NCBI GenBank assembly: GCA_021413945.1 | Contig: JAIOPK010000006.1 | Span: forward strand, 390,327 to 454,326 | Direction: 5' to 3' | Length of the DNA: 64,000 bases | From: Candidatus Uhrbacteria bacterium | Lineage (GTDB): Bacteria; Patescibacteriota; Patescibacteriia; 2-12-FULL-60-25 | Shown here: positions 1 to 64,000 of the stretch, piece after piece | Layout: every line of letters begins with the position of its first letter | Numbering within the stretch: the stretch's first letter is position 1 | Notes under the pieces: model-generated | The model's database searches: none | Seen by the model: only the letters and a program-made list of their open reading frames with translations | What the model was told of the DNA's origin: nothing | Translations under genes and position numbers: made by a program

Positions 1-2
1 GA

Positions 3-503
3 GATGCGCGTGCGGAACAAGTTGGTGCTTCTGTGCTTGCTAACGTCCATGGAGGAGATGTAGTGATTAACAACTTCGCCTCTTATGGAACGTACGGTAC
101 TCAACATCTGGGTGCCGGTGAGCGTGCGGGTGTTATTGATAGCTATCTCCGTGTGTATGGTCATGTTCCTCGCTCAGAATGTGATTGGCAGGATGCTTTG
201 CGCATTGCCAAAGGCTTGATGCCGATCGTGCGCGTTCAGGAGCGCGAGGCGGAGGCAAAGACGACGTTCAAGGTGATTTACAAGCGGGAAGCGACGGTTC
301 AGGAACGTGATGAAAAAACCGTTTGGATGATGGCGTATGGACTGCGTCCGGCCGTACGCAGTCTTCCGGCCGAGCGTCGTGCGATTCGCATCTACCGCTC
401 GATCTTTGGACACAACCCGCGTAATTCCGGCGAGTGGGATACGATGCGAGCCATCGCTTATGGCGGCGTACCGGTTCCGGGTTTTGCGATCGTAGGCGAG
501 TAG
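3..503 (+). CDS. hypothetical repeat protein, C-terminal fragment (5' end outside window)
   Basis: The frame is open from the window edge, and the track start at 33 is an internal GTG. It has three tandem ~35-aa repeats: GERAGVIDSYLRVYGHVPRSECDWQDALRIAKG / EAKTTFKVIYKREATVQERDEKTVWMMAYG / ERRAIRIYRSIFGHNPRNSGEWDTMRAIAYG. No family recognised. Confidence 0.5.
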   Translation, partial: DARAEQVGASVLANVHGGDVVINNFASYGTYGTQHLGAGERAGVIDSYLRVYGHVPRSECDWQDALRIAKGLMPIVRVQEREAEAKTTFKVIYKREATVQERDEKTVWMMAYGLRPAVRSLPAERRAIRIYRSIFGHNPRNSGEWDTMRAIAYGGVPVPGFAIVGE

Positions 504-1111
504 GGTTGTAACGGTTTGTAGCTCATTCGGTGAATGGGCGTGGCACCTAGTCGTTTTAATGCGGCTAGGTGCTGTTTTGTTCCGTAGCCCTTGTGGTCGG
601 CAAAACCGTAGCCCGGATATATCCCATCGAGTCTTTCAAGTTCGATATCCCGCTCCACTTTGGCGATGATCGACGCGGCGGCAATCGATTTCACCAGCCG
701 ATCGCCTCCGATGACGCGGCGGCAGGGGATGGCGATATTTGGAATCATGAAGCCGTCGACGAGGATCGTTTGTGGCTGTATCGACAATGACTCGATGGCG
801 CGGCGCATCGCTAAGAATGCGGCTTGGCGGATATTTAATCGATCCACTTCTTCATGCGATGCGGTGCCGACGGCCCAGGCGGTGGCTTTTTCTTTGATAT
901 CGACGATGACGCGTGTGCGCTGGTCGAGGCTTAGTCGCTTGGAGTCGCGTATGAGGCCGATGCGCGAGTCGAGCGGAAGAATGACGGCGGCGGCATAAAC
1001 CGGGCCAGCCCAGCAGCCGCAGCCGGCTTCATCGACGCCGGCGATCAGCGAAAAGCCTTGGGCGATGAGTTCTCGCTCGAGCTTGAAAGTCGGGGTCGGG
1101 ACGGCTACCAT
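458..1111 (-). CDS. rnhB: ribonuclease HII
   Basis: 217-aa ORF with the GVDEAGCGCWAGPV...DSKRLS catalytic region and a C-terminal DHKGYGT motif typical of RNase HII. Confidence 0.9.
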   Translation of the reverse strand: MVAVPTPTFKLERELIAQGFSLIAGVDEAGCGCWAGPVYAAAVILPLDSRIGLIRDSKRLSLDQRTRVIVDIKEKATAWAVGTASHEEVDRLNIRQAAFLAMRRAIESLSIQPQTILVDGFMIPNIAIPCRRVIGGDRLVKSIAAASIIAKVERDIELERLDGIYPGYGFADHKGYGTKQHLAALKRLGATPIHRMSYKPLQPYSPTIAKPGTGTPP

Positions 1112-1117
1112 TCGATT

Positions 1118-1519
1118 ATGAGACTTATTGGATTGGATTATGGGTCGGCCCGCATCGGGATTGCTTTGGGTGATACGGTTACCAAGGTCGCTTCACCGTG
1201 GAAAATCATGATTAATGACTCGTTCGAAGACACGGTACAACGCCTTCAGGAATTGATGAAGCATGAGAAGGCCGAGGCGCTCGTGGTGGGTGTTCCGCGA
1301 CCGTTAGGCGATCAAAGCCGAGTGACGGATCAAGCTCAAGAAATTCTCACGTTTGCCGGAAAACTTCGTGAAGCGGGTTTTGTCGTGCACGAGTGGGACG
1401 AGACACTGACATCGAAAGTTGCCGCGGATCAGCAGAAGGAAATGGGAGCGCGAGGAAAGCGCGATGATTTGGCCGCAGCAGCTATTTTGCAGAATTACTT
1501 GGATGCCTTACCTGCGTGA
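1118..1519 (+). CDS. ruvX: YqgF/RuvX Holliday-junction-resolvase-like nuclease
   Basis: The N-terminus MRLIGLDYGSARIGIALGD is the YqgF signature. I chose the ATG at 1118 over the track start at 1058, which would overlap the rnhB start. Confidence 0.85.
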   Translation: MRLIGLDYGSARIGIALGDTVTKVASPWKIMINDSFEDTVQRLQELMKHEKAEALVVGVPRPLGDQSRVTDQAQEILTFAGKLREAGFVVHEWDETLTSKVAADQQKEMGARGKRDDLAAAAILQNYLDALPA

Positions 1520-2177
1520 CCGCGTTTTTATTTTGAAGAATGAACCGTTCCGCGAGCATGATGCGCGCGTTGTTATGTATGGGCGCGAGCATGGGAAATT
1601 GTCAGCCGTGGCGCGAGGCGTTCGTCGAATGAGTGCAAAGCAACTTGGCCATCTGGAGCCGTTGACGAATGCGGACGTGATGATTGCTGTCGGGCAGTCG
1701 TTCGACAAACTTGCGGTCGCGCAGACGGTTATGCCGCGGACGGGATTGCGCGAAGATTTGGGAGCGATGGCTGTGCTTGGGCCGTTGGCACATCTAGTCG
1801 AGAGTTTGACGCGTCCGGGAGTTGCGGATCTCTCGATTTATGAATTACTCGAGGAGACAGCGGATTTGTGGCAATCGACGGATCGGCTTCCAAGTCCGGA
1901 ACGAGGCCGACTGATTCTCGCCGCGGCATCGCTTCGACTGCTTGATGCACTGGGCGAAGCGCCGGATTTTGACTTGATCGACCATAAGGATTTACCGGAA
2001 GGTGCGATGACATTGCTACGTTTTATGCGTTTGCGGCCGTTGAGGGATTTGCTCGCGGTTACAGCTCCATCGACGCTATTTGTGGCGACGAGTGCGATGG
2101 TAGAAACCGCGCTTGAACGGACGCCGCTCGCGACAAACTTGCATGGACCGGCGACGATTTACGCCTTACTTGCCTGA
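1503..2177 (+). CDS. recO: DNA repair protein RecO
   Basis: MPYLRDRVFILKNEPFREHDARVVMYGREHGKLSAVARGVRR matches the RecO N-terminal OB-fold pattern. The ATG at 1503 overlaps the ruvX end by 17 nt. Confidence 0.8.
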   Translation: MPYLRDRVFILKNEPFREHDARVVMYGREHGKLSAVARGVRRMSAKQLGHLEPLTNADVMIAVGQSFDKLAVAQTVMPRTGLREDLGAMAVLGPLAHLVESLTRPGVADLSIYELLEETADLWQSTDRLPSPERGRLILAAASLRLLDALGEAPDFDLIDHKDLPEGAMTLLRFMRLRPLRDLLAVTAPSTLFVATSAMVETALERTPLATNLHGPATIYALLA

Positions 2178-2250
2178 TAACGGTCCGACTGGTTCAATCG
2201 ATTCGGCTTCTTGCTTTCCGTAACGTGTAAACCACAACCGCAAACCAGGG

Positions 2251-3108
2251 GTGTACATGCAACGAGCGAGTGTCCGTGAGCGATCGAGCCAGTCCGTGCG
2301 TTCGAACCCCGGCAAGCAGCCAAAGACGGTGCTGAGGGTGATCGACGGCGGTACGAGCGTTTTGCCGAACTGGCAAGAGCTTCTTGGGCTCCTTCTCTAC
2401 TTTTTTGCACATCGCAAGAAGAAGCAGGATGTCGCCGCGATTCCGGAGAAGGACGCCGATCCCGCGTTCTTTGACGAGGTTCCCGATACGGGTGTCCATG
2501 AGATTCCTGCGTATCGTCCGGCCGTCGAGGTACTCGACGGCGAGGTCACGGACGAGCGTCTCGACGAGATTCTGCGTGAAGCAGAGCCGATGCCCAAGGT
2601 TCGGTTCCGGGTGTCGGGCGAGAAGCTCAAGCCGGTGCCGAAGGAACGGAAGCCGTTCGTTCCCGAGGAGGAACGCGATGCGTTCCCCAAGCACGTGTCC
2701 TCGCACGCGCTCGGACAGTTCGCGAGAGCCTATCTGAAGGCGCGTGGGAGGCTCGGTGAGTTCATCGACAGGCTCATCGAGGCGAGGCTTGGCCGACGAA
2801 AGGCCGACGCGCTCGATTACCCGGAGCGCCTGACGATGCGGCGTCTCGAACGCCGCGCTATGGCGAACCACCTCCTCCGCATCTCGCGTGACGAGGGCCA
2901 GCGTCTTCGAGACACGCAAGAGCGTCTCGAGGACCACATCGACGTGATCCACATCGCGCGCGGACCGACGAAGTCGTTCTTTCTGCGGTTCGATCCTTCG
3001 ACGGGCGTCGTCTTGAGCTTCCACAGCGCTCAGGGCTTTAACCGCCACAAGGCGTATCGCCACGCTCGGAAGAAGAGCTTCCGGGAGGGCGGACGCCGCT
3101 TCCACTGA
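2251..3108 (+). CDS. hypothetical basic protein with GC3-rich codon usage (foreign-looking)
   Basis: 285-aa ORF. Third codon positions are dominated by G/C (GAG, AAG, CTC, GAC, ATC), unlike neighbouring genes. It has one hydrophobic stretch (LLGLLLYFFA) followed by an Arg/Glu-rich helical region. No family recognised. The equally long antisense ORF lacks the GC3 pattern. Confidence 0.55.
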   Translation: MYMQRASVRERSSQSVRSNPGKQPKTVLRVIDGGTSVLPNWQELLGLLLYFFAHRKKKQDVAAIPEKDADPAFFDEVPDTGVHEIPAYRPAVEVLDGEVTDERLDEILREAEPMPKVRFRVSGEKLKPVPKERKPFVPEEERDAFPKHVSSHALGQFARAYLKARGRLGEFIDRLIEARLGRRKADALDYPERLTMRRLERRAMANHLLRISRDEGQRLRDTQERLEDHIDVIHIARGPTKSFFLRFDPSTGVVLSFHSAQGFNRHKAYRHARKKSFREGGRRFH

Positions 3109-3115
3109 CTACCGG

Positions 3116-3145
3116 CCCCCGTTATCTATCGACAGATAACGGGGG
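3116..3145 (+). terminator. 12-bp perfect hairpin after the GC3-rich ORF and upstream of asnS
   Basis: CCCCCGTTATCT-ATCGAC-AGATAACGGGGG. There is no clear U-tract, so its terminator function is uncertain. Confidence 0.4.
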
Positions 3146-3168
3146 CTTCGCTATTGTGGCGGCTATCT

Positions 3169-4461
3169 ATGAAGGCATTTATCAAGGATTTTTCAACGCT
3201 TGTCGGTCAAGAAGCTACCATCTCCGGATGGGCTTATAACGTTCGATCGAGCGGGTCGATTGCTTTTTTGCAGATCCGCGACGGAAGCGGGTTTACGCAA
3301 GCCGTCGTCGCCAAGAATGGGATCGACGAGGCGAGCTGGACTGCGGCCGTTGAAGCGACGATCGAGTCGTCCGTCATTGTGACCGGTACGGTTTCAAAGC
3401 ATCCGAAGCAGGAAGGAGTTTATGAATTGCAGGCGACGAAAGTAGAACTCGTACAGAAGGCCGAAGAGTTTCCGATTGGAAAGAAAGAACATGGTCCGGA
3501 CTTTTTGCTCGACCAGCGTCATCTTTGGCTGCGCACGCCGACGCAGTGGGCGATTCAGCGCGTTCGCAACGAAATCATTACAGCGACGTACGGCTGGATG
3601 CACGACAACGGCTTTACAAAAATCGACTCGCCGATTTTTACGCCTAGCGCTTGTGAAGGAACGACAGATTTGTTCGAGGTTGATTACTTTGGAGAACGTA
3701 AAGCGTATCTTTCGCAATCGGGACAATTGTATTTGGAAGCGGCAATCGGATCGGTTGGACGCTGTTTCGACTTTGGTCCGGTGTTTCGTGCCGAGAAATC
3801 AAAGACACGTCGTCATTTGACCGAGTTTTGGATGATGGATGCGGAAGCGGCGTTCGTCGATCATGAAGCGAACTTGAAGACGCAGGAAGAATTGGTTTGT
3901 TTTATCGTCGAACGTGTTTTGAAAAACTGCCAACCTGAGTTGAAAATTCTTGAACGCGACCAAGAGCCTTTGAAGAAAGTACAAGCTCCGTTTATTCGAA
4001 TGACTCACGCTGAGGCGATTAATTGGCTTCGTGAGCATGGTTCGGACATTGGAGACATGGACGATCTTGGTGCGGATGATGAGACGTTGATCACGAAAGC
4101 TCACGAGAAGCCGATTTTTGTTGAAAAGTATCCGGCGGCCGTGAAAGCGTTCTACATGAAGCGTGATCCTTCGGATCCGACGCGTGTGTTGAACGCCGAC
4201 CTGCTTGCGCCTGAGGGGTATGGTGAAGTGATCGGAGGATCACAGCGTGAGGATAACCACGATGCTTTGCTCGAACGTATTCGCGAACACAAGCTTCCGG
4301 AGAAGGATTTTCAGTGGTATCTCGACCTTCGTAAATATGGAAGCGTTCCGCATTCGGGATTTGGATACGGTCTTGAGCGTCTGACGACTTGGATTTGCGG
4401 AATTCACCATGTCCGCGAGACGATTCCGTTCCCTCGACTAATGAACCGATTAGAACCGTAA
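3169..4461 (+). CDS. asnS: asparaginyl-tRNA synthetase
   Basis: Class IIb aaRS with an N-terminal OB fold (FLQIRDGSGFTQAVV) and motifs FRAEKSKTRRHLTEFWMMD and GFGYGLERL. The ~430-aa length and sequence are AsnRS-like. ATG at 3169. Confidence 0.9.
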   Translation: MKAFIKDFSTLVGQEATISGWAYNVRSSGSIAFLQIRDGSGFTQAVVAKNGIDEASWTAAVEATIESSVIVTGTVSKHPKQEGVYELQATKVELVQKAEEFPIGKKEHGPDFLLDQRHLWLRTPTQWAIQRVRNEIITATYGWMHDNGFTKIDSPIFTPSACEGTTDLFEVDYFGERKAYLSQSGQLYLEAAIGSVGRCFDFGPVFRAEKSKTRRHLTEFWMMDAEAAFVDHEANLKTQEELVCFIVERVLKNCQPELKILERDQEPLKKVQAPFIRMTHAEAINWLREHGSDIGDMDDLGADDETLITKAHEKPIFVEKYPAAVKAFYMKRDPSDPTRVLNADLLAPEGYGEVIGGSQREDNHDALLERIREHKLPEKDFQWYLDLRKYGSVPHSGFGYGLERLTTWICGIHHVRETIPFPRLMNRLEP

Positions 4462-4464
4462 TTG

Positions 4465-4499
4465 GAAAGGCCCTCGATCAAGTAGATCGAGGGCCTTTC
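4465..4499. terminator. bidirectional hairpin terminator between the convergent asnS and 4504-5148 genes
   Basis: GAAAGGCCCTCGATC-AAGTA-GATCGAGGGCCTTTC, a 15-bp perfect stem with A/T runs on both sides. Confidence 0.75.
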
Positions 4500-4503
4500 A
4501 GTT

Positions 4504-5148
4504 TCAGTGGATGGTCGGCGAGGCGTCGACCTCGAGGGTGAGCAGACGGGGCTGGACGCGGTAGAGCTTGGCGAGATCGCCGAGGATCTTGTCGCGCCGC
4601 TTGCCCTGCGGGGAGGCCATCGCGAGAACACGCTCGACGAACTTCTTCCGTCGGTGACCGCTCAGGTGCGACCAGAACGCGCCCATGATGTGGTTGCGCT
4701 TGGGCAGATGGTCGATCTTGAAGCGCTTCATCAGCTCGTCGCGCTTGGCGAGGAATTCCGCTTCGCCGGTGTGACTCGCGCGCAGGAGCTCGAGCCGAGC
4801 GAGATCGCGATCCTCGGGCGAGATGTGCTCGAGGTTGTTGGGAAGGCCGGCGGAGACCCACTTCTTGTTGCGGCGCGGAAGCTCGCCGGGCTCGACCGGA
4901 CGATGGCTCGGGACGTCCTTCTTCGACTTCACCTTGGTCTTGGGCTGGCGCTTGCGGGCGGGCTTGGGCTTGAGCTTACGAGTCTCGCGGTCGAGCCAGT
5001 CGTAGCCTCGGGCGCCGACGATCGCGTACTTGGCGACGCGGTCGAATGCTTCCCGGAGACCGGGCCGCAAGGCCTTGATGATCGGCCCGAGAAGACTGGC
5101 GCTGGTCTTGAGACGGGCACGATGTGTGGGCTTGTTTTTGACAGACAC
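4504..5148 (-). CDS. hypothetical Lys/Arg-rich protein with GC3-rich codon usage (foreign-looking)
   Basis: 214-aa ORF. GTG start at 5148 is preceded by AAGGAGG. It has the same GC3-rich codon bias as 2251-3108 and the helicase at 63242. No family recognised. Confidence 0.55.
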   Translation of the reverse strand: MSVKNKPTHRARLKTSASLLGPIIKALRPGLREAFDRVAKYAIVGARGYDWLDRETRKLKPKPARKRQPKTKVKSKKDVPSHRPVEPGELPRRNKKWVSAGLPNNLEHISPEDRDLARLELLRASHTGEAEFLAKRDELMKRFKIDHLPKRNHIMGAFWSHLSGHRRKKFVERVLAMASPQGKRRDKILGDLAKLYRVQPRLLTLEVDASPTIH

Positions 5149-5244
5149 CGAGTGACCTCCTTGTTGAGTTGAATAAGCGAAAGAGCGAACGTGTCAACCT
5201 AGCAAAAAACGCAAATATTGTCAACCCTGCTAGAATGGAGGCAT

Positions 5245-6207
5245 ATGTCACGCAGGCGGAGACGCGGATACGAAGAACATGGACGCCCCCCACAGGCCAC
5301 CCATTGGGTTTGGGCGGGGATTTTGGGAGTTCTTGCAGGAGGTGTTTTTTACGCGTTTCAGACAGTTCCTGTTGGGGTGAGTGGAGAGCGGAAGGTGGAA
5401 AGTGGAATCGGAGAGGTGGCGGTAGAACAAACGGTGACGGCGACTTCGTCGATTTTGCTTGGAGTTGCGGCTCCAAAAGCGGATCGAGATCAGGCGTATC
5501 TGCTTGCGTTGCCCGGTAAGACGATCGAACAGCAGGAGATGGGGAAGGGATGGAGGCTTGGGATGTGGAGTCTGGAATCGGCAGGGGATTTGCGTATGGT
5601 ACCGGCTTCACCGGACGGAAAAGCGCCGATTTTGACGGATGGGGCTGAATGGAATGTGTCGATGAGGAGTCCGAATGGCGAGCCATATATCGAGCCGCGT
5701 ATTGTCGGACTAGCCGATGAGACCCATGTGTTTGTGATCGCAACGACGGATGCGAGGAAGTTGCTTCTTGTTTCACGCTCCGGAGAAATACGTTCGATTT
5801 ATGATTTACCGGAGTACGTGAACGCGCTCTCGAGCACGGATGGCCATGCTTGGTTTTCAACATTTGTTCCGGGCGAAGGCATCGAGTCGGAGCCGATGGG
5901 TCCTTCCCGGCTTATTCGCGTTTCTGTTTCCGGTATTCAGGAATCACTGGCGGAAGAGACGCGTTTTATTGTTTCCGTGACGCCGGGGCCGGATGGGGCG
6001 TTGGCCTATCGAACCGATGATGGCGATGTCGTTGTAACGGCGATGGATAAGCGCTGGAGCGGAAATGGTATTCCGCTGTTGTGGCTCGATCAAAATCGAA
6101 TTTTGTTATCGCAGGGACGCAGTGTCTTTGTCTTGGACATGAGAGCCTTGTCTTTGGAGTTGTTGCAACAGCTGCCGGCTGCGCCATCGGCGGCGCATAT
6201 GTTATAA
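5245..6207 (+). CDS. hypothetical membrane-anchored protein, possibly beta-propeller-like
   Basis: ATG at 5245 (MSRRRRRGYEE...), one N-terminal TM helix (WVWAGILGVLAGGVFYAF), then a beta-rich extracytoplasmic region. Confidence 0.55.
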   Translation: MSRRRRRGYEEHGRPPQATHWVWAGILGVLAGGVFYAFQTVPVGVSGERKVESGIGEVAVEQTVTATSSILLGVAAPKADRDQAYLLALPGKTIEQQEMGKGWRLGMWSLESAGDLRMVPASPDGKAPILTDGAEWNVSMRSPNGEPYIEPRIVGLADETHVFVIATTDARKLLLVSRSGEIRSIYDLPEYVNALSSTDGHAWFSTFVPGEGIESEPMGPSRLIRVSVSGIQESLAEETRFIVSVTPGPDGALAYRTDDGDVVVTAMDKRWSGNGIPLLWLDQNRILLSQGRSVFVLDMRALSLELLQQLPAAPSAAHML

Positions 6208-6218
6208 TTTGGCGGAAT

Positions 6219-6491
6219 ATGGCAACACCCTCGCGGCACCTTCAAACCGGCTGGATCAAGGTCTGGATCAGCCTCGGCTTGGTCATAACCCTGATCGGTT
6301 TCGTTGCGTCTGCCGGAATGAAAAATCACGCTCGCGGAGAGGTACAGCGTTATCAGGAATGTGCGGCCGGTCGGAGAGATGATTGCCGAAAGAGCTTGGT
6401 TTGGGTCCTTTACGAGCAAGCACTCAAGCAGGAAGGCGGATCCGGTTTATTGATGGAGAGCATCAAAGCGGAGTCGAGTCTGTACAAATAG
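6219..6491 (+). CDS. small hypothetical membrane protein
   Basis: 90-aa ORF from the ATG at 6219 with one TM helix (WIKVWISLGLVITLIGFVASAG). The longer track ORF would overlap the previous gene. Confidence 0.4.
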   Translation: MATPSRHLQTGWIKVWISLGLVITLIGFVASAGMKNHARGEVQRYQECAAGRRDDCRKSLVWVLYEQALKQEGGSGLLMESIKAESSLYK

Positions 6492-6520
6492 AGAGGTTTT
6501 GCGTCATTTAAGCTTTTCTG

Positions 6521-7936
6521 GTGAGATATTGGCCTATGAAACGGACGATGATATTAGACATGGTCGACAAGGTCGGAGAGGAAGTCTGGCTGAAAGGCTG
6601 GGTCCATAATCGACGCGACATGGGGAAACTGGCGTTTATCGATATGCGCGACCGCAGCGGTTTGGCGCAGGTCGTTTTTGTTCCGGCAGAACTCGACGAT
6701 ACGTCGAAAGACTTGGTCGGGAATCTCCGTCCCGAGTTTTGTATCGCCGTACGCGGGATTGTGAACAAGCGCGGAGCTAAACAGATTAACGAAACGTTGC
6801 CGACGGGAACGGTTGAGGTGCTCGCCAAAGAACTCGTTATTTTGAACGAGTCCAAGACGCCGCCGTTTGGATTGGAGGATACGGCGGGTATTAACGAGGA
6901 ATTGCGTTTGAAGTATCGCTATTTGGATTTGCGATCGCCACGCATGCTCAAGAACCTGATTCTTAGGGACAACGTCAATCGCTTTTTCCGCGAGTATCTC
7001 CATGCACAAGGATTTATCGAGGTAGAAACGCCGATCTTGACCAAGGGTACGCCGGAGGGAGCGCGTGAATTTCTCGTGCCGTCACGTTTGCACGAGGGAC
7101 AGTTTTACGTGTTGCCGCAATCTCCGCAGCAGTTCAAGCAATTGTTGATGGTCGGTGGCGTGGAAAAATATTTCCAAATCGCGCGATGCTTCCGCGATGA
7201 AGACCAACGTGGCGACCGTCAGCCGGAATTTACTCAACTCGATATGGAAATGTCATTCGTCGAGCGCGAGGACGTCATGCAATTGGTCGAGTCGATGATG
7301 ATTGAGCTTGTGAAAGCCGTCGCACCGGAAAAGCGCATTCAACAAGTTCCGTTTCCTCGTTTGAGCTATGCCGAGTCGATGGAGAAGTATGGAAATGACA
7401 AACCGGACTTGCGCGAGGATAAGAATGATCCGAACTTGCTCGCGTTTTGCTGGGTGATCGACTTTCCATTTTTTGAAAAGACCGATGAAGGAGGGTGGAC
7501 ATTTAGCCACAATCCTTTCTCTGCGCCAAAACCGGAGCATATGCCGTGGCTCATGGAGAAAACGAATGTCGGCGAGATTTTGACAACGCAGTATGACATC
7601 GTCCTCAACGGTTTTGAAGCCGGTGGCGGCAGTATTCGAAATCACCAGCCGGAAGCTCTACAAAAAGTATTTGAGGTTCTTGGATTTGGCAATGAGGAAA
7701 TTCAATCGCAATTTGGTCATATGATCGAGGCGTTTGGATTTGGCGCTCCTCCGCACGGAGGTATTGCGCCGGGAATCGACCGTATCGTGATGATTTTGGC
7801 GAATGAACCAAATATCCGTGAAGTGATTCCGATTCCAAAGACGGGCGATGCTCGCGATATGATGATGGGAGCGCCGAGTCCGGTTAGTGAAAAGGCTTTA
7901 GAGGATGCACATATCAGTATACGAAAACCCAAGTAA
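6521..7936 (+). CDS. aspS: aspartyl-tRNA synthetase, short form lacking the bacterial insertion domain
   Basis: OB fold (FIDMRDRSGLAQVVF), motif 2 (FRDEDQRGDRQPEFTQLD) and motif 3 (GGIAPGIDRIVM). The sequence goes directly from KPDLRE to FCWVIDFPFFE, where bacterial AspRS normally carries a ~130-aa insertion. Confidence 0.9.
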   Translation: MRYWPMKRTMILDMVDKVGEEVWLKGWVHNRRDMGKLAFIDMRDRSGLAQVVFVPAELDDTSKDLVGNLRPEFCIAVRGIVNKRGAKQINETLPTGTVEVLAKELVILNESKTPPFGLEDTAGINEELRLKYRYLDLRSPRMLKNLILRDNVNRFFREYLHAQGFIEVETPILTKGTPEGAREFLVPSRLHEGQFYVLPQSPQQFKQLLMVGGVEKYFQIARCFRDEDQRGDRQPEFTQLDMEMSFVEREDVMQLVESMMIELVKAVAPEKRIQQVPFPRLSYAESMEKYGNDKPDLREDKNDPNLLAFCWVIDFPFFEKTDEGGWTFSHNPFSAPKPEHMPWLMEKTNVGEILTTQYDIVLNGFEAGGGSIRNHQPEALQKVFEVLGFGNEEIQSQFGHMIEAFGFGAPPHGGIAPGIDRIVMILANEPNIREVIPIPKTGDARDMMMGAPSPVSEKALEDAHISIRKPK

Positions 7937-7939
7937 TCC

Positions 7940-8656
7940 ATGGCTTACGAAGTTCACATCGAGAAATTCGAGGGTCCGCTGGACCTGCTCTTGCAGCTTG
8001 TCGAGAAGCAAGAGATGGAGATTACGAATATCTCGCTTGTGGCGGTGACGGAACCATTCGTAAAACATATTCGAGAACATCAGGGAAAGATTGCTCCGGA
8101 GGATTTGGCGGATTTTCTTGTTGTTGCGGCGAAGCTCGTGTATTTGAAGTCGAAGGCCTTGCTACCCGATCTGTCGGAAGACCTCGATGAGGGTCCGGAT
8201 CTGGAGACGCAGCTACGCATGTATAAAGCGTTCGCGGAAGCGGCAAAACAGATCGGCGAGCGGTGGTTGGAGGGACGAGAGGCTTTTGCTCGGACACAGC
8301 GTGTCGTGAAGCAGACGGTACCGGTTTTCTCTCCGCCGACGGGTGTGACGCCCGCGTTATTGAAGGAGCTTTACGAACGCGCCGTTAAACGACTTGAACC
8401 GATCTTGAATCTTCCAAAAGCCGCCATCGAACGCGCTATTACGATTGAAGAGAAGATCGAGCATCTGCGCGCGCGTGTTTCATCGATGCTACAGGTATCC
8501 TTTCACCGATTTCTTGCGGATTCGCATGATCGCGGAGAGATGGTTGTGGGTTTTTTGGCCTTGCTAGAACTGATCAAACAGCGCATTGTACGTGTCGAAC
8601 AAGGGAAATTATTCGACGATATCCAACTGAAGCGTGTTGAAACTTCTCAAGTATGA
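7940..8656 (+). CDS. scpA: segregation and condensation protein A
   Basis: FEGPLDLLLQLVEKQEMEITNISLVAVTEPF is the ScpA signature. It is followed by scpB with a 4-nt overlap. Confidence 0.85.
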   Translation: MAYEVHIEKFEGPLDLLLQLVEKQEMEITNISLVAVTEPFVKHIREHQGKIAPEDLADFLVVAAKLVYLKSKALLPDLSEDLDEGPDLETQLRMYKAFAEAAKQIGERWLEGREAFARTQRVVKQTVPVFSPPTGVTPALLKELYERAVKRLEPILNLPKAAIERAITIEEKIEHLRARVSSMLQVSFHRFLADSHDRGEMVVGFLALLELIKQRIVRVEQGKLFDDIQLKRVETSQV

Positions 8657-9231
8657 ACGACCTTTCCGCCGTCATCGAGGCATTGCTATTTGCCTCCGCA
8701 CAACCGATGAACGCCAAACGTTTGGCGGATATTACGAAATCCGGAAAGGATGATGTGAAGCGGGCGTTTTCGGAGTTGAATGGACGCCTTGAGACAAGCG
8801 GATCGGGTTTGATGTTGATTGTTCATGGCGACGAGGCGGAACTCGTGACTCGTCCTGAGATGTCAGAGGTTGTACGGGGCGTTTTGAAAGCCGAGATGCA
8901 AGGCGAGTTATCGAGACCCTCGATGGAGGCTTTGGCGATTCTTGCGTACCGCGGGCCGATGACGCGGCCGGAAGTCGAGCAGATTCGCGGTGTTCAATCG
9001 GCATTAATTTTGCGTAACTTGATGCTGCGCGGTCTGGTTGAGATGAAAGAGGAGATGAAGCTTGGACAACCGATGTATTCCGTTACGATCGATTTTTATA
9101 AGCACTTGGGACTCGGTAAGCCGGATGAATTGCCGGATTACGAGGCGTTACGAGGACACTCGGCCGTCGTACAGGCGCTTGAGGAGCTTGAACCGACGGA
9201 ACCTAAGGACGTTAGCGAACATACCGTCTAG
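8653..9231 (+). CDS. scpB: segregation and condensation protein B
   Basis: IEALLFASAQPMNAKRLADI plus winged-helix repeats (LAILAYRGPMTRPEVEQIRGV). Confidence 0.85.
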   Translation: MNDLSAVIEALLFASAQPMNAKRLADITKSGKDDVKRAFSELNGRLETSGSGLMLIVHGDEAELVTRPEMSEVVRGVLKAEMQGELSRPSMEALAILAYRGPMTRPEVEQIRGVQSALILRNLMLRGLVEMKEEMKLGQPMYSVTIDFYKHLGLGKPDELPDYEALRGHSAVVQALEELEPTEPKDVSEHTV

Positions 9232-9234
9232 CCT

Positions 9235-10173
9235 ATGAATGCCGAAGCGATGATTTTGTTGGTCGGTAGCCTTGCCATGCAGGCTTCCAGACAGATGCCT
9301 ACCGGCAGCCTGAACGGGCTTCCGGTTGCCAAGTATGTTGCGGTCACGAGCGAAGCGCCGACAAAGAAAAATCAGGCGACACTTGGTATCGACGTAGACG
9401 CGAGAGCGGCTGTTGTGATGGATGTCGCGAGCGGTCAGACCTTATTCGAGAAGGACTCGCATGTCGCGTATCCGATTGCTAGTCTAACCAAGATTATTTC
9501 GGCAATGGTTTTTCTTGATGGTAAACCGGACCTCGACGATCAGGTTACGTTTTTAGCGGAGGATGATGCCATTGCCGGGAAGACCGTCATTCCGACGGGA
9601 GAGCGTCTGACAAAGCGGGAGGTGTTATCCGCTTTGCTTATCGGATCGGTAAATGAAGCGGCGAATGTTTTGTCGAGAACAAGCGGAGGACGAGAAGCAT
9701 TTGTCGCGGCAATGAATCGCAAAGCGAGGGCTATCGGCATGGAGCATGCGGTTTTTTATGACCCATCGGGGCTCGATGCGAGGAATAAGGCAAGCGCAAG
9801 AGATGTCGCTCTGGCTCTACGCGCGGCTTTAAGTTATCCGGATCTTCGTAAGACGACGGAACAACCGAATGTGAATCTTGTAGGACGCGCGACCAATCGG
9901 AAGTATCAGATCAAGACGACAAATTTATTACTGTCTTCCGACTTGAATCGAGGTTCGTATCGTATCGTCGCCGCAAAGACGGGAACACTTGCGGAGGCAG
10001 GATTTTGTATGGCTCAGGCGACGCGTGATGCGGAAGGTCATGAAGTGATCGCTGTTGTCTTGGGCGGTGGAACGCATTTTACACGTTTTCAGGACGTGAA
10101 AGCGCTGACGTATTGGAGCTTCCAGAACTTTGTGTGGAATGGCCGGCAAGCTCGGTTGATTAGGGAAAATTAG
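9235..10173 (+). CDS. serine-type D-Ala-D-Ala carboxypeptidase (PBP5/6-like, S11)
   Basis: SxxK (SLTK), SxN (SVN) and KTG (AKTGT) motifs in the correct order, with an N-terminal signal/anchor. Confidence 0.8.
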   Translation: MNAEAMILLVGSLAMQASRQMPTGSLNGLPVAKYVAVTSEAPTKKNQATLGIDVDARAAVVMDVASGQTLFEKDSHVAYPIASLTKIISAMVFLDGKPDLDDQVTFLAEDDAIAGKTVIPTGERLTKREVLSALLIGSVNEAANVLSRTSGGREAFVAAMNRKARAIGMEHAVFYDPSGLDARNKASARDVALALRAALSYPDLRKTTEQPNVNLVGRATNRKYQIKTTNLLLSSDLNRGSYRIVAAKTGTLAEAGFCMAQATRDAEGHEVIAVVLGGGTHFTRFQDVKALTYWSFQNFVWNGRQARLIREN

Positions 10174-10174
10174 C

Positions 10175-11155
10175 ATGAAGCGGCTTGGTATTGATGCGCG
10201 CGGAATCGATACGGGTCCGGGCGCCGGGATTGCGCATGCGACGCGCGAGCTTGTTGATGCGCTACAAGAATCTGCGCCGAGCTTTGGCGTCGAACTTGTC
10301 GTGTATCGCGAGGTGATGAGTGGATCCCAACTGTCGAGTCGGTTGATGCGAGATCGACTCGACCATATTTTTGTGCCCAGCGGTGCCGTATCGCCATTTA
10401 TTGGCGGCTATGTCTATCCATGGGTTCATGATTTGGCGATCTTTAGGCATCCGGAATGGTTCCCGCAATCGTTTTGGAAACGATTGCTTACCACGAGGCT
10501 TTTCTTGAAGGGTTTGCGACGAGCCAAGCACATTTTTGCCGTTAGCGAGGATACGAAGAAGGAAATCGAGTGGATTGCGGGAATCGACGGGCCGCGGGTT
10601 ACGGTGACGCATCAGGGGATTCAAAGATCTTCCGACGTTGCTCGAGACGAGGTTCAGGGCAGCGAAAAATATGCCTTGATTTTAGGAACGGTGGAACCGA
10701 GGAAGAATATTGCCTTCATCGATGAGCTTTGGGGTGACGTTCGGCGTCGATTCCCGAATGCGCGACTCGTTGTCGCGGGAAGAGATGGATGGGGGAATGT
10801 ATCGACGAAGAATGCCGAACGTGTTGAGAATGTTTCGGATGCAGAGCGGGATCGATTGATCGCGAATGCGTCGATGCTATTATTGCCGTCGCTACACGAA
10901 GGGTTTGGTCGAACGGCTTTGGAGGCGATGTCGCATGGAATTCCGGTGATCGCGTCAAACAAGGGCGCTATACCGGAGGTCGTGGGGAAGGCAGGAGTTT
11001 TGCTCCAACCGAGCGATCGCGAAGGTTGGATTAGGGCGATCACCGACGGGTTCGAGGGTCGAATCGACGGACAAGCGGGCAAGGAGCAGGTGAAGCGATT
11101 TTCATGGAAAAACACAGCCCGGATCATTCTTGCTAAAATCGTTGAAACTTGGTAG
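10175..11155 (+). CDS. glycosyltransferase, GT-B fold (family 4-like)
   Basis: C-terminal EGFGRTALEAMSHGIPVIAS motif (the E-x7-E region) typical of GT4 enzymes. Confidence 0.8.
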   Translation: MKRLGIDARGIDTGPGAGIAHATRELVDALQESAPSFGVELVVYREVMSGSQLSSRLMRDRLDHIFVPSGAVSPFIGGYVYPWVHDLAIFRHPEWFPQSFWKRLLTTRLFLKGLRRAKHIFAVSEDTKKEIEWIAGIDGPRVTVTHQGIQRSSDVARDEVQGSEKYALILGTVEPRKNIAFIDELWGDVRRRFPNARLVVAGRDGWGNVSTKNAERVENVSDAERDRLIANASMLLLPSLHEGFGRTALEAMSHGIPVIASNKGAIPEVVGKAGVLLQPSDREGWIRAITDGFEGRIDGQAGKEQVKRFSWKNTARIILAKIVETW

Positions 11156-11174
11156 ATTTTTGCGGCCCCTTTGG

Positions 11175-11251
11175 GGCGGGGTAGCTCAGTTGGTTAGAGC
11201 GTGGGACTCATAAGCCCGAGGTCGGCGGTTCAACTCCGCCCCCCGCTACCA
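11175..11251 (+). tRNA. tRNA with CAU anticodon (elongator Met or lysidine-modified Ile2)
   Basis: GGCGGGG acceptor, GCTCAGTTGGTTAGAGC D-arm, CTCATAA anticodon loop, GGCGGTTCAACTCCGCC T-arm and an encoded CCA. Position 1:72 is a G:U pair, so it is not an initiator. Confidence 0.85.
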
Positions 11252-11254
11252 CGT

Positions 11255-11283
11255 AAAAACCGCGCAAGTTAGCGCGGTTTTTA
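11255..11283 (+). terminator. intrinsic terminator after the tRNA
   Basis: AAAAACCGCGC-AAGTTA-GCGCGGTTTTT. Confidence 0.75.
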
Positions 11284-11322
11284 CTTTATTACGATTTTGT
11301 GATAGTCTGTGTGCGATCGTTT

Positions 11323-11787
11323 ATGTTCATCACGACCCATGCCGTTTTGGGAGCGCTGATTGCTCAACAGGTTCCGGGGAATCCCTTTGCCGCCCTTGTG
11401 CTCGGTATTGCTTCGCATTTCATCAGCGATATTATTCCGCATGGAGATACAAATCTTTACAAGGATTATGTGTCCGGACGACGTGTTAAATCGTCGATTG
11501 CGTATGTGACGATTGATGGAATCCTGACAACGCTTTTTGTTTTGTTTCTTTTTAACCTTGGTTTGGGTGATTCCAAATTAGCCATCACGATGGGAATCGT
11601 CGGAGGAGTGCTGCCGGATTTTCTCGTAGGAATTTACGAGGTTCTACGTATCCCCGGTTTAAAATGGTTTCATCGTTTGCATTTCTTTTTTCATAACATG
11701 GTGAGCGAACGGCATGACATGACGTTCGCTTCCGGATTCGCGATGCAGGTGATGTTCTTAGCCGGCCTGCTTTCACTCATCGTCTAA
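11323..11787 (+). CDS. hypothetical polytopic membrane protein (YdjM-like membrane hydrolase fold possible)
   Basis: MFITTHAVLGALIA...ASHFISDIIPHGD, with about 4-5 TM helices and conserved His/Asp in the loops. The assignment is tentative. Confidence 0.5.
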   Translation: MFITTHAVLGALIAQQVPGNPFAALVLGIASHFISDIIPHGDTNLYKDYVSGRRVKSSIAYVTIDGILTTLFVLFLFNLGLGDSKLAITMGIVGGVLPDFLVGIYEVLRIPGLKWFHRLHFFFHNMVSERHDMTFASGFAMQVMFLAGLLSLIV

Positions 11788-11792
11788 GCGCG

Positions 11793-11820
11793 AAAAAACA
11801 GCCTTGAAGGGCTGTTTTTT
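11793..11820. terminator. bidirectional terminator
   Basis: AAAAAACAGCC-TTGAAG-GGCTGTTTTTT, between a plus-strand CDS and the minus-strand tRNA-Leu. Confidence 0.7.
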
Positions 11821-11822
11821 CA

Positions 11823-11909
11823 TGGTGCCGCGGGAGAGAATCGAACTCTCATGACCTTGCGATCGCGGGATTTTGAGTCCCGTGCGTCTACCAATTCCGC
11901 CACCGCGGC
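11823..11909 (-). tRNA. tRNA-Leu(CAA)
   Basis: The reverse complement gives GCCGCGG acceptor, a CTCAAAA anticodon loop, a long variable arm (class II), GAGAGTTCGATTCTCTC T-arm and CCA. Confidence 0.85.
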
Positions 11910-11990
11910 CTGATCGCGCGTGTAAATGTAGCGATTTCTTGACAAATACGCAAGTCTGGCTTAAAATGCGGGCGCTTAACAAGCGATTGT

Positions 11991-12067
11991 CGCGGGGTAG
12001 AGCAGCCCGGCAGCTCGCATGGCTCATAACCATGAGGTCGTGGGTTCAAATCCCACCCCCGCAACCA
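11991..12067 (+). tRNA. initiator-like tRNA-fMet(CAU)
   Basis: CGCGGGGTAGAGCAGCCCGGCAGCTC...CTCATAA...GGGTTCAAATCCC...CCCCGCAACCA. It has a C1:A72 mismatch and close overall resemblance to the bacterial initiator tRNA. Confidence 0.8.
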
Positions 12068-12072
12068 AGTAC

Positions 12073-12098
12073 ATCCCGCCCCAAAAGGGCGGGATTTG
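12073..12098 (+). terminator. intrinsic terminator after tRNA-fMet
   Basis: ATCCCGCCC-CAAAA-GGGCGGGAT followed by TTT. Confidence 0.7.
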
Positions 12099-12112
12099 CT
12101 ATACTGTTACTT

Positions 12113-13675
12113 GTGAACCTGTTCTTTGAGATCGCCATTTTACTTTCCTTAACGACGGCGGTTGCACTTGTCATGCACAAGTTCAAACAACCGCTGATTT
12201 TGGCGTACCTCGTGAGCGGTATTATCGCCGGCCCGCAGGTTCTTGGGTTGATCCACTCGGAAGATACGTTGGCGTTTTTGTCCAAGCTCGGCATCACCTC
12301 ACTACTCTTCATTGTCGGGTTGAGTCTTTCGCCTACCGTGATACGAGAGGTCGGCAAGGTTTCCGCGGCTGCGGGCATCGGACAGATCGTTTTTACTTCG
12401 GCTTTTGGTTTTTTGATCGCGTTCCTTTTTGGATATAGCTGGACTTCCGCTCTTTATATCGCTATCGCGCTGACATTCAGTAGTACGATTATCGCGCTGA
12501 AGTTTCTTCAGGATCGAAGGGAGCTTGGGTCGATTTATGGAAAAATCTCGATTGGAATATTACTCGTACAGGATGTTGCGGCAACGGTCGTACTGGTTGT
12601 TATTACCGCACTGAGCGCCGGCGCAACAAATTGGCAGGCGTTTGCCGTAGTGCTTTTGAAAGCCGTTCTTCTTGGTTTGGGGTTGGCGATCGTTTCAAAA
12701 GTGATTTTGCCATCGCTTACCAAGATTTTTGCGACCTCACAGGAGTTCTTGCTGATGTTTTCCGTGGCTTGGGGTACAGGCGTTGCGGCGCTGTTCCAGT
12801 ATTCCGGATTCTCGATCGAGATCGGTGCGCTGGCAGCCGGCGTCGCTCTATCAACGTCCGCGTATCATTACGAAATTAGTTCCAAGATGAAAATTTTGCG
12901 CGACTTTTTGGTCGCTATCTTTTTTATCGTCCTTGGTTCGGAGCTACATTTTGTCGGGGCACAGCAATTAATTGTCCCGACCATCGTCTTTTCCGGCTTT
13001 GTCCTTATCGGTAATCCGTTGATTCTGACGATTATTCTCGGAGCGATGGGGTATGGCAGAAATGTTTCGTTCCGTACCGGCTTGGCAATGGCGCAGATCA
13101 GCGAATTCTCTCTCGTGCTTGTCGCGTTGGCGTATCAGCTCGGCCATATCGATGATCGGGTTGTATTACTTATCACGATGGTTGGAATGACGACCTTTGC
13201 CTTGTCGAGCTACTTGCAGGCGAGCTCCGATTGGCTGACGGAGAAACTTTGGAATCGGTTGGCCTTATTTGAACGCCCGCATCCCAAGAAAGAATTGAAA
13301 CCCATGTATGGAGACGCGGACGACAACGAATTTCTTGATGAGATGGACTTGAAGCGCGTCAAACTTGTCATATCGACGTTGCCGGATGTGGAGACGAACC
13401 TCTTTTTGTTGAACAAGGTGAGGCGTCAAAGCGAGATGGCAATCGTGATCTTAATGGCGCACTCAGCGGAGGAGGCGCTTCTTCTCTATAAAAACGGCGC
13501 AAACTACGTGGTATTGCCACATTTTCTCGGAGGGAGCTATGCAACGCTGTTGCTCGATAAATACGGCTTGGATGTCGAGCAATTTGCCGAGGAGCGCGAT
13601 AAACATTTGAAGCATTTGAAGGCCCGTGTCGGCATGTCGGATGGACGCTTGCCAGCCAAGAGAACGGGAGCGTAA
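12113..13675 (+). CDS. monovalent cation:proton antiporter (CPA2/Kef-type) with a C-terminal RCK-like domain
   Basis: About 12 TM helices and an N-terminus (LAYLVSGIIAGPQVLGLI) typical of Na+/H+ exchanger family proteins. I chose the GTG at 12113 because the longer track ORF runs through two tRNA genes. Confidence 0.8.
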   Translation: MNLFFEIAILLSLTTAVALVMHKFKQPLILAYLVSGIIAGPQVLGLIHSEDTLAFLSKLGITSLLFIVGLSLSPTVIREVGKVSAAAGIGQIVFTSAFGFLIAFLFGYSWTSALYIAIALTFSSTIIALKFLQDRRELGSIYGKISIGILLVQDVAATVVLVVITALSAGATNWQAFAVVLLKAVLLGLGLAIVSKVILPSLTKIFATSQEFLLMFSVAWGTGVAALFQYSGFSIEIGALAAGVALSTSAYHYEISSKMKILRDFLVAIFFIVLGSELHFVGAQQLIVPTIVFSGFVLIGNPLILTIILGAMGYGRNVSFRTGLAMAQISEFSLVLVALAYQLGHIDDRVVLLITMVGMTTFALSSYLQASSDWLTEKLWNRLALFERPHPKKELKPMYGDADDNEFLDEMDLKRVKLVISTLPDVETNLFLLNKVRRQSEMAIVILMAHSAEEALLLYKNGANYVVLPHFLGGSYATLLLDKYGLDVEQFAEERDKHLKHLKARVGMSDGRLPAKRTGA

Positions 13676-13689
13676 GATGAGCCCGTTCT

Positions 13690-14478
13690 ATGGCTCGAAT
13701 CATTTCAATCGTCAACCAAAAAGGAGGGGTTGGAAAGACGACGACCGCCATCAATTTGGGCGCCTATCTTGCCGACCAGGGGAAGTTTGTCCTCATTGTC
13801 GATTTGGATCCGCAGGCCAATGCGACTTCCGGTATCGGGATCGACCATCGCGGGCTTGAGAAAGGAGTTTATGAGGCGATTCTTGGAGAGGTAAAGATCG
13901 GGGATATCGTACAACCGACCGCTCATGTCGGACTTCATGTTGCACCGGCAACGACGGCTCTTGCCGGTTTAAACGTTGAGCTGGTCGGCATGGAAAATCG
14001 AGAATTCAAACTACGACATGCACTCCTCGAAATTCGAAACGACTATGACTTTATTCTCATCGACTGCCCGCCGACGCTCGGATTAATTACCCTGAACGGT
14101 ATTGTCGCCGGAGATGAAATTCTGATTCCGGTTCAAGCGGAGTACTATGCACTAGAAGGTCTCGGTCAGCTGCTTGAAACCGTTCAGCTCGTAAAGCAGA
14201 ATATTCGTCCGGATATCGACGTGCTCGGAGCCGTCATCACCATGTACGACCCTCGAACGAAACTTTCCGACGACGTATTGCACGAGCTGTACAAATACTT
14301 TCCGAATAATATTTTTCGTTCCGTTATTCCGCGTAATGTCCGACTAGCCGAAGCGCCAAGCTTTGGGAGAACCATTGTTCATTTTGACTCCTCATCGAAG
14401 GGAGCCAAGGCTTACGAGAGACTCGCGCAAGAAATTATCGAGCGCGAGACGATCGGCCTTGAAATTACGAACGTATGA
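13690..14478 (+). CDS. parA: chromosome partitioning ATPase ParA/Soj
   Basis: Deviant Walker A (NQKGGVGKTTTAINL). Confidence 0.9.
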   Translation: MARIISIVNQKGGVGKTTTAINLGAYLADQGKFVLIVDLDPQANATSGIGIDHRGLEKGVYEAILGEVKIGDIVQPTAHVGLHVAPATTALAGLNVELVGMENREFKLRHALLEIRNDYDFILIDCPPTLGLITLNGIVAGDEILIPVQAEYYALEGLGQLLETVQLVKQNIRPDIDVLGAVITMYDPRTKLSDDVLHELYKYFPNNIFRSVIPRNVRLAEAPSFGRTIVHFDSSSKGAKAYERLAQEIIERETIGLEITNV

Positions 14479-15359
14479 TCATTCAACAACGTCAAAGCGG
14501 TTTAGGACGCGGGCTCGGTGCGCTGATTCCGCCAAAGCCGGTTCGACAGGAATCGAGCAACGCGCCGACGCACTCGGAGCATGGTGAATTGAGCGAGGAA
14601 GTCGGACAGCGTATTTTGGAAGTCCCGATCGATAAGATTGCGCGTAATCCGCATCAGCCGCGTTTGACGTTTGATCATGCGGAGTTGGAGGATCTTATTT
14701 CGAGTATTCGAGAGCATGGCGTTATCCAGCCGTTGATCGTGACGCCGCAGCCGGATGGTACATATCAACTGATCGCCGGCGAGCGCCGTTTGCGTGCGTC
14801 GACCATTGCGGGGCTTAAAACGGTTCCGGCCGTTGTCCGTGATGCGACGGAATTGCAAAAGCTTGAACTCGCTATCATCGAGAACGTCCAGAGAGCGGAC
14901 TTGAACGCCATCGAGGAAGCCAAGGCCTATCAGCGGCTGATCGACGAGTTTGGGATGACACAGGACGATGTAGGACGCAAAATGGGTAAGAGCCGGCCGC
15001 AAGTCGGAAATACGATCCGCTTGCTTCAGCTGCCGCAGGAAATCCAGCAAGCGCTGATTGAGAAAAAGATCTCCGCGTCGAATGGCAGAACATTGTTGTC
15101 GTTACCGACGGACGAGGAACGCATGCAGTTGTTTCATGCGATGATCGCCGGCAACTTTACGGTACGACAAACGGAAGAACGCGTCGGAGTCAGACGCTTG
15201 CCGCATACGCTTGATCCGAATATTTCCGCCGCCGAAGATCGATTACGCACCAAACTACACGCCAAGGTCACAATCAAACGCAACGCGAGAGGCGTTGGCG
15301 AGATTCGGGTGCATTTTGGATCGGACGAAGAATTGGGTTCGCTGTTGGAACGTTTGTAA
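14475..15359 (+). CDS. parB: chromosome partitioning protein ParB/Spo0J
   Basis: ParB box (IQPLIV...LIAGERRLRA) and an HTH region. It overlaps parA by 4 nt. Confidence 0.9.
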   Translation: MIIQQRQSGLGRGLGALIPPKPVRQESSNAPTHSEHGELSEEVGQRILEVPIDKIARNPHQPRLTFDHAELEDLISSIREHGVIQPLIVTPQPDGTYQLIAGERRLRASTIAGLKTVPAVVRDATELQKLELAIIENVQRADLNAIEEAKAYQRLIDEFGMTQDDVGRKMGKSRPQVGNTIRLLQLPQEIQQALIEKKISASNGRTLLSLPTDEERMQLFHAMIAGNFTVRQTEERVGVRRLPHTLDPNISAAEDRLRTKLHAKVTIKRNARGVGEIRVHFGSDEELGSLLERL

Positions 15360-15363
15360 TCGA

Positions 15364-16872
15364 TTATTTTCCGCCCGGCATCATTCCCTTGATCCACGAG
15401 GCGATTCTGGATTTGGCAAATTGTTTGACTTTGGATTTTGCCTGACGCGTTTTGACGAATGAAGCCCAGTCGGGATTGGGGCCTTTGCGGGATTTATCGA
15501 CGAGAATATCCACCATGTCGCCGTTTTTGAGTACACGATTGAGCTGAGCGACTTCCTCGTTTACTTTTGCGCCCGTACACGTGTTGCCGATGTCGGTGTG
15601 AATCGCGTAGGCAAAATCAACGCAGGTACTATCTTCCGGCAGGTCGATGACATCGCCTTTGGGGGTGAAGACGAAGATACGGTCGCGGAAGACGTCGATT
15701 TTAAGCTCTTCCAATGACTGGAGATACAATTTCTTGTCTTCCATTTCTTTCTGAATGTCCGCGAGCTCATGCACCCATTCAGGCGTGCGGGATTTGGTGC
15801 CGACGAGTGCGATTTTGCCGTGTTCGTCGTAGGCCCAGTGCGCGGCGATACCAAACTCGTTCATCGCATGCATTTCCTTGGTGCGGATTTGGAACTCGAC
15901 AATCTCGCCGTCCTCACAAAACACCGTCGTGTGTAGCGAGCGGTAGCCGTTTGGTTTTGGCTGAGCGATGTAATCTTTAATTCTGCCCTTGAGCGGCGTC
16001 CACTTGCTGTGGATGATGCCGAGCGCGGCGTAACAGTCGGCGACGTTGTCGACAATGATGCGGAGGGCAATGAGATCGTAAATGCGCGCGATGTTGCGTT
16101 CATTCTTTAAAAGCTTGCGGTAAAGCGAGTAGAGGTGTTTGGCGCGGCCTTGTACCAGCACGTTCCCAAGCCCGGCATCCGTCAAAAGATGATCCGTCTG
16201 GACGATGAGTTTGTCGACATATTCCTGTTTTCCTTCACGACCGGAACGAGAAATTTCTTTCACCCAGGCATACTCCTTGGGATACACGTACTTGAATGAG
16301 GCGTCTTCCAGACGGCCTTTCATCTCACCCATACCGAGTCGGTTGGCAATCGGGGCAAAGATTTCAAGAGACTCGAGCGCGATGCGGAATTGTTTTTTGG
16401 GCGGAATGTTTTCTAGCGTCTCAAGGTTGTGTAATCGATCGGCGAATTTGATGAAGACGACACGGACATCGGCGGCCATCGTTAAAAACATTTTGCGCAG
16501 GTTCTCGATGTAACGTTCGATACCGCGATATTTAATTTTACCGAGCTTGGTAATACCGGCGACCATGTCGGCGACATCCTCGCCAAATTCGTTGCGGATG
16601 TCCTCGATGGTCTTTTGGGTGTCTTCCGGGACGTCGTGCAATAGGCCTGCAATGATAATCGGGGCCGGGAGACGCATCTCCGCCAAGTTCAGGGCTGCGG
16701 CAAGCGGGTGGATGATATAGGGCTCGCCGGATGCGCGCTTCTGACCCTCGTGGGCGGCTTTAGCAAATTCATAGGCGCGAGTAATCTCTTTACTGTCGGC
16801 TTTTGGATCATAAGCAGCGACGAGGCCGCAGAGCGCCTCGATGGTTTGAGTCTTGCTTGTTGCGCCTTCCAT
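15364..16872 (-). CDS. rel: bifunctional (p)ppGpp synthetase/hydrolase, short RelA/SpoT homolog
   Basis: HD domain (HPLAAA...LLHDVPEDT), synthetase motif (DYIAQPKPNGYRSLHTTV) and a TGS domain at the C-terminus. The ATG at 16872 (MEGATSK) was chosen because the 153-aa upstream extension in the track has no homology and overlaps the divergent gene. Confidence 0.85.
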   Translation of the reverse strand: MEGATSKTQTIEALCGLVAAYDPKADSKEITRAYEFAKAAHEGQKRASGEPYIIHPLAAALNLAEMRLPAPIIIAGLLHDVPEDTQKTIEDIRNEFGEDVADMVAGITKLGKIKYRGIERYIENLRKMFLTMAADVRVVFIKFADRLHNLETLENIPPKKQFRIALESLEIFAPIANRLGMGEMKGRLEDASFKYVYPKEYAWVKEISRSGREGKQEYVDKLIVQTDHLLTDAGLGNVLVQGRAKHLYSLYRKLLKNERNIARIYDLIALRIIVDNVADCYAALGIIHSKWTPLKGRIKDYIAQPKPNGYRSLHTTVFCEDGEIVEFQIRTKEMHAMNEFGIAAHWAYDEHGKIALVGTKSRTPEWVHELADIQKEMEDKKLYLQSLEELKIDVFRDRIFVFTPKGDVIDLPEDSTCVDFAYAIHTDIGNTCTGAKVNEEVAQLNRVLKNGDMVDILVDKSRKGPNPDWASFVKTRQAKSKVKQFAKSRIASWIKGMMPGGK

Positions 16873-16953
16873 AGATTTACCCACATTGTAGCAAGTTTTA
16901 CGGTGCGTCAATGCGTTGCCCCTTATAGCTGGAACGGGTAACATGGGGTCGAT

Positions 16954-18015
16954 ATGAGTAACGCAGCCGCAGCTGTCGCGGAAATCCCGGCCAAGGCGGG
17001 GGAATCGGCTATTGAAAAACCAAAGGGCGAGGTCAGAAGCAAGGTTGAATCCGGAGATATTTCGGGTGTTTATCGAATTGCGCAAAGCGAAGTTGATGAC
17101 GAACTTGCCCGCGGGCTCGGACTTTCCAAGTTCGATGATGCTGGCACGGCTGCCGTTGCCGGGCCGGAGATTGTCGCGTTGAAACAGGCTGACGCGGAGT
17201 TTGAGAACAAGGCAAAGACGGCTTTGGGGGGATTGAAGGGGACATTGGATGCCGTTAACAAGCCGGAGGCTCCGATTGTAGAAGCGAAGCATGAGTCGCC
17301 TGCCGTTGTTTTGCCTGTCATTGAGGAGCAAAAGCCTGTCGAAACAAAGTCGATGCCCGTAGAGGTTCCGGTTGTTACAGAAATCCCGGTCGTGGAGACG
17401 GTTGTCGCGCCTGTCGTCGAAGTAAAATTAGAAGCCCCGGTTGCGGAGGAGGTCGAAGTAAAACAGGAGGTGACTCAGGACGCGATGCTGCAAAAACTAG
17501 ATGCGGAACTTATAGCGGAGAAAAAGGCTTTGGAGGAATTTCAGGGGACGCATGGCAAGGCTCACACGCCTCTCGAACAGGCGTATCTCGACGCGTTAAC
17601 CGGCCGCATCACTTCTTTGGAATTTGAGAAGAAGGCACATACAAATGGAGACACGGGATTTGAAGCTCTTGCGAAGGCGGCAGAACTCAAACAAAAGGCC
17701 GACAAGGCGGAAGCGGCTTATCAGTCGATGTACGATGGATTCATGAATCAGCCGGTCGAGGCTCATCCGGAGCAGGTGGCCGTACCGGAAACCAGTAAAG
17801 AAGATGAAGAGGATGAAGATGATCACGTGAGTGCTTTTGGTTCGGGCACGTACCAGCCGACCTCTGGCGGGGGATCGTCTGAGCGTCAACAAGCCGCGAG
17901 ACCGAGTTTTGAGTCTTCCCCGATGAGTATGGGGACGCCGCAAAAACCAAAGGGACGCATGGGGAAGTTCGTCGACAGTCTCAAGTTCTGGAAGTATTTT
18001 ACCGGGAAACAGTAG
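16954..18015 (+). CDS. hypothetical acidic low-complexity protein (Pro/Val/Glu-rich)
   Basis: 353-aa ORF with PVVE/EVPVV repeats, a coiled-coil-like middle and a basic C-terminal tail (KFVDSLKFWKYF). No family recognised. Confidence 0.5.
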   Translation: MSNAAAAVAEIPAKAGESAIEKPKGEVRSKVESGDISGVYRIAQSEVDDELARGLGLSKFDDAGTAAVAGPEIVALKQADAEFENKAKTALGGLKGTLDAVNKPEAPIVEAKHESPAVVLPVIEEQKPVETKSMPVEVPVVTEIPVVETVVAPVVEVKLEAPVAEEVEVKQEVTQDAMLQKLDAELIAEKKALEEFQGTHGKAHTPLEQAYLDALTGRITSLEFEKKAHTNGDTGFEALAKAAELKQKADKAEAAYQSMYDGFMNQPVEAHPEQVAVPETSKEDEEDEDDHVSAFGSGTYQPTSGGGSSERQQAARPSFESSPMSMGTPQKPKGRMGKFVDSLKFWKYFTGKQ

Positions 18016-18019
18016 TAAG

Positions 18020-18047
18020 AAAACTCCCGCTACTCGGCGGGAGTTTT
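18020..18047. terminator. bidirectional terminator shared by the convergent genes (overlaps the last topA codons)
   Basis: AAAACTCCCGC-TACTCG-GCGGGAGTTTT. Confidence 0.7.
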
Positions 18048-20612
18048 CTTTTTGCGCGGTGCGCGTTTGGCTTTTGGTTTGGTGGTCGTTCCTTTTGCAC
18101 TGCGTTCGGCGATGAGCTCGACGGCCTTGGCGAGCGTCACGTCTTCCGGCTTCATGTCCTTTGGAATCGTGGCATTCACTTTTCCGTGTTTTACATAGTT
18201 GCCAAATTTTCCGCTGTGCAGTGTGACGGGCTTGTTATCGTCCGGATGTTTGCCGATTTCTTTGCCGACTCCGCCGCCTCGCGTGCCTTTTGGCTGGGCG
18301 AGCATTTCAAGGGCGCGTTCGAGGCTGATGGTCAGAACATCGTCAGGCTCCTTAATCGACCGGAAGTCGCCGTCATGGACGATATAGGGCCCGAAACGGC
18401 CTAGTCCTGCGCGGATATCCTTGCCTGAATCCTCTTTAACGCCGAGTAATCGAGGAAGCGCGAGAATCGAGAGAGCTTTGTTGAAGTCGAGCGTCTCGAG
18501 AGGGATCGTCTTTGGGATGCTGGCGCGCTTTGGTTTTTTCTTTGAACCTTCCTCTTCTTCGCCAAGCTGCAAATAAGGACCGTAGGATCCCGTTCGTAGG
18601 AAGATTGCCAAACCCGTTTCCGGATCGATTCCGAGCGAGGTTGGTCCTTGCTGAGCGCTCTTCAATACGGTGTCGATCGCATCCTTGGTGACTTCTCCCG
18701 GGAACATGTCAGCCGGAAGCGAGGCTTTGACGGCGGCACCCGTGATCGGCAGAGTCGACTCGACGTAAGGGCCAAATTTTCCGACTTTGATTGTGTAACC
18801 GTCGAGGTCGGGAAGATGGATAAGCTTTGCATCATCCGGAACGGTGCTTTCCATCTCGACTTTGATGCGATTCTGTAAACCTTTCTCGCCAAGGTAGAAC
18901 CCGCGGAGATAGGGAAGCCATTCCTGTGTGCCTTCCGCGATCTTGTCGAGAGATTTTTCCATGGTCGACGTGAACGTGACGTCGACAAGATCGGAAAGAT
19001 ACTTCTCGAGAAGTTGGGTGACGGCAAAAGCGGTGAAGGTTGGGATGAGAGCGCTGCCTTGTTTGGCAACGTAGCCGCGGTCGAGCAATGTCGAAATCGT
19101 TGCGGCGTATGTACTTGGTCGGCCAATACCTTCTTTTTCCATGAACTGAATGATGGAGGCTTCTGTGAAGCGTGCAGGGGGCTTTGTCTCGTGCGGAAGC
19201 GGCTTTGTGTCGACGCAAGATGGTTTGTCGCCTGTCTTTAATTCCGGAAGCGCTTTCTCGCGATCCTCAATGGCTTGCTCGACATCGTCGGCTCCTTCGA
19301 CGTAGGCGCGCAGGAATCCCGGGAATAGGATTTTCATTCCGGTTGCCTGGAATTCATTCGTGCCGGCCGAGAGGCGGGCGGAGATCTGCAATTGTTTTGC
19401 ATCCTTCATCTGCGATGCCATCGCGCGCATCCAGATCAATTCGTAGACGTCGTGCTCGCTTCCGGAAAGACCGGTTTCTTGCGGGGCGGTGAATGTCAGA
19501 CTCGGTCGAATAGCTTCGTGAGCTTCTTGTGCGCCGGCGGCGGCTTTGTCGGAGCGGGCTTCACCGATATATTCTTCGCCAAAACGAGAAGTGACTACCG
19601 AGCGAATACCTTTTAACGCTTCCGCCGACAAGTTTGTCGAGTCGGTACGCATGTAGGTGATGAAACCTTTTTCGTAGAGTGACTGAGCCGTTCGCATCGT
19701 GTCACGAGAAGACAAACCGATTTTGCGGTTGGATTCCTGCTGTAATGTCGACGTTGTGAAAGGCGGGGGAGCTTTGCGGTGCGTTTCCTTTTGCGTGACG
19801 TCCGTTACCTTCCATTCCGCTTTGAGCGAAGCATCGGCGATCGTTTTGGATGCGGCTTCATCGAGTAATAAAATATCCTTCGCATCGGCCTTGATCGCGC
19901 CAGTGGATTCATCAAAATCTTTTCCGTTGGCGATGCGCTTGCCGTCGACGAGAACGAGTTTGGCTTCGAATTTTGTCTTATCTTTTTCAAGTTCGGCAAC
20001 AACGTCCCAGTAGGAGCCTTTTCTAAATGCCATTCGTAAGCGCTCGCGGTCGACAATCGCTTTGAGGGAAGGGGATTGGACGCGGCCGGCGGAGAGGCCA
20101 AAGGCGATCTTTTTCCAGATGACGGGAGAAACGGTGTAGCCGACGAGACGATCGAGAATGCGGCGCGTCTCTTGGGCGCGCACAAGCTTCTCGTCGATAT
20201 CACGAGGATGCGCGAGCGCTTCATCGATTGCACCCTTAGTGATTTCATGAAAAACCATGCGCTTCACGGGAACTTTGGGTTTCAAAAGCTCGAGCAGGTG
20301 CCAGGAGATACTCTCTCCTTCTCGGTCTTCGTCAGTCGCCAGATAGATGTCATCGGCGTCTTTAAGTAAGCGCTTCAGTTCAGAAACGGTTTTGGCTTTC
20401 TTGGGGCTGATGACGTAAAGCGGTTCAAAATCATTCGCGACATCGACGCCAAGGCGGCCGAAATCGGTTTTTTTGTATTTTTCCGGGACCTCGTCTTGTG
20501 ACGAAGGCAAATCGCGAACATGCCCCATCGATGCAACGACCGCGTAGTCTTTGCCTAGGAACTTGCGAATTGTTTTGGCTTTCGTCGGAGACTCAACGAT
20601 TACTAAATGCAT
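18030..20612 (-). CDS. topA: DNA topoisomerase I
   Basis: TOPRIM (LVIVESPTKAKTI, DEDREGE), a type IA core, C-terminal repeat domains and a Lys-rich tail. Confidence 0.92.
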   Translation of the reverse strand: MHLVIVESPTKAKTIRKFLGKDYAVVASMGHVRDLPSSQDEVPEKYKKTDFGRLGVDVANDFEPLYVISPKKAKTVSELKRLLKDADDIYLATDEDREGESISWHLLELLKPKVPVKRMVFHEITKGAIDEALAHPRDIDEKLVRAQETRRILDRLVGYTVSPVIWKKIAFGLSAGRVQSPSLKAIVDRERLRMAFRKGSYWDVVAELEKDKTKFEAKLVLVDGKRIANGKDFDESTGAIKADAKDILLLDEAASKTIADASLKAEWKVTDVTQKETHRKAPPPFTTSTLQQESNRKIGLSSRDTMRTAQSLYEKGFITYMRTDSTNLSAEALKGIRSVVTSRFGEEYIGEARSDKAAAGAQEAHEAIRPSLTFTAPQETGLSGSEHDVYELIWMRAMASQMKDAKQLQISARLSAGTNEFQATGMKILFPGFLRAYVEGADDVEQAIEDREKALPELKTGDKPSCVDTKPLPHETKPPARFTEASIIQFMEKEGIGRPSTYAATISTLLDRGYVAKQGSALIPTFTAFAVTQLLEKYLSDLVDVTFTSTMEKSLDKIAEGTQEWLPYLRGFYLGEKGLQNRIKVEMESTVPDDAKLIHLPDLDGYTIKVGKFGPYVESTLPITGAAVKASLPADMFPGEVTKDAIDTVLKSAQQGPTSLGIDPETGLAIFLRTGSYGPYLQLGEEEEGSKKKPKRASIPKTIPLETLDFNKALSILALPRLLGVKEDSGKDIRAGLGRFGPYIVHDGDFRSIKEPDDVLTISLERALEMLAQPKGTRGGGVGKEIGKHPDDNKPVTLHSGKFGNYVKHGKVNATIPKDMKPEDVTLAKAVELIAERSAKGTTTKPKAKRAPRKKKTPAE

Positions 20613-20629
20613 AGGGCAGGTTTCAGTGG

Positions 20630-21049
20630 TCAGTGGTCAGGTTTTAGGGATGATATGAGACCGTTGAGCATCTTGGAGATTTCGTTGATGTCTTGTAGTA
20701 GAGCATTAACATCTGCGGAGTACAAATCTTTTAGGATCAAGATTTGCGTTTCAATCTCTGCAAGTGAGCCCTGCGCGGTTCTAACGAAGTGCAGATAATC
20801 TTTTCTCGTACCGCGCTTGGAGCCTTCAGCGATGTTGCTTGGAACTGATATGGCTGATCGTCTTAACTGGCTTTTTAGTACCGTCTCTTCCCTGAGCGGT
20901 AATCGCTCTAGAAGTGAATAGACGTTTTTGACAAGTAGCATGCTCTTCTGCCAAACAATCAAATCTTTATAGTTTTTGATTGGCTTGTTAGCAATTGACG
21001 ACTTGTTTGCTGAAACCTGATCACTAACAACTGAAAACTGTGTAGACAT
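20630..21049 (-). CDS. four-helix-bundle protein (23S rRNA intervening-sequence protein family)
   Basis: LVWQKSMLLVKNVY...SQLRRSAISVPSNIAEGSKRGTRKDYLHFVRTAQGSLAEIETQ matches the family signature. The gene is visibly more AT-rich than its flanks. Confidence 0.75.
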   Translation of the reverse strand: MSTQFSVVSDQVSANKSSIANKPIKNYKDLIVWQKSMLLVKNVYSLLERLPLREETVLKSQLRRSAISVPSNIAEGSKRGTRKDYLHFVRTAQGSLAEIETQILILKDLYSADVNALLQDINEISKMLNGLISSLKPDH

Positions 21050-21065
21050 ATATATAGGCTAAAGG

Positions 21066-21953
21066 TCATTTACGCAAACGTGACGAGGTGCGAGACCAGA
21101 ATTGTCCGCCAAGTTGAGCCACATATCCTTTCATTTCGAGAAGCGAGAGGTGGGCGCTTGTCGTCGCCGCATCGAGGCCGGCTTGGGTGGAGAGATCGTC
21201 GACGTGGATATGGCCCGTAATGAGGCCGAGGATCGTGCTTTCCTCCGCTGTCAGCGGCATTGATGCGCGGACTTGCGAGACCAATTCCGGTCGATCGAGC
21301 TGTAATACGTCAAGCACGTCCGTCGCATTCGTACAGACTTTTGCGCCGAGCGTAAGCAGGCGATTCGACCCTTGTGAAACCTCGGACCAGATGGAACCGG
21401 GCACGGCTAGCACTTCGCGATTGTCGTCGAGGGCAAGTTTTGCCGTGATGAGCGAGCCGCTTCCGATGCTGGCTTCGACGACGATTGTCGCAGGCGTCCA
21501 GCCGGCGATCAGGCGATTGCGTCTCGGGAACACGTGTTTAAATGAACCGGAACCCGGAGGAAACTCGGAAACGAGTGCGCCTCCGCTTTCCAGGATGTCA
21601 TGGGCGAGCTTGAGATGTTCGCGAGGGTAAATCGTCGCTTCGTCAATTCCGGTTCCGAGAATGGCAACCGTGTAGCCTCCCGCTTCGAGCGCGGCTTTAT
21701 GTGCTTCTCCGTCGATACCGAGCGCGAGTCCGGAGACGACGCCGAGACCTGCGACGACGAGATCGGCTACGATTTCATGCGTGGCTCGCCGGCCATACGG
21801 CGTACATCGGCGCGTGCCGACGATCGAGACGCATGGCGTATCTTGCAGGTTGCCTCGAACATACAATCCTTTTGGCGGATCGCTGATTTGGCGAAGCAGC
21901 GGCGGATAGCGCGCGTCGTCGATGGGAATGAATTCGATGGAATCAGGAAGCAC
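21066..21953 (-). CDS. dprA: DNA-processing protein DprA (Smf)
   Basis: Rossmann-like core (VSIVGTRRCTPYGRRAT...GLALGIDGEAHKAAL) and a C-terminal winged helix. Confidence 0.85.
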   Translation of the reverse strand: MLPDSIEFIPIDDARYPPLLRQISDPPKGLYVRGNLQDTPCVSIVGTRRCTPYGRRATHEIVADLVVAGLGVVSGLALGIDGEAHKAALEAGGYTVAILGTGIDEATIYPREHLKLAHDILESGGALVSEFPPGSGSFKHVFPRRNRLIAGWTPATIVVEASIGSGSLITAKLALDDNREVLAVPGSIWSEVSQGSNRLLTLGAKVCTNATDVLDVLQLDRPELVSQVRASMPLTAEESTILGLITGHIHVDDLSTQAGLDAATTSAHLSLLEMKGYVAQLGGQFWSRTSSRLRK

Positions 21954-22147
21954 TCTCTACTCCGTTGTATGAAAACGATATTTTCGTCAAGGGGATAACC
22001 CCTCTAAATCTCCCCTTCGTTAAAAAAATACTTCCTAGATTAACAAAACGCCCGCTTGTGGCGGGGTTTTGTTCTGGCGACATTCGTAGGATTGGTACCC
22101 TGGTAGTTCGAGTATAATTGTTTTCTACGACATGCGTCAATTCCTCT

Positions 22148-22223
22148 GCGGAGCCGATGCGGGGAATCGAACCCCGTCTCCCAGGGTACCAATCCTGAGA
22201 TAGTCACCAGACCATCGGCCCGC
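22148..22223 (-). ncRNA. tRNA-like minihelix element directly 3' of pth (not a canonical tRNA)
   Basis: The minus-strand RNA has a perfect T-arm (CGGGG-TTCGATT-CCCCG) stacked on an acceptor-like stem (GCCGATG/CATCGGC), extended to 11 bp with one bulge. The rest is too short for normal D and anticodon arms. Its 16-nt arm AGGATTGGTACCCTGG is repeated in inverted orientation at 22088-22103. A hairpin plus U-tract follows at about 22047-22074. Confidence 0.35.
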
Positions 22224-22224
22224 T

Positions 22225-22794
22225 CTATACTCCGTTCCACACATTCATGGTCTTTGTCAAGCCCTGCGTCACCCAGTCTTGAATTGCTTTGTTGATATTT
22301 TTGGCTTGCGACTTGAGTAATTTCTTTTCAGCGGCAGAAAACTTGCCCAAGACGTAATCTTCTCTTGCGATGTGGCGATCCGGTTTGCCGACTCCGATTC
22401 GGAGACGCGCAATCTCTCTTGAGCCAGTGGCTTGCTGTATCGAAAGGATGCCGTTATGACCTGCAGGACCGGAGCCTGTGGAAAACTTGAATGTGCCGAC
22501 AGGAAAATCCATTTCATCTTGGACGATGAGGATGTCAGCGTTATCTATTTTGAAGAAGGATTTGAATGTTTGGACGGAGTTGCCGGAGAGGTTCATGAAG
22601 GTGAGAGGGTGGGCGAACAAGACTTTCTTTCCGCCGATTGTCGCTTCTGAAACCTCGGCATGGAAGGCAGCTTTCTTTGAAAAAGGAGTTGCCTCGGCAG
22701 CTTCTGCCGCCAACGTAACCGCATCCCAACCAATATTGTGGCGGGTTCCGTCGTATTCCTTCCCCGGGTTTCCGAGTCCGACAATGAGTTTCAT
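22225..22794 (-). CDS. pth: peptidyl-tRNA hydrolase
   Basis: MKLIVGLGNPGKEYDGTRHNIGW and GHNG motifs. Confidence 0.9.
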   Translation of the reverse strand: MKLIVGLGNPGKEYDGTRHNIGWDAVTLAAEAAEATPFSKKAAFHAEVSEATIGGKKVLFAHPLTFMNLSGNSVQTFKSFFKIDNADILIVQDEMDFPVGTFKFSTGSGPAGHNGILSIQQATGSREIARLRIGVGKPDRHIAREDYVLGKFSAAEKKLLKSQAKNINKAIQDWVTQGLTKTMNVWNGV

Positions 22795-22824
22795 GAGAGA
22801 ATGATATGCTATGATGAGTTATCT

Positions 22825-23229
22825 ATGCAAAAAAGTAGTAGATATTGGGAATCTGTCGTCGGTTACACGTTGATGTATTCCGTAGCTACTTACTTTCTTA
22901 CAAGTATTATATTCGGATTGCTGCTCGGAGGAGGAGGTTTGGCAGGAGCATTCGCAACCGCATACATGTTGATCGGATTCTCATTTTTCATTCCTTTCAT
23001 AGCGACGCTCCTCACGGAGCACTCTGTAAGACAGCTAACGCCGACTGACTTCAGTGTTCGAAAAACTTTTTTTGCTATTTTCTGTATTGCGTTTATTTGG
23101 GAACTTATTTTTTTATCATATGTGTGGCTACAACTCTACTCATCTGATCAAAAGCTGAAGGAGGTGAACAGAGAACGAACACGAGTCGTCGAGCCTTATA
23201 TTCAAGGAGGTTCCGTGTTCATCAAATAA
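22825..23229 (+). CDS. hypothetical membrane protein
   Basis: AT-rich ORF with 3-4 TM helices. Start is at ATG 22825, or possibly 22801. No family recognised. Confidence 0.45.
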   Translation: MQKSSRYWESVVGYTLMYSVATYFLTSIIFGLLLGGGGLAGAFATAYMLIGFSFFIPFIATLLTEHSVRQLTPTDFSVRKTFFAIFCIAFIWELIFLSYVWLQLYSSDQKLKEVNRERTRVVEPYIQGGSVFIK

Positions 23230-23230
23230 C

Positions 23231-23262
23231 AAAATTCCCCCGCAGTACTGCGGGGGAATTTT
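23231..23262. terminator. bidirectional terminator
   Basis: AAAATTCCCCCGCAGTACTGCGGGGGAATTTT. Confidence 0.75.
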
Positions 23263-23264
23263 GT

Positions 23265-24746
23265 TTAGTAGCGGCGTCCGCCGTGTTTCTGACGGCGCAT
23301 GGTCTGGTTGACCAGCTTTTTCTTGTGGCGGACTTTTCCGACGGCGGCTTCCATACCCGGGCCGTTGACGTTGTGCTTCTTGAGCGTCTTGGCCATTGGC
23401 AAGTGGCGTACTTTCACGAGAATCGGCGTGCCGGTGAAAGCGAATTTGTCGCGGAGACGCTTTTGGAAGAACTTGAGCCAGTTTGGATGCAAGTTGTCCT
23501 TATCTCCGTGAACGGTGACCAAAAATGTCGGCGGCGCGTGGCCGGTTTGGGCGACGTCGTAGATGCGCGGTGACTTAGGTCCGTAGCTTGCGAGCGGCTT
23601 CATGCGCTGGATACACCACTTGAGAACGCGGTTCACGGCGTTATAGTCGATGTGACGCATGCGCTCTTCCTGAACCTTCACAGCCATCTCGATAAGCTTT
23701 CCGGCACGTTGCCCATCCTTGGCGCTCACGAAAATCATCGGAGCCCAAGAGAGGAAGGGGAACAGCTGGCGAATGAGGGCTTCGTATTCATTTGTCGATC
23801 CGGTTTCTTTGTTCTCGACGAGATCCCACTTGTTGGCGACGAGAATCAAGCCCTTTGCAGATTCCTCAAGCATGCCGGCCAAGTGACGATCTTGCGAGCG
23901 CGGATCTTCCGTAGCGTCGAATACAAGCAAAGCGACATCGGCGCCATCAACAGACATGCGATTACGCTCGATGGATGCTTCCTCGATGCCTTTTTCGACA
24001 CGAGAACGCTTGCGCATTCCGGCGGTATCGACAATGACGACTTCACGGCCTTCATATTTCAAATACGTGTCCTGTGGTTCACGTGTGGTGTGGGGGATTG
24101 GCGAAACAATCGAACGCTCCTCGCCGAGGATCGCGTTCACGAGAGAAGACTTGCCGACGTTCGGTCGACCGACGAGGACGATCTTCAACGGACGTGCTTC
24201 CGGAATAACTTGCGGAGGTTTTCCGAGGCGGTTCAGTTCGACAAAGATTTCATCAAGCAAATCACCCGAACCGAGGGAGGTCGCGGCGCTCACGATATGC
24301 GGAATGCCAAAGCCGAGGGATTGCCATTCTTGAGCAAAGGCATCGTTGAACTCGCGAAGGGTATCGACCTTGTTGGCGACGAGCCAGACATTCTTGTGGA
24401 GCTTTCTGACGGACTTGGCGAGTTCGATATCTTGCGGGAGTAGACCGGAACGCGCATCGACCACAAATAATACGATATCCGCTTCTTTGATGGCGAATTC
24501 CGCTTGCGTTTTGATTCCGGCGCCGATCACGTCTTTCTCTACATCCATACCGCCGGTGTCGACCAACTCAAAAGATGCACCTCCCCAAATAACGGGGGCG
24601 TAGTTACGATCGCGAGTTGTGTGCGGACTGGCGCTTACGATGGCACGACCGGACTCGGTCAAGCGATTCCACAGTGTGGATTTACCGACGTTTGTACGAC
24701 CGACCAAGGCAACACGCGGCAAGTCACGGCCGAGTTTGTGTCGCAT
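23265..24746 (-). CDS. der: ribosome-associated GTPase Der/EngA
   Basis: Two tandem GTPase domains (GRTNVGKST and GRPNVGKSS P-loops), a KH-like C-terminal domain and a basic tail. Confidence 0.9.
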   Translation of the reverse strand: MRHKLGRDLPRVALVGRTNVGKSTLWNRLTESGRAIVSASPHTTRDRNYAPVIWGGASFELVDTGGMDVEKDVIGAGIKTQAEFAIKEADIVLFVVDARSGLLPQDIELAKSVRKLHKNVWLVANKVDTLREFNDAFAQEWQSLGFGIPHIVSAATSLGSGDLLDEIFVELNRLGKPPQVIPEARPLKIVLVGRPNVGKSSLVNAILGEERSIVSPIPHTTREPQDTYLKYEGREVVIVDTAGMRKRSRVEKGIEEASIERNRMSVDGADVALLVFDATEDPRSQDRHLAGMLEESAKGLILVANKWDLVENKETGSTNEYEALIRQLFPFLSWAPMIFVSAKDGQRAGKLIEMAVKVQEERMRHIDYNAVNRVLKWCIQRMKPLASYGPKSPRIYDVAQTGHAPPTFLVTVHGDKDNLHPNWLKFFQKRLRDKFAFTGTPILVKVRHLPMAKTLKKHNVNGPGMEAAVGKVRHKKKLVNQTMRRQKHGGRRY

Positions 24747-26211
24747 ATGGACTAGCTACCAGTGCATACGAGCTCTCGCCTAGGAGGACGAGAAAATCCG
24801 TATCGTCGTTGTAGATGATTTCCATTGCGTTCGCGGCGGTATAAACCGCGCGGCGTTTGATCCCGTCATTTCCGACCGTAGTCGTAACAACAGAAAGGGA
24901 GACATCTGCGGCGAGCTGGCGGCGAAGTTTGGCTAGTTCATCGGATTTTTTGCCATCTGTCAAGTCTACAAGGAGGGTCCGTGTGTAGTTCCGGCGGGCG
25001 GCATTGCCCATGTTTTGAGCGGAAAAGCCCTCTAGGTTGAGGTTATTGCTGATTTGGAAGGCTAAACCGGTGTGCAGTGTGCCGTTTTTTACCTCTACTT
25101 TGGAGAAAATTGGCGCATTTTTATCGCGCTCTTCTTGGCTGGCAAATGGGTTTTTTACCAAGTCCTTAATACGCGTCCAGTCGTTTCCGCGTGGGAACAA
25201 AAGGAAGTTTCCATTCACGTTGGCGGCGACAAGCTCACCGCCTTCCGCATCGGTTAGAACATGCGAGGTGATTTTCTCCGTTGAAAAATCCTGCACTAAC
25301 GGCGCGAGTTTGATGGCGTCCCAAGGAGATAAGTCCGACTGAACATGGGTCGTGACAGCTTGATAGAGTTTGGCGAGTTTTCCCGGATCCGCGAGCGTGT
25401 TAAGCGACAACAACTTCTGTCGAACGGCGAGCATCACGAGTTGCTGACGTCGAGCACGGGCAAAGTCGGAGCCTTCACCATTGGAGCCGTGTCGCGAGCG
25501 CACATAGATCAGAGCGGTTTTTCCGTCCATTTCCTGCTTGCCTTTTTTAAAGGAGATGGTTTGCCAGAGATCGTCGGTGGTCGGGTACTCGTTGTCGGCG
25601 AAGGAGCGCTCGACATCGATCGTGACTCCACCGATCGCGTCGATGAAGGCGGCGAAACCGCGGAAATCGATACGGACGACGTGGTCGATATTGATGCCGA
25701 GGAAGTCGGAGAACATGCGGGCGGTGCGGACGGCGCCTTCACCCGGATGAGCCTGTTCTTCCCATGCGTGCACGGCGTTGATCTTTTCAAAGTTTCCGTT
25801 TCCAAGCGGATAAGCCATGTCGCGCGGGATCGAGACGATGCCGACTTTCTTTGTATCGAGGTCGACGGTGGCGAGCATGATGCTGTCTGTCAGTAGTGAA
25901 CCGTCATGTCCTGCTCCGCCAATGCCGAGGACGAGGACGCGCATGAGATTCGGTTCATTGTCCGCTTGGCCCGTGAGCGTATCAACGTCGCTCGGTGCCG
26001 CACCAAAGACGAGCTGGCGCGCGTCGCTGATAACGGGAAGACGTCCAAATTCCGTGAAGACATCCGTACCGCGCTCGACGGAACGATACGATGCGGCACC
26101 TCCGGCAAATGCGACGAGCGCGACAAACAGCGTAAAAACGCCGGCGAGCGCAAGGGTTTTGCGACGGGCGACGGCGTCATGGTCTACGTTCAAAAAATTC
26201 ACTGACGTCAT
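24724..26211 (-). CDS. LytR-CpsA-Psr (LCP) family cell-envelope phosphotransferase
   Basis: N-terminal TM anchor, LCP core (LVLGIGGAGHDGSLLTDSIMLATVD...RSRH) and a LytR_C-like C-terminal domain. Confidence 0.8.
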   Translation of the reverse strand: MTSVNFLNVDHDAVARRKTLALAGVFTLFVALVAFAGGAASYRSVERGTDVFTEFGRLPVISDARQLVFGAAPSDVDTLTGQADNEPNLMRVLVLGIGGAGHDGSLLTDSIMLATVDLDTKKVGIVSIPRDMAYPLGNGNFEKINAVHAWEEQAHPGEGAVRTARMFSDFLGINIDHVVRIDFRGFAAFIDAIGGVTIDVERSFADNEYPTTDDLWQTISFKKGKQEMDGKTALIYVRSRHGSNGEGSDFARARRQQLVMLAVRQKLLSLNTLADPGKLAKLYQAVTTHVQSDLSPWDAIKLAPLVQDFSTEKITSHVLTDAEGGELVAANVNGNFLLFPRGNDWTRIKDLVKNPFASQEERDKNAPIFSKVEVKNGTLHTGLAFQISNNLNLEGFSAQNMGNAARRNYTRTLLVDLTDGKKSDELAKLRRQLAADVSLSVVTTTVGNDGIKRRAVYTAANAMEIIYNDDTDFLVLLGESSYALVASPYATQTRP

Positions 26212-26357
26212 GTCGTGTGGGAAGCGAAATCGTTTTCAAGGTTAGCATAAATCGATGACGCTAGCAATGCGCGGAACGACGTGAATAGCTGGGGGTAAGT
26301 ACGCCCAGACGCTCCATGTTCTTAGCTAACTGCTCTATGTTATACTGTCTCCGAGTT

Positions 26358-29318
26358 ATGCCTTTGCGTTCATTCGCGAGTTGGAAGAACCTGTTTGTTG
26401 TTTGTGCTGTCGCACTTTTTTCGACTGTTGGTATTCTAAACTTTGGACAAACGACATATGCTGCAGGCCCAAATGAATCCTGCAACCAGGATACGGATTG
26501 TACTGCTGGCGCGTGTGCAGTGGCAGGAGATTGTGAATGTACCGGAGAGATAGAGACGCTAGGTACTCCTGGTCTGTGCCAGGGCACAACTGCGGGGATT
26601 GCGCGAGCAAGGGCAGCAGACAGTGCAGCGGCAGCAGCATCCGCCGACTCTTGCGGACCGCCTGGAAATTTCGGCACCTATATCTGTCAGGGCGTCACGA
26701 TGGTGTTAGGTTGGATCGTTACACTGCTTGGTTGGATCGTTTCATTGATTCTGACCGTCCTTCTAGCGTTTGCAAAATATAATAGCTTTTCAAGTGCGGC
26801 ACCTGTGGAAGTTGGTTGGCCGATCGTGAGAGACATTTGCAACATGTTTTTCATTGTCATTCTTCTTATTTCTGCATTTTCGACCATCATCGACTACGGA
26901 GGAGGAGAACTTCATTACACCAAGGTTTTACCGCGACTACTCATGATGGCGGTACTGATCAATTTTTCCAAAACGTTGATTCAGCTTCTGATCGACTTCT
27001 CGCAGGTTGTGATGCTGACGTTCGTGAATGCCTTTGCTTCCGCGGCTCAGGGAAATTTTGTGAATGCTCTTGGCTTGGCGCGGATCATGCAATTGTCAGC
27101 CGATGCGCCTGCGGGTGCTGCTAACGGGACAAACATTATCATCGCCTACATGCTGGCGATTTTTATGCTGGGTATCATGATTTCCGTCGTTACGATCATG
27201 ACAGGATTCCTTATTTTCCGCATTGTCGGTTTGTGGATCGCGTTAATCATGTCGCCATTGGCATTTTTTGTAACGGCGATTCCCGGCAAGCTATCTAAAC
27301 ATTTAGGAAGTATCGCGAACGACTATTGGTCGCGATTAGGAACATTGCTGACGGGAGGTCCGGTGATGGCATTCTTTTTGTGGCTGACGCTGGCGGTCGT
27401 GCAGGGAGCTAATTCGGGCGGTGGCGGGCTTGCCTCAGCATTATCTTTTGATGTTCCAGAAGGAGCGGCAACTTTTATTACTTCTATCGGTGACGCGCAG
27501 TCCATCGCTTCCTTCATCGTCGGCATCACTTTGCTCATGATGGGGTTGGATCAGGCGGTGAAGTCGGCGAGTGCCATTAGTAAGACGCTTGGAGGTTTTG
27601 CGGAGAAGGCAAAGGGAGCAGGTATGTCGCTTGGACGATTGGGTGCTACGGCTCCGTTTTTGGCTGCGGGGTATGGGGCGGCTTATGGAGCAAGAGGCGC
27701 GGCCCGCTATGCCGACAAGCGTTTGGATCTCACGCGTAAGGTTTCTGCAGCGGGTTTGCAGACATTGGGTCGAGTTCCCGTTGTCGGTTCAGCTTTGCGT
27801 CCGACCTTAGCCAAAGGTTTGACAATGCGGCGTGATGAAGCGGCAAAGCAGGCGAAGGAAGCGGCAGACTTGATGGCGGGTGTCGGCAAAACTGGTACCG
27901 ATGCGGAGCTACGAATGGTTGGCAAGACGTTTGGTATGGGTACGAGCGCGTTCCGTACACTTGGAGCTCGCGCAGGATCGGCGAAGGTTGCCGAAATTCT
28001 TTCTTCCGATGATTTGCGTGACCGTGAAGCAAAACGTAACAAGACCGCATTTATCGATGATATAAAAAAGAGGAATCCCGGGATCTCAGAAGACGAGGCC
28101 AAGGCGGGCTCGGACGTCATGTCTAAGGAGGCGGCAAATCGCGAGCAAGCTAAGTATGTTCGCTCACAATTAGCTCTTGCAAAAACAGCGGGAGACACAG
28201 GTAAGGTAGAGTCACTTGAGAAGTATATGAAGACCAATCCGCATTTGGCGGATCCGGAAGCACCGTATATTGGCAAGGATGGTAAGCCTGTCGAAGGAAA
28301 AAATGGTAGAGACAAATATATCGAGGACTTGGCTACAGATCCGGATCTGTACAAGGAAGTCGGCAAGCTTGATGCGATGAATGGCGAGGTTGCCACGGGC
28401 TTCATGTTGAAGCATGGCTGGGCGGAGGTTGATAAAGAACGCAAAGATGCCGATGGCAATGTTATTAAGTACAAATCGCTGGAGCAGAAGGACAAGGCGG
28501 CATGGGATCGTGTTAAAGGATCAGTGCAAAAGTCAGGTAACAAGGATCTGCTCAATGGCTTGAACGCCCATGAGGGGCTCGTTACGGAATCGCCGACGAC
28601 GGATTATCGCGATCTGAAGAAGGTACAGCATCGCTTCAATGCGGGAGATGGCATGACTCATGCATATAGCGTCGATCCCGCGGCCGTTCCGGGGAAGGGC
28701 GGGGCGCGTATCCGTAATGAAGGCGAGCGTGAATCGATTTCTAAGCTTCAGGAAGCCGCCAAACAGGGTGCGGGCTATACGGTTCCTGTGGAAGCAGCAC
28801 GAACCGCCTTGCGTTCCGGAGCTTCGTTCGCGGAGGTTGCAAAGATTACGGAAAGCGGCAAGGACAACGTTTCATCCATTGTCGATTCTGTCGTGAAAGA
28901 ATCAGTCGGCCAGGCTGCGCAGACAACCAACGAAGCAGACTTTAACGATGAGATCAAGAACATGAACAGTGTTTTCCGACAGATCGACGCGCAAGGCGTT
29001 ACGTCGGACCACCAGATAAAAATTGTTCACGCGGCTCTTACCGGTGGAATCGGTCAACTACTATCAAAGGAAAATTATCCCAGGATTGCAAGCGACCAGC
29101 GTGCGCATGTCGTTAAATTACTCGCCGTTGCAAAACAGCGCGTTAATGATCTGAAACAGCAAGACATAAGCAAGATGAAAGCGGAGGATCAAAAGATTGC
29201 CAAGGAGATTATCGACTCGATGGCCGCGCTTGAACGCGAGGCCGCCAAGAACAAGGACAGCAATATTCCTAGCGGAGCTGTCAAACAGATTTTGAGAAAG
29301 GACGTAGTTGTCGAGTAA
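26358..29318 (+). CDS. large polytopic membrane protein, VirB6/TrbL-like candidate of the T4SS-like cluster
   Basis: Signal peptide, a Cys-rich module (CNQDTDCTAGACAVAGDCECTG), about 7-8 TM helices and a ~550-aa hydrophilic Lys/Asp-rich C-terminal region. Its position is upstream of the PrgI/VirB4 genes. The VirB6-like call rests on topology and context only. Confidence 0.5.
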   Translation: MPLRSFASWKNLFVVCAVALFSTVGILNFGQTTYAAGPNESCNQDTDCTAGACAVAGDCECTGEIETLGTPGLCQGTTAGIARARAADSAAAAASADSCGPPGNFGTYICQGVTMVLGWIVTLLGWIVSLILTVLLAFAKYNSFSSAAPVEVGWPIVRDICNMFFIVILLISAFSTIIDYGGGELHYTKVLPRLLMMAVLINFSKTLIQLLIDFSQVVMLTFVNAFASAAQGNFVNALGLARIMQLSADAPAGAANGTNIIIAYMLAIFMLGIMISVVTIMTGFLIFRIVGLWIALIMSPLAFFVTAIPGKLSKHLGSIANDYWSRLGTLLTGGPVMAFFLWLTLAVVQGANSGGGGLASALSFDVPEGAATFITSIGDAQSIASFIVGITLLMMGLDQAVKSASAISKTLGGFAEKAKGAGMSLGRLGATAPFLAAGYGAAYGARGAARYADKRLDLTRKVSAAGLQTLGRVPVVGSALRPTLAKGLTMRRDEAAKQAKEAADLMAGVGKTGTDAELRMVGKTFGMGTSAFRTLGARAGSAKVAEILSSDDLRDREAKRNKTAFIDDIKKRNPGISEDEAKAGSDVMSKEAANREQAKYVRSQLALAKTAGDTGKVESLEKYMKTNPHLADPEAPYIGKDGKPVEGKNGRDKYIEDLATDPDLYKEVGKLDAMNGEVATGFMLKHGWAEVDKERKDADGNVIKYKSLEQKDKAAWDRVKGSVQKSGNKDLLNGLNAHEGLVTESPTTDYRDLKKVQHRFNAGDGMTHAYSVDPAAVPGKGGARIRNEGERESISKLQEAAKQGAGYTVPVEAARTALRSGASFAEVAKITESGKDNVSSIVDSVVKESVGQAAQTTNEADFNDEIKNMNSVFRQIDAQGVTSDHQIKIVHAALTGGIGQLLSKENYPRIASDQRAHVVKLLAVAKQRVNDLKQQDISKMKAEDQKIAKEIIDSMAALEREAAKNKDSNIPSGAVKQILRKDVVVE

Positions 29319-29324
29319 AGGCCT

Positions 29325-30899
29325 ATGACACGCGATGAATGGCTGAAAGGCTTCAATGCCGCTCCTGAAGCCGTTCAGGATTATTTGCTGGACCCTGTTT
29401 CCGGAACACAGGAGGACACGGCTCAGACGAAGCTCGCCTACGATAACGACGCATGGGATCGTGTCATGGATGTTGTTTGGGAATTACTGTTCAAGCGTTT
29501 GACTCGCTCGGAATTCGAGTTGAAGTGTCAAGCGATTGCGGGGAATCGGAAGCCGCAGGATGTGGAACGCGCGCTATTACAATGGCTCATTTTACCGTTA
29601 GCCGATCTCGTAACCTGGGATGTCGAGGGGCGTTTGCATGAGCTCGGCGTACCGTTGGCAGATGTACAGGGGTCGGTGCGCGTTTCTTTACGGCCCGTAT
29701 CTTATGGCGCAGCTGTCAGACGTATCGCCTCCACGGCGAAGATTAGTTTGCTGAACGAAGATATCGTTCGGAAAGTACGAGATGTCATGGTCTCCAATAT
29801 CAAGGGAGTGCGGTCAAAAGACCAAGTTATCGAAATCTTACAGCGTTCCCAATCGGAAGGAGGATTAGGGTTTGCCGCACAACAGGCACAAGCATTTTTT
29901 ACGGAGATGGAGAAGTTTTTGGCATCGACTCAAGTCTTGTCGGAACAGGAGTATGCGGAGTGGTATCGGAATTTTCAGCAGCAGGGGGACGAACAAGCGG
30001 AAGCCGCAAGCAAGAAGGCGGCGGTCGCAAGCGACGAGGTAACGGGGGCGGGGATGCCGAGGGCAGCGGCGGCCATTGATCCTGTGCTCGAAGCTGCTAT
30101 TGATGGTGCGATCACCCAGATTGGTGATTTGAAGTTGGATGAATATACGGCAAAACGCTTGCGAAATGTGGTGTCGACACGTTTGCGCGACGTCAGAAAT
30201 GCCCAGCAGACAAGGGCAATGTTGGAACGTGAGACGCATGTGGGAGGCGTCGGACTTGCGCCGGAAATTGCCGACAAAGTCGCGGGGATTATTGAGTCGA
30301 CGTACACAGCACAACACGCATCCATCGATGAGGAGCAACGCAAGATGATCGAGAGTACGCAGGATGAACAACGCAAAAAAATTGATGAACGGAAACAGCG
30401 GGAAAGCGAGGAACATGCCGCTTGGTATAAGCAGAAGGTTGCCGGCGCAAAAGGGGATACGGCCGTCGAGCAATTGCGCGCGGCCATGCAGGGGAAGCCG
30501 CTGCCTATTGAGGCGAGCGGAGAGCAGCGCGCGGCTCCGAAACCGTCGATGGTCGACATTGTGCCCCCGATGAGGCTTTCCGGACTTGGCGATGAGTTGA
30601 AATCGATGGATATTGAAACATTCCGCAGACAGGCTAAGACGCCGGAACAGGCTGCAGAGAAGATTTATCAAAAACTCGAAACGCTGAAGCGCGAGAACTT
30701 TGAACGCTGGACGGATGGCGTTACCGCATGGAGATCGTCGCCTCTTCAGCAACAATATTTGAAATTGGTTACGGAAAGCTTTGCCTCGGCGAAACCGGTA
30801 GCACAGCTTGTTGAAGAAAAGCGAAAAATCGACCCAAATTTACCCACAGCCGAGGAGTTAGGAGCGATCATTGCGCTCAATGCACGTATTCAGTTTTAG
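29325..30899 (+). CDS. hypothetical coiled-coil protein (T4SS-cluster associated)
   Basis: 524-aa ORF separated from the preceding gene by a 6-nt gap. Helical with Gln/Glu-rich segments. No family recognised. Confidence 0.55.
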   Translation: MTRDEWLKGFNAAPEAVQDYLLDPVSGTQEDTAQTKLAYDNDAWDRVMDVVWELLFKRLTRSEFELKCQAIAGNRKPQDVERALLQWLILPLADLVTWDVEGRLHELGVPLADVQGSVRVSLRPVSYGAAVRRIASTAKISLLNEDIVRKVRDVMVSNIKGVRSKDQVIEILQRSQSEGGLGFAAQQAQAFFTEMEKFLASTQVLSEQEYAEWYRNFQQQGDEQAEAASKKAAVASDEVTGAGMPRAAAAIDPVLEAAIDGAITQIGDLKLDEYTAKRLRNVVSTRLRDVRNAQQTRAMLERETHVGGVGLAPEIADKVAGIIESTYTAQHASIDEEQRKMIESTQDEQRKKIDERKQRESEEHAAWYKQKVAGAKGDTAVEQLRAAMQGKPLPIEASGEQRAAPKPSMVDIVPPMRLSGLGDELKSMDIETFRRQAKTPEQAAEKIYQKLETLKRENFERWTDGVTAWRSSPLQQQYLKLVTESFASAKPVAQLVEEKRKIDPNLPTAEELGAIIALNARIQF

Positions 30900-30900
30900 C

Positions 30901-30995
30901 CTGTCATCCCAGCGAACGCTGGGATCCAGCTGAGTAAATCGACAGCTTTATAACCTTTCATCCAAGCTGGATTCCTGCCTTCGCAGGAATGACAG
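30901..30995. repeat. 95-bp nested-palindrome (MITE-like) element
   Basis: The left arm CTGTCATCCCAGCGAACGCTGGGATCCAGCT and the reverse complement of the right arm CTGTCATTCCTGCGAAGGCAGGAATCCAGCT are imperfect terminal inverted repeats. Each arm is itself a hairpin, and the differences between arms are compensatory. Confidence 0.6.
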
Positions 30996-31017
30996 TGATT
31001 ATGCTATACTAAGGCAA

Positions 31018-31464
31018 ATGCCAGAGAAATTCGTTGTACCCCAATTCATTGATAACGAAGATAAAATTCTTGGCCCGATTACGGTCAGACAGTTCTTGTT
31101 GTCGCTGGGTGGTACCTTTGCTCTTTTTCTTGAATACAAGATCTTCCAGCTGCCGATTTTTATCGTCCTGGCGATTCTTACGGCCGCTTTCGTCGGCGTG
31201 TTTGGATTCTTGAAAATCAACGGACAGCCGTTTCACTTGTTTTTCGTCAACGTATTGCAGACCATGATGCGTCCGCGATTGCGCGTTTGGCACAAAGATC
31301 TCAATGACGCTGAACTAAGGGTTTTGGCCATCAAGCCGCCTGATATCAAGGATCTAAAATCGGCCGTTGTAGCCAAGAGCCGGCCGGAGTCCACACGACT
31401 GCGTGATTTAGCCCTCACGGTAAACACGGGAGGGGTGTACAATCCTGACGAGGAACCGACCTGA
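31018..31464 (+). CDS. PrgI-family (VirB3-like) small membrane protein
   Basis: The N-terminus VPQFIDNEDKILGPITVRQFLLSLGG followed by two TM helices is the characteristic PrgI-family pattern of Gram-positive conjugation systems. It lies upstream of virB4. Confidence 0.7.
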   Translation: MPEKFVVPQFIDNEDKILGPITVRQFLLSLGGTFALFLEYKIFQLPIFIVLAILTAAFVGVFGFLKINGQPFHLFFVNVLQTMMRPRLRVWHKDLNDAELRVLAIKPPDIKDLKSAVVAKSRPESTRLRDLALTVNTGGVYNPDEEPT

Positions 31465-31465
31465 T

Positions 31466-32152
31466 ATGCAGAGCAAACAACTTTCGGGACCCAAACCTGG
31501 CGTTCCTTCACAGAGATTCCTCGACGTTGCGGAAATACGCGACGATATTGTGATTATGCGCGACGGAACCTTGCGCTCCGTGCTTTTGGTTTCCAGCATT
31601 AACTTTTCTTTGAAATCGGTGGATGAACAGAATGCGATCGTGCAGGCGTACATGCAGTTTTTGAACGGGTTGGATTATCCGATCCAAGTTGTGATCCAGT
31701 CGCGCCGCATGAATATCGACAATTACATGCGTCAGCTTGATGAAAGCGAGAAAACGCTGACCAGCGATCTCTTGAAGCGCCAGATTCACGATTATAAAGA
31801 TTTCGTCGTCCAGCTCGTCAAGCTTGGCGACATCATGCAGAAACGTTTTTATGTGGTTGTCCCGCTTAACCCGGCGACGGATAAAGGCACGGTGCAAAAA
31901 GGATTTACCCAGCGTTTGTCGGAGATCTTTTCTCCAACCATCGTCGGAAAGCTGACGGAAGAACGTTTTCAGAAGTTACAGTTTGATTTGAGTCTGCGTG
32001 TCAACCAGATCATCGGCGGGCTCTCGAGTATGTCGCTTAACGCGGTGGCCCTCGACACCCAGAGCTTGATTGAAATGCTGTACACCGTTTACAACCCGGA
32101 GCTGTTTGAGACACAGCGCATGACGGATATCTCCAAGCTGCAACTCGAATAA
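31466..32152 (+). CDS. hypothetical T4SS-associated protein
   Basis: 228-aa ORF separated from the PrgI-like gene by a 1-nt gap (31464/31466). FLDVAEIRDDIVIMRDGTLRSVLLVSSINFSLKS...IVQAYMQFLN resembles the N-terminal region of long VirB4/TraC ATPases. That resemblance is my impression and is not verified. Confidence 0.5.
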   Translation: MQSKQLSGPKPGVPSQRFLDVAEIRDDIVIMRDGTLRSVLLVSSINFSLKSVDEQNAIVQAYMQFLNGLDYPIQVVIQSRRMNIDNYMRQLDESEKTLTSDLLKRQIHDYKDFVVQLVKLGDIMQKRFYVVVPLNPATDKGTVQKGFTQRLSEIFSPTIVGKLTEERFQKLQFDLSLRVNQIIGGLSSMSLNAVALDTQSLIEMLYTVYNPELFETQRMTDISKLQLE

Positions 32153-32155
32153 TAT

Positions 32156-34054
32156 ATGGCCTTTACCCCGGAACAAAAACCAGCGTTTGACCCTTCGCTT
32201 ATCACGAAGGGGGGGGTTGGATTCCAGAAAGGTCCTACCAAGGAAGAAGCGAAGCTTCAATCGCAAGAGCAAAAGATTGCGCTTGAGGAAGAACGCATTT
32301 ATCGAAAGGGCGTCGCGTCGATCAAGGACTTGATCGCACCAGCCTCGATGGTCGTGGAACCGTCGTTTGTCAGACTGGGCGACGTGTATTGCCGTACGCT
32401 GTTTGTCGTCACATACCCTCGCTATGTCACCGTCGGTTGGGCCTCGCCGATTATCAACCTGTCCGCACAGCTCGATATCGCGATGTTTTTCTATCCGATC
32501 AAAGCCGATGTCGTTCTGAAACAGCTGAAGCGCAAGGTTGGTGTTCTCGAGGCACAGATTTCGTCGGACGCAGAGTCCGGAAAACCTCGCGATCCGATTA
32601 ACGAGACGGCTTTGCGCGATATCGAGCAGTTGCGCGATGACTTGACGCAGGGCATCGAACACTTTTTCCAATTCGCATTTTACTGCACGTTCTACTCGAA
32701 AGATAAGGACGAGCTAGAGCGCGTAACATCGAGCGTTGAAAGCACATTCGCCGCGATGTTGATATATACGCGCCGCTCCTATTTCCAAGCGGAGCAGGGT
32801 TTCAACTCGACATTGCCTGTCGGCAACGACGAATTGCAGATTACGTTTAACATGAGCACGTCGCCGATTGCGTCGTCGTTTCCGTTTACATCAGCCGAGC
32901 TGACGAGCGATAACGGAATTTTGTACGGAGTAAATCGACATAACAACTCGCTGATCATTTTCGATCGATTCTCATTGCAGAATGCGAACGCTGTCGTGTT
33001 TGCCACTTCCGGTGCGGGAAAATCGTATGCTGTTAAGCTTGAGATTATTCGTTCACTCATGTTGGGCGTCGATGTCATCGTTATCGATCCGGAATCGGAA
33101 TATAAGCATTTGTCGGATGCGGTCGGAGGAACGTATATCAATATTTCGCTGGCTTCTCGTTCGAAGATCAATCCGTTCGACTTGCCGCGACCGGCAGGGG
33201 AGGCGTTTTCCGTCGAGGACATCATTCGAAGCGCCGTTATTACGATTAAGGGTTTGCTTCGATTGATGCTTGGCAAGATCACGACGGCGGAAGACTCGAT
33301 TCTCGACCGTGCGTTGCTCGAAACATACGCGAAGAAAGATATTATGCCGGGAGCGGATCTTGCAACTGTTGAGGTTCCTATTTTGCAGGATTTTCAGAGC
33401 ATTCTCGAAGGTATGGAGGGGACGGCCGAACTGATCGTGAAACTTAAGAAGTTTACGGAGGGTACATTCTCCGGATTGCTCAACTCGCCGACAACGGTGC
33501 AGATGAACAACCAGCTCGTGGTGTTCTCGGTTCGCGATTTGGAAGACGAATTGCGCGCGATGTCGATCTATACGATTATCAACTACATCTGGAATGTCGT
33601 TCGTTCGGAACGCAAGAAGCGTATTCTGATTATCGACGAGGCATGGTGGCTGATGCAGTCGGAAGACTCGGCTAAGTTCGTCTTTGCACTCGTGAAGCGC
33701 TGCCGTAAGTATTTCCTCGGCATCTCGACGATTACGCAGGATGTGAACGACTTCTTGACCTCGCCGTATGGTCAGGCGATTGTAACGAACAGCTCGATGC
33801 AGTTGCTGATGAAGCAGTCGCCGGCGGCTATCGACCTGATTGCACGCACATTTTTGCTCACGCAGTCGGAAAAGTATTTGCTGCTCGAGTCCGGTGTGGG
33901 AGAAGGGATCTTCTTTGCAGGATCAAAACATGCCGCCATCCAAATCGTGGCTTCGTATACGGAGGACCAGATCGTTACGACCAATCCGCAGCAGCTGCTC
34001 AAGATTGAGGCGGCTAAGAAAGAGTTTGAAGAATCACAAAATCCAGCCGCCTAA
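32156..34054 (+). CDS. virB4: VirB4-family T4SS ATPase
   Basis: Walker A (FATSGAGKSYAVK), Walker B (RILIIDEAWWLM) and an N-terminal domain pattern (YCRTLFVVTYPRYVTVGWASPII) typical of Gram-positive VirB4/PrgJ/TraE-like proteins. Confidence 0.85.
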   Translation: MAFTPEQKPAFDPSLITKGGVGFQKGPTKEEAKLQSQEQKIALEEERIYRKGVASIKDLIAPASMVVEPSFVRLGDVYCRTLFVVTYPRYVTVGWASPIINLSAQLDIAMFFYPIKADVVLKQLKRKVGVLEAQISSDAESGKPRDPINETALRDIEQLRDDLTQGIEHFFQFAFYCTFYSKDKDELERVTSSVESTFAAMLIYTRRSYFQAEQGFNSTLPVGNDELQITFNMSTSPIASSFPFTSAELTSDNGILYGVNRHNNSLIIFDRFSLQNANAVVFATSGAGKSYAVKLEIIRSLMLGVDVIVIDPESEYKHLSDAVGGTYINISLASRSKINPFDLPRPAGEAFSVEDIIRSAVITIKGLLRLMLGKITTAEDSILDRALLETYAKKDIMPGADLATVEVPILQDFQSILEGMEGTAELIVKLKKFTEGTFSGLLNSPTTVQMNNQLVVFSVRDLEDELRAMSIYTIINYIWNVVRSERKKRILIIDEAWWLMQSEDSAKFVFALVKRCRKYFLGISTITQDVNDFLTSPYGQAIVTNSSMQLLMKQSPAAIDLIARTFLLTQSEKYLLLESGVGEGIFFAGSKHAAIQIVASYTEDQIVTTNPQQLLKIEAAKKEFEESQNPAA

Positions 34055-34064
34055 CCTTTGATCT

Positions 34065-34685
34065 ATGAGAAATCGCATCCTGCTCATCCTGCTTGTCCTT
34101 GCCGCCATCATTGGCATTGGGGCCGTTGTCTGGTTCATCTTACGACCGGCTTTGCCGGGAAACCTTTCTCCACAGCCGCCGGCATCGACACAAAATCCGT
34201 CGGACAAGCCGTTTAACCCGACGCCGGCTTTGCCACAGCCCACGACATCGACAGGGGTAGATGCTAATTCGCCCGCAGAACGCGAACGTCAGGCTCAAGA
34301 AGTCTTGAAGCGTGCGTCGCTTGATATGGCGGCACGCTTGAACACGTATTCCAATGCCGATGGATATGACGCATTACGCGTCATCCAGGCAAGCGTTGAT
34401 CCCGTGCTTGCCGCGAAGCTTGAGACGACACGCTTGACCCTGCGCCGCGATCACCCGAGTTTTGGAGCTTCATGGGGCCAGACCGTTCAAGCTCTTTCCG
34501 CCGTCATCAACAGCCCTCCGCCGATTCTATCGGCCACACAAGCTTCCGTAACCGTACAGGCGCAGACGACGGTCGAGAGTGCGGGTAAAGCAAATGTGGT
34601 CAGCCAAAATAGAATTGATCTGACATTGAAACGCAATGGAAACACTTGGCTCGTCTTCGACATGGTTATCAGCGCTGGCGAGTAA
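34065..34685 (+). CDS. bitopic membrane protein, possible VirB8-like component
   Basis: N-terminal TM helix, a Pro/Thr-rich linker and a ~130-aa alpha+beta C-terminal domain, immediately after virB4. The VirB8-like idea rests on architecture and context only. Confidence 0.45.
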   Translation: MRNRILLILLVLAAIIGIGAVVWFILRPALPGNLSPQPPASTQNPSDKPFNPTPALPQPTTSTGVDANSPAERERQAQEVLKRASLDMAARLNTYSNADGYDALRVIQASVDPVLAAKLETTRLTLRRDHPSFGASWGQTVQALSAVINSPPPILSATQASVTVQAQTTVESAGKANVVSQNRIDLTLKRNGNTWLVFDMVISAGE

Positions 34686-35307
34686 TACCCTCGACAGCCT
34701 GTTCCCGCCCGCTTGTATCGGTTGTGGTACAAGCGGGTTTTGGTGCTGCGATGATTGTTTCCAATCGATTGATTTTGACGTTGAAGCGCCTAAGATCGAC
34801 CATGTCGACAGAACTTGGATTATCGGATCCTATGCTCATCCCTTTCTACGAAAACTTCTAACGAGCTATAAGTATCGTTCAGCGACATGTCTGGAACCGA
34901 TCTTAAGGCGCTTGCTTGTTCGATGGGAGCATTCGACCGGCGCGAGATTCGATGGCGAGTGGACGATTGTCGCAACGCCCACGGATGAAAAACACGTGCT
35001 CGAGAGAGGATTCGACCATACGGAACGTTTGGCGGAGATCGTCAGGGAATGCCTGCTACCGGCCGCCAAGGTCGAAAGGATGTTACGACGCAATCGAAAA
35101 ACAGAAGCGAATGCGAATTTGCATGATCCGGATATGCGAAAGGGGAATCTTCGGGGCTCCATTGAAGTGATCAAACCGGTGCGAGGGAATATCCTTTTGG
35201 TTGATGATGTGGTGACAAGCGGAGCAACAATGGGGGAATGCGCAAAAGTAATCCGGCATGCCGGAGCGGACAGGATCGAGGGGATGGCGTTTGCGCTGGG
35301 CGGCTAA
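34636..35307 (+). CDS. comFC: ComF-family phosphoribosyltransferase (ComFC)
   Basis: N-terminal Cys4 zinc finger (CIGCG...CCDDC) and a PRTase motif (LLVDDVVTSGAT). The exact start is uncertain, as the track start overlaps the previous gene by 50 nt. Confidence 0.75.
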   Translation: METLGSSSTWLSALASNTLDSLFPPACIGCGTSGFWCCDDCFQSIDFDVEAPKIDHVDRTWIIGSYAHPFLRKLLTSYKYRSATCLEPILRRLLVRWEHSTGARFDGEWTIVATPTDEKHVLERGFDHTERLAEIVRECLLPAAKVERMLRRNRKTEANANLHDPDMRKGNLRGSIEVIKPVRGNILLVDDVVTSGATMGECAKVIRHAGADRIEGMAFALGG

Positions 35308-35520
35308 TTATAGATTGCTCAATTCCTTCAGGTCGTGGTCGGGCAAATATAAGATAACTAATCCGAGAATAACTCCTCCGATGGCTGTAAAGGCATGACC
35401 GCCTTGGAACAGATAGAGGTCTATCGCATCCAATAAGTACCAAAGACCTCTCCAAATAAGGACGATGCCCAAAACCACCGAAAAATTTTGGATGAGTTTT
35501 TTGAGCTTGTTCTTGGTCAT
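35308..35520 (-). CDS. small hypothetical membrane protein
   Basis: 70-aa ORF with two TM helices. Confidence 0.4.
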   Translation of the reverse strand: MTKNKLKKLIQNFSVVLGIVLIWRGLWYLLDAIDLYLFQGGHAFTAIGGVILGLVILYLPDHDLKELSNL

Positions 35521-35568
35521 AGTTATAGAACATGCTACCAGCTTCGCTTGAAGAACAAAACGACTCGC

Positions 35569-36417
35569 TTATTTCTCCTTACGCGTATCCATGTATTTTT
35601 TAGCAACTTTGACGGCGATGCTTCCTCCCGGGACAAACATGCCGACAGCATCGGCGCCGACGTCAAAGAGAAAGTTTTGGTCGAGGATTTTGCCCATGTA
35701 TTCTTTAAAGACACGGCTGCCTGTGCGAATTTCTCCGGTTAGGCCATCGACTTCCAAGATCGCTTCCTTTTGCTTAGAAGCCCATGCGTATTTGAAGGCG
35801 TAGACGGGACGATAATAGAGATCAACGCGCGCGACTTCTACTTCCTCTGCCAGAATCGTGTCGGCGTGGATTCCTTTGATCATTTTAGCGAGGGCATCGC
35901 GCATGATGGCAGAAACACGAGCTTGTGGAGGGACAAAAATCGCGCCTTCCTCGACCTCGTCTTTTAACAGACCCGTCACTTCAAACGGCGCCATCGAAAG
36001 ATATTTTTGAAGTTCTGCGGAAGGCTTGGCTGTGATTCCATCGACAATTAAATCTTCATGCTCTTCTTGAAAACAATGCTCTTGGACAGGGATGTGGATG
36101 TGATCATTCTGGACCTCGTACTTTACATCGTGGACCGTAACCGTTTTGACTTCTTTGCCGCTCGTTTCGACTTGATAGTTGGCGGAACGGATGTATTCGT
36201 AACGTGCATTGGCCACGACATGCCAAAAAGGCTCATAGCGATGCTCGCTATAAACGAGGGTGAAGTCTTCATCCTTTGGTTTGCTTAATAGGCTGGTGAC
36301 TTTACTGAACGCATCAAAAGCGGTCACCTTTTTCTGCCAAGCGCGTTCCTTGGCGATCTCCGGTGTTACCTGGTCTTTCAGAAGGAGAATTCTTTGGGTC
36401 GCGATGTTGATTTCCAT
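35569..36417 (-). CDS. hypothetical protein
   Basis: Start chosen at ATG 36417 (MEINIATQ). No family recognised. Confidence 0.55.
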   Translation of the reverse strand: MEINIATQRILLLKDQVTPEIAKERAWQKKVTAFDAFSKVTSLLSKPKDEDFTLVYSEHRYEPFWHVVANARYEYIRSANYQVETSGKEVKTVTVHDVKYEVQNDHIHIPVQEHCFQEEHEDLIVDGITAKPSAELQKYLSMAPFEVTGLLKDEVEEGAIFVPPQARVSAIMRDALAKMIKGIHADTILAEEVEVARVDLYYRPVYAFKYAWASKQKEAILEVDGLTGEIRTGSRVFKEYMGKILDQNFLFDVGADAVGMFVPGGSIAVKVAKKYMDTRKEK

Positions 36418-36486
36418 AGACGTAGTGGAGAGTATCACGGAAAGCGGTAATTTCCGCAAAAGCGACCCTTGCGGGTCGCTTTTGTA

Positions 36487-36575
36487 TGGCGGAGAGGGTG
36501 AGATTCGAACTCACGGTACCTTTTGGATACGGCAGATTTCAAGTCTGCTGCTTTAGACCACTCAGCCACCTCTCC
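36487..36575 (-). tRNA. tRNA-Ser(UGA)
   Basis: The reverse complement gives GGAGAGG acceptor, a CTTGAAA anticodon loop, a long variable arm, GTGAGTTCGAATCTCAC T-arm and CCA. Confidence 0.85.
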
Positions 36576-36683
36576 GTGTATCTGGCGGGGATAAAATACG
36601 TCATTTGAGGCCTTTTGTCGAGTAGACTGATCTACTTGCCCCAAAGGCTTAATATAGGTAGAGTAAAGCGGCTTTTAGCCTAA

Positions 36684-36772
36684 GGAGAGGTACCCAAGAG
36701 GCTGAAGGGGGGAGATTGCTAATCTCCTAGGGTCGAAAGGCCGCGAGGGTTCGAATCCCTCCCTCTCCGCCA
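36684..36772 (+). tRNA. tRNA-Ser(GCU)
   Basis: GGAGAGG acceptor, GGAGA-TTGCTAA-TCTCC anticodon arm, a long variable arm, GAGGGTTCGAATCCCTC T-arm and CCA. Confidence 0.85.
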
Positions 36773-36775
36773 TGT

Positions 36776-36803
36776 AAAATATCCCGTTCACGCGGGATAT
36801 TTT
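36776..36803 (+). terminator. intrinsic terminator after tRNA-Ser
   Basis: AAAATATCCCG-TTCACG-CGGGATATTTT. Confidence 0.75.
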
Positions 36804-36889
36804 GATATCTTCCGTGACCCTTGACGTGATTTTATAAACCGTTATAGTGGGTCAAGCTTAGTTGTTATTCTTTTATTAGGCCGTCATGT

Positions 36890-37111
36890 ATGAACAAAGC
36901 CCCGAAATATAACCTTTCCAAGCTCGCGTCCAAGGTCAAGACTCTCCGCACCAAACAAGAGATGACCCGCGAACAGCTCTCCAAGAAAGCCAAGGTGAAC
37001 TACAACACCATCATCAAGCTTGAGAGCGGTGCCAACAAGAACCCAACCGTTACGACACTCATCGGAATCGCCATGGTGTTCAAGTGTAAGGTTGAGGATC
37101 TTATCGCCTAA
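36890..37111 (+). CDS. XRE-family helix-turn-helix transcriptional regulator
   Basis: 73 aa. LRTKQEMTREQLSKKAKVNYNTIIKLESGANKNPTVTTLIGIA matches the Cro/C1 HTH pattern. Confidence 0.75.
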   Translation: MNKAPKYNLSKLASKVKTLRTKQEMTREQLSKKAKVNYNTIIKLESGANKNPTVTTLIGIAMVFKCKVEDLIA

Positions 37112-37119
37112 GAACGATC

Positions 37120-37143
37120 AAAACCCGCGATGAGCGGGTTTTG
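37120..37143 (+). terminator. intrinsic terminator
   Basis: AAAACCCGC-GATGA-GCGGGTTTT. Confidence 0.75.
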
Positions 37144-37167
37144 TGTTTACGGGATATAATCGACCAT

Positions 37168-37632
37168 ATGCTTAAACAAGGAGCTAAGGCACCGGATTTC
37201 ACCTTGCCTGATCAGGATGGGAACATGCATTCCTTGAAGGAGCAGAAAGGTAAGTGGACATTGGTTTATTTCTATCCCAAGGACGATACACCGGGGTGCA
37301 CCGTCGAGGCTTGCACGATTCGCGACAATTACGGAGCGTTCAAGAAAATGGGTATCACGGTTTGGGGAATCAGCGCCGACCCTGTAAAGAAACATGCCAA
37401 GTTTGCTGTTAAGTACGATTTACCATTTACCTTGCTTGCCGATGAGGAAAAGAAGGTTATCAAAGCGTTTGGCGTTTGGGGGAAGAAAAAGTTTATGGGA
37501 CGCGAGTATATGGGAATCTTTCGCGTGAGTTTTCTTATTGACGATAAGGGAAAGATTGCAAAGGTCTACGAAGAGGTGAAGCCGGCTAAGCATGCGGAGG
37601 AAGTGCTCGCAGACGCCAAGGAGATGAAGTGA
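37168..37632 (+). CDS. bcp: thiol peroxidase / peroxiredoxin Bcp
   Basis: YFYPKDDTPGCTVEAC contains the peroxidatic Cys motif. ATG at 37168, with TATAAT at 37155-37160. Confidence 0.85.
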   Translation: MLKQGAKAPDFTLPDQDGNMHSLKEQKGKWTLVYFYPKDDTPGCTVEACTIRDNYGAFKKMGITVWGISADPVKKHAKFAVKYDLPFTLLADEEKKVIKAFGVWGKKKFMGREYMGIFRVSFLIDDKGKIAKVYEEVKPAKHAEEVLADAKEMK

Positions 37633-37634
37633 AG

Positions 37635-37660
37635 AAAAAACTCCCACATGGGAGTTTTTT
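37635..37660. terminator. bidirectional terminator
   Basis: AAAAAACTCCCACATGGGAGTTTTTT. Confidence 0.75.
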
Positions 37661-37664
37661 CTTA

Positions 37665-37741
37665 TGGTGCGGCCAAATCGATTCGAACGATTGACCTCTT
37701 CCTTCGCAGGGAAGCGCTCTATCCAGCTGAGCTATGGCCGC
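37665..37741 (-). tRNA. tRNA-Arg(GCG)
   Basis: The reverse complement gives GCGGCCA acceptor, GCTCAGCTGGATAGAGC D-arm, CTTCC-CTGCGAA-GGAAG anticodon arm, a TTCGAAT T-loop and CCA. Confidence 0.85.
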
Positions 37742-37763
37742 AAACTAAGCCTCTCTGTTGCAA

Positions 37764-38291
37764 CTAAATGCGTAATAGCCGCCCGACTATATCAGAAAGA
37801 TGCTCTCCTTGCAAGTCTAGATCCTCCTGCAGATATTGCCTCAAATGACTGCGTAATTCTACCGGATCCTGGTCCATTAACTCGAGACGCATGCGTTGTG
37901 AGAGGGTCGATTTTGGCTCCACGTAAAGCACTTTTGCAATCGGCGGCTGATACACGATGCCGAAGCTGCCGATGTCCTGATAGAGATGGAGTTTACCGTC
38001 TACCACAATGCCGTTATCGCCGATTTGGACGAGGACATGGCGCGGTTCTTGGCTTCCGACGAGAAGCAGGATGATCGCTGCGAGGAAGATGATGAAGGCA
38101 AACAGGAAGTTTGCCGTCCAGACGGCGTAGGCGATAAGAAGAACGGATAATACGGCGAGACCAAAATACCAAGTCTTGCCGCGTTCGTGTCGATAAAAAG
38201 CCGGCATTTCCCAAACAAAACGGTCTTGGGAGCCGATCATGGCGGTTTCTACTTCCGTCGGGAAGGATCGCATATGGCTGGATTGTAGCAT
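37764..38291 (-). CDS. hypothetical membrane protein
   Basis: Two central TM helices (WYFGLAVLSVLLIAYAVW, FLFAFIIFLAAIILLLV) followed by a small soluble domain. No family recognised. Confidence 0.5.
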   Translation of the reverse strand: MLQSSHMRSFPTEVETAMIGSQDRFVWEMPAFYRHERGKTWYFGLAVLSVLLIAYAVWTANFLFAFIIFLAAIILLLVGSQEPRHVLVQIGDNGIVVDGKLHLYQDIGSFGIVYQPPIAKVLYVEPKSTLSQRMRLELMDQDPVELRSHLRQYLQEDLDLQGEHLSDIVGRLLRI

Positions 38292-38305
38292 GAAAAGAGC
38301 CTAGG

Positions 38306-40390
38306 ATGGAGATCATGTTGCATTGGGAAGAACCCGTCTCTTTTGTGAAAGGGGCGACGGCACCGGTCCGTAAGGCTTGGGAGAGTTTGGGTATCCGAAC
38401 TATTGGAGATCTGTTACTGACACTGCCACGAAGATACGACGACTTTTCTCGGATTACGAAGATCGCGGAAGCGCAGAATGGGGACTTTGTAACGCTCGAA
38501 GGGACTGTTGTGAAGTGCATCAAGCTAAACTCATTCCGAAAACGCTTTGCCATCTTTCGGCTGATGTTTGAAGACGAGACTGGGAAGCTGAATGCGAACT
38601 TTTTTAATCAGCCTTGGGTACTTGAGGAATTCAAACCGGGACGGAAGATTTTCTTGTCCGGTAAAATTGCGATCAAGGCTCCATATGGAAAGACGCTCGT
38701 GAGTCCGATTTGGGAACCGGCGGAAGCTCGGACGCTGGCCGCGGGGAAAGTTGCACCGGTTTATGGATTGGCGGGGACGTTGATACAGAAGACGTATCGG
38801 CGATTGATGCAGTATGTTCTCGAGAATGTTGAGTGGCCGGAAGATGCGGTCGCTGCCGGTGAGCTCGAACGGATGAAGCTGCTGCCGTTGCAGGAAGCGA
38901 TCCGTGCCGTTCATGAACCGAATTCGAGCAACCATGCGGAGCAGGGGCGAAGGCGGCTCGCATTCGACGAAGTTCTTGGATATCAATTGGCACTTGGAGC
39001 CGAACGGAAGCGATCGACGGAAGCTGGAGCGCCGGCGATACCATTCGACCAGAACTTCGCGAAGAAATTTGTCGAAAGTTTGCCGTATCCGTTGACGGGT
39101 GATCAGAAGAAATCGGTTTGGGCGGCGTTGCAGGATATGGAGCGCGATCAGCCGATGCGACGATTGATTCAGGGCGACGTAGGCTCCGGAAAGACTGTCG
39201 TCGCGGCTTTCTTGGCGGCGCATGTGCATCGACATGGATATTCTGTCGCACTGCTTGCACCGACGGATATTCTTGCGAGACAGCATGCGATTACGTTCCA
39301 ACGATTATTTGCGATGCACAATATTCCGTTTGCGTTGGTGACTCGAACGGATAAGCGGCTGTATCAAGGTCGCGAAGAAGAAGTCCTGAAAAACGAGCAG
39401 GTCGAATCGCTAGCCGCGCAGGGGAATGTGGTGCTCGTCGGAACGCATGCGCTGCTTGAGAATGGAAGATTGCCGAAAGATTTGGCGCTCGCGATTGTGG
39501 ACGAACAGCATCGATTTGGCGTTGGTCAGCGCGAGGCTTTATTGCTCGGATCGAGAGATGACGGCCATGTTCCGCATCTCTTATCGATGACGGCGACGCC
39601 GATTCCTCGAACATTGGCGTTGACGTTGTATGGAGATTTGGACATTTCGCTCATCGTCGAAAAGCCCGCTGGTCGATTACCGATAACGACGAAGGTTTGT
39701 CATGGAGAACAACGCGAGAAAGCCTATCAAGCGATTCGTGACGCGATCGGACGCAAAGAGAAAGCGTATATTGTTTGTCCGCTCATCGATCCGTCGGATG
39801 CACTTGGCGTGACATCGGTGACGGAGGAGTGGAAGAGCTTGTCGAAGGGACCGCTTGAAGGGATCAAGTTGGGATTACTGCATGGTCGACTCAAACCGAA
39901 AGAGAAGGAAGAGACGATGGAGGCTTTTAAGAATGGAGATGTCGACGTGCTTATCGCGACCAGCGTAATTGAAGTTGGCGTTGATGTTCCGCAAGCGACG
40001 GTGATTGCGATTGAAGGCGCGGAACGATTTGGGTTGGCACAGTTGCACCAGCTACGCGGCCGCGTCGGACGTTCGACGATGCCGAGCTCATGCTATTTAC
40101 TTACCGACACCGAGGGCCCCGGACTCGAACGATTGATGACGATGGAGCGCGTGCAGGATGGGTTCAGGCTAGCCGAAGAGGATTTGAAATTGCGAGGGAG
40201 CGGACAACTGCTTGGGACACAGCAGAGCGGACATGAGGCGCTCACAATCGCGAGGATTACCGACGGGGATATTATTTCTCAAGCACGCGACGAAGCACGA
40301 CGTATACTCGACACGGATCCGGATTTAACGAAACACCCGCTTTGGAAGCGGGCGGTTGAAGGGATGCGGGATGCGGCTCACTTGGAATAG
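38306..40390 (+). CDS. recG: ATP-dependent DNA helicase RecG
   Basis: Wedge/OB N-domain, helicase motifs (GDVGSGKTVVA, VDEQHRFGV, MTATPIPRT) and a C-terminal TRG-like region. Confidence 0.9.
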   Translation: MEIMLHWEEPVSFVKGATAPVRKAWESLGIRTIGDLLLTLPRRYDDFSRITKIAEAQNGDFVTLEGTVVKCIKLNSFRKRFAIFRLMFEDETGKLNANFFNQPWVLEEFKPGRKIFLSGKIAIKAPYGKTLVSPIWEPAEARTLAAGKVAPVYGLAGTLIQKTYRRLMQYVLENVEWPEDAVAAGELERMKLLPLQEAIRAVHEPNSSNHAEQGRRRLAFDEVLGYQLALGAERKRSTEAGAPAIPFDQNFAKKFVESLPYPLTGDQKKSVWAALQDMERDQPMRRLIQGDVGSGKTVVAAFLAAHVHRHGYSVALLAPTDILARQHAITFQRLFAMHNIPFALVTRTDKRLYQGREEEVLKNEQVESLAAQGNVVLVGTHALLENGRLPKDLALAIVDEQHRFGVGQREALLLGSRDDGHVPHLLSMTATPIPRTLALTLYGDLDISLIVEKPAGRLPITTKVCHGEQREKAYQAIRDAIGRKEKAYIVCPLIDPSDALGVTSVTEEWKSLSKGPLEGIKLGLLHGRLKPKEKEETMEAFKNGDVDVLIATSVIEVGVDVPQATVIAIEGAERFGLAQLHQLRGRVGRSTMPSSCYLLTDTEGPGLERLMTMERVQDGFRLAEEDLKLRGSGQLLGTQQSGHEALTIARITDGDIISQARDEARRILDTDPDLTKHPLWKRAVEGMRDAAHLE

Positions 40391-41694
40391 AGCGCGATCG
40401 CTTCTTTGAGGTGTTTACACTCGGCAGGCGTAATGAATCGAGTGAAGCCGAGTCGTTTTGCTTCCTTGAGGCGCATATCCATGCGAGCGACAGGTCGAAT
40501 TTCACCGGTGAGTCCGATTTCTCCCCAGACGGCGAGGTCATCGGGCAGTGGTTTGTCGAGCTTGGCGGACGCGGCGGCTAGACAGATCGCGAGGTCGACG
40601 GCGGTTTCTTTTGCTTCGATGCCGCCGACGGCGTTAGCAAAGACGTCTTGATCGCCAAAACCGACACCGGCGCGGCGGCCCATGACGGCGAGGAGAAGAC
40701 TAAGTCGATTGAGGTCGATGCCGGAGGCGCGGCGCAGGGGAGTGCCGTAGCCGGCTGGGGTTACGAGGGCTTGGAGTTCGACGAGAATCGGGCGCTGGCC
40801 TTCGAGCAGACACGTTACAACGGTTCCTGGGGCTTGCTTGGGTCGATCTGCGAGAAGTGCAGAGCTCGGGTCTTCTACGACGGAGAGGCCGGACTCGTTC
40901 ATCGAGAGGAGGGCGGAGGCGTCGGTGGTGCCAAAGCGGTGTTTGGTGACGCGCATTAATCGAAACGCGTGACTGCGGTCGCCTTCCATCATGATGACGG
41001 TGTCGACAAGGTGCTCGAGTAGACGCGGTCCGGCGAGGTCGCCTTCTTTGTTGACTTGGCCGACAAGAATCACGGACGCGCCGGATTTTTTTGCGGTTTC
41101 CGCGATCCAACCGGCGCTTGCGCGCACTTGCGACATGTTTCCGGGTTCGCCGGGGACTTCCGGGGCACGCATCGATTGGATCGAATCGACGATGGTGAGA
41201 GCGGGTTTGGTTTCGGCGATCGTCGAGGCGACGATGTCGGCGGAGGTTTCGTCGAGGAACAAAAGAGTCGACGGGAGAGTCGAGGAGAGACGCTTCAAAC
41301 GTAAAGAGACTTGTGAAGGGGATTCTTCGCCGGTGACGTACAGAACGGTTTTTCCTTGAGATGCGACGGAGAGAGCGAGTTGGGCGAGTAATGTCGACTT
41401 GCCGATGCCAGGTTCACCGCCAAGAAGCGTGACCGATCCAGCGACAACGCCACCTGACAAAATTTCGTCCCAGACGGCGAGGCCAGTTTTATTGCGAGGG
41501 ATTTCGCCGGCAGCAGCGAGATCGACAAAGGAGGCGGTTTTACCGGGCTTAGTCGAAGGGCGGGCGGCGAGGGCAGGGGATGTGGATTCTTCTGCAACCG
41601 TTCCCCATTTTCCGCATTCGGAACAGCGCCCGGCCCATTTCTGGTACTGGGCGCCGCAATTGGTGCAAGTAAACAATGTCTGGGGCGCTTTCAT
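40378..41694 (-). CDS. radA: DNA repair protein RadA/Sms
   Basis: N-terminal C4 zinc finger (CTNCGAQ...CSECGKW), Walker A (GEPGIGKST), a KHRFG motif (KNRFG-type) and a Lon-like C-terminal domain. ATG at 41694. Confidence 0.9.
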   Translation of the reverse strand: MKAPQTLFTCTNCGAQYQKWAGRCSECGKWGTVAEESTSPALAARPSTKPGKTASFVDLAAAGEIPRNKTGLAVWDEILSGGVVAGSVTLLGGEPGIGKSTLLAQLALSVASQGKTVLYVTGEESPSQVSLRLKRLSSTLPSTLLFLDETSADIVASTIAETKPALTIVDSIQSMRAPEVPGEPGNMSQVRASAGWIAETAKKSGASVILVGQVNKEGDLAGPRLLEHLVDTVIMMEGDRSHAFRLMRVTKHRFGTTDASALLSMNESGLSVVEDPSSALLADRPKQAPGTVVTCLLEGQRPILVELQALVTPAGYGTPLRRASGIDLNRLSLLLAVMGRRAGVGFGDQDVFANAVGGIEAKETAVDLAICLAAASAKLDKPLPDDLAVWGEIGLTGEIRPVARMDMRLKEAKRLGFTRFITPAECKHLKEAIALYSK

Positions 41695-41696
41695 GA

Positions 41697-43457
41697 CTAA
41701 TAGAAGGAGACGTGTATATGTGAGTTTGTACCGCCGCTGTAATGTCCGCAAACGGCATCCAAACCGACTCCTACCATGCGGTCGGGTGTACCACAGTTTC
41801 CGTCCACGCAATAGGCACCCGTTCGTATGCGGCCTGTGCGTGTCGAACAGCTGATCGTTCCTTCATGCGGTTCCACATTTCCTCCAAAGACATCATCAAA
41901 TACCGCTCGACCGCCGTTTTCCTCCTTATAACGCGGTGCGAGTACGTTTACGGTGTAGCGCTGGACACTTTCATTGTTGACCATGTCGAATGCCTGTCCG
42001 GTCCAGTGACTTGACTGACCATCATCACCGCCGGACAACACGCTTCGTACGCATGCCATGCATTCCTCACGGCCATGAGCCAATGTCGAGCAGTTATTAT
42101 TGCTCTCCGCAGACCGAAAGAACCAAGCACCGTTCGCACAGCGATGGTGTCTTCCGACGATCTTAGCGCTTACCGTTCCGCTAATCGTTCCATTGGTTTT
42201 GGCGATAGCGAGGTCCAGCAAATATCGGCAGATCATCGGGTGAATCGGGACACCGTCGGCCGAGTCGTCAAACGTAGCGGCTCTTCCGGTTGTGATCGCA
42301 TCAAATTGCGCTCTTGTTGGAAGGCTTGGACAACTTGGATCCGACGATCGTGAAAGAAGCTGGCACCATTCGGATCCGCTTGGCCGTTGAATAAATCCGG
42401 TACCGCCCAAGATACCCTCACGATCTTGAGCCTGCTGGAGAACAATCGTCCCATTATCGAGATACTGTCTTAGCTGACCGCACATATCGAGACTTGCCAG
42501 TTCCGTGGGTGCGTACGGTACGCCGGGCTCGTGAGCGGGTCCCATGCCTACTGCTGTGCCGAAATCCACATCGGCTTCACCCGAAGCCCATACGTCTGTT
42601 TCAACAAAAGGAATATTCAAAACTTTTAGGTTTGTTGTTGCCGGATTTACGGTATTTAAAATGGCAAAAGCGGCGAGGGTGATCACCATGCCCATGATGG
42701 CGTCAGTGATGATTTGTTTACCTCTCTGAATACTACCGACACCCGCCGATCCCACGAGATAGAGGAAACCACCGTAAACCACCATGACAATCGCGATAAC
42801 GAGGATGATGCCCGTGAGATATCGATAAACGGAGTTGATGTACTGTGCCAAGAACGACACGACGACGACACCGCCTTCACGCGTCGGTGCCGTTAAACTT
42901 TCCGCGCCCGGGATCGGAACGCCGAGGTTGGGAGTGATTGGAGTGAAGGGAACTTCTGCGGGGGCTTCGGCGGCGGCCGCAGAGTCAGGCACGCCGCTGC
43001 AGGTCATTCCGCTGATCCGGTCGCCGACACATGTCGTTCCGGTATTGCAATCCGCGCTCGTCGTACATCTGCCACCCATCGGCTGTCGGCAGGTTCCGGA
43101 GACACAGGATCGGCCTGAAGGGCATGGGCGTGCATCGTTACACGTCGTTGCCGTGTCGATGCTCCCAATACCTCCCACTGGGACGGCACCGGTTAAATCG
43201 ACGCAAACTTCACGATCATAACCCGTACCCGATGGCGGGAGGCAGGATTGGGTCGTGGGACATTCTGCAGATGCTCCGAATACGTCCGTCGATATGCAGG
43301 GAATGAAACAGAAACGAGAGCCGACGGCTCCCCGACAGATTTGGCCCACGACGGCACAGGAATCGCCGGCCCCACAAGGGCCAACTTGTGCAAGAGCGGG
43401 CAGGGTCGACGAGAGCAGGCCTATGACCCCAATGAACGAGACGATAAGAACGCGCAT
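41697..43457 (-). CDS. secreted Cys-rich / T4SS-pilin-like N-terminal module fused to a LAS-type zinc peptidase-like domain
   Basis: Signal peptide, Cys-rich region (GPCGAGDSCAVVGQICRG...) and a two-TM pilin-like module (YRYLTGIILVIAIVMVVYGGFLYLVGSAGVGSIQRGKQIITDAIMGMVITLAAFAILNTVNP). The C-terminal domain has SSHWTGQAFD (SxHxxGxAxD) and a terminal SHIHVS motif. Confidence 0.6.
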   Translation of the reverse strand: MRVLIVSFIGVIGLLSSTLPALAQVGPCGAGDSCAVVGQICRGAVGSRFCFIPCISTDVFGASAECPTTQSCLPPSGTGYDREVCVDLTGAVPVGGIGSIDTATTCNDARPCPSGRSCVSGTCRQPMGGRCTTSADCNTGTTCVGDRISGMTCSGVPDSAAAAEAPAEVPFTPITPNLGVPIPGAESLTAPTREGGVVVVSFLAQYINSVYRYLTGIILVIAIVMVVYGGFLYLVGSAGVGSIQRGKQIITDAIMGMVITLAAFAILNTVNPATTNLKVLNIPFVETDVWASGEADVDFGTAVGMGPAHEPGVPYAPTELASLDMCGQLRQYLDNGTIVLQQAQDREGILGGTGFIQRPSGSEWCQLLSRSSDPSCPSLPTRAQFDAITTGRAATFDDSADGVPIHPMICRYLLDLAIAKTNGTISGTVSAKIVGRHHRCANGAWFFRSAESNNNCSTLAHGREECMACVRSVLSGGDDGQSSHWTGQAFDMVNNESVQRYTVNVLAPRYKEENGGRAVFDDVFGGNVEPHEGTISCSTRTGRIRTGAYCVDGNCGTPDRMVGVGLDAVCGHYSGGTNSHIHVSFY

Positions 43458-43493
43458 ATGCCGATTTTACCGCAAAAAATCAGTTCCTCCAAC

Positions 43494-44954
43494 CTAGTGA
43501 CAGGCCTCGGTTCCGGCGCGGGCGCGTGAGAAGGAATAAAAACGTGTGCATGATCGATAATCAACTTCACGAGCGGCTCCTTCACCAAGCGGAATTGATG
43601 CCGTTCCGATGGTCCAACTCGGGTTACAGGCGCGAGACGGATGATTGCTCGCAAGTTCAAAGTGCCACCATTCATTTGGAATACGGCAGAAACCCGATTC
43701 TTTCATGGCTTGTTCAAGCAAGAGCTGACATGGAACAAATGCATCGCTTTGATTTCTGGATACGCCTCCACAGTACAAGTCCATCGCCAAACCACGCGCA
43801 TGGCCGGAATAACTCGGCGCGCCGGCTTGCGGGAGCAGCCGATCATACAGCGGCTGGATCTGCGCATCCGAGTACGGAGCGGTTTGCGGCGGGGGAATGA
43901 GCGCCCGCAATGCCGGGTCGGAAAACGACCAAGGGGTCGTGGCGCTATGCGTTGTCACTCCGGGTCGGAGCGGAGCGCCCGTGCCCGTTGTACAGTTGAT
44001 GCGCCCAACACATCGTTTCAGCCAAAGGCGAAGTGAAAGAGCGGGAGATCGGAAGCCTCCGCCGACGATACGCCAGTCAGAGTGACTGCCGCGCAGTTCA
44101 CAAAAACGATTTGCCGCACGACGTAACGGCTCAATCACGGATGGATCGACGGGGGTGTTCAAGTGCACGCAGGTTTCATCGAGCCGTTCCATGGCACTTT
44201 CATCGACCGTGATAAAATCGCCTCCTCCTCCCGACGTACCGGCCGCGATAGCAGGGTCCGCAAGTTCCGCTTCTAGGGATTCCATGTCCTCATCGTTCAT
44301 CGGCTGTACAAAAGCCAACTCCAGCGTTTTTAAATTTACGGTTTGCGGATTAATGATATTCAGGATCGAGTACGCGCCTAAAATAATCAGCATGCCAATG
44401 ATCGCATCCGTAATAATCTTTTTCCCTCTGGCGATTTGCCCGATACCGGCGGATGCACCCAAATAAAGGAAACCGCCGTATACGCACATGACAATGGCGA
44501 TAACGAGAGCGATGGATGAAATATAGCGGTAGATAGCGTTGATATATTCGGCCAAGAACGACACGCGGACAACGCCGTTATCGCGCGTTGGCGCACTTAA
44601 ACTTCCGCCGGGAATCGGTACGCCGAGGACGGGTGTGATCGGGACAAATGGGACTTCCGCGGGAGGCTCAGATCCCGTGCTCGGGGAACCTGATGCGCCG
44701 CCGGCTGCAACAACGCATACTGTTCGATCAAGACCCGAAGGCGTTTCGCACGTTTCCGTTGCCGAACATTCCGTTGCGGAACCTGACGCAGCGGGCGTGC
44801 AGGTTTTATAACAAAGTCGAGACCCAGCGGCCCCGCGACAAATTTGTCCTGCGACAGGACAGGCGTCGCCGCTTCCGCATGGGCCGGTCTGGGCAAAGAC
44901 GGATAACGGAAATACGATCGCCGTGATACAGATCGCGATACGAAGGATCCGCAT
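43494..44954 (-). CDS. secreted Cys-rich / T4SS-pilin-like N-terminal module fused to a VanY/M15-type D-Ala-D-Ala carboxypeptidase-like domain
   Basis: Paralogous N-terminus (GPCGSGDACPVAGQICRG...; YRYISSIALVIAIVMCVYGGFLYLGASAGIGQIARGKKIITDAIIGMLIILGAYSILNIINP). The C-terminus has SGHARGLAMD (SxHxxGxAxD) and EWWHFE (ExxH), both M15 motifs. Confidence 0.65.
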   Translation of the reverse strand: MRILRIAICITAIVFPLSVFAQTGPCGSGDACPVAGQICRGAAGSRLCYKTCTPAASGSATECSATETCETPSGLDRTVCVVAAGGASGSPSTGSEPPAEVPFVPITPVLGVPIPGGSLSAPTRDNGVVRVSFLAEYINAIYRYISSIALVIAIVMCVYGGFLYLGASAGIGQIARGKKIITDAIIGMLIILGAYSILNIINPQTVNLKTLELAFVQPMNDEDMESLEAELADPAIAAGTSGGGGDFITVDESAMERLDETCVHLNTPVDPSVIEPLRRAANRFCELRGSHSDWRIVGGGFRSPALSLRLWLKRCVGRINCTTGTGAPLRPGVTTHSATTPWSFSDPALRALIPPPQTAPYSDAQIQPLYDRLLPQAGAPSYSGHARGLAMDLYCGGVSRNQSDAFVPCQLLLEQAMKESGFCRIPNEWWHFELASNHPSRACNPSWTIGTASIPLGEGAAREVDYRSCTRFYSFSRARAGTEACH

Positions 44955-44958
44955 ACGT

Positions 44959-45630
44959 TTAAAAAATACGCGCCTTCAGCAATGTCCACTGAAATTCTCC
45001 CGCCTTCACGTATCCCGACAGTATCTGGTCGCCAATAAAAAAGGTCGGAGCGCCGGTGAGGCCGTGGTCTTTTGCGAGCTGGATGTCGTTTTGGATATCG
45101 ACGATATGCCGGCCGGACTGCACACAGGTGTTAAACGAGGGAACATCGAGGCGTAACGATGTGGCCGTATCTTGCAATGTGGTGAGATCGATGGTGCCGA
45201 GTTTGAGAAGCTCATCGTGCATTTCCCAGAACCTGCCCTGATCGTTAGCGCATCGACCTGCGGAGGCGGCGAGGATGGCGTCGGGTCTATCGCTGGCCAC
45301 CGGCATATCGCGCCACACATGGCGGACACCGGCCGGGTTCGCGGCCAATACCGCGGCTAATTCCGGCTCGGATGCGCGACAATAGGTGCAAGTGTAGTCG
45401 GCGAATTCGACAATCACAACCGCGTTGGTCGATGTTGAACCGCGTGTGGGGTCGGTACTGCGGAGGGGAGGAAGGATTGGTTTAGACAATTCAGATGTCG
45501 GAGTGTAGGCGGGGCGAGTACCGGCCTGAAATGTCGACACGTTGCGGTAAATCATGCTCCAAGCCAACAATAAACTGACAACAGCAAAGACACCGAGGAA
45601 TAGCCAGAGAAGGCGATGTCTATCGTCCAT
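44959..45630 (-). CDS. DsbA-family thiol:disulfide oxidoreductase
   Basis: N-terminal TM anchor, a thioredoxin fold with a CxxC active site (FADYTCTYCRASEPEL) and a C-terminal GAPTFFIG motif. Confidence 0.75.
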   Translation of the reverse strand: MDDRHRLLWLFLGVFAVVSLLLAWSMIYRNVSTFQAGTRPAYTPTSELSKPILPPLRSTDPTRGSTSTNAVVIVEFADYTCTYCRASEPELAAVLAANPAGVRHVWRDMPVASDRPDAILAASAGRCANDQGRFWEMHDELLKLGTIDLTTLQDTATSLRLDVPSFNTCVQSGRHIVDIQNDIQLAKDHGLTGAPTFFIGDQILSGYVKAGEFQWTLLKARIF

Positions 45631-45633
45631 ACA

Positions 45634-46869
45634 TTACAAGTCAAAACGGATCAGACGGCCGCTGATTTGATCCGTAAAGATGGCGGAACGACCATCCGGC
45701 GTAACGCTCATGTCTTTTACGGCTGCACCGCCTTGTGGTTGACCAAGATTAATTTTCTCCCCGGTTTGCAGGTTAATTTTCCAAATCTCATCGGGATTGT
45801 TTTCAAACATGGAACGCTGCAGACCCGCGCCCTGTCCGAGCGTGGTCGGTACACCGCAAATAAGCGTCTGCTCGCCCTGCCACGTGCATTTATCGGCCCA
45901 AGTGTTGATTTGGAGATTGACGCGGTTGGCATTCACGGAATCGCCGGCTGCACCGCTCACCCAAAGCGTCGGGAGATAGTTCGTGGCGCTGTTATGAACG
46001 GAATAGAGGAGGTTCTGACCGGATGGAGCCCACTTGGGAATAAATCCGCGTCCTTCCACGACCAAGCCTTTAAAATTTTCCTGGTTTTGTCCGAGCATGA
46101 TGATTTGCTGGCGATCTAAGCCGAGCGGTTCGCCGGTAAACGAATAGGCGACCATTTGGTTATTTGGCGACCAGCTTGTATGCACTTTGTTCTGGTTGCT
46201 TCCGAGGCTTTCAATCGGCTTGGCATTGGTTCCGTCTGGATTGGAAACGACAAGAAAACGATTGTCCTCGTTGTTGCCGATGCTCTTTGCGACGAGGCGA
46301 TCATCGTCGGGAGAGAAATTGAAGTCTTCCCAGTGCTTTGGCAAGGTAACCTGCTTGTCTGTCGAAAAATCGTAAAGAATATTTGAACCGTCCGGATAAT
46401 TGATGACGGCTTTGTCGGTGGAGTTACCCCAGGCGACGCTATCGACGTTGAAAAAAGTTTGATTAGACATCGGTACGGATTCGCCGTCGACAGAAACGCG
46501 ATAAAAGCGTCCGTCATCCGGATTGTAGCCGCGGATTTGTCCATTGGAGGCCATGGATACGGAACGAGTCGGCGTCGAGCGCAGAACACGCGTACGCGGT
46601 GTTGCCGGAATTCCGGTCGGAACGGTGGGTACAAACACTTGGCCGGGCTGTATCGGTAAACCGCCGGGACCTCCAGGAGTCGTCGTGGCACCCTGCGGAC
46701 CTCCGGTACCGGCCGAAGGCAATGTTCCGCCGGGTACTACCGTTCCCGGAGGCGTTACGATCGGCACTCCCGTTGGGCGGAAGAACACCCAATAGATACC
46801 GAAGGCTATTCCAACGACAACAAGAAGAAAGCCGACGATTAAAAGGACACGTTTTAAGCGTTCGTTCAT
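45634..46869 (-). CDS. membrane-anchored TolB-like beta-propeller protein
   Basis: ATG at 46869 (MNERLKRVLLIVGF...), a Pro/Gly/Thr-rich linker, then repeated PD40-like blades (SPDD.RLV, SWSPNNQMVAY, VTPDGRSAIF). Confidence 0.6.
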   Translation of the reverse strand: MNERLKRVLLIVGFLLVVVGIAFGIYWVFFRPTGVPIVTPPGTVVPGGTLPSAGTGGPQGATTTPGGPGGLPIQPGQVFVPTVPTGIPATPRTRVLRSTPTRSVSMASNGQIRGYNPDDGRFYRVSVDGESVPMSNQTFFNVDSVAWGNSTDKAVINYPDGSNILYDFSTDKQVTLPKHWEDFNFSPDDDRLVAKSIGNNEDNRFLVVSNPDGTNAKPIESLGSNQNKVHTSWSPNNQMVAYSFTGEPLGLDRQQIIMLGQNQENFKGLVVEGRGFIPKWAPSGQNLLYSVHNSATNYLPTLWVSGAAGDSVNANRVNLQINTWADKCTWQGEQTLICGVPTTLGQGAGLQRSMFENNPDEIWKINLQTGEKINLGQPQGGAAVKDMSVTPDGRSAIFTDQISGRLIRFDL

Positions 46870-46888
46870 GTGGGGATTATAACACAAT

Positions 46889-49168
46889 CTAGAACAAGTC
46901 GAGCCAACCGCCGATCACATCCGATAGCCCAAAGGTCGCACTACTTATAGCGGCGATGATGGCGGCGAGCAAAATAACCGGACCCAACATGGTCATCATG
47001 GCGCTTAGGCACATTGCAAGATCGAGGCAGGCGATCGCTGAACATTCGTATGGAAATCCGGCTTGTGGGAAAAACGGCAGATCTTTTTTGAAGAACGTCA
47101 GAACCAAGCGACCATTCAAATGAGCGATCGTCATGAGGATACCGATCACATCAAATGCGCCGTGCGCGGTATCGAATGCGTCAATAAGGTTGGAGATGGT
47201 TTTCTTTGCGGCGCGTATCTTCTCCATCTGGCTCTCCGATTGTCCGGCCTCGCTTGTGGCAGCCTTCTGCTGACCTTGTCGCTGCACCGCTTGCGCCGTC
47301 GCTTGTTGTAAGGCCGATGCACGCGCGAGCTCTTGCGGCGTCGGACCGGTCGGCGCCTGATCTTGATTCTGGCCCGATACCTGGTCGGATCCTGGGCGAC
47401 CAGCCATTTCCGGAGGACGTTGCCCGGACTGCATTTGGCCTTCAGCACTGCCGCCGTGAATACGCTTCATTTCCGCGCGACCCGCTTCTTCTTTGGCACC
47501 GTAGATATCTGCAGGCTCCGGTTCTTCATCGCCGGCGCCGGCGGCATAGGTTTGCGGTTTACGTTCCGGAAGATCGAGCGGTCCCGAGTAACCGCCTTGT
47601 CCGCCCTCTGTCGCAAAAGCATCTTCATACGAGTCCCGTTCCATCGTGTCTTCCGATCCCGCGCCGGTGTAGCCGTTTCGAGCTCCCCGATCGTAAGACT
47701 GAGCGGCGCCAAGTTCGACGGCGCGCTGAGCTTGGCCGCCGATGGACGAGAGACTGCCGCCAAGCGGACGAATCGGTTTTGGCGTACGAACGGACGGGCT
47801 CGCCGTTGCGGAGGCTCTACGCGAGGGGATGCCGGGTGCGTAGGCACGAGGGGCGGCGGTTGACGTTGGTCTCGGCAGAGCCGCGGCGGCCGAAGCTACC
47901 TCTCTCTGCGCTGATGTCGGAGCGGCGATCGAAGGCAACAACTTTTGTACTGCCGCGACTTTGTCGTCGGGAACAACTCCGCTTGCGTCAGGCTCGAGCC
48001 GCTGCACCGCTTGGACGATTTGATCGGCTTTATTATCTTCATTGATTCGCGCGACCTGTAAGTCCGTCTGCTGATGAAGCAGAGAGTCGCGGTCGGCTTG
48101 CGACTGGACGATTTGTTGTTTCAATTGCGACGCTTGCGCGCTATTCCCGCCGGCAGATGCGGTACGAGAGCGCTGCTGTAAATCGTTGATTCGATTTGAT
48201 ACCTCGGAAATCTGGCCGGATAATTGCTGGATCTGACCCTCTCGTGCGGATGCGGAAGCTCCGTAGGCCGCGAGAACATTTTGGGCCGCGGCAATGATGG
48301 CAGCCGCGCCCGTGTCGGAGGCGGGAATGGCTGCGGCGACGGACGCAACAGCGGCGATAGCACTTTGCGGTGTTGTGGCACCGGCGCTAGCCGCGCGTTC
48401 CGACTGTAACTCGATACGTGTTTCACGAATGGATGCAGATGCGGGGCTCGTCGATACCGATGCAGATGCTGATGTCGATGTCGAAGCGGAAGCCGACGTC
48501 GTCGCTTTCAAAGGCGCGGTGATCTCCGGATTTGACGGTTGAATCGAGGTGCCGCTCACCTCGACTTGGCGCACGGCCTTTCCGGAAGCGTCGTCGGAGA
48601 AATCGACTTTCGTGCCTTGATCTCGTACAACGCGCGACGATTGTTTAGATGTTTTTGTCGATCGAGCGGTTGGGAGTGGTGCGCTCGACGAGACTGTTTG
48701 CGTACCGCGGAGCATTTCCCCGGACTTCATCCATCGGCGACCGGCGCCATCGTTCACGAGTACTTCATCGTTCTGCGCATCGTAACCAATGACTTGGGCG
48801 GTTTTACCTTCGAGGGAAACATTTTTTCCAAAAAAGCCACGGACGGCGCCGGAAAGATTCTTTTTTGTTGTTCTTCCGGTGGCCTTGTCGCTTTCTTTTT
48901 GCGCCTCGATGATCGTTTTGTATTGCTCGTAGGGGATTTGGATGTTTTCGACGGAATCACCGGAACGACGAACTGCACGGACGGTATCGCGCAGACTGTC
49001 GTAACCGACAATGGTGACATTGCGCGTCTCTTTTGGGCCAACGGTTAAAAACGTCCCAAAGGAGACGTCTTTACCGGAATCGTCGGCGGCCGCGGAATCG
49101 TCGCTTTGCGGCGCTTCTTGAGCCGGCTCCTCCTCCGGAAGCGGTAGTACTTCTGCAGCATCCGCCAT
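46889..49168 (-). CDS. large hypothetical protein with low-complexity Ala/Ser/Gln regions and a C-terminal membrane domain
   Basis: 759-aa ORF. It has two N-terminal repeats sharing a (V/I)(I/V)GYD(S/A) motif, long Ala/Ser-rich and coiled-coil stretches, and C-terminal TM helices containing Cys. No family recognised. Confidence 0.55.
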   Translation of the reverse strand: MADAAEVLPLPEEEPAQEAPQSDDSAAADDSGKDVSFGTFLTVGPKETRNVTIVGYDSLRDTVRAVRRSGDSVENIQIPYEQYKTIIEAQKESDKATGRTTKKNLSGAVRGFFGKNVSLEGKTAQVIGYDAQNDEVLVNDGAGRRWMKSGEMLRGTQTVSSSAPLPTARSTKTSKQSSRVVRDQGTKVDFSDDASGKAVRQVEVSGTSIQPSNPEITAPLKATTSASASTSTSASASVSTSPASASIRETRIELQSERAASAGATTPQSAIAAVASVAAAIPASDTGAAAIIAAAQNVLAAYGASASAREGQIQQLSGQISEVSNRINDLQQRSRTASAGGNSAQASQLKQQIVQSQADRDSLLHQQTDLQVARINEDNKADQIVQAVQRLEPDASGVVPDDKVAAVQKLLPSIAAPTSAQREVASAAAALPRPTSTAAPRAYAPGIPSRRASATASPSVRTPKPIRPLGGSLSSIGGQAQRAVELGAAQSYDRGARNGYTGAGSEDTMERDSYEDAFATEGGQGGYSGPLDLPERKPQTYAAGAGDEEPEPADIYGAKEEAGRAEMKRIHGGSAEGQMQSGQRPPEMAGRPGSDQVSGQNQDQAPTGPTPQELARASALQQATAQAVQRQGQQKAATSEAGQSESQMEKIRAAKKTISNLIDAFDTAHGAFDVIGILMTIAHLNGRLVLTFFKKDLPFFPQAGFPYECSAIACLDLAMCLSAMMTMLGPVILLAAIIAAISSATFGLSDVIGGWLDLF

Positions 49169-49180
49169 GTGCGGATTCTA

Positions 49181-51697
49181 TCACGCGACCTTGATCCTGT
49201 CTTTTGTAACTTTCAGCGTCCCTTTCTTTTTATTTGGTTGTTCGACAAGCATTTCCGATAAAAGCGACATGATCTCTCGTTCGACAACACGGCGAGCCGA
49301 GCGGGCGCCTTCTTCCGATGGGAAGTCGCGCTTCATGAGCCAGTCGAGGACGTCGTCGCCGGCCGAGAGGGCGACGTCTTGGGCTTCCTTCACTCGTCCG
49401 AGGACGACATCGAGTTCGCGGCGGACAATATCGCGCAGTGTTTCCGACTCGAGCGGCTTGAAGACGATGATGCGGTCGAGGCGGTTCAGTAACTCCGGAC
49501 GGAAGCGTTCTTTGAGCTGGGCTCTAACGAGAGAGTCGAATCCGTCGGTGGATTCTCCAAAGCCGAGGGCGGAACTCTTCAGATATTCCGCGCCAACATT
49601 CGATGTCAAAATAATATACGCGTGTCGGAACGGGATGTGGCGGCCGGAGCCGTCGGTGATGCGGCCGTCCTCAAGCGCTTGCAGGAGCAAGTGCTGAACG
49701 TCGGGATGGGCTTTTTCGAACTCGTCGAAGAGGAGAACGGCGTGCGGATGTTTGCGAATGGTGTCGGCGAGGCGATTGCCTTCACGGAAGCCGACGTAGC
49801 CGGCAGGGGAGCCGAGCAATTTCGAGACGGAGTGACCTTCGGCGAATTCCGACATGTCGAGTTTCACGAGGGCGTCTTCGCGGCCGAACAATTCGTGAGC
49901 GAGTGCTTTCGCGAGCTCGGTCTTGCCTGTTCCCGACGGACCGACGAAGAGGAAGCTCGCACGGGGTCGCTTTGGATCGGAAAGTCCGAGACGCGCTTTG
50001 CGAACGGTTTCCGCGACTTCACGGACGACATGCGCTTGGCCAAAAATTCTTTTCGCAAGATTGCCTTCCAATCCGCGCAATTGTTCCCGCTCCGCTCGAA
50101 TAACGGACTCATACGGAACACGGGCAAGACGGGAGACGATGCGGGCGATATGGTCGACCGTGACCGGAAGTCGGTCTTGTTTGCGCGCTTCAATCATCGA
50201 TTCCTCAATGCGCTTTTTCTCCGCGATCAAACGCTCCTCATCTTCAAGAGCGCTGGAAGCTTCCGGAAGGGAGCCGCCGTCGACAGCGGCTTCTTTTGTC
50301 TCGCGCATTGCATCAAGAGCGATTTCAAGTGCGCGAAGTCGCTCAACGGATTCACGCGAGCGTCGGCGGGCGTTGACATAGGCGGCGGCTTCATCGAGAA
50401 CGTCGATGGCTTTGTCCGGGAAGAAACGGTCGGTGAGATAGCGTTCGCTTAATCGAATAGCCGCTTCGAGAGCGTCTGGGGCGTAGCGAACGTTATGATG
50501 TTCTTCATAACGTGTTTTCAGGCCTTGAAGCATTTGACCCGCAAGCTCGGCTGTCGGCTCCGGTACATCGATGGGCTGGAAACGGCGCTCGAGAGCGGCG
50601 TCGGGCTCGAGATGCTTTTTGAATTCGTTCCACGTTGTTGCGCCAATGCATCGAATTTCTCCGCGAGCGAGAGCGGGTTTTAAAATGTTGGCGGCATCGA
50701 GAGAGCCTGAAGTCGAACCGGCGCCGACAAGGTTATGGATTTCATCGATAAAAAGGATGGCGGTCGGGTCGAGACGGACTTCTTCGACGAGCTGCTTCAA
50801 ACGCGCTTCGAACTCTCCGCGATACATCGTGCCGGCGACCATGAGGGCCAAGTCGATCGCGTAAATGCGTTTGCCCTGGAGAACGTCCGGAACATCACCG
50901 GCGGCAAGGCGTTGAGCGAGGCCTTCGACAATGGCCGTCTTACCCACGCCCGGCTCCCCGAGTAATATCGGATTATTTTTGGAGCGGCGGCACAAAATCT
51001 CGATGACGCGATCGGTTTCCGCGTCGCGGCCGATCACGGGGTCGAGTTTGGAAACGGTTTCCGGAGCGGTGAGCTCACGGGCAAAGACCTCGACAGCTCG
51101 CGGACGTTTGTCGCGGGTGACGCGGCCGTGCTGTGGTTGATTTGCGTTGCCGGGCATCGCGGGCGATGGGGGAGCGACTTCCGGATTTCCTTCTTGCGGC
51201 GGAAGAACGCCGGCTTCTTCCCGCGGCAGCATGTCGGGAAAGCGGGAAGTGTTGCGTAAAATATGCGCGAGCTGTTCCTTGGCCAAATCCAAGTTCATGC
51301 CTTGCGACTCGAGGAACGTATGGACATCGGGAAGCGAACTTTCGAGAAGCGCGAGCAATAAATGCTCGGTGCCGACATAGCGATGCTCGTGGACATGCGC
51401 CATCAGTACGCATTTTTCTAGCGCGCGACGGACGGCCGGCGAGAGGTCGGGCGCAATCGCACCGCCCGATTCGTGCGGTTTTGGAAAACCGCGGAAAGCC
51501 TCTTCCGCTTTCTTTACATCGACCGAAGACTTGGAAAGAATTTCCGCGGCAATCGAGCCCTGCTGTTGAAGCAAACCGACGAGAAGATCGCCAGGGTCGA
51601 CTGCGTCGCGGCCGCTGCCAATCGCAAAAGCTAGCGCGTGCTGAAGCGCTTCCCGCAGATGGCCCGTGAAACGGGAGAGAAATTCATTTCCTAACAT
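49181..51697 (-). CDS. clpC: AAA+ chaperone ClpC-type (Clp/Hsp100, two NBDs)
   Basis: Clp_N repeats, NBD1 ([15 protein letters not shown]), a short middle domain, NBD2 ([15 protein letters not shown]) and an LGF loop (SSALGFGES) that may be the ClpP-docking tripeptide. Confidence 0.85.
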
Positions 51698-51706
51698 AGT
51701 TTTATA

Positions 51707-52594
51707 TTAACGCGCGTCTGCCATGAGGCGTAATTTATTGACTCGATCTTCTACGGGTGGATGTGTTGAGAACCAGGACATCGTTCGACGGCTTGAGCCA
51801 AACGGGCTTGCGATCCAGAGATGTGCCGTTGCTTGAGATGCTCGCTGCATCGGCTGGCCGTAAGCGGAAATTTTCTCGAGGGCGCGGGCCAAGCCTTCCG
51901 GATAGCGCGTCATGAGGGCGCCGGAGGCATCAGCCAAATATTCTCGCGAGCGGCTGACGGCGAGCTTGATCAATTCTCCGATAAGAGGCGATAAAATCAG
52001 AAACGCGATACCGACAAGCGCGAGAACGCCTCCGCTATTGCGGTTGCCTCTTCCTCGTCCGAGGAAGCCAAAACGGAAAAAGGAATCGCCGAGAATCGTG
52101 AGGGCGCCGACGAGGACGGCGACGAGCATCATGAAGCGCATGTCATAATTTTTTACATGCGAGAGCTCGTGCGCCAGAACTCCTTCGAGCTCCTCGTTCT
52201 CGAGCAACGAGACGATTCCCGTTGTCACAGCAATCGACGCGCGAGCCGGATCGCGACCAGTGGCGAATGCATTAGGCGCCGGATCATCGACAATGAAGAG
52301 CTTGGGCATCGGCACGCCCGCCGTGATCGACAAATTCTCGACCATGTTCCAGAGATACGTATTTTGATCGCGCGACTCGATGCGCTTGGCACCTGTCGAC
52401 ATGAGGACGATTTTATCGCCCCAAAACCAGGAGACAGCCGTCATACCGAGTGAAACGACCAGCGCGAATATTAGGCCCGTATAACCGGAACCGTTCAGAT
52501 AGCCGAAAACGTAGCCTGCCGCCGCCAGGATTCCGACGAATAACGCGACAAGAAGGATGCTTTTACGGCTATTGGATGCTATGTGTGAGTACAT
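51707..52594 (-). CDS. htpX: zinc metalloprotease HtpX (M48)
   Basis: HELSHV zinc motif and 4 TM helices. Confidence 0.9.
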   Translation of the reverse strand: MYSHIASNSRKSILLVALFVGILAAAGYVFGYLNGSGYTGLIFALVVSLGMTAVSWFWGDKIVLMSTGAKRIESRDQNTYLWNMVENLSITAGVPMPKLFIVDDPAPNAFATGRDPARASIAVTTGIVSLLENEELEGVLAHELSHVKNYDMRFMMLVAVLVGALTILGDSFFRFGFLGRGRGNRNSGGVLALVGIAFLILSPLIGELIKLAVSRSREYLADASGALMTRYPEGLARALEKISAYGQPMQRASQATAHLWIASPFGSSRRTMSWFSTHPPVEDRVNKLRLMADAR

Positions 52595-52597
52595 CGA

Positions 52598-53149
52598 TTA
52601 AAACTTCACTTCTGGGACATTACGTTCTGCATCATTACCGATTTCGAAGAATTCACGCTTGATGAAGCCGAGCATGCCGGCGATCATGTTGGTTGGGAAA
52701 ACCTGAAGCTTGGTGTTGAAGTCGCGGACATTGCCGTTGTAGAAGCGGCGGGAAGCTTGGACTTTGTTTTCCGTGTCGGAAAGTTCATCCTGCAGTTTTA
52801 AGAAGTTGGTGTTGGCTTTCAAATCCGGGTAGGCCTCGGACAATGCAAAGATCGACTTCAGCGTACTCGACAATGCATTTTCCGCAACAGCTTTGTCATG
52901 CGGGCTCGTGGCGGCCATGGCGGCGGTGCGAGCGGCTGTGACTTTTTCGAATGTTCCGGATTCATGCGACGCGTATCCTTTCACCGTCGCAATCAGGTTC
53001 GGAATCAAGTCGTAACGGCGCTTCAACTGAACATCGATGTCGGACCAAGCCTCGTCGGTTTGGTTCTTGAGTGTGATAAGACCGTTATATGTGGCGACAA
53101 GCCAAATGGCGATGACCGCGAGTACGGCAATGAGTATCCAGAGATACAT
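52598..53149 (-). CDS. lemA: LemA family protein
   Basis: N-terminal TM helix plus NGLITLKNQTDEAWSDIDVQLKRRYDLIPN, the LemA signature. Confidence 0.85.
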   Translation of the reverse strand: MYLWILIAVLAVIAIWLVATYNGLITLKNQTDEAWSDIDVQLKRRYDLIPNLIATVKGYASHESGTFEKVTAARTAAMAATSPHDKAVAENALSSTLKSIFALSEAYPDLKANTNFLKLQDELSDTENKVQASRRFYNGNVRDFNTKLQVFPTNMIAGMLGFIKREFFEIGNDAERNVPEVKF

Positions 53150-53278
53150 ATAAAATATCGATTGATTAGCTAAATTATGTGGCCTTTTGGCCCTAGTACA
53201 AGCATAGCAGAAGCTAACACGGGGTCAATTGCTTCCGTTTGACCGTTCTCGACGATCGTCGCATGCTGTTACGCATCT

Positions 53279-54646
53279 ATGAATGCGTCCATCTTCAAAG
53301 CTTACGATATACGCGGTCTCTCCCCGGGAGAACTCGGCGCGGCAGAGGCCGGACGCATCGGCGTGTCATTAGCGAAGCTACATCGACCAAAGAAAGTCGT
53401 GGTTGGTCATGACATGAGGTTGACGTCGACAGAATTGGAGCAAACGCTCATCGACGGATTGAATTCGCAGGGCGTTGATGTCGTGCGCATCGGGCTTTGC
53501 ACGACGCCGATGTTTAATTTTGCGGTTGCGGAGTCGAATGGCGGTTATGACATGGGCATCATGGTTACGGCTTCGCATAATCCGGCCAGGTACAACGGTT
53601 TGAAAATCACGAAAGGCGACAACACATCGATCGGGCAGGGGAGCGGGATGGAAGAGTTACGCGATCTTGCTTGTGGCGGTGAACCGATTCCGCAGTCGAA
53701 CACGCGGGGCGCGGTAAGCGATGACGAGGGACTGCTCGAACGTTACGTCGAAGCGATTTGGTCGCGGAGTAAACTTGAAGGCGGTTTGTCGAATTGGAAA
53801 ATTTCGATCGATGCGGGAAATGGGATGGAAGGAATCGTGTTACCAAAGTTGTCGAAGAAGATCGGCGCGGATGTGCAGGAGCTTTATTGGAAGCTCGATG
53901 GAAATTTTCCAAATCATGAGGCGAATCCGGTAAAGGTTGAGACGCTTGGCGATTTGCAGGATGAAGTGAAATCAAAAGGCTGTGCGTTCGGTGCTGCGTT
54001 CGACGGAGATGGCGATCGAGTTGGATTCGTCGACGAGCACGGCGAGGCGATTCCCGGGGATATCCTGACCGCTTTGTTTGCGAAGGCGATTCTTGCCGAA
54101 CAAAGGGGCGCGACGGTGCTTTATGATCTGCGTTCGTCCAAGAGCGTGAAGGAAGTGATTGAGGAGGCCGGCGGCAAAGCAGAAATGTGCAAAGTTGGTC
54201 ATGCGGGAATCAAACGACAGATGCGGGAGACGGGCGCCGTCTTTGCGGGCGAGCTCTCGATGCATTTCTATTTTTCCGAGTTCGCGAATTGCGAAGCTTC
54301 GGATTATGCGATGCTGCTCCTTATTCGACTCATGCTTCGTGAGGGCAAGCCATTGTCGGAGATTTGGAAACCGCTTGTACGCTACTCGCATTCTGGTGAA
54401 ATCAATTTCGAAGTGAAAGACACAAAAGCCGCGTTAGCACTGGTCGAAGAGCGGTATTCGACCGGATCTGTCGAGGTCTCACATCTTGATGGCGTACGTA
54501 TCGACAGGGGGGATTGGTGGTTCTCACTGCGTGCGTCGAATACGGAGCCGCTGATCCGATTGAACCTTGAGGCGAATGATGCAGCGACGATGAAGTCTAA
54601 AGTCGAGGAGATTCGTGTATGCTTGGCATCTTTGATTCAGGCGTAG
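53279..54646 (+). CDS. phosphomannomutase/phosphoglucomutase family enzyme
   Basis: Active-site loop TASHNPARYNGLK, metal-binding FDGDGDR and a sugar-binding GELSMH motif. Confidence 0.85.
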   Translation: MNASIFKAYDIRGLSPGELGAAEAGRIGVSLAKLHRPKKVVVGHDMRLTSTELEQTLIDGLNSQGVDVVRIGLCTTPMFNFAVAESNGGYDMGIMVTASHNPARYNGLKITKGDNTSIGQGSGMEELRDLACGGEPIPQSNTRGAVSDDEGLLERYVEAIWSRSKLEGGLSNWKISIDAGNGMEGIVLPKLSKKIGADVQELYWKLDGNFPNHEANPVKVETLGDLQDEVKSKGCAFGAAFDGDGDRVGFVDEHGEAIPGDILTALFAKAILAEQRGATVLYDLRSSKSVKEVIEEAGGKAEMCKVGHAGIKRQMRETGAVFAGELSMHFYFSEFANCEASDYAMLLLIRLMLREGKPLSEIWKPLVRYSHSGEINFEVKDTKAALALVEERYSTGSVEVSHLDGVRIDRGDWWFSLRASNTEPLIRLNLEANDAATMKSKVEEIRVCLASLIQA

Positions 54647-55377
54647 GAGGACTTACCGTCGTCAAAGAATTATTGCGACGACATCCGTCGTCCGGATTTA
54701 TTTATTTGGGCGATACGGCCAGAACTCCGTACGGAAACAAATCCGCCGAGACGATTCGACGTTATGCGGTAGAAGATGCGAGATTTTTGGTCGATAAGGG
54801 AGCGACAACGATTCTCGTTGCCTGTAACTCGGTCAGCGCCGTGGCGATGGACGAATTACGGAAAGAGTTTCCGACGATCAAATTCTTTGAGGTGATCACG
54901 CCGGCGGTTTTGTCGGCGACGGGGAAAAAGATTGGAGTAATTGGAACGCGTGCGACGATTGGGTCGGGAGTTTATGAACGTAGACTGAAGGAGCGCGATC
55001 CGAACGTCGAGGTCATTTCGCAAGCGTGCCCACTGTTTGTGCCGCTGGTAGAAGAGAACTGGATCAATAAGCCGGAGACGAAACGCATTGTGCGAACGTA
55101 TCTTGAGCCGATTCGCCGTCAGCAAGTCGATGCGCTGATTCTTGGGTGTACGCATTATCCGCTGCTGACCAAAGTTATTCGTGTATCGCTGCAAAAACGC
55201 GTAAAGATCATTGACTCGCCGTCGGCGCTGATGGATACCGTTGAACGGGAGGCTGCGAGCGAGCTCGTCGATGGAACGCAGAAATATTATTTTACCGATC
55301 CCTCCGCGGCTACGGATGCTATTGCGACGAAGTGGCTTGGGACGATGATCAAAGGAGTGCGCGCAGAACTCGCGTAA
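54619..55377 (+). CDS. murI: glutamate racemase
   Basis: MLGIFDSGVGGLTV, with catalytic Cys motifs (VACNSVS, LGCTHYP). Confidence 0.9.
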   Translation: MLGIFDSGVGGLTVVKELLRRHPSSGFIYLGDTARTPYGNKSAETIRRYAVEDARFLVDKGATTILVACNSVSAVAMDELRKEFPTIKFFEVITPAVLSATGKKIGVIGTRATIGSGVYERRLKERDPNVEVISQACPLFVPLVEENWINKPETKRIVRTYLEPIRRQQVDALILGCTHYPLLTKVIRVSLQKRVKIIDSPSALMDTVEREAASELVDGTQKYYFTDPSAATDAIATKWLGTMIKGVRAELA

Positions 55378-55382
55378 AGAAA

Positions 55383-55418
55383 GCGCCCCGACGAAGTCTT
55401 GATGACTTGTCGGGGCGC
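55383..55418 (-). terminator. intrinsic terminator oriented for the minus strand (ends the candidate ncRNA)
   Basis: GCGCCCCGAC...GTCGGGGCGC is a 10-bp outer stem with an inner AAGTC/GACTT stem. On the minus strand it is followed by TTTCTTTA. On the plus strand no U-tract follows. Confidence 0.65.
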
Positions 55419-55427
55419 GGAGTAGAC

Positions 55428-55783
55428 GGTTCTTCGGATACGGTCAGGCTGTTGGCGCACGGCGCGAGGGATTTCGCACGTCGTGTTGTTCGCCGTTCTC
55501 AAACTGGGGATTTGCGGGACATTCGGATGGCCTGGGATCGGATCGTAGTTACGCTCAACCTCGAATCGCTCCAGCAGCCTCGTGGGGGGGCAGAGGCCGC
55601 GAGAACGAGAGTGTGTTGCCACGTTTTCCGACATGATCACAAACGAGCCTTCTGTCCTGCACGGGGCTCCCCTCGACGGGTTATGAGCCCAATGTCGACT
55701 TAGTCCCCGTCAACCGGCCAGTACAGGGTGGAGGCCCTGGCTTGGCTTTTCCAATCTGCAGCACAAACCGTACCCGAAGAACC
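55428..55783 (-). ncRNA. candidate ~356-nt structured RNA of unassigned class
   Basis: A 16-bp terminal helix pairs the 5' end (GGTTCTTCGGGTACGG, 55783-55768) with the 3' end (CCGTATCCGAAGAACC, 55443-55428). Its single G:U would be a C:A mismatch on the other strand. A promoter is correctly spaced upstream and a terminator lies downstream. Several internal helices and C-rich loops are present. The ORFs in both strands run into murI or the terminator. Confidence 0.5.
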
Positions 55784-55789
55784 AATGAG

Positions 55790-55817
55790 AGTTTACACAA
55801 AGCGCAAAAAGCGTCAA
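55790..55817 (-). promoter_or_regulatory. sigma70-like promoter for the candidate ncRNA
   Basis: On the minus strand: TTGACG (55817-55812), a 16-nt spacer, then TAAACT (55795-55790). The predicted start, about 7 nt downstream, coincides with the first G of the terminal helix at 55783. Confidence 0.5.
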
Positions 55818-55828
55818 TATATGACCCA

Positions 55829-56992
55829 ATGCTTCAAGTCCTGATCTTCCTGCTTGTTTTGTCGGTTCTGGTTCTCGTTCACGAGGCCGGACATTACATT
55901 GCCGCACGCATTTTTGGCGTAAAAGCCGAGGAATTTGGTTATGGCTTCCCTCCGCGCGCCTTGGGCTTCGTCAAGACGGAGCATGGCTGGAAAAAGGTTG
56001 CTGGGCGTGATCGAACGGCATACAAGAACACGGTTTGGTCCTTGAATTGGCTGCCGTTGGGAGGATTTGTTCGATTGAAGGGTGAGTCCGGAGATGGTGT
56101 CGGGGATGCGGATTCGTTCCTGACAAAAACCGGCTGGCAGAAGTTTATTATTCTCTCGGCGGGAGTTGCCATGAACTGGCTGCTTGCGGCGGTTATTTTT
56201 TCCGTAGGTTTTTCCTTCGGCGTACCGGCAGAGGTCGACGGTTTGCCGGCTTCGGCGATCGTGAGCGGTGCACATGTCGAGATTGTGGAAGTTGTCGCCA
56301 AGAGCGCGGCGGAAAGCGCGGGCCTCAAGCAGGGCGATCATGTGGTTACGGTCAACGGACAGGTCGTGAATACCGCGGAGGCGACACGTAGCGCGCTTTC
56401 CGATCAGACCGGAAAAGGACTTGAGCTGACGCTTGAAATCGAACGGGATGGCGCCATGCAAACCCTGCAAGCAAAACCGATCTTTATCGAGGCATTGGGC
56501 AAGCCCGGGCTTGGAGTCGCTTTGGCCAACATCGGCGTCGTCCGATTTCCCGTTCATCTTGCCGTCGTGCAAGGCGTTACGATCACGGCGCAGTACACGT
56601 GGCTCATCATGAACGGATTTGTGAGTTTAGTTGCGGATCTCTTTGGCGATCGCAAGCTTGCGGCGGAAGTTTCCGGCCCGATCGGGATTGCCGTATTGAC
56701 CGGAAGGATCGCAAGCCAAGGTTTTTGGGCACTCATGCAATTCGCGGCTTTACTTTCCCTCAACCTGGCCGTGATCAACTTTCTCCCCATTCCGGCACTC
56801 GATGGTGGACGAGCCGTCTTTGTCATGGTGGAATCGTTGAGACGAAAGCGAAACAATCCGCGCTTTGAAGCGGCGATTCATCAGGCCGGATTTGTCGCGC
56901 TCCTCATCCTTATCTTGCTTGTCACGGCCCAGGATCTGAACCGCTACGGCGGTACGATCTGGAACGGGCTCAAGGGTATTATCGGATTATAA
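55829..56992 (+). CDS. rseP: RIP metalloprotease RseP (site-2 protease, M50)
   Basis: HEAGHY zinc motif in TM1, a PDZ domain and NLAVINFLPIPALDGG. The ATG at 55829 (MLQVLIF) was chosen because the upstream extension overlaps the ncRNA promoter region. Confidence 0.85.
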   Translation: MLQVLIFLLVLSVLVLVHEAGHYIAARIFGVKAEEFGYGFPPRALGFVKTEHGWKKVAGRDRTAYKNTVWSLNWLPLGGFVRLKGESGDGVGDADSFLTKTGWQKFIILSAGVAMNWLLAAVIFSVGFSFGVPAEVDGLPASAIVSGAHVEIVEVVAKSAAESAGLKQGDHVVTVNGQVVNTAEATRSALSDQTGKGLELTLEIERDGAMQTLQAKPIFIEALGKPGLGVALANIGVVRFPVHLAVVQGVTITAQYTWLIMNGFVSLVADLFGDRKLAAEVSGPIGIAVLTGRIASQGFWALMQFAALLSLNLAVINFLPIPALDGGRAVFVMVESLRRKRNNPRFEAAIHQAGFVALLILILLVTAQDLNRYGGTIWNGLKGIIGL

Positions 56993-57000
56993 TAATTTCT

Positions 57001-58035
57001 ATGGACCTCGAACCAACACTACGCGCCATCGGTAATCAGGCACAACAGGCCATCGAATCGGCCAAGACGCTTGAGCAGCTCGAAGAAATCGAGGTGCGTT
57101 TCCTTGGACGAAAAGGGGAGCTGGCCGGTCTCATGAAAGAGATGGCGAGCGTGTCGGCCGAGGATCGGCCAAAGATCGGCGCTTTTGCAAACGAGGTGAA
57201 GATGGATATCGAGAAGGCGATGGAGAAGAAGCGATCGTCGCTCGGTAGCGCGGCCATCAATGCGAAGCTGTCGAATGAACAGGAAGATGTGACGGAACTT
57301 GGAACGCGTCCGCCGGAGGGGCATCTGCATGTTGTAACGCAGGCGATTCGAGAGTTTACGGATATATTCGAGCGCGCGGGATTTCAGCGAGTCCGACCGC
57401 CGGAGGTCGATTGGGATTGGTATGCCTTCGAGTCGTTAAACATGCCAAAGGAGCACCCTGCTCGCGATGATTGGGAAACATTTTTCATGAATGCGCTGTC
57501 GAGCGAGAAGCCGCGGGAAGGACGCATGCTGCTCACTCCGCACACGACGAATGGAACCGCGCATCTCTTAAAAGATCAGAAACCGCCGATCCGCGCCATC
57601 AGCATCGGTAAGACGTATCGCCGACAAATCGACCTCACGCATTTGCCAATGTTCCACCAGTTCGATGGCATGTACGTTGATAAGGGAGTAAACCTGACGC
57701 ACTTGCTCGGGATTATCGAGTACTTCGTAAAAGAATTCTTTGGTCCGGATCGAAAAGTTCGAATTCGCCCGTATCATTTCCGATTTACCGAGCCTTCGTT
57801 TGAAATCGATATTTCGACAGACTCGCGCATGGGAAAGAACGGCTGGCTCGAGCTGGGTGGCGCGGGAATGCTGCATCCGAATGTGATCAAAGCCGCGGGG
57901 CTTGATCCGGAAGAGTATTCGGGTTTAGCTTTTGGATGGGGCGTGGAGCGTACCTATATGATGAAGGAAGGCCTGCAGTTAGACGATATTCGTACCTTGT
58001 ATAAGAACGATTTGCGATTCTTGCAGCAGTTCTAA
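57001..58035 (+). CDS. pheS: phenylalanyl-tRNA synthetase alpha subunit
   Basis: Class II motifs (HPARD, FRFTEPSFE, GWGVERT). Confidence 0.92.
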   Translation: MDLEPTLRAIGNQAQQAIESAKTLEQLEEIEVRFLGRKGELAGLMKEMASVSAEDRPKIGAFANEVKMDIEKAMEKKRSSLGSAAINAKLSNEQEDVTELGTRPPEGHLHVVTQAIREFTDIFERAGFQRVRPPEVDWDWYAFESLNMPKEHPARDDWETFFMNALSSEKPREGRMLLTPHTTNGTAHLLKDQKPPIRAISIGKTYRRQIDLTHLPMFHQFDGMYVDKGVNLTHLLGIIEYFVKEFFGPDRKVRIRPYHFRFTEPSFEIDISTDSRMGKNGWLELGGAGMLHPNVIKAAGLDPEEYSGLAFGWGVERTYMMKEGLQLDDIRTLYKNDLRFLQQF

Positions 58036-58053
58036 TCAAGTTAGCGAAACTTT

Positions 58054-58491
58054 ATGGATCTTCTTGAAAAACAACTCGCGGAACAGCCAAAGACCAATAT
58101 TCCGGTACAGGCGATTAAAAACGACCATGCCGCGCTTGAGCATGAGGTCTCACAGCTCAAACAACGCTACAAGTGGATGGCGGTGCTCTGGTGCATCATG
58201 TTTATCCTGCTCGTGGTCGGCGCATTGGCACTTGTGTCGATGAATATGTGGGATACGTGGAAGCTTCGCGAAGAGTCGATGAGCTATGGAGCGCGTGTGG
58301 AGAAGCGTATCGACGATACGGCAGTGAACTCACGACGTGATTTGCAGGATCGATCGCTTACGGTCGAACAACGTCTCGATAACTTGATGCGCGACTTTGC
58401 GGACCTAAAATCCGAGATGACGGCGCTGGAGATTAATTTTGAACGTGCCGAGCAGATTTGTACGAATGCGTGTAACGCGGCCCAGAAATAA
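58054..58491 (+). CDS. hypothetical membrane-anchored coiled-coil protein
   Basis: 145 aa with one TM helix (WMAVLWCIMFILLVVGALALV), inserted between pheS and pheT. Confidence 0.5.
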   Translation: MDLLEKQLAEQPKTNIPVQAIKNDHAALEHEVSQLKQRYKWMAVLWCIMFILLVVGALALVSMNMWDTWKLREESMSYGARVEKRIDDTAVNSRRDLQDRSLTVEQRLDNLMRDFADLKSEMTALEINFERAEQICTNACNAAQK

Positions 58492-58506
58492 ATATCACAA
58501 ATCTTT

Positions 58507-60897
58507 ATGAACATCCTCGCTTCCTACGACTGGCTGAAAGAATACGTCGATCTGGACAAGATCGATCCGCAATCGTTTGCGAGCCGCGTTTCTCTTTCCG
58601 GTCCGGGAGTCGAGCGATTGTATCCGCAGGGCGTTGAGCTCGACGGAATCGTTGTTGGGCATGTCGTCGAAGTGAAGCCGCATCCGAATGCGGATAAGTT
58701 GCGAATCGCGACGGTAGATATTGGTTCGAAGAAGGCGACGATTGTTTGCGGAGGTTCGAACTTAGTCGAAGACCAGTGGGTTGCGGTTGCAAAAGTCGGA
58801 TCGAAAGTGCGATGGCATGGGGAGGGTGAGCCGATTGAACTGAAGCCGATCGAAATTCGTGGGGAGAAGAGCGAAGGAATGATTTGTGCCGCGAACGAGA
58901 TTGGTTTGTATGATGCGTTTCCGCATCAAGAGCGGGAGATTGTTGATCTTGGAAAGTCGTTGCCGGATTTGAAGGTGAAGGCGGGGACGCCGCTTGCCGA
59001 TGCGCTTGGGCTTTCCGGCGACATGGTGCTCGATATCGAAATTACGACGAATCGACCGGATGCGGCGGGAATGGTTGGTTTGGCTCGCGAGGCGGCAGCG
59101 ATCTTGAAACGTAAACTTATTTGGAAGGCGTCGAAAATGCCCAAGGCAAAGACGATTTCTTCAATCAAAGTTGCTGAAAAGAAATTGTGTCCGCGCTATA
59201 TCGGCGTTCATATCGGTGACGTCACCATCGGACATTCTCCGTGGTGGTTGAAGCGTCGTTTGTTGTCGGCTGGTTTGCGTCCGATTAATACAGCCGTCGA
59301 CATTACGAATTTCGTGATGCTCGAACTGGGTCAGCCGATGCATGCGTTTGATGCGGACAAGCTTTCGGAAGATACGCTTGTTGTTCGAACCGCGAAAAAA
59401 GGGGAGAAGATGCAGGCGCTCGATGGGAAGACCTATTCCTTGGAGGATGGGATGCTTGTGATTGCCGATGCGGATCAGCCGCAAGCGATCGCCGGTATCA
59501 TGGGGTCGGAAACGTCTGCTGTAACGAGCGGGACGACGTCGATCGTGCTTGAGGCGGCTACGTTCGACTCGGTATCGGTTCGACGTACGGCGCGCAAACT
59601 CAATCTCTACTCGGATGCGCAGCTTAGGTTTGAGAAAGGCTTGTCGATGATGGCTCCACCGGAAGCGATGGCGCGTGCGGTCGAGCTGATTCTCGAACTT
59701 TGCGGAGGAAAGGTCACGGGTATGAGCGATATTGTCGGTCATGCGTACAAAGCACCGAGCTATTCCATCTCGTTCGCGAAGATCGACGAGCTGATTGGTA
59801 TTCCGATGAAGAAGACGGATTGCGTCGATACGTTGAAGCGACTGGGTTTCGAGGTTAAGGCAGACGCAACGAAACTTACGGCAACGGTGCCGTGGTGGAG
59901 AGATCATGATATCGAGAGCGGACGAGACTTGGTCGAAGAAATTGCCCGCGTATACGGTTATGCGAATTTGCCGGCCGTGTTTCCGCCGGGAATTGCGCCG
60001 GATGCGCCGGTTCGAACATTAGCACTCGAAGATCGAGCGAAGGAGTTAGCGAAACAGGCAGGATACACGGAAACGTTTACGTATTCTTTTACATCTCGTG
60101 AGACGCAGGAAATGGCAGGATATGACTCGAGCAAGTTGCTCTCGATTGCGAATCCGTTGTCTGCTGATTTTGAATTGATGCGCACGTCGCTTCTTCCATC
60201 GCTCTTACAAGTCGCGATGCAGAATCAGGAACGGTTCCGAAGTCAGAAACTATTCGAACTCGCAAACGTATACTACCCTCGCAAAGGAAAGCTCCCCGAC
60301 GAACAAGCGGAGTTTGGTGCGCTCGTGCTTGGCGATGAGAATGCTTGGCGCGAGGCAAAAGGATTAGTCGAGCATGTGCTTGCGGGACTTGGCGTGACCG
60401 ACATTGTTTGGAAGCGTCTCGCAAGCGATTCATTCTGGCATCCGGGACGCACGGTGCAGGCGATGGTCGGCGAGGATCTTGTTGCGACCGTCGGAGAATT
60501 GCATCCGACTCTCGCGGAGAAGTATAAATTCGAAGGACGCGTAGCGCTTGTTGATTTGCCGTTACGGCACGTGTTCCATCGTGCGACGGACGCAAAACGT
60601 TATCGACCGATTCCTATTTATCCGGTTTCTAAGCGCGATCTTGCGATTCTGGTCGACAAGAGCGTGGAAGTACAGGATGTCGTTTCAAAACTCTCCAAAG
60701 TCGATAAATTAATCCGTTCGGTCGAATGGTTTGATACGTACAAAGGAAAGGGGATGCCGGAGGGAAAAAAGTCGCTTGCATTTCATATCGAGATTGGGGC
60801 AGATGACCGTACGCTTGAGACCGCCGATGTCGATATGGTGATGGAACAGGTGATCGAGGAAGCGCAGAACAAATTTAGGGCCGATGTGAGAGAATAG
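58507..60897 (+). CDS. pheT: phenylalanyl-tRNA synthetase beta subunit
   Basis: N-terminal tRNA-binding OB domain (HPNADKLRIATVDIG), B3/4 and B5 domains, and a C-terminal FDX-ACB-like domain. Confidence 0.92.
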   Translation: MNILASYDWLKEYVDLDKIDPQSFASRVSLSGPGVERLYPQGVELDGIVVGHVVEVKPHPNADKLRIATVDIGSKKATIVCGGSNLVEDQWVAVAKVGSKVRWHGEGEPIELKPIEIRGEKSEGMICAANEIGLYDAFPHQEREIVDLGKSLPDLKVKAGTPLADALGLSGDMVLDIEITTNRPDAAGMVGLAREAAAILKRKLIWKASKMPKAKTISSIKVAEKKLCPRYIGVHIGDVTIGHSPWWLKRRLLSAGLRPINTAVDITNFVMLELGQPMHAFDADKLSEDTLVVRTAKKGEKMQALDGKTYSLEDGMLVIADADQPQAIAGIMGSETSAVTSGTTSIVLEAATFDSVSVRRTARKLNLYSDAQLRFEKGLSMMAPPEAMARAVELILELCGGKVTGMSDIVGHAYKAPSYSISFAKIDELIGIPMKKTDCVDTLKRLGFEVKADATKLTATVPWWRDHDIESGRDLVEEIARVYGYANLPAVFPPGIAPDAPVRTLALEDRAKELAKQAGYTETFTYSFTSRETQEMAGYDSSKLLSIANPLSADFELMRTSLLPSLLQVAMQNQERFRSQKLFELANVYYPRKGKLPDEQAEFGALVLGDENAWREAKGLVEHVLAGLGVTDIVWKRLASDSFWHPGRTVQAMVGEDLVATVGELHPTLAEKYKFEGRVALVDLPLRHVFHRATDAKRYRPIPIYPVSKRDLAILVDKSVEVQDVVSKLSKVDKLIRSVEWFDTYKGKGMPEGKKSLAFHIEIGADDRTLETADVDMVMEQVIEEAQNKFRADVRE

Positions 60898-60923
60898 GTC
60901 GGGTCGTGCTATACTTGTTGTAT

Positions 60924-61265
60924 ATGTTTCTTACAACATCCTCCGATCTGATCCTACTTGTCGGATCGATCTGTTTATTGCTCGTTACCGGCTTTACTTG
61001 CTGGCTTTTGTATGAGGCTGCGAGATTACTGCATCAGACAAATCAATTAGTCGAGGAGACACGCGAGAAAATTAGTGCGGTCGAGCTACTCGTGAAGACG
61101 GTGGGGGAGAAGATCATGAACTTGTCGCAGTATGCGGGAATTTTTGCGGAAGGCGGCAAGAAACTGTTGGGGTATTTTGAGCATAAAAATGATGACGATG
61201 AGAAGCCGATGAAGAGGAAGAAGGGGAAGGAGCCGACTCTGGACGAGATTGAAGAAGGGGAGTAA
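60924..61265 (+). CDS. small hypothetical membrane protein with an acidic/basic tail
   Basis: One TM helix (LILLVGSICLLLVTGFTCWLL), then a helical segment and a KKGKEPTLDEIEEGE tail. Start is ATG 60924, or possibly GTG 60906. Confidence 0.45.
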   Translation: MFLTTSSDLILLVGSICLLLVTGFTCWLLYEAARLLHQTNQLVEETREKISAVELLVKTVGEKIMNLSQYAGIFAEGGKKLLGYFEHKNDDDEKPMKRKKGKEPTLDEIEEGE

Positions 61266-61344
61266 GAGAGAAGCGCTCCTGTCCGGTCATGTTAAGCCAC
61301 GCGATGCATTGTTCACTTGAGCTCCCCAGACTCATCCCAGCTAC

Positions 61345-63033
61345 CGAGCCCCGCCGATTCGAAAGAATCGGCGGGGCTGTTCTATTGACAGATTACAAAA
61401 AATACCGTTGGATGTGGGTATTCCGCCATGCATCGCGTCCCTGTGTCCAGCCACCTGCTGTATCGTGACCAGTCCTGCCCTCCCGAGCCCTCCGACCACA
61501 AATCGGAGGGCTGCTCTATTCTTCCTGAGCTTGCCGAAGGATTGACAAAGTTGTTATTTTAATATCTACTAGGTTTTACATTTAGCGCTACGCGGCGCAG
61601 CGTGCCGTCCAGCATCCTATCCTATCGTGGAGCGGAGCGTCCTTACCTCTCGAGCCCCGGCATCGCAAGATGACCGGGGCTGTTCTATTGACAAACATGG
61701 TCATTTCATCCATTGTCGTTGTCGAGTTGCCCCGTCATGCAACGTACTCAGTAGTTACGAGTCGAGTCGCGCAGCCCACTGTCCTCCCGAGCCCTCCGAC
61801 CTAAAATTCGGAGGGCTGTTCTATTCCGGGATTGACACAACCGATGAATGGTCCTAAGTTGATGTCTTCCGCGGACCACGCATACGCGTTGCCACGACCT
61901 GTAATGTTCGGTCCAGTTCCGTCATCTCAGCTATCGAGCCCTCCGACCACAAGTCGGAGGGCTGTTCTATTTGTTGACAATGACGTAATATAATGTTTAA
62001 ATATTTACTCGTGCACCCTATTGCTTTGTTTTGTTCAGCACTCCCAAGTGTTGCGCCCCGTCCTCACGAGCCCCGTCGATTCGCAAGAGTCGGCGGGGCT
62101 GTTCTATTGACAAATAATGAAATTCGATTACTGTCGCTAGGTTGGCGTCAACCTCGGCATTGTGGCCTGGTCCCTTCTGTCGCATCCTCGTCCTGCCTGC
62201 CGTGTCCAGATCCCATCTACCGAGCCCCGGCATCGCAAGATGACCGGGGCTGTTCTATTGACAAAAATATATACAATGTATAAGGATAAGATCCTCGACC
62301 TTGCGTATTGTACTGCAATTCTTTCCATCGTGATTCTTCCTGCCGAGCCCTCCGACCCAAAAAGTCGGAGGGCTGTTCTATTGACGAAGGAGGGGATTTG
62401 TACAATATTCAAATACGCCCTTGGGTCACGCAACGCCAAGTGTCGCACCGTCTTGCGATCCTTCCTACCGAGCCCCGCCGATTCTCACGACTCGGCGGGG
62501 CTGTTTCATTGACAAATATCACTTTTTCTATATCCTTGCCCAAGTACAGCCGTGCTACGCCCCGTACAGTTATGTAGTCCCCCTCTACCGAGCCCCGTTC
62601 ATCTGAAAGGATGACCGGGGCTGTTCTATTGACAAAACCAAAATTCTTGGCTAAGCAGATGATGCTGTAACGCGGTGCTTCGCGTCCTGGACAGCGGCGC
62701 TCTTATGCTCCCCGCCGAGCCCCGTCATTCCGAAAGGAGTGGCGGGGCTGTTCTATTGACATTTGAATATTTCATCTGTAGCTTGGCAACCTAGTGATGC
62801 CACGCGTCGTTCGGCTCTGCCAAGCTCCCCGATGCGCACCTCCGCCACCAGAACTCACCCGTCCTATCGAGCCCTCCGACCAAAAATTGGAGGGCTGTTC
62901 TATTGACAAAATATTATTTCTTGCTAGTCTCAACTGACTCCTGCAATGCTAAGTGGTGCAAACTTGAGCTGTGTAGGCTAACCTCGCGAGCCCCGTCATT
63001 CCGAAAAGGAGTGGCGGGGCTGTTCTATTGACA
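61345..63033 (+). repeat. array of 13 tandem hairpin-terminator + TTGACA modules separating 74-108 nt unique segments (putative small-RNA gene array)
   Basis: The module is CGAGCCC-[stem-loop]-GGGCTGTTCTATTGACA. CGAGCCC starts at 61345, 61484, 61651, 61788, 61935, 62067, 62221, 62344, 62469, 62589, 62716, 62868 and 62987. TTGACA (TTGACG in copy 8) starts at 61385, 61542, 61688, 61832, 61974, 62107, 62258, 62381, 62509, 62629, 62756, 62903 and 63028. There are two stem classes, GAGCCCCG... (8 copies) and GAGCCCTCCGA... (5 copies), with compensatory or wobble changes. No credible ORF is present. Confidence 0.8.
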
Positions 63034-63117
63034 GTAAGCTTTTTTTTGCGCAAGTTAGCAATGGCTGTTGAGTAGTCAACCGCTTCGTACAGCGCACACG
63101 CGCAGCCCACTCTTTCG

Positions 63118-63150
63118 GGCCCCGTGATCGATTTGATCGATTGCGGGGCC
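63118..63150 (+). terminator. distinct intrinsic terminator closing the last array unit
   Basis: GGCCCCG-TG-ATCGAT-TTG-ATCGAT-TG-CGGGGCC followed by GTTTAATTATT. Confidence 0.65.
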
Positions 63151-63165
63151 GTTTAATTATTAGGC

Positions 63166-63194
63166 TTGACAAAGCCAATAATTTATGGTTATTT
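63166..63194 (+). promoter_or_regulatory. candidate promoter of the helicase gene
   Basis: TTGACA (63166-63171), a 17-nt spacer, then TTATTT (63189-63194). The downstream RBS-like AAAGGAAA precedes the ATG at 63242. Confidence 0.4.
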
Positions 63195-63241
63195 GGCGGG
63201 TCCGTCCGACTTTGGGCGGGGCACATTTGAAAGGAAACGAG

Positions 63242-64000
63242 ATGGAAAACCAGACTCTGGAAGCCAGCTTTCCGCATGACGAGATCCGCGGCGTCCAGGG
63301 GAAGGCCCTGGAGTTCATCGCCAAGCATCCGGAAGGATGCATCCTAGAGATTCCAACGGGAACGGGGAAGACGGCCATCGCTTGGGCTGCGCTCCGTGCC
63401 GCCGAGGCCGAGGGCCAGAAGGGCCTCGTCTACGTCACGCCGACCAAGATGCAGGCCGAGCAGATCATGCAGGGGTACGCCAAGCGCGGCAACAAGGTCG
63501 CGCTCACCGTGCTCGGACGAGCCGAGTACGAGTGCCTCTACTACACCGATCTCGGTCAGGAAGTGAACGCGGAGCAGTCACCCTGCTACGTGCTCGACTG
63601 CGATCATCGCGTCGATCAGGAGACAGGGGAGACCGAGGATCCGGAAGAGGATCCCTGCCCCTACTACCTCGCCAAGTTCAAGGCCAAGCAGTCGCTCATG
63701 AGCGGCGGGATCGTGGTCACAACCACGGCCTTCTACATCATGAACCGCATGCTGGTCTCCGGCTGGCGCGACGCGGAAGTCTCTCTGGTAGTGATCGACG
63801 AGGCGCATCGCATGGCGCCGATCGCTCGGAGCGTGTTCGACCAGACCGTGACGGACTGGCATCTGAAGCGCATCGCCGAGATCGTCCGCGACATCAGCGA
63901 GAAGGACGCGGACGCGCTCCTCGAGTTCTACAAGGCGTTCATGCGCATGGTCCTCCCCAAGGCATCGCAGGAGGCCAAGCTCCTCAAGGACGAGGAGCTG
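63242..64000 (+). CDS. XPD/Rad3/DinG-family Fe-S helicase, N-terminal 253 codons (3' end outside window)
   Basis: I translated this myself, as it is not in the ORF track and is open to the window end. MENQTLEASFPHDEIRGVQGKALEF...EIPTGTGKTA (Walker A)...four Cys spaced as in the XPD Fe-S domain (YECLYY, SPCYVLDC, DPCPYY)...VVIDEAHR (DEAH box). Codon usage is strongly GC3-rich. Confidence 0.75.
   Translation, partial: MENQTLEASFPHDEIRGVQGKALEFIAKHPEGCILEIPTGTGKTAIAWAALRAAEAEGQKGLVYVTPTKMQAEQIMQGYAKRGNKVALTVLGRAEYECLYYTDLGQEVNAEQSPCYVLDCDHRVDQETGETEDPEEDPCPYYLAKFKAKQSLMSGGIVVTTTAFYIMNRMLVSGWRDAEVSLVVIDEAHRMAPIARSVFDQTVTDWHLKRIAEIVRDISEKDADALLEFYKAFMRMVLPKASQEAKLLKDEEL

Follow-up and report, generated by a model that had tools for sequence, protein, structure and literature searches.

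The window analysed here is a stretch of 64,000 nucleotides from Candidatus Uhrbacteria. Reading its open reading frames revealed a cluster of seven closely packed, co-directional genes on the + strand (26358-35307). The spacers between the genes are 1-10 nt long, except for 118 nt upstream of prgI. Every gene of this operon is present in a single copy in the genome. The open reading frames described in the original prediction were all found, but its count of six genes becomes seven with the inclusion of comFC. The features of the locus are as follows.

26358..29318, + strand: extended VirB6-like polytopic membrane protein, 986 aa (Foldseek and topology)
29325..30899, + strand: acidic operon member, cytoplasmic, unnamed family, 524 aa
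30901..30995, no strand: palindromic element of 95 nt in the spacer before prgI (hairpin prediction)
31018..31464, + strand: PrgI-family protein, predicted VirB3 equivalent, 148 aa (Pfam PF12666)
31466..32152, + strand: TrsD-like protein, predicted N-terminal part of VirB4, 228 aa (NCBIfam)
32156..34054, + strand: VirB4 ATPase of the monoderm MPF-FATA-like type, 632 aa (NF045971)
34065..34685, + strand: bitopic protein with a predicted VirB8 fold, 206 aa (AF2 and Foldseek)
34636..35307, + strand: comFC, final operon gene (ComF/GntX matches)
41697..44954, - strand: two genes for proteins of 586 and 486 aa with VirB2-like T4SS_pilin domains (PF18895)

The neighboring genes include dprA (21066-21953), recG (38306-40390), radA (40378-41811) and topA; the coordinates confirm that comFC directly follows the cluster and that dprA, radA and recG are nearby, as had been stated. 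Two tRNA-Ser genes are located 1.2 kb downstream.

The VirB4 protein was matched by the NCBIfam VirB4-like CD1110 family (NF045971) at 349.5 bits, above the cut-off of 325, and a Walker A motif (GAGKS) as well as a Walker B motif (ILIIDEAWW) can be read in its sequence. The Pfam families TraG P-loop, AAA_10 and DUF87 also matched, and the alignment with the VirB4 of PDB entry 4AG5 had an E value of 4.9e-46. At 60.3 bits, the match to CedB (NF041017) is far under the cut-off of 700 and does not place the protein in the archaeal Ced system. Among 80 species genomes, VirB4 was 70-93% identical, indicating strong constraint. The PrgI protein was matched by Pfam PF12666 at 39.7 bits (cut-off 27), carries the N-terminal motif VPQFID..EDKILGP.T.RQF, and showed a single hydrophobic stretch at residues 33-56 in a simple scan. 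It was found in 77 of the 80 loci and is predicted to be the VirB3-type membrane anchor for VirB4.

The 228-aa protein between PrgI and VirB4 was matched by NCBIfam models at the N-terminal positions of VirB4, 13-101 of 752 and 127-233 of 894, while in these two models the 632-aa VirB4 gene takes up positions 168-730 and 289-889. It also matched TrsD/TraD (NF041427, TrsD), and TrsD-like homologues on Firmicutes plasmids are standalone genes between PrgI and VirB4. The model positions and the plasmid homologues indicate that this protein is TrsD-like, the N-terminus of VirB4 split off as its own gene. The gene was present in 79 of the 80 loci with 45-88% identity. Here, the TAA separating trsD from virB4 is in frame, an arrangement that is not kept in relatives. 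Since trsD and virB4 lie in different frames in relatives and TrsD is encoded separately on Firmicutes plasmids, the split reflects a true two-gene arrangement, and its interpretation as a pseudogene or readthrough was rejected. A comparison of the TrsD-like protein with PDB sequences gave no match. In four relatives, a block of 6-8 kb without Pfam domains is located between trsD and virB4.

In the 206-aa protein encoded after virB4, a Pro-rich linker joins a transmembrane helix (residues 2-26) to an NTF2-like domain (residues 70-204). Its AF2 model had a mean pLDDT of 93, and the best Foldseek matches of the model were CagV, VirB8, DotI and TcpC. These matches give strong fold support for a predicted VirB8 fold. 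Low-scoring profile matches of the same protein at model positions 1-70 were set aside, as they cover the transmembrane helix and the Pro-rich linker only. The slot after virB4 was filled by a gene of about 190-220 aa in 72 of the 74 evaluable loci. That a VirB8-fold gene regularly follows virB4 is a small addition to what was known; sequence-based detection of this constant member was previously rare.

The VirB6-like reading frame is open from position 26316, which would give 1000 aa from the first ATG; the 986 aa are counted from the Met at which a signal-like helix begins. Next to this helix is an ectodomain of about 70 aa that is rich in Cys. The helical membrane core (residues ~105-445) is conserved, and the hydrophilic tail of about 500 aa is variable. 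The protein has six to seven hydrophobic segments and 10 Cys, and 18 residues of the membrane core are invariant among 51 homologues. In the AF2 model, the pLDDT was about 90 across the membrane core. The best five Foldseek matches in the PDB were all R388 TrwI/VirB6 (E 1e-2, probability 0.96-1.0), with alignments of about 280-320 columns; a fold match of this strength is within the range that helical bundles can reach by chance. Pfam TrbL matched neither this protein nor the rest of the genome, and a profile search against the PDB was negative. By fold and topology only, the 986-aa protein may be called VirB6-like, with moderate fold support.

Taken against the original prediction, the VirB4 ATPase and the PrgI-family protein stand on family scores and motifs. 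The tentative VirB8-like call has become a confident fold assignment, and the VirB6-like candidate retains moderate structural support, with negative sequence profiles. The 228-aa product, listed there as of unknown function, is reassigned as TrsD-like.

The 524-aa protein has no transmembrane segment and a pI of 5.4. It had no Pfam or NCBIfam match, and a Pfam search with ten family members likewise gave no lead. A profile search against the PDB returned nothing above chance (the best match was a ribosomal protein, E 0.007), and two ESM Atlas feature searches returned hypothetical proteins only. The gene was found at the equivalent position in 73 of the 80 loci, and the family profile matched 2,765 representative clusters. 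In five genomes of other classes, a homologue was located 1.3-1.6 kb upstream of virB4. These results indicate that the operon has a conserved member from an unnamed family, which also occurs in other classes.

The comFC gene, of which the genome has no second copy, shares 50 nt with the VirB8-like gene. Its product was matched by ComF/GntX families at E 1e-18, yet under the curated cut-offs, and weakly by Pfam DZR_2 and Pribosyltran, consistent with a zinc ribbon and a phosphoribosyltransferase-like domain. The comFC gene was located at most 1.3 kb from the virB4 stop in 73 of 74 loci.

The nearest relatives belong to Candidatus Uhrbacteria, Magasanikbacteria and Falkowbacteria (Patescibacteria class ABY1) and to other Patescibacteria records. 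The best 80 VirB4 relatives were CPR genomes or MAGs; some of their record titles are uninformative or evidently mislabelled ("uncultured Gammaproteobacteria", "bacterium"). The cluster was found in all relatives examined. The proposed synteny comparison showed that its gene order between core genes is kept in about 75 of the 80 species genomes, or in 73 of the 74 evaluable ones when comFC is counted. The genes lytR-der-pth were located upstream in 25 to 33 of the species genomes with conserved gene order, and the arrangement was also seen in five genomes of other classes.

Further candidate parts of the system are encoded elsewhere in the genome, which is 100% complete. The relaxase search covered four Pfam families (PF03432, PF01076, PF08751 and PF02486), none of which had a match genome-wide. 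Two orphan VirD4-like coupling ATPases with TrwB/TraG domains are encoded on other contigs. Both genes have core genes as neighbors, dnaX and cysS for one and secDF and bacA for the other, and both were kept across the class, in 31 of 31 relatives. The original observation that no relaxase or coupling protein is in view holds for the flanking genes scanned and, for the four relaxase families, for the whole genome, but two VirD4-like genes exist elsewhere. The genome also contains one ordinary FtsK and a normal comEC. Eleven matches to the VirB2-like pilin domain (PF18895) were detected, all outside the cluster. Six of these are in tandem on another contig (C12:12085-15461), and two are in the window, at 42651-42848 (C2:432977-433174) and 44352-44552 (C2:434678-434878). 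The corresponding proteins of 586 and 486 aa each have a Cys-rich N-terminus and match Pfam T4SS_pilin just under the cut-off; the 486-aa protein also matches an M15 peptidase (Peptidase_M15, 26.1 bits). By domain type and proximity only, the two proteins are probably accessory parts of the same system.

The cluster is probably the core operon of a Patescibacteria-type type IV secretion system (T4SS), which descends from monoderm (MPF-FATA) conjugation systems, is now a fixed and vertically inherited chromosomal organelle, and may serve contact-dependent exchange with a host. It is of an already-described kind, the chromosomal, relaxase-less T4SS of ultrasmall Patescibacteria (Wang 2023; Quinonero-Coronel 2025). 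The features shared with these systems are the monoderm-type VirB4 with TrsD, PrgI/VirB3 and a VirB6-like protein in the chromosome, arrays of VirB2-like pilins, VirD4-like genes distant from virB4, and no relaxase found. A phylum-wide survey reported TrsD, PrgI, VirB6, orphan T4CPs and rare relaxases, and in class ABY1 it found comF, recG and radA near virB4, as they are here (Quinonero-Coronel et al. 2025, PMC12102498). The T4SS of Southlakia epibionticum (SEML1_0006-0019; Wang et al. 2023, PMC10633639) has pilins and no relaxase and is essential for growth on the host bacterium, as determined by Tn-seq. Its pilin array and wall hydrolases are inside the cluster, whereas they are outside it here. 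A clear VirB8-fold gene follows virB4 in the present locus, but none was found structurally in Southlakia. The comFC gene within the operon and the fixed, unnamed 524-aa member are further differences.

Among the Firmicutes systems of the MPF-FATA type, pGO1/pSK41 Trs, pIP501 Tra, pCF10 Prg and the CTn2 CD1110 family were compared. The VirB4 family NF045971, the separate TrsD gene and PrgI are common to these systems and the present cluster, and the order PrgI-TrsD-VirB4 matches that of the Geobacillus plasmid pGspE55-1. The VirB8-fold protein corresponds to PrgL, TraM or TcpC. In contrast to these systems, the present locus shows no sign of a mobile element, no relaxase was detected, and no coupling protein is linked to it. 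Its chromosomal position is fixed, with conservation at the class level, and it is accompanied by VirB2-like pilins, which are absent from the Gram-positive systems.

In the proposed mechanism, the VirB6-like polytopic protein and the bitopic VirB8-fold protein would jointly build the membrane channel. VirB4 hexamers, docked on PrgI and on the VirB6-like and VirB8-like proteins, would power the assembly of a pilus or channel that passes through the single membrane and the wall. Through this machine, macromolecules may be exchanged with a host bacterium on contact, and proteins would be likelier substrates than DNA led by a relaxase. This proposal is modeled on the homologue of Saccharibacteria, which epibiotic growth requires. 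Host interaction, offered in the original prediction as an inference of its own, is already the published view of the Patescibacteria T4SS (PMC10633639, PMC12102498). The co-transcription of comFC in ABY1 would point to co-regulation with the handling of single-stranded DNA.

The published picture of the Patescibacteria T4SS is unchanged by this locus. No T4SS other than that of the Patescibacteria is known to be essential to its bearer, and each well-annotated lineage helps. The locus adds a minimal ABY1 operon of seven genes and a large, unnamed family of cytoplasmic proteins of about 500 aa that accompanies virB4 in several classes. The near-universal fusion of comFC to the operon is a concrete, testable link between the T4SS and DNA handling.

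This link is an argument for DNA import, a rather unlikely alternative in which the ABY1 T4SS takes up host or environmental DNA in the manner of Helicobacter ComB or archaeal Ced and passes single strands to ComFC, DprA and RadA. Import would explain why comFC, the sole genome copy, is the final operon gene, overlapping the VirB8-like gene and following virB4 in nearly all evaluable loci. The comFC linkage and the location of dprA, recG and radA within 13 kb fit a DNA-related role at least as well as protein secretion, and the lack of a match to the four relaxase families agrees with import. These bacteria lack nucleotide synthesis, as cited in PMC10633639, which also counts in favor of DNA uptake. 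The adjacency may, however, reflect mere co-regulation; the genome has a normal comEC, and the CedB match is weak. In Saccharibacteria, moreover, type IV pili and ComEC are the shown route of transformation, and comEC, comF and dprA are dispensable, whereas the T4SS is essential (PMC10633639, PMC12857230). The com genes and the T4SS are functionally separable there. Helicobacter pylori ComB resembles the present system as a T4SS cluster without a dedicated relaxase or coupling protein in a genome with ComEC, ComFC and DprA. It differs in being a diderm VirB2-B10 system whose genes are not in an operon with comFC, and for the present system the genetic link to comFC would suggest cooperation. 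A more specific version, in which ComFC works with the ABY1 T4SS as a single functional unit, is unlikely. In that case, the channel would pull in DNA, possibly from the attached host, single strands would be delivered directly to ComFC, DprA and RadA, and the 524-aa protein would be an adaptor replacing relaxase and coupling protein. If true, bacteria unable to make nucleotides would have, in this monoderm T4SS for DNA import, a means of acquiring nucleotides or genes.

DNA export or conjugation with an unrecognized relaxase, with the two VirD4-like ATPases feeding chromosomal or other DNA to the channel as in the relaxase-dependent secretion by the Neisseria T4SS, is very unlikely. The conservation of both ATPases, the conjugative ancestry of the system and the four-family scope of the relaxase search are compatible with export. 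The coupling-protein genes are, however, unlinked to the operon and placed amid housekeeping genes, and no oriT-like feature was seen. The T4CP homologue of Southlakia is non-essential, unlike its T4SS, and relaxases are rare in the phylum, with 109 homologues in 103 genomes (PMC12102498).

That the cluster is an integrated conjugative element or its decayed remnant is scarcely credible: the homology of its genes to those of Gram-positive conjugative elements and the downstream tRNA-Ser genes would fit, but the conserved synteny, with position and gene order constant across dozens of species and several families, already refutes it, VirB4 is under strong constraint, the GC content is even across the region, no direct repeats were found flanking the cluster, and the flanking genes scanned had no integrase, relaxase or coupling ATPase domains. 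The original reading of a chromosomal cluster rather than an integrative conjugative element thus holds, and vertical inheritance is indicated by the same genomic comparisons.

The 95-nt palindrome before prgI is predicted to fold into a hairpin of -43.8 kcal/mol (z -4.8). In close relatives, the spacer before prgI is mostly just 0-30 nt. An arm of the palindrome, about 30 nt long, was found again at about five other sites in the genome, and the element probably arose by insertion of a small dispersed repeat before prgI.

Seven ORFs, all on the + strand and with spacers nearly absent, lie within 26316-35307. The original prediction had counted six cluster genes; with comFC included, the number is seven. 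The operon encodes, in order, a candidate VirB6-like protein of 986 aa, a 524-aa protein, PrgI, a TrsD-like protein of 228 aa, a VirB4-like ATPase, a VirB8-like protein of 206 aa and ComFC. Three of these genes are placed as follows.

31018-31464, + strand: PrgI, above the Pfam cut-off
32156-34054, + strand: VirB4-like ATPase of 632 aa, above the NCBIfam cut-off, CD1110 family of VirB4-like conjugal ATPases
34636-35307, + strand: comFC, with a 50-nt overlap with the preceding gene

The PrgI-family (VirB3-like) gene, the VirB4 ATPase and the position of comFC directly after the cluster had all been called correctly from the sequence. The 632-aa protein matched the solved VirB4 C-terminal domain 4AG5 (E 4.9e-46), its Walker motifs are readable, and virB4 is present in one copy in the genome. 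The 228-aa protein had been predicted as a gene of unknown function. The gene stands, and it is no longer without assignment: its matches were confined to the far N-terminal end of full-length VirB4 models and to TrsD/TraD, which makes it TrsD-like. The 632-aa protein spans the remainder of the same VirB4 models. Between them, the two genes make up one canonical VirB4. Here trsD and virB4 share a reading frame, with TAA and one codon between them. In relatives, trsD and virB4 are in different frames, and on Firmicutes plasmids the homologues of the 228-aa protein stand as genes of their own between PrgI and VirB4, so the split is old and real. Four related genomes have a 5-8 kb block between trsD and virB4 (loci L020:2320-9761, L021, L024 and L027); no Pfam domains were found in the ORFs of 245-430 aa in the L020 block.

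The operon was compared with the loci of the best 80 VirB4 relatives (70-93% identity), which belong to Candidatus Uhrbacteria, Magasanikbacteria, Falkowbacteria and other Patescibacteria MAGs. Of 74 loci with enough sequence for assessment, 72 have a gene of about 200 aa after virB4, and the 206-aa protein was aligned with the genes holding its slot in 71 related loci. Its confident AlphaFold2 model (mean pLDDT 93) has an alpha+beta domain besides a TM helix and a proline-rich linker, and CagV, VirB8, DotI and TcpC took the top Foldseek ranks. The model thus bears out the suggestion that this bitopic protein could be VirB8-like. A VirB8-fold protein as the gene after virB4 throughout the sampled ABY1 genomes is an addition of the present analysis. 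Five genomes of other classes also carry a VirB8-like homologue immediately 3' of virB4. A weak match to the VirB8-like profile was seen in G146, a 100% complete genome from the same family as the window's genome.

For the 986-aa protein, the conserved part is a helical membrane core (residues ~105-445) with 18 invariant residues among 51 homologues, followed by a variable tail of about 500 aa. The model of residues 1-520 was good across the membrane core, and TrwI/VirB6 of R388 took all five top Foldseek places, with alignments over almost the entire chain, in line with the predicted VirB6-like candidate. These matches, the topology, the operon position and the long hydrophilic tail are consistent with the 'extended VirB6' class (PMC12857230).

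No TM segment and no relative of known function were detected for the 524-aa protein. Its family comprises 2,765 representative clusters, and its profile matched 53 of 251 phylum-wide genomes; of the 12 same-class relatives in this sample, 11 gave a match. The homologue sits 1.3-1.6 kb upstream of virB4 in the same five genomes of other classes that carry the VirB8-like homologue after virB4. The family is a constant member of the operon, which the present analysis adds. G146 gave no match to this profile; its T4SS may be lost or strongly diverged.

The genome (1.05 Mb, 100% complete by marker genes) was searched for the remaining parts of such a system. Four Pfam relaxase families gave no match genome-wide, extending the earlier observation that none was in view. 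FtsK is present as one ordinary copy. The original prediction saw no VirD4 coupling ATPase, which holds for the cluster but not for the genome, where two types occur on contigs C16 and C20. T4SS_pilin (VirB2-like) domains number 11.

C16:45367-47937 (locus L002:9365-11938, minus strand): VirD4-like ATPase of 857 aa, between dnaX and cysS
C20:69189-71573 (locus L107:6929-10438): second VirD4-like paralogue, two ORFs (453 aa and 714 aa), between secDF and bacA
C12:12085-15461 (locus L108): tandem array of six VirB2-like pilin-domain genes
C20:989-3036: T4SS_pilin domains inside very large open frames, 652 aa and 3294 aa
41697-44954 of the window, - strand: two paralogues with T4SS_pilin domains, a Cys-rich N-terminus and then a pilin-like hairpin, adjoining radA

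All 31 of the 31 relatives, drawn from 13 families, have the 857-aa ATPase, and both VirD4-like types recur in nearly all of the 30 relatives searched. The 486-aa paralogue at 41697-44954 additionally matches M15 peptidase. The Cys-rich N-terminus of this pair resembles that of the 986-aa protein.

On all tested points, the locus agrees with the published description of the Patescibacteria T4SS (Quinonero-Coronel et al. 2025, PMC12102498). That phylum survey described an MPF-FATA-related VirB4 clade of Patescibacteria, with TrsD as the most frequent partner, PrgI and VirB6 as further partners, and a small number of VirB8 homologues, almost exclusively in ABY1. It also found that genomes have about two T4CP homologues each, mostly distant from virB4, that relaxases are rare and that, in ABY1, comF, recG and radA are close to the T4SS. 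In Saccharibacteria, a T4SS like Gram-positive conjugative systems, with pilins and without recognisable relaxase or coupling protein, is essential for epibiotic growth, and comEC, comF and dprA are dispensable in the same organism (Wang et al. 2023, PMC10633639). Both the system type and the host-interaction inference were thus published before (PMC10633639, PMC12102498).

The direct observations are of gene content and conservation only. By analogy with Saccharibacteria, a role in contact-dependent exchange with a host cell is favoured. A DNA-import machine is a rather unlikely alternative that stays live because comFC is fused to the operon. This single-copy gene is no more than 1.3 kb from the virB4 stop in 73 of the 74 assessable loci, with frequent gene overlaps; the fusion, seen in almost all of the sampled ABY1 genomes, is likewise an addition of the present analysis. 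comEC is present elsewhere in the genome. In the proposed mechanism, VirB4 and TrsD would dock on the PrgI, VirB6-like and VirB8-like proteins in the single membrane and power a pilus or channel made of VirB2-like proteins, while opening of the cell wall may fall to the pilin-peptidase fusions.

The gene order from the VirB6-like gene to comFC is retained almost everywhere in the related loci, and lytR-der-pth is upstream in 25 to 33 of them. Housekeeping genes flank the operon on one side (topA, dprA, pth, der, lytR) and on the other (tRNA-Ser, ahpC, recG, radA), as the predicted core-gene flanks implied. An integrated conjugative element was rejected given this conserved order, the housekeeping flanks, an even GC content and a search for direct repeats flanking the cluster that returned none. 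The cluster thus appears to be a vertically inherited chromosomal system, in agreement with the original prediction. Between comFC and the tRNA-Ser pair lies a 296-aa ORF (35569-36459, - strand) with no Pfam match; its homologue occurs in 1 of the 80 related loci, marking a variable spot at the operon end.

Between the 524-aa gene and prgI, the 118-nt spacer is taken up by a near-perfect hairpin of 95 nt (30901-30995; -43.8 kcal/mol, z -4.8). An arm of about 30 nt recurs at about five further genomic sites (C2:550972, C2:555897, C20:47770-47847, C16:95723 and C12:87670), and in close relatives the corresponding spacer is mostly just 0-30 nt long. The hairpin is probably an inserted small dispersed palindromic repeat.

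Follow-up and report, generated by a model that had tools for sequence, protein, structure and literature searches.

Several described RNAs resemble parts of the RNA gene of Candidatus Uhrbacteria analyzed here. The thrS operator of E. coli reportedly mimics the anticodon arm of tRNA-Thr. The likeness is that both are non-tRNA molecules in which a hairpin with a 7-nt loop copies part of one particular tRNA, namely its anticodon loop and the stem portion next to it. However, the thrS operator acts in cis, as an mRNA leader beside the synthetase gene it controls, whereas the Uhrbacteria RNA stands alone, measures 200-360 nt, has a promoter and a terminator of its own, is not adjacent to metG, and copies the initiator/Met CAU arm. 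With tRNA-fMet itself (RF00005) it shares 13 identical nucleotides, GGG-CUCAUAA-CCC at positions 29-41, but it has no cloverleaf, acceptor end, D arm or T arm, and its stem consists of 3 bp and a bulge.

Larger RNAs also invite comparison. RNase P RNA (RF00010, RF00011) is similar in length, in its ends closed by P1, in its multi-domain fold and in its housekeeping-like promoter and terminator. Helix P4 of RNase P is formed by CR-I (GGAAAGUCC...) with CR-V (ACAGAAnCCGGCUUA), the latter placed immediately upstream of the P2 and P1 3' strands; in contrast, the Uhrbacteria RNA has neither the P4 pseudoknot nor CR-I to CR-V, and its domains are dispensable. The large "ornate" bacterial ncRNAs OLE, ROOL, GOLLD and raiA, all of them in Rfam, are likewise hundreds of nucleotides long, rich in covarying helices, encoded by stand-alone genes and narrow in range, but the present RNA has no Rfam match, is smaller than most of them and occurs in one CPR sub-lineage only. 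Antisense RNAs of the CopA and Sok type act with YUNR U-turn loops, and RNAIII, RsaE and 6C are sRNAs with C-rich loops. The Uhrbacteria RNA has a 7-nt YUNR loop (CUCA), C-rich hairpin loops and an antisense orientation to an operon in common with these RNAs; it is far more elaborate, and Shine-Dalgarno (SD)-like motifs are not enriched upstream of the ORF starts of the window (the whole 64-kb stretch of DNA that was analyzed).

The CPR/Patescibacteria account for much of bacterial diversity, yet to our knowledge their regulatory and structural RNAs, apart from rRNA, tRNA and a diverged RNase P, are nearly unstudied.

Results

Comparison with ten syntenic, covarying homologues supported the core claim of a first-pass annotation of this DNA, namely that the minus strand at 55817-55375, between murI and rseP, carries a predicted non-coding structured RNA gene with its own signals (Table 1). 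The predicted RNA has a body of 356 nt and measures about 408 nt including the terminator. The genes pgm, murI, rseP and pheS are all closely packed on the plus strand, and the RNA is antisense to this operon. The GC content of the murI-rseP gap is 0.60, compared with about 0.52 in the flanking genes. A profile search with nhmmer found a single copy of the RNA in the 64-kb window.

The promoter that had been read from the single sequence, TTGACG-N16-TAAACT with a predicted start at about 55783, was recovered by the promoter scan as the sole promoter-like site within 54500-56500. It matches the consensus at 9 of 12 positions, and both hexamers are invariant in the homologues. Only about 10 nt separate the -35 hexamer from the start codon of the divergent rseP gene (55829), here as in every homologue. 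The strong hairpin followed by UUUCUUUA, proposed as the terminator, was also found; its stem covaries among the homologues, and the U tract is on the minus strand only (10/10). A simple terminator scan did not detect this hairpin because its stem has a bulge. Judged from these conserved signals, the RNA is probably transcribed, and it would be stable.

Table 1. Features of the RNA gene and of its predicted fold in window coordinates.
Feature	Coordinates	Strand	Basis or remark
-35 hexamer TTGACG of the RNA's own sigma-70-like promoter	55812..55817	-	promoter scan; same in 10/10 homologues
-10 hexamer TAAACT	55790..55795	-	promoter scan; same in 10/10 homologues
RNA body, P1 5' strand to P1 3' strand, 356 nt	55428..55783	-	fold and consensus model
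P1 5' strand, GGTTCTTCGGGTACGG / GGUUCUUCGGGUACGG	55768..55783	-	pairs with 55443-55428
P3 5' strand, CAGAUUGG; long-range helix shutting the inner junction	55751..55758	-	pairs with 55508-55499
P4/P4a hairpin, GCCA...UGGC around CAGGG-CCUCCA-CCCUG (55739-55724)	55717..55746	-	MFE and consensus fold
P5 arm, ACGGGGA (55710-55704) with GCCCCGU (55667-55661)	55661..55710	-	covariation
Anticodon-like hairpin GGG-CUCAUAA-CCC, GGGCUCAUAACCC (loop 55687-55681)	55678..55690	-	sequence, homologue comparison
Variable central domain: P6, P7, hairpin 55600-55574	55514..55660	-	consensus fold, homologue comparison
P3 3' strand, CCCAGUUUGA	55499..55508	-	consensus fold
3' hairpin domain P8/P9, conserved loop GCGAAAUCCC	55454..55494	-	consensus fold
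P1 3' strand, CCGTATCCGAAGAACC / CCGUAUCCGAAGAACC	55428..55443	-	pairs with 55783-55768
Intrinsic terminator: GC-rich hairpin 55418-55383, then UUUCUUUA	55375..55418	-	sequence and fold; 10/10 homologues

The family sample comprised ten distinct sequences of 204-359 nt, all of them from close relatives with an RseP identity of at least 71%, and all located in the same murI-rseP gap of related Uhrbacteria. Promoter, P1 and terminator were kept across the ten. The central domain is missing from L002 and shortened in L006, and in L041 the 5' domain that bears the anticodon-like hairpin is missing or replaced, with promoter, P1 and terminator retained. In relatives with 61-69% RseP identity the RNA gene was absent at the locus and murI and rseP were 47 nt apart in the same operon, and the RNA is therefore a lineage-specific insertion antisense to that operon. 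A genome scan with RseP gave four loci, one with the RNA; L003 and L004 were without it. A further contig, P0009, starts at rseP and so contributed no upstream sequence. The metagenome pattern scan (GGTTCYTCG-N64-92-GGSCTCATAASCC) returned 27 loci, among which were three true homologues, all duplicating known versions. The remaining loci carried the 5' motif by chance, and every inspected carrier of the GGGCTCATAACCC hairpin was a genuine tRNA-fMet gene. Viral contigs gave no match to the hairpin and its flank.

The minimum free energy (MFE) of the minus-strand fold was -190 kcal/mol, with a z-score of -7.8 and none of 100 shuffles as good, compared with a z-score of -4.3 for the plus strand. 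Covariation among the homologous intergenic regions, to which the first-pass annotation had pointed as a check, was extensive: the RNAalifold consensus model has 88 pairs, and 40 of them change on both sides. In the consensus fold 87.8% of cells were paired, compared with 31-46% when the partners were slid, and none of 500 shuffles matched the observed values. Some helices were misaligned in the MAFFT alignments (P4 in one, P5 in another), so that these covariation counts are underestimates. The asymmetry between G:U pairs and C:A mismatches, used earlier as a strand argument, holds quantitatively. In the consensus fold, 68 cells are G·U and 13 are A·C, and the minus strand is therefore the RNA strand.

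The overall architecture is multi-branched, with P1 (13-16 bp) and the long-range P3 enclosing two junctions, from which a C-rich hairpin, the arm that ends in the anticodon-like hairpin, the variable central domain and a 3' hairpin branch off. P1 is the 16-bp closing helix with one G·U that had been predicted; 94.6% of its cells are paired in ten homologues, and four pairs are doubly changed. In P3, 95% of cells are paired and five of seven pairs show changes on both sides. The hairpin CAGGG-CCUCCA-CCCUG noted earlier is real and recurs with compensatory changes as P4/P4a, in which seven of nine pairs are doubly changed and the C-rich loop has the homologue consensus UCGCCC. The P5 arm encloses an A-rich and a G-rich internal loop, the lower stem P5a (UCGAC/GUCGA), an AUU bulge on the 5' side and the anticodon-like hairpin. 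Paired cells make up 93% of P5 and 100% of P5a, the latter with three pairs changed on both sides, and the block of P5, P5a and hairpin is 86.5% paired on nine sequences despite imperfect alignment. Within the central domain, P6 is formed by GCAGGACA/UGUCCCGC and P7 by 55649-55630 with 55544-55525. The pairing GCGGCCUC/GAGGCUGC, also from the earlier reading, proved genuine; it forms a hairpin with a C-rich loop and shows compensatory changes across homologues. Toward the 3' end, the P9 stem covaries, with four doubly changed pairs and 91% of cells paired.

Other pairings fared less well. The RNAalifold model also contains a helix P2 (55765-55761 with 55449-45), which is weak; in an alternative to it, 55766-55761 with 55662-55657, 97% of cells pair, and this helix crosses P3 and overlaps P5/P6. 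A candidate pseudoknot between GGGGA (55672-55668, in the G-rich internal loop) and UCCCU of the 3' hairpin loop was complementary in 9/9 sequences, yet no better than shuffled or slid controls. Two pairings of the first-pass annotation have to be revised. For GACGGG...CCCGUC, the covarying helix is instead ACGGGGA/GCCCCGU, and CCCGUC falls in the anticodon-like hairpin and the stem below it. As for CGUUCUC/GAGAACG, this long-range pairing appears in neither the MFE nor the comparative fold, and its 5' partner is non-complementary in L043. A tRNA-like "cloverleaf" order of the arms was rejected since P3 does not enclose the 3' hairpin.

The most striking element, the GGG-CUCAUAA-CCC hairpin, had been overlooked at first reading. 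At 55690-55678 the CUCAUAA loop is closed by three G-C pairs, and all 13 nt agree with the canonical bacterial tRNA-fMet anticodon stem-loop. The window contains one exact copy, and the near matches are its two tRNA-Met genes. The hairpin was carried by nine of the ten homologues (L041 being without it) and was the most conserved element of the RNA. It was invariant in seven of the nine carriers; L040 has the loop CUCAUUA, and L007 has the only altered stem, GGC/GCC, in which the pair next to the loop is flipped in a compensatory manner. The outer two G-C pairs, which correspond to 29-41 and 30-40, were kept in 9/9, and the flanking P5a covaries freely. This invariance may partly reflect shallow divergence, because the ten sequences are all close relatives. 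Some features count against mimicry: the stem has only 3 bp followed by a 5' bulge of 1-4 nt, compared with 5 bp in tRNA, a U in L040 takes the place that corresponds to purine 37, and L041 does without the hairpin. In the host's own initiator tRNA (11991-12067) the stem is AUGG/CCAU, which includes just two G-C pairs, so that the rule of three G-C pairs may carry less weight in this organism. None of the candidate partner genes (metG, infC or a PIN toxin) lies beside the RNA gene.

The first-pass annotation had assigned no class, and Rfam 15 gave none even at permissive thresholds. There was no match in an 801-nt region around the gene at the gathering score or at E ≤ 10, nothing in the RNA of nine homologous loci at E ≤ 5, and no tRNA or tmRNA by ARAGORN in 55000-56200. 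A tmRNA was rejected on the grounds that neither ARAGORN nor Rfam called one and that the ends form a 16-bp helix without a CCA end. A tRNA was rejected since neither program called a cloverleaf at the locus, and 6S RNA since the fold is multi-branched with two junctions, not a rod with a central bubble, and has no Rfam match. Coding, judged unlikely from the outset, was rejected as well: no reading frame is open across the homologues, and neither of the two local ORFs matches Pfam.

The size and the closed-end architecture would fit a highly diverged RNase P RNA (rnpB), and CPR examples score so low that a missing Rfam match alone is not decisive. These RNAs are so diverged that Rfam thresholds were lowered to 5 bits and helices were refolded by hand (PMC8172020). 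Nevertheless, neither RF00010 nor RF00011 matched the locus at E ≤ 10 or the nine homologous loci at E ≤ 5. The weak resemblance to RNase P motifs that had been noticed earlier does not survive comparison. The candidate motifs GGAAAAGCC and ACAGAAGGCU, at about 55750-55742 and 55655-55646, vary between homologues (L008 has GGAGCGGCU, and L009 is without the second motif) and are located inside other covarying helices, P4 and P6. The second falls in the first half of the RNA, and the order is wrong for P4 of RNase P. Moreover, the deletion of the central domain in L002 and the replacement of the 5' domain in L041 leave no universally kept core, and the gene is absent at the locus in the relatives with 61-69% RseP identity. 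An identity as RNase P RNA is thus highly improbable.

Discussion

The best explanation as a whole, to which we assign a probability of about one half, is a previously undescribed RNA family confined to one sub-lineage of Candidatus Uhrbacteria: a stable, scaffold-like, single-copy RNA that would present an anticodon-arm mimic. Its own sigma-70-type promoter would drive the RNA antisense to pgm-murI-rseP-pheS as far as the intrinsic terminator. The covarying helices would form the scaffold, and the hairpin copying the top of the initiator-tRNA anticodon arm would be the working part; the tolerated loss of whole domains (L002, L006) fits such a scaffold role. The RNA would act in trans by offering the mimic to a reader of the CAU anticodon loop. 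Candidate partners may be MetRS, a nuclease that acts on anticodon loops (for instance a VapC-type toxin), or the P site of the 30S subunit with an AUG codon and perhaps IF3; equivalently, the U-turn loop may bind an RNA that contains AUG. A tRNA decoy in the strict sense, in which the mimic would enter the 30S P site or engage MetRS or a VapC-type nuclease and thereby tune or shut down initiation, or protect tRNA-fMet, seems doubtful to us. In the literature we found no free-standing bacterial RNA that works by mimicry of the initiator-tRNA anticodon arm, and no description of an RNA like the present one. It is also possible, by analogy with ordinary antisense RNAs that use a 7-nt YUNR loop, that the hairpin reflects convergence instead of mimicry.

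A rival explanation is an ordinary trans-acting base-pairing sRNA, in which the CUCAU(A)A U-turn and the C-rich loops would seed pairing with the start-codon and Shine-Dalgarno regions of target mRNAs, as in RNAIII, RsaE and 6C. The conserved unpaired C-rich loops UCGCCC, CCUCCCCCC and AAAUCCCC agree with it, as does the CUCAU loop, a U-turn sequence of the YUNR kind whose complement is AUGAG; the L040 loop breaks the purine-37 rule of tRNAs and still retains CUCAU. However, GGAGG-like motifs upstream of long ORF starts were no commoner than control motifs in this window, so that an anti-SD mechanism would have little to act on, and no target mRNAs were found. UUAUGAG was not enriched at gene starts, in a search that was uninformative. 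Some of the C-rich sequence is tied up in covarying helices such as P3, and the size and the number of covarying helices are above those of typical base-pairing sRNAs. On balance, we regard this explanation as unlikely. A cis-antisense regulator appears somewhat less probable still. Here the convergent RNA would pair with read-through mRNA of the operon, to which its complementarity is perfect, and control rseP-pheS via a duplex and RNase III or via transcriptional interference, with the fold serving mainly for stability. Much of the layout of the locus speaks for it, including the tight packing of pgm, murI, rseP and pheS on the plus strand, the constant position of the element and of the -35 hexamer about 10 nt from the rseP start in every homologue, and the promoter scan, which found no plus-strand promoter-like site upstream of rseP. 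Read-through is plausible, since on the plus strand no U tract follows the terminator hairpin. But such a regulator needs no covarying fold of more than 80 pairs, no strand-specific G·U excess and no invariant hairpin loop, and the operon persists with a 47-nt gap in insert-free relatives, where control of this kind is evidently unneeded. A cis-antisense role and a trans-acting role are not mutually exclusive.

A lineage-specific insertion into a conserved operon, with terminal inverted repeats and with internal content that differs between homologues, could also be inserted DNA without function, such as the relic of a small mobile element (MITE type, the terminal repeats being 16 bp long). 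Against this, the element is single-copy in the 64-kb window and in each homologous locus and occupies the orthologous position in all carriers. Its "repeats" change by compensatory, pairing-preserving substitutions, the internal helices covary strongly, and promoter and terminator are conserved. We give this origin very little credence.

The locus yields a well-supported new RNA class from uncultured Uhrbacteria, with more than 80 base pairs of which about half covary. It provides a seed alignment for a new Rfam family, and the RNA can be synthesized and tested directly. Even with an ordinary function, the locus shows a conserved housekeeping operon that has newly gained an RNA gene in antisense orientation. 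If the mimicry of the initiator-tRNA anticodon is true, the RNA would represent a new case of tRNA mimicry by a free-standing RNA and a new control of translation initiation or of tRNA-targeting toxins.

Locus and gene signals

The element, an RNA gene with a body at 55783-55428, lies on the minus strand between murI and rseP, in a gap of 451 nt inside a closely spaced, operon-like run of plus-strand genes from pgm to pheS. The GC content of this gap was 0.60, compared with ~0.52 in the flanking genes. The window RseP (55829-56992) was 100% identical to a Candidatus Uhrbacteria protein and the nearest genomic relatives were Uhrbacteria MAGs, which places the host, on sequence grounds, in the Candidate Phyla Radiation (Patescibacteria). 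In every relative examined, a conserved ORF of ~145 aa without a Pfam match was seen between pheS and pheT (window ~58054-58490, plus strand).

The only sigma-70-like site within 54500-56500 was TTGACG-N16-TAAACT on the minus strand (55817-55790). The RNA is predicted to begin with GGUUCUUCGGGUACGG, which pairs over 16 bp, including one G·U, with CCGUAUCCGAAGAACC to form P1, and a GC-rich hairpin (55418-55383) followed by UUUCUUUA forms the terminator. This promoter, closing helix and terminator had been proposed by the first-pass annotation, and each was recovered where it had been placed. The 413 nt of the minus strand folded at -190 kcal/mol (z = -7.8), and the MFE and centroid structures coincided; for the plus strand of the RNA region, z was -4.3 and the ensemble ill-defined.

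In every homologue the -35 hexamer lies ~10 nt from the opposite-strand rseP start codon (window 55800-55830), so the promoter of the RNA and the translation-initiation region of rseP physically overlap. No Shine-Dalgarno motif was seen upstream of the rseP ATG.

Positions of the local genes and of the helices of the RNA
Feature	Position in the window	Strand	Remark
pgm	53279-54646	+	local gene
murI	54619-55377	+	local gene
rseP	true ATG at 55829	+	local gene
pheS	57001-58035	+	local gene
P1	55783-55768 with 55443-55428	-	closing helix
P3	55758-55751 with 55508-55499	-	long-range; 5/7 pairs compensatory
P4/P4a	55746-55717 (whole hairpin)	-	C-rich loop
P5	55710-55704 with 55667-55661	-	
P5a	55698-55694 with 55677-55673	-	then 1-4-nt 5' bulge
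Anticodon-like hairpin	55690-55678 (whole hairpin)	-	GGG-CUCAUAA-CCC
P6	55660-55653 with 55521-55514	-	opens central domain
P7	55649-55630 with 55544-55525	-	central domain
C-rich-loop hairpin	55600-55574 (whole hairpin)	-	recurs in long forms
P8/P9	55494-55454 (whole domain)	-	loop GCGAAAUCCC; covarying stems

Homologues and distribution

DNA around close RseP relatives was fetched, and ten distinct versions of the element were obtained (the window and loci L002, L006, L007, L008, L009, L037, L040, L041, and L043). The murI-rseP position and the orientation were identical in all ten, as were TTGACG and TAAACT, and the closing helix and U-tailed terminator were always present. The body varied from 204 to 359 nt; L002 lacks the entire central region and L006 part of it. 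In L041, where murI is truncated, the promoter, P1, central hairpin, and terminator of the element are kept, while its 5' domain is unrelated. This most divergent carrier (L041 809-1078 and L042; RseP 71% identical) has an 89-aa ORF without a Pfam match as murI, and no anticodon-like domain is left in its RNA; this locus may be undergoing decay or have been rearranged.

The element was absent from L045/L046 (RseP 69% identical, pgm-rseP spacing 113 nt), from L047-L050 (61% identical, murI-rseP spacing 47 nt), and from L003 and L004. The phylogenetic range of the family is narrow, and the absence of the element from more distant relatives marks it, on this comparison, as an antisense, lineage-specific insertion within a conserved operon. 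When a profile built from the ten sequences was used as the query, each locus gave exactly one match and the 64-kb window no additional one, which speaks against a mobile element present in repeats. In JGI metagenomes, the only true homologues recovered by a DNA-pattern scan were duplicates of L002 and L009; the other loci matched the 5' motif by chance, and those with the GGGCTCATAACCC hairpin were genuine tRNA-fMet genes in every one inspected in sequence. A scan of viral contigs gave no match.

In Ca. Uhrbacteria SJ877 (L004 2745-2950, minus strand; RseP 67% identical), murI is absent and the 205-nt pgm-rseP gap holds an unrelated unit in which TTGACA-N17-TACGTT is accompanied by ~150 nt of structured sequence (z = -4.4) and by a terminator, CUGUCACCUCCGGGUGGCAG with U7 after it. 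This unit may be a different small RNA at the equivalent position. The MAGs of L002 and L003 (CAYZVS010000007.1 and CAZYKJ010000003.1) are titled 'uncultured Gammaproteobacteria bacterium', and their RseP is 74-77% identical to the Uhrbacteria protein with pgm-murI-rseP-pheS synteny retained; they look like mislabelled Patescibacteria bins. Five metagenome loci (L015, L017, L026, L031, and L033) carry a strong TTGACC-N17-TATAAT promoter, a GGTTCTTCG... leader, and a tRNA-fMet gene, followed by the start of a 16S rRNA gene in L017, the only one reaching far enough. This group is a chance pattern match unrelated to the RNA.

Covariation, strand and coding potential

RNAalifold applied to the six long forms gave 88 pairs, of which 39 retained pairing through changes on both sides. 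In a count on the same alignment, standard pairs filled 87.8% of cells compared with 31-46% when the 3' partners were slid by 1-3 columns, the former figure being inflated since structure and counts came from one alignment; the number of pairs changed on both sides was still far above the controls (40, compared with 8-19 slid and 20 ± 3 shuffled). None of 500 shuffles matched the observed value on any of five measures. Counted separately in ten sequences, P1 was 94.6% paired, and four of its pairs had changes on both sides, such as U-A replaced by C-G and by A-U in L007 and L037. The anticodon-like hairpin block was 86.5% paired in nine sequences, with six double-changed pairs, some misalignment notwithstanding.

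P2 of the model was weak; an alternative (55766-55761 with 55662-55657) has 97% of its cells paired and would imply a pseudoknot with P3. A candidate loop-loop interaction of GGGGA (55672-55668) with the loop of the 3' hairpin was complementary in 9/9 sequences, which did not exceed controls. The GACGGG/CCCGUC and CGUUCUC/GAGAACG pairings suggested earlier found no support in the comparative analysis.

The model cells contained 68 G·U against 13 A·C, and each G·U pair would read as a C·A mismatch in the opposite orientation; the argument for the minus strand drawn earlier from a few G·U pairs therefore holds. The promoter and the U tract after the terminator also occur on the minus strand only. 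The view that the region is unlikely to be coding was strengthened: no frame was open across the homologues, L002, L008, L040, and L041 had stops in all six frames, indels were not multiples of three, and neither window ORF at the locus matched Pfam.

A hairpin identical to part of the canonical initiator tRNA anticodon arm

The most conserved element of the RNA, GGG-CUCAUAA-CCC, matches canonical bacterial initiator tRNA exactly over positions 29-41, and this identity accounts for the fit between the search pattern and those tRNA-fMet genes among the metagenome matches that were examined. It was unchanged in seven of the nine homologues that have it. L007 carries a compensatory GGC/GCC in which the loop-proximal pair is flipped and the G-C pairs equivalent to 29-41 and 30-40 are kept, and L040 has the loop CUCAUUA. 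The stem just below, P5a, covaries freely (UCGAC/GUCGA, UUGAG/UUCAA, UCGGA/UCCGA, and ACCGA/UCGGU), so the invariance of the hairpin does not merely reflect low divergence.

Three consecutive G-C pairs in the anticodon stem count as the hallmark of bacterial initiator tRNAs. The initiator tRNA of the window (11991-12067, plus strand; C1·A72 mismatch, anticodon CAU) has the same loop as the RNA hairpin but the stem AUGG/CCAU. Its anticodon stem, CAUGG/CCAUG, holds two of the three G-C pairs, with U29-A41 replacing G29-C41. A second CAU tRNA (11175-11251) has an A31·G39 mismatch adjoining the loop.

Class assignment and possible function

Rfam 15 at the gathering score found only six tRNAs in the whole window, all elsewhere; no match was obtained for 55200-56000 at E<=10 or, at E<=5, for the stretch carrying the RNA in nine homologous loci, and ARAGORN detected no tRNA or tmRNA at the locus. 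The Rfam scan proposed in the first-pass annotation thus placed the RNA in no known family. Rfam thresholds can miss RNase P RNAs of the Candidate Phyla Radiation (PMC8172020), and the defining features of RNase P were therefore tested directly. The weak resemblance noted earlier did not survive: the CR-I-like GGAAAAGCC and CR-V-like ACAGAAGGCU were not conserved, they sit in the covarying P4 and P6 in the wrong order for P4, and whole domains are dispensable. tmRNA, 6S RNA, and tRNA each failed on their own defining features, and a MITE was contradicted by the single copy, the orthologous position, and the compensatory evolution of the 'inverted repeats'. The literature searched gave no description of such an RNA, and Rfam has no matching family. 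These results show a conserved, single-copy, stand-alone RNA gene with a complex covarying fold, modular domains, and one invariant hairpin copying an anticodon arm. It is a new class and not a variant of a known one, and we put the probability of a genuine structured ncRNA gene that represents a new family at about 0.9.

An ordinary base-pairing sRNA using the C-rich and U-turn loops as seeds became less attractive, since targets were not identifiable and Shine-Dalgarno motifs were not enriched: GGAGG, AGGAG, and GAGGA occurred 4-10 nt upstream of the ATG/GTG starts of long ORFs in 4-6% of cases (window 1-64000), no more than control motifs, which suggests little Shine-Dalgarno use in this Uhrbacteria genome. 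Cis-antisense regulation of the operon is plausible as an additional role, because rseP has no preceding plus-strand promoter and the hairpin has no U tract after it on the plus strand.

The favored reading of its function, which we hold tentatively and at under even odds, is that the hairpin works as a mimic of an anticodon arm or as a recognition loop of the U-turn type; a specific role as a P-site or initiator decoy is unlikely. Among candidate partners, the 30S P site with IF3 would be preferred: 29-41 and 30-40 are the G-C pairs that 16S G1338 and A1339 read, and exactly these are kept in the hairpin. A VapC-type anticodon nuclease would come next, as some of these enzymes cut tRNA-fMet within the anticodon loop, and then MetRS. 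If the RNA does act through this hairpin, its helices would serve as a scaffold presenting it to a reader of anticodon loops with CAU or to an RNA containing AUG.

What the first reader, a model, noticed from the sequence alone, without database searches (positions are those of the whole stretch)
61345..63194. Thirteen tandem promoter / short unique RNA / terminator modules: a putative multi-copy small-RNA array
The ~1.9 kb between the small ORF ending at 61265 and the helicase ATG at 63242 has no credible ORF. The ORFs listed there merely translate the repeat in different frames.

Structure of the array:
- It is built from 13 copies of a ~45-nt module, CGAGCCC-[stem-loop]-GGGCTGTTCTATTGACA(AA), with a period of 120-157 nt.
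- The flanks are conserved while the stems differ. Class A is AGCCCCGNCG..., with 8 copies and loops GAAA/GCAA. Class B is AGCCCTCCGA..., with 5 copies.
- Copy-to-copy differences are compensatory, or are G:T wobbles that only pair on the + strand. The hairpin is therefore maintained as + strand RNA.

Why each unit looks like a transcription unit:
- The hairpin followed by TGTTCTATT looks like an intrinsic terminator.
- The perfect -35 TTGACA right after it is followed at 16-17 nt in most units by a TAnnnT/CAnnnT hexamer (TAAGTT, TACTGT, TATCCT, TAGCTT, TAGTCT, TAAGCA, CATTGT, CAAGTT).
- The first ~25 nt after TTGACA are AT-rich. The remainder is GC-richer with local hairpins, for example AGCTTGGCA/TGCCAAGCT in unit 11.
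- Each unit therefore reads as promoter, then a ~60-90 nt unique RNA, then a terminator.

The unique parts:
- They share only short motifs: GTCCAG in units 1, 2, 4 and 6, and CGCGCAGCCCACT in units 3 and 13.
- Nearly all end in a pyrimidine-rich, anti-Shine-Dalgarno-like tract (CCCTCC, GTCCTCC, TCCTTCCT, CCCCCTCT) just 5' of the terminator.

Interpretation (inference): this could be a family of trans-acting, SD-occluding sRNAs amplified to 13 copies. Alternatively it could be individually transcribed guide-like RNAs functionally linked to the downstream GC-rich helicase. I know of tandem C-rich sRNA families such as the LhrC type, but none with this copy number or module architecture.
Basis: partly seen in the sequence, partly recalled or inferred. 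Interest (0 to 1): 0.85.

Follow-up and report, generated by a model that had tools for sequence, protein, structure and literature searches.

The report
Array of VIPR guide-RNA genes
The 1.9-kb gene-less stretch holds 14 small guide-RNA genes of a VIPR system, a CRISPR-like RNA-guided DNA-silencing system first described in 2026 preprints, in the chromosome of a Candidatus Uhrbacteria (CPR) bacterium next to its partner helicase.

Summary
Thirteen hairpin + TTGACA modules, plus a 14th terminator hairpin, lie at 61345-63150. All are on the + strand and none occurs elsewhere in the window.

The "unique" RNA bodies are about 12 tandem pentamers, [G/C][C/T]NNN, in register with the 3' hairpin. 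The in-phase frequency is 81%, against 16-40% in the other phases.

Close relatives (90-92% identical) show what lies past the window end: the XPD/DinG-like helicase is followed by a small RAMP protein. Its family matches the solved "SUSP1 Vipr protein" (PDB 36pp, E 1e-10). In all 12 loci scanned for tracts that encode a family member, including phages, pentamer tracts lie beside or near the gene.

This is VIPR (bioRxiv 10.64898/2026.04.26.720920 and .720927). Vipr protomers coat a roughly 100-nt vrRNA of 9-16 YNNGG repeats. The NN bases read double-stranded DNA, skipping every third base.

The Uhrbacterial version differs in four ways:
- each vrRNA has its own promoter, and a terminator serves as its tail;
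- the GG of the repeat is degenerate;
- there are about 30-40 vrRNA genes per island;
- a helicase is linked, and that linkage holds across Patescibacteria.

No targets were found. Verdict: a new member of a very recently described kind.

The parts
61271..61386 (+). vrRNA gene 0. Pentamer tract 61271-61346, then tail hairpin 61347-61378 and U-rich run. It has no -35 of its own and lies just after the stop of the small ORF (61265).
   Evidence: Tract found by the window-wide periodicity scan; hairpin.
61385..61520 (+). vrRNA gene 1. -35 TTGACA 61385-61390; about 12 in-register pentamers; tail hairpin 61486-61512 (class B).
   Evidence: 12 pentamers; 11 of 12 in phase.
61542..61689 (+). vrRNA gene 2. 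-35 at 61542-61547, displaced by a 23-nt insert; 13 pentamers; tail hairpin 61653-61681 (class A).
   Evidence: (12 of 12 in phase).
61688..61825 (+). vrRNA gene 3. -35 at 61688-61693; tail hairpin 61790-61817 (class B).
   Evidence: 9 of 12 in phase.
61832..61971 (+). vrRNA gene 4. -35 at 61832-61837; 14 pentamers; tail hairpin 61937-61963 (class B).
61974..62108 (+). vrRNA gene 5. -35 at 61974-61979; 12 pentamers; tail hairpin 62069-62100 (class A).
   Evidence: (12 of 12 in phase).
62107..62259 (+). vrRNA gene 6. -35 at 62107-62112, -10 TACTGT; 17 pentamers; tail hairpin 62223-62251 (class A).
62258..62382 (+). vrRNA gene 7. -35 at 62258-62263; 9 pentamers; tail hairpin 62346-62374 (class B).
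62381..62510 (+). vrRNA gene 8. -35 TTGACG at 62381-62386; 10 pentamers; tail hairpin 62471-62502 (class A).
62509..62630 (+). vrRNA gene 9. -35 at 62509-62514, -10 TATCCT; tract shifted by one base near its 3' end; tail hairpin 62591-62622 (class A).
   Evidence: (10 of 12 in phase 4).
62629..62757 (+). vrRNA gene 10. -35 at 62629-62634; 10 pentamers; tail hairpin 62718-62749 (class A).
62756..62904 (+). vrRNA gene 11. -35 at 62756-62761, -10 TAGCTT; 15 pentamers; tail hairpin 62870-62896 (class B).
62903..63029 (+). vrRNA gene 12. -35 at 62903-62908, -10 TAGTCT; 10 pentamers; tail hairpin 62989-63021 (class A).
63028..63160 (+). vrRNA gene 13. -35 at 63028-63033; 10 pentamers; divergent tail hairpin 63118-63150 (GGCCCCG...CGGGGCC), followed by GTTTAATTATT. 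This unit is absent in the 90%-identical relative L020.
63166..63194 (+). Promoter of the helicase gene: TTGACA, 17 nt, TTATTT. It is the same promoter type as in the vrRNA units.
   Evidence: It is conserved in L004 and L020.
63242..64000 (+). N-terminal 252 aa of an XPD/DinG-like Fe-S helicase, cut by the window end (606 aa in relatives). It is the predicted VIPR accessory (vap-type) gene.
   Evidence: Pfam DEAD, ResIII and DEAD_2. The full-length relative hits PADLOC typeIV_DinG at E 3.9e-44 and archaeal XPD in the PDB. It is linked to vipr and vrRNAs in 6 loci, including one where the helicase is only 42% identical.

Best explanation
The array is a battery of 14 vrRNA genes of a chromosomal VIPR (Viral Interference Programmable Repeat) system in a Candidatus Uhrbacteria (Patescibacteria/CPR) genome.

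Inferred from sequence signals:
- Each unit is transcribed from its own sigma-70-type promoter.
- The product is a roughly 100-nt RNA: about 12 pentanucleotide repeats, an invariant last pentamer CUACC-G, a GC-rich hairpin and a U-run.
- The hairpin and U-run act both as intrinsic terminator and as the conserved 3' tail.

Shown for phage SUSP1 and P. fulva VIPR in the preprints, and inferred here by homology:
- One Vipr protomer, a minimal RAMP related to Cas7, binds each repeat and the protomers form a helical filament.
- The filament sequesters the three constant positions. These are GGY in SUSP1 and [not G][G/C][C/T] here.
- It presents the two variable bases (NN) of each repeat.
- The NN bases pair with double-stranded DNA while skipping every third target base. 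This forms an R-loop triplex that blocks transcription.

Inferred from linkage only:
- In this lineage the complex works with an XPD/DinG-like helicase encoded in the same island.
- The vipr gene itself is predicted to lie just beyond the window end, by synteny with relatives that are 90-92% identical.
- The likely role is innate, germline-encoded targeting of phages or other mobile elements.
For: Periodicity:
- Right-aligned on the hairpin, positions -6, -11 ... -61 are G or C (A in 0-2 of 76 from -56 to -6, 7 of 76 at -61). The next positions are C or T.
- The in-phase SY frequency is 720 of 888 (81%), against 16-40% in the other phases.
- Tracts have a median of 12 pentamers and start about 10 nt after the -10.
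- In the whole window, tracts with at least 9 of 10 pentamers in phase occur 12 times on the + strand, all inside 61271-62997. One chance tract lies on the - strand.
- The bodies are no more structured than shuffles (mean z +0.35).

Protein partner:
- Relatives L003/L006 and L020 carry helicase, then units, then a 266-273-aa protein.
- Its AF2 model (pLDDT 80) matches Csm3, type VII Cas7 and Cmr4, with 85 PDB hits at E<=1e-3.
- The family profile hits PDB 36pp 'SUSP1 Vipr protein' at E 1e-10.
- hhalign against the Mijalis ortholog gives probability 96.4%.
- All 39 sampled members hit phrog_4652.

Co-occurrence of tracts and protein:
- 7 of 7 IMG/VR loci.
- Citrobacter phage Mijalis, with 5 units of 12-15 GTNNG pentamers plus a pseudoknot-like tail.
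- L019, with about 45 tracts, and L023.

Published definition and mechanism of VIPR.

NN hypervariability and turnover:
- Bodies are unique between genomes; only two paralogous pairs were found.
- Bodies between the helicase and vipr are not alignable between strains whose flanks are 84-91% identical, and whole units are gained or lost.

Helicase linkage holds at 42% helicase identity in a different genomic neighbourhood.
Against: - The vipr gene is not inside the window. Its presence there is inferred from synteny.
- No transcript data exist for this organism.
- The -10 hexamers are weak by the E. coli standard.
- The constant motif departs from the published GGY. The first G is G in only 8-9% of repeats, and the second is G 52-59% and C 41-48%. 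Whether the NN plus 1-nt-skip rule transfers unchanged is therefore untested.
- No natural target was found in the 64-kb window.
- Six exact IMG/VR scans gave no convincing target. The single 18-base hit is within chance expectation and its flanks do not match.
- The helicase's role is inferred from linkage alone.
Confidence: 0.85

Rival explanations
1. The RNAs are Vipr-binding scaffold RNAs without guide function. The variable bases drift neutrally and the many copies only raise dosage, for example to build filaments that act as decoys or sponges.
For: - No target was found.
- New units can arise by duplication and divergence: two paralogous pairs in L002, with Y-to-Y changes at the constrained position.
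- Everything that is conserved is explained by promoter, terminator and protein-binding constraints.
Against: - In SUSP1 the NN bases were shown to set the target and to be reprogrammable.
- Bodies differ completely between strains whose flanking genes are 84-91% identical, and whole units come and go. That is faster than neutral drift would give.
- Tandem copies under no constraint on the NN bases would be expected to homogenise, but all 14 are different.
Confidence: 0.07
2. A degenerate or non-canonical CRISPR array of a type IV-like CRISPR-Cas system (Cas7 plus CasDinG), with promoters inside the repeats.
For: - The helicase's best defence-library hit is typeIV_DinG, at E 3.9e-44 over its full length.
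- The partner protein has a Cas7/Csm3-like fold.
- The layout alternates repeat and variable segment.
Against: - The 'repeats' are not identical: 65 distinct hairpins among 76.
- The 'spacers' are 88-140 nt in the window (up to 158 nt in related loci, plus one 227-nt outlier), and each includes a promoter.
- The bodies carry a 5-nt constant motif that captured protospacers could not have.
- No Cas1, Cas2, Cas5, Cas6 or Cas8 appears in any locus.
- TIGR03117 (Csf4) scores only E 0.11, and the PDB sequence search finds archaeal XPD, not CasDinG.
- The RAMP belongs to the Vipr family, which the preprint places outside Cas5, Cas6 and Cas7.
Confidence: 0.04
3. A family of trans-acting sRNAs that occlude Shine-Dalgarno sequences (LhrC-like), amplified to 13 copies.
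For: - C/U-rich tracts such as CCCTCC and TCCTTCC lie 5' of the terminator.
- Each copy has its own promoter and terminator.
Against: - The C/U-rich tract is the periodic [C][C/T]NNN pattern of the last 2-4 pentamers plus the invariant CTACC-G.
- It is not a free anti-SD motif in a loop.
- The same RNA architecture flanks or lies near vipr genes in phages of unrelated hosts, where the constant motif is GGY (purine-rich).
Confidence: 0.02
4. Locally amplified terminator-promoter cassettes (REP- or PeSL-like regulatory repeats) with no RNA product of their own.
For: The module is a terminator followed by a promoter, as in the PeSL cassettes of T4-type phages (own knowledge).
Against: - The module does not occur behind other genes in the window.
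- The segments between modules are too short for genes.
- Those segments carry a strong strand-specific periodic constraint tied to the hairpin register.
Confidence: 0.02

Closest known systems
Type II VIPR systems of Escherichia phage SUSP1 and a Pseudomonas fulva prophage (bioRxiv 10.64898/2026.04.26.720920; structures in 10.64898/2026.04.26.720927, PDB 36pp)
   Same: - A small single-RRM RAMP protein with the G-loop motif (G)xRPxx(GP)FGRF.
- RNAs of about 100 nt made of 9-16 pentanucleotide repeats with two hypervariable bases.
- A conserved last repeat and a structured 3' tail.
- Several vrRNA genes flanking the genes of the system.
- Roughly 12 repeats per RNA.
   Different: - It sits in a cellular chromosome between pheT and dnaE, not in a phage.
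- There are 14 vrRNA genes in the window, and 30-40 per island in relatives, against about 4 in SUSP1.
- Each gene has a host sigma-70-type promoter.
- The tail is a simple terminator hairpin with a variable upper stem, not a pseudoknot.
- The constant motif is [not G][G/C][C/T] instead of GGY.
- The G-loop reads LSYRP where SUSP1 has GDWRP, so the G1-contacting Asp is replaced by Ser.
- Some strains carry two vipr paralogs (53% identical).
- The accessory gene is a helicase, not the DNA-binding vap1.
VIPR types III-V, which the preprint says encode nucleases or helicases and are partly host-encoded
   Same: - Host-chromosome location.
- An enzymatic accessory gene.
- An alternative repeat consensus; the preprint lists NNNGG, YNNNG and NNNNG.
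   Different: The type could not be assigned, because the preprint's supplementary tables are not held. Its main text does not mention Patescibacteria, per-unit promoters or terminator tails.
Type IV-A CRISPR-Cas (Csf complex plus CasDinG)
   Same: - An RNA-guided, nuclease-free RAMP filament paired with a DinG-family helicase.
- Interference by transcriptional repression.
   Different: - No CRISPR array, no Cas6 processing, and no Csf1, Csf3 or Cas11.
- Guides are read in a gapped 5-to-3 register rather than 6-nt segments.
- The helicase keeps four Cys of an Fe-S cluster and resembles archaeal XPD.
Tandem sRNA gene arrays with one promoter and terminator per copy, such as NsiR1 of Nostoc (12 copies) and LhrC1-5 of Listeria (own knowledge, not checked here)
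   Same: Head-to-tail small-RNA genes, each with its own promoter and terminator.
   Different: In those arrays the copies are paralogous over the whole RNA and act by contiguous base pairing. Here only the flanks and a 5-nt frame are conserved.

Membership tests
VIPR system (vrRNA array) | vrRNA repeat region: 9-16 tandem pentanucleotide repeats, YNNGG or a related consensus | tested here: met
   - The median is 12 in-register pentamers per unit, mostly 10-17.
- The in-phase constant dinucleotide is present in 81% of repeats.
- The consensus is Y-N-N-[not G]-[G/C], a 'related consensus' rather than YNNGG.
VIPR system (vrRNA array) | Invariant, structured 3' tail after the repeat tract | tested here: met
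   - The tail is the invariant CT(A)CC-G, then an AGCCC...GGGCT hairpin and a U-rich run.
- The structure is conserved with compensatory changes.
- It is a hairpin, not the pseudoknot of the SUSP1 clade.
VIPR system (vrRNA array) | Hypervariable NN positions between constant positions | tested here: met
   - Positions 3-4 of each pentamer carry about 0.05 bits.
- Nearly every triplet (61 of 64) is used.
- Bodies are unique within and between genomes.
VIPR system (vrRNA array) | Adjacent vipr gene encoding a minimal RAMP homologous to characterised Vipr | tested here: inconclusive
   - The gene is not in the window, which ends inside the helicase.
- It is present directly downstream in relatives that are 90-92% identical in the shared helicase sequence.
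- Homology to SUSP1 Vipr: PDB 36pp at E 1e-10, and hhalign probability 96.4%.
VIPR system (vrRNA array) | Expression as discrete transcripts of about 100 nt that co-purify with Vipr | not testable with these tools
   Only promoter and terminator signals are available. The predicted length from transcription start to the end of the hairpin is about 100 nt.
VIPR system (vrRNA array) | Natural targets matching the NN code with a 1-nt skip | tested here: inconclusive
   - No match above shuffles in the window.
- Of 4 IMG/VR scans under the NNx rule, 3 gave nothing and 1 gave a hit consistent with chance.
- The complete genome and co-occurring phages were not available.
VIPR system (vrRNA array) | Accessory (vap) gene acting on DNA | tested here: met
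   An XPD/DinG-like helicase is linked to vipr and vrRNAs in every Uhrbacteria locus that covers the region (window, L001, L003/L006, L004, L007, L020). The same holds in L023, where the helicase is 42% identical.
CRISPR-Cas (type IV-like) | Array of near-identical direct repeats separated by spacers of similar size derived from foreign DNA | tested here: not met
   - There are 65 distinct hairpins among 76.
- Spacing is 119-167 nt.
- The bodies carry an internal constant motif every 5 nt.
CRISPR-Cas (type IV-like) | cas gene set (Csf1/Cas8, Csf3/Cas5, Cas6, optionally Cas1-Cas2) | tested here: not met
   There are no Pfam, PADLOC or NCBIfam hits other than the helicase. No such genes were called in L004, L007 or L019.
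Anti-SD C-rich sRNA families (LhrC type) | Paralogous sRNAs with exposed C-rich (UCCC/CCUCC) motifs in loops or single-stranded regions, acting without a dedicated RAMP | tested here: not met
   - There is no paralogy among bodies.
- The C/U richness follows the pentamer frame.
- A dedicated protein partner was identified.
Rfam families | Match to any curated covariance model | tested here: not met
   No hit reaches the gathering score, and there is nothing meaningful at E<=10 in 61200-63300. The phage vrRNA regions also give no hit.

The most novel reading that the evidence does not exclude
The Patescibacterial clade of Vipr plus XPD/DinG-like helicase may be a VIPR type or subtype not yet described.

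What sets it apart:
- stand-alone promoter-vrRNA-terminator genes;
- a degenerate constant motif that co-varies with a G-loop Asp-to-Ser change;
- 30-45 guides per roughly 1-Mb genome.

It would be a vertically inherited, core-genome, innate RNA-guided defence of CPR bacteria, which largely lack CRISPR. Its pairing of an ancestral RAMP with a DinG-family helicase could mark the evolutionary link between VIPR and type IV CRISPR-Cas.
Probability: 0.25. Interest if true: 0.75.

Novelty: new member of a known kind. Interest (0 to 1): 0.5.

Why it matters
VIPR was described only in 2026 preprints, mainly from phages of E. coli and Pseudomonas. This locus shows a large, chromosomally fixed version in an ultra-small CPR bacterium.

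What is useful about it:
- In related genomes up to about 34-45 guide-RNA genes take up several kilobases.
- The guides are unusually easy to delimit, because each has its own promoter and terminator.
- It provides natural variation in the constant repeat motif and in the protein residues that read it. That bears on the recognition code and on engineering.
- It provides a conserved helicase partner whose role is unknown.
- It bears on how CPR bacteria, which are poor in CRISPR, defend themselves.
- It bears on the proposed descent of CRISPR RAMPs from Vipr.

Tried and rejected
- **tRNA or Rfam identity of the bodies:** none.
- **Micro-ORFs:** the ORFs in the array read through the repeats in different frames.
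- **Exact-protein look-ups of window genes** (small ORF, pheT): not on record.
- **Integron attC sites, iterons or a replication origin, and a sigma-factor sponge:** considered and dropped once the strand-specific 5-nt frame and the RAMP partner appeared.
- **Self-targets in the window:** contiguous matches, matches masked to 3 of 5 positions, and NN matches with 0-3 skipped bases are no better than shuffles.
- **INPHARED phages:** no blastn match to the array, and no tblastn match with the Uhrbacterial Vipr.
- **IMG/VR exact scans of masked bodies:** 6 scans gave one hit at chance level.
- **Phage helicases next to vipr (phrog_16):** not homologs of this helicase.
- **Small DUF948-like ORF (60906-61265) and a 223-235-aa protein in L004 and L007:** no informative family. 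The 223-235-aa protein is absent from the window, so it was not counted as a core part.
- **Literature searches on periodicity terms and on stand-alone Cas7:** found nothing. The link came from the PDB sequence search.
- **VIPR type number:** could not be assigned, because the preprint's supplements are not held.
Full report
**1. Setting**

The window is a bacterial chromosome of about 53% G+C. It carries pheS, pheT, topA, clpB, rseP and six tRNAs. Named homologs of the island's proteins come from Candidatus Uhrbacteria and other Patescibacteria. The finding lies between a small DUF948-like ORF (60906-61265) downstream of pheT and an XPD/DinG-like helicase gene. That gene starts at 63242 and is cut by the window end.

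**2.

- The module CGAGCCC-hairpin-GGGCTGTTCTATTGACA occurs 13 times, all on the + strand at 61345-63033, and nowhere else in 64 kb.
- A 14th hairpin (63118-63150) closes the last unit, just before the helicase promoter.
- Terminator-like sites number 12 against 2.0 expected, all on the + strand.
- The hairpins co-vary. 97.8% of cells are paired, six pairs change on both sides, and 0 of 500 shuffles reach the score.
- Across related loci, 65 distinct hairpins keep stems of 9-15 bp with few exceptions (one 7-bp, one 25-bp) and contain 52 G:U pairs.
- The -35 is invariant. The -10 is weak by E. coli rules.
- A matrix over 74 units shows an AT-rich 17-nt spacer, TG, then TAnnnT.
- The same promoter type precedes the helicase gene and at least one ordinary gene in the window.

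**3. Relatives**

Exact-module scans found a MAG (L001, L002) and a metagenome contig (L003).
- L003 is 92% identical to the window over the helicase 5' end, so it shows what lies beyond position 64000.
- Its order is: helicase (606 aa), two units, a 266-aa protein, one unit, a 53%-identical paralog, six units, dnaE.
- L004, L007 and L020 repeat the theme. L007 has about 34 units between pheT and dnaE.
- In these relatives the U-tract after the hairpin is longer (GGGCTGTTTTATT). This supports a terminator function.

**4. The hidden feature**

Right-aligning 76 bodies on the hairpin reveals a strict 5-nt frame.
- Positions -6, -11 ... -61 are G or C. The following positions are C or T. The fifth position of each pentamer avoids G.
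- The in-phase frequency is 81%, against 16-40% in the other phases.
- A unit has a median of 12 pentamers. They begin within a few nucleotides of the predicted transcription start and end in an invariant CT(A)CC-G.
- Window-wide, such tracts occur only in the array.
- The bodies are not internally structured.
- They share no sequence between genomes.
- They are replaced or gained and lost between strains whose flanks are 84-91% identical.

**5. The protein partner**

- The 266-aa protein has no Pfam, PADLOC or NCBIfam hit.
- Its AF2 model (pLDDT 80) matches Csm3, type VII Cas7 and Cmr4.
- A profile search finds 3,210 cluster representatives.
- All 39 sampled members belong to phrog_4652.
- In all 7 IMG/VR loci, in Citrobacter phage Mijalis and in two further bacterial contigs, pentamer tracts lie beside or near the gene. 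The Gordonia phage Trine locus was scanned only at a lower threshold and gave no clear result.
- In Mijalis the units have 12-15 GTNNG pentamers, a conserved last pentamer and a pseudoknot-like tail.

**6. Identification**

The family profile hits PDB 36pp, "SUSP1 Vipr protein", at E 1e-10. That hit led to two 2026 preprints on VIPR systems. They report the following:
- vrRNAs of about 100 nt are made of 9-16 YNNGG repeats plus an invariant tail.
- One Vipr protomer binds each repeat and the protomers form a helical filament.
- The filament flips out GGY and presents NN.
- NN pairs with double-stranded DNA with a one-nucleotide skip, forming an R-loop triplex.
- The result is PAM-less transcriptional silencing of competing phages.
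- There are seven types and six accessory gene families, with nucleases or helicases in types III-V.
- Alternative repeat consensus sequences exist.
- About a quarter of the systems lie in prokaryotic chromosomes.

The window array meets the RNA-side definition. The protein side is met in syntenic relatives.

**7. What is particular here**

- Each vrRNA has its own host-type promoter, and an intrinsic terminator serves as its tail. Other Patescibacterial loci (L019, L023) have tract-plus-hairpin units without the per-unit TTGACA.
- The constant motif is [not G][G/C][C/T] rather than GGY.
- In the alignment to the SUSP1-clade protein, GDWRP corresponds to LSYRP. GDWRP contains D177, W178 and R179, which read G1, G2 and Y3. 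So the G1-reading Asp is lost while the Y3-contacting Arg is kept.
- Phage loci with GDF or GDW mostly keep G1, although L009 does not. This co-variation is an inference.
- The helicase family (at least 127 clusters, 39-72% identical) is, among the members that carry a source name, Patescibacterial.
- At 42% identity and in a different neighbourhood, the helicase is again flanked by vrRNA tracts and a vipr gene. It is therefore a true accessory gene and not a chance neighbour.
- Its best defence-library match is type IV CasDinG. However, it keeps Fe-S cysteines and resembles archaeal XPD in the PDB. Any link to type IV CRISPR is only a lead.

**8. Targets**

- Contiguous, masked and NN-skip searches of the window give nothing above shuffles.
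- Six exact scans of IMG/VR gave one hit. It is explainable by chance and its flanks do not extend the match.
- The biological targets therefore remain unknown.
- The rapid turnover of bodies fits an arms-race role.

**9. Verdict**

- The finding is real and correctly delimited.
- Its preferred interpretation, anti-SD sRNAs, is wrong. Its alternative, guide-like RNAs tied to the helicase, is right.
- The system belongs to the newly described VIPR class. I rate it a new member of a known kind, with lineage-specific features worth follow-up.

Noticed in passing
L023 8745-8780: A hammerhead-ribozyme-like core (CCGATGAGTCCGAAAGGACGAAATC) sits between vrRNA tracts upstream of the helicase in a groundwater Patescibacteria contig. 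The preprint mentions ribozyme-interspersed vrRNA arrays.
   Followed up: no
L019 8800-16798: A contig of unidentified taxonomy carries a 265-aa Vipr homolog directly after rpsL-rpsG-fusA. About 45 vrRNA-like tracts follow over 8 kb. The units are a tract plus a GCAG...CTGC hairpin plus UUUU, with no per-unit TTGACA and no helicase in view.
   Followed up: partly
L003 (- strand) 3950-3861; L004 2390-2488; L001 3350-3459: The vipr genes have a conserved, structured 5' leader (GTCCCNGTGAAANGGGATC, then a second hairpin containing AGGAATA) between the TTGACA promoter and the start codon. It may be an autoregulatory site.
   Followed up: no
window 61519-61541; L007 7275-7297: The same 23-nt insert (TTCTTCCTGAGCTTGCCGAAGGA) separates the terminator from the -35 in window unit 2 and in a unit of a genome whose helicase is only 76% identical. 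Related inserts (TTCCTGAACAGAGCCGGAGGA, TATATTTAAGTA) recur in other units. They could be UP elements or regulator sites.
   Followed up: no
L001, L002 (CAYGDS01 MAG): The MAG is labelled 'uncultured Gammaproteobacteria', but its island, helicase and vipr are Uhrbacteria-like (81% DNA identity to the window helicase). The label is probably wrong.
   Followed up: no
L009 7740-7810: Inside the long GCNNN tract region of a viral contig there is a fragment resembling a tRNA 3' half (GGTTCGATTCCGCC). A serine integrase lies 2.7 kb downstream. It may be an attachment-site remnant.
   Followed up: no
window 46889-49168 (-) and 26316-29318 (+): Two long ORFs (759 and 1000 aa) have no Pfam or PHROG match.
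   Followed up: no
window 36487-36772: A divergent pair of tRNA-Ser genes (tga on the - strand, gct on the + strand) lies 108 nt apart. A TTGACG-N16-TATAGT promoter follows just downstream at 36821.
   Followed up: no
L022 6535-6560 (-): This is the only IMG/VR match to a window vrRNA under the NNx rule. It covers the first nine codons of an ORF in an AT-rich viral contig. The skip base falls on codon position 1 and the flanking NN do not match, so I judged it a chance hit.
   Followed up: partly
L016 4111-4308 (Gordonia phage Trine): A 10-of-10 pentamer tract directly downstream of the vipr homolog (gene 41) lies inside the annotated 'hypothetical protein' gene 40. That gene may be a mis-called vrRNA region.
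   Followed up: no
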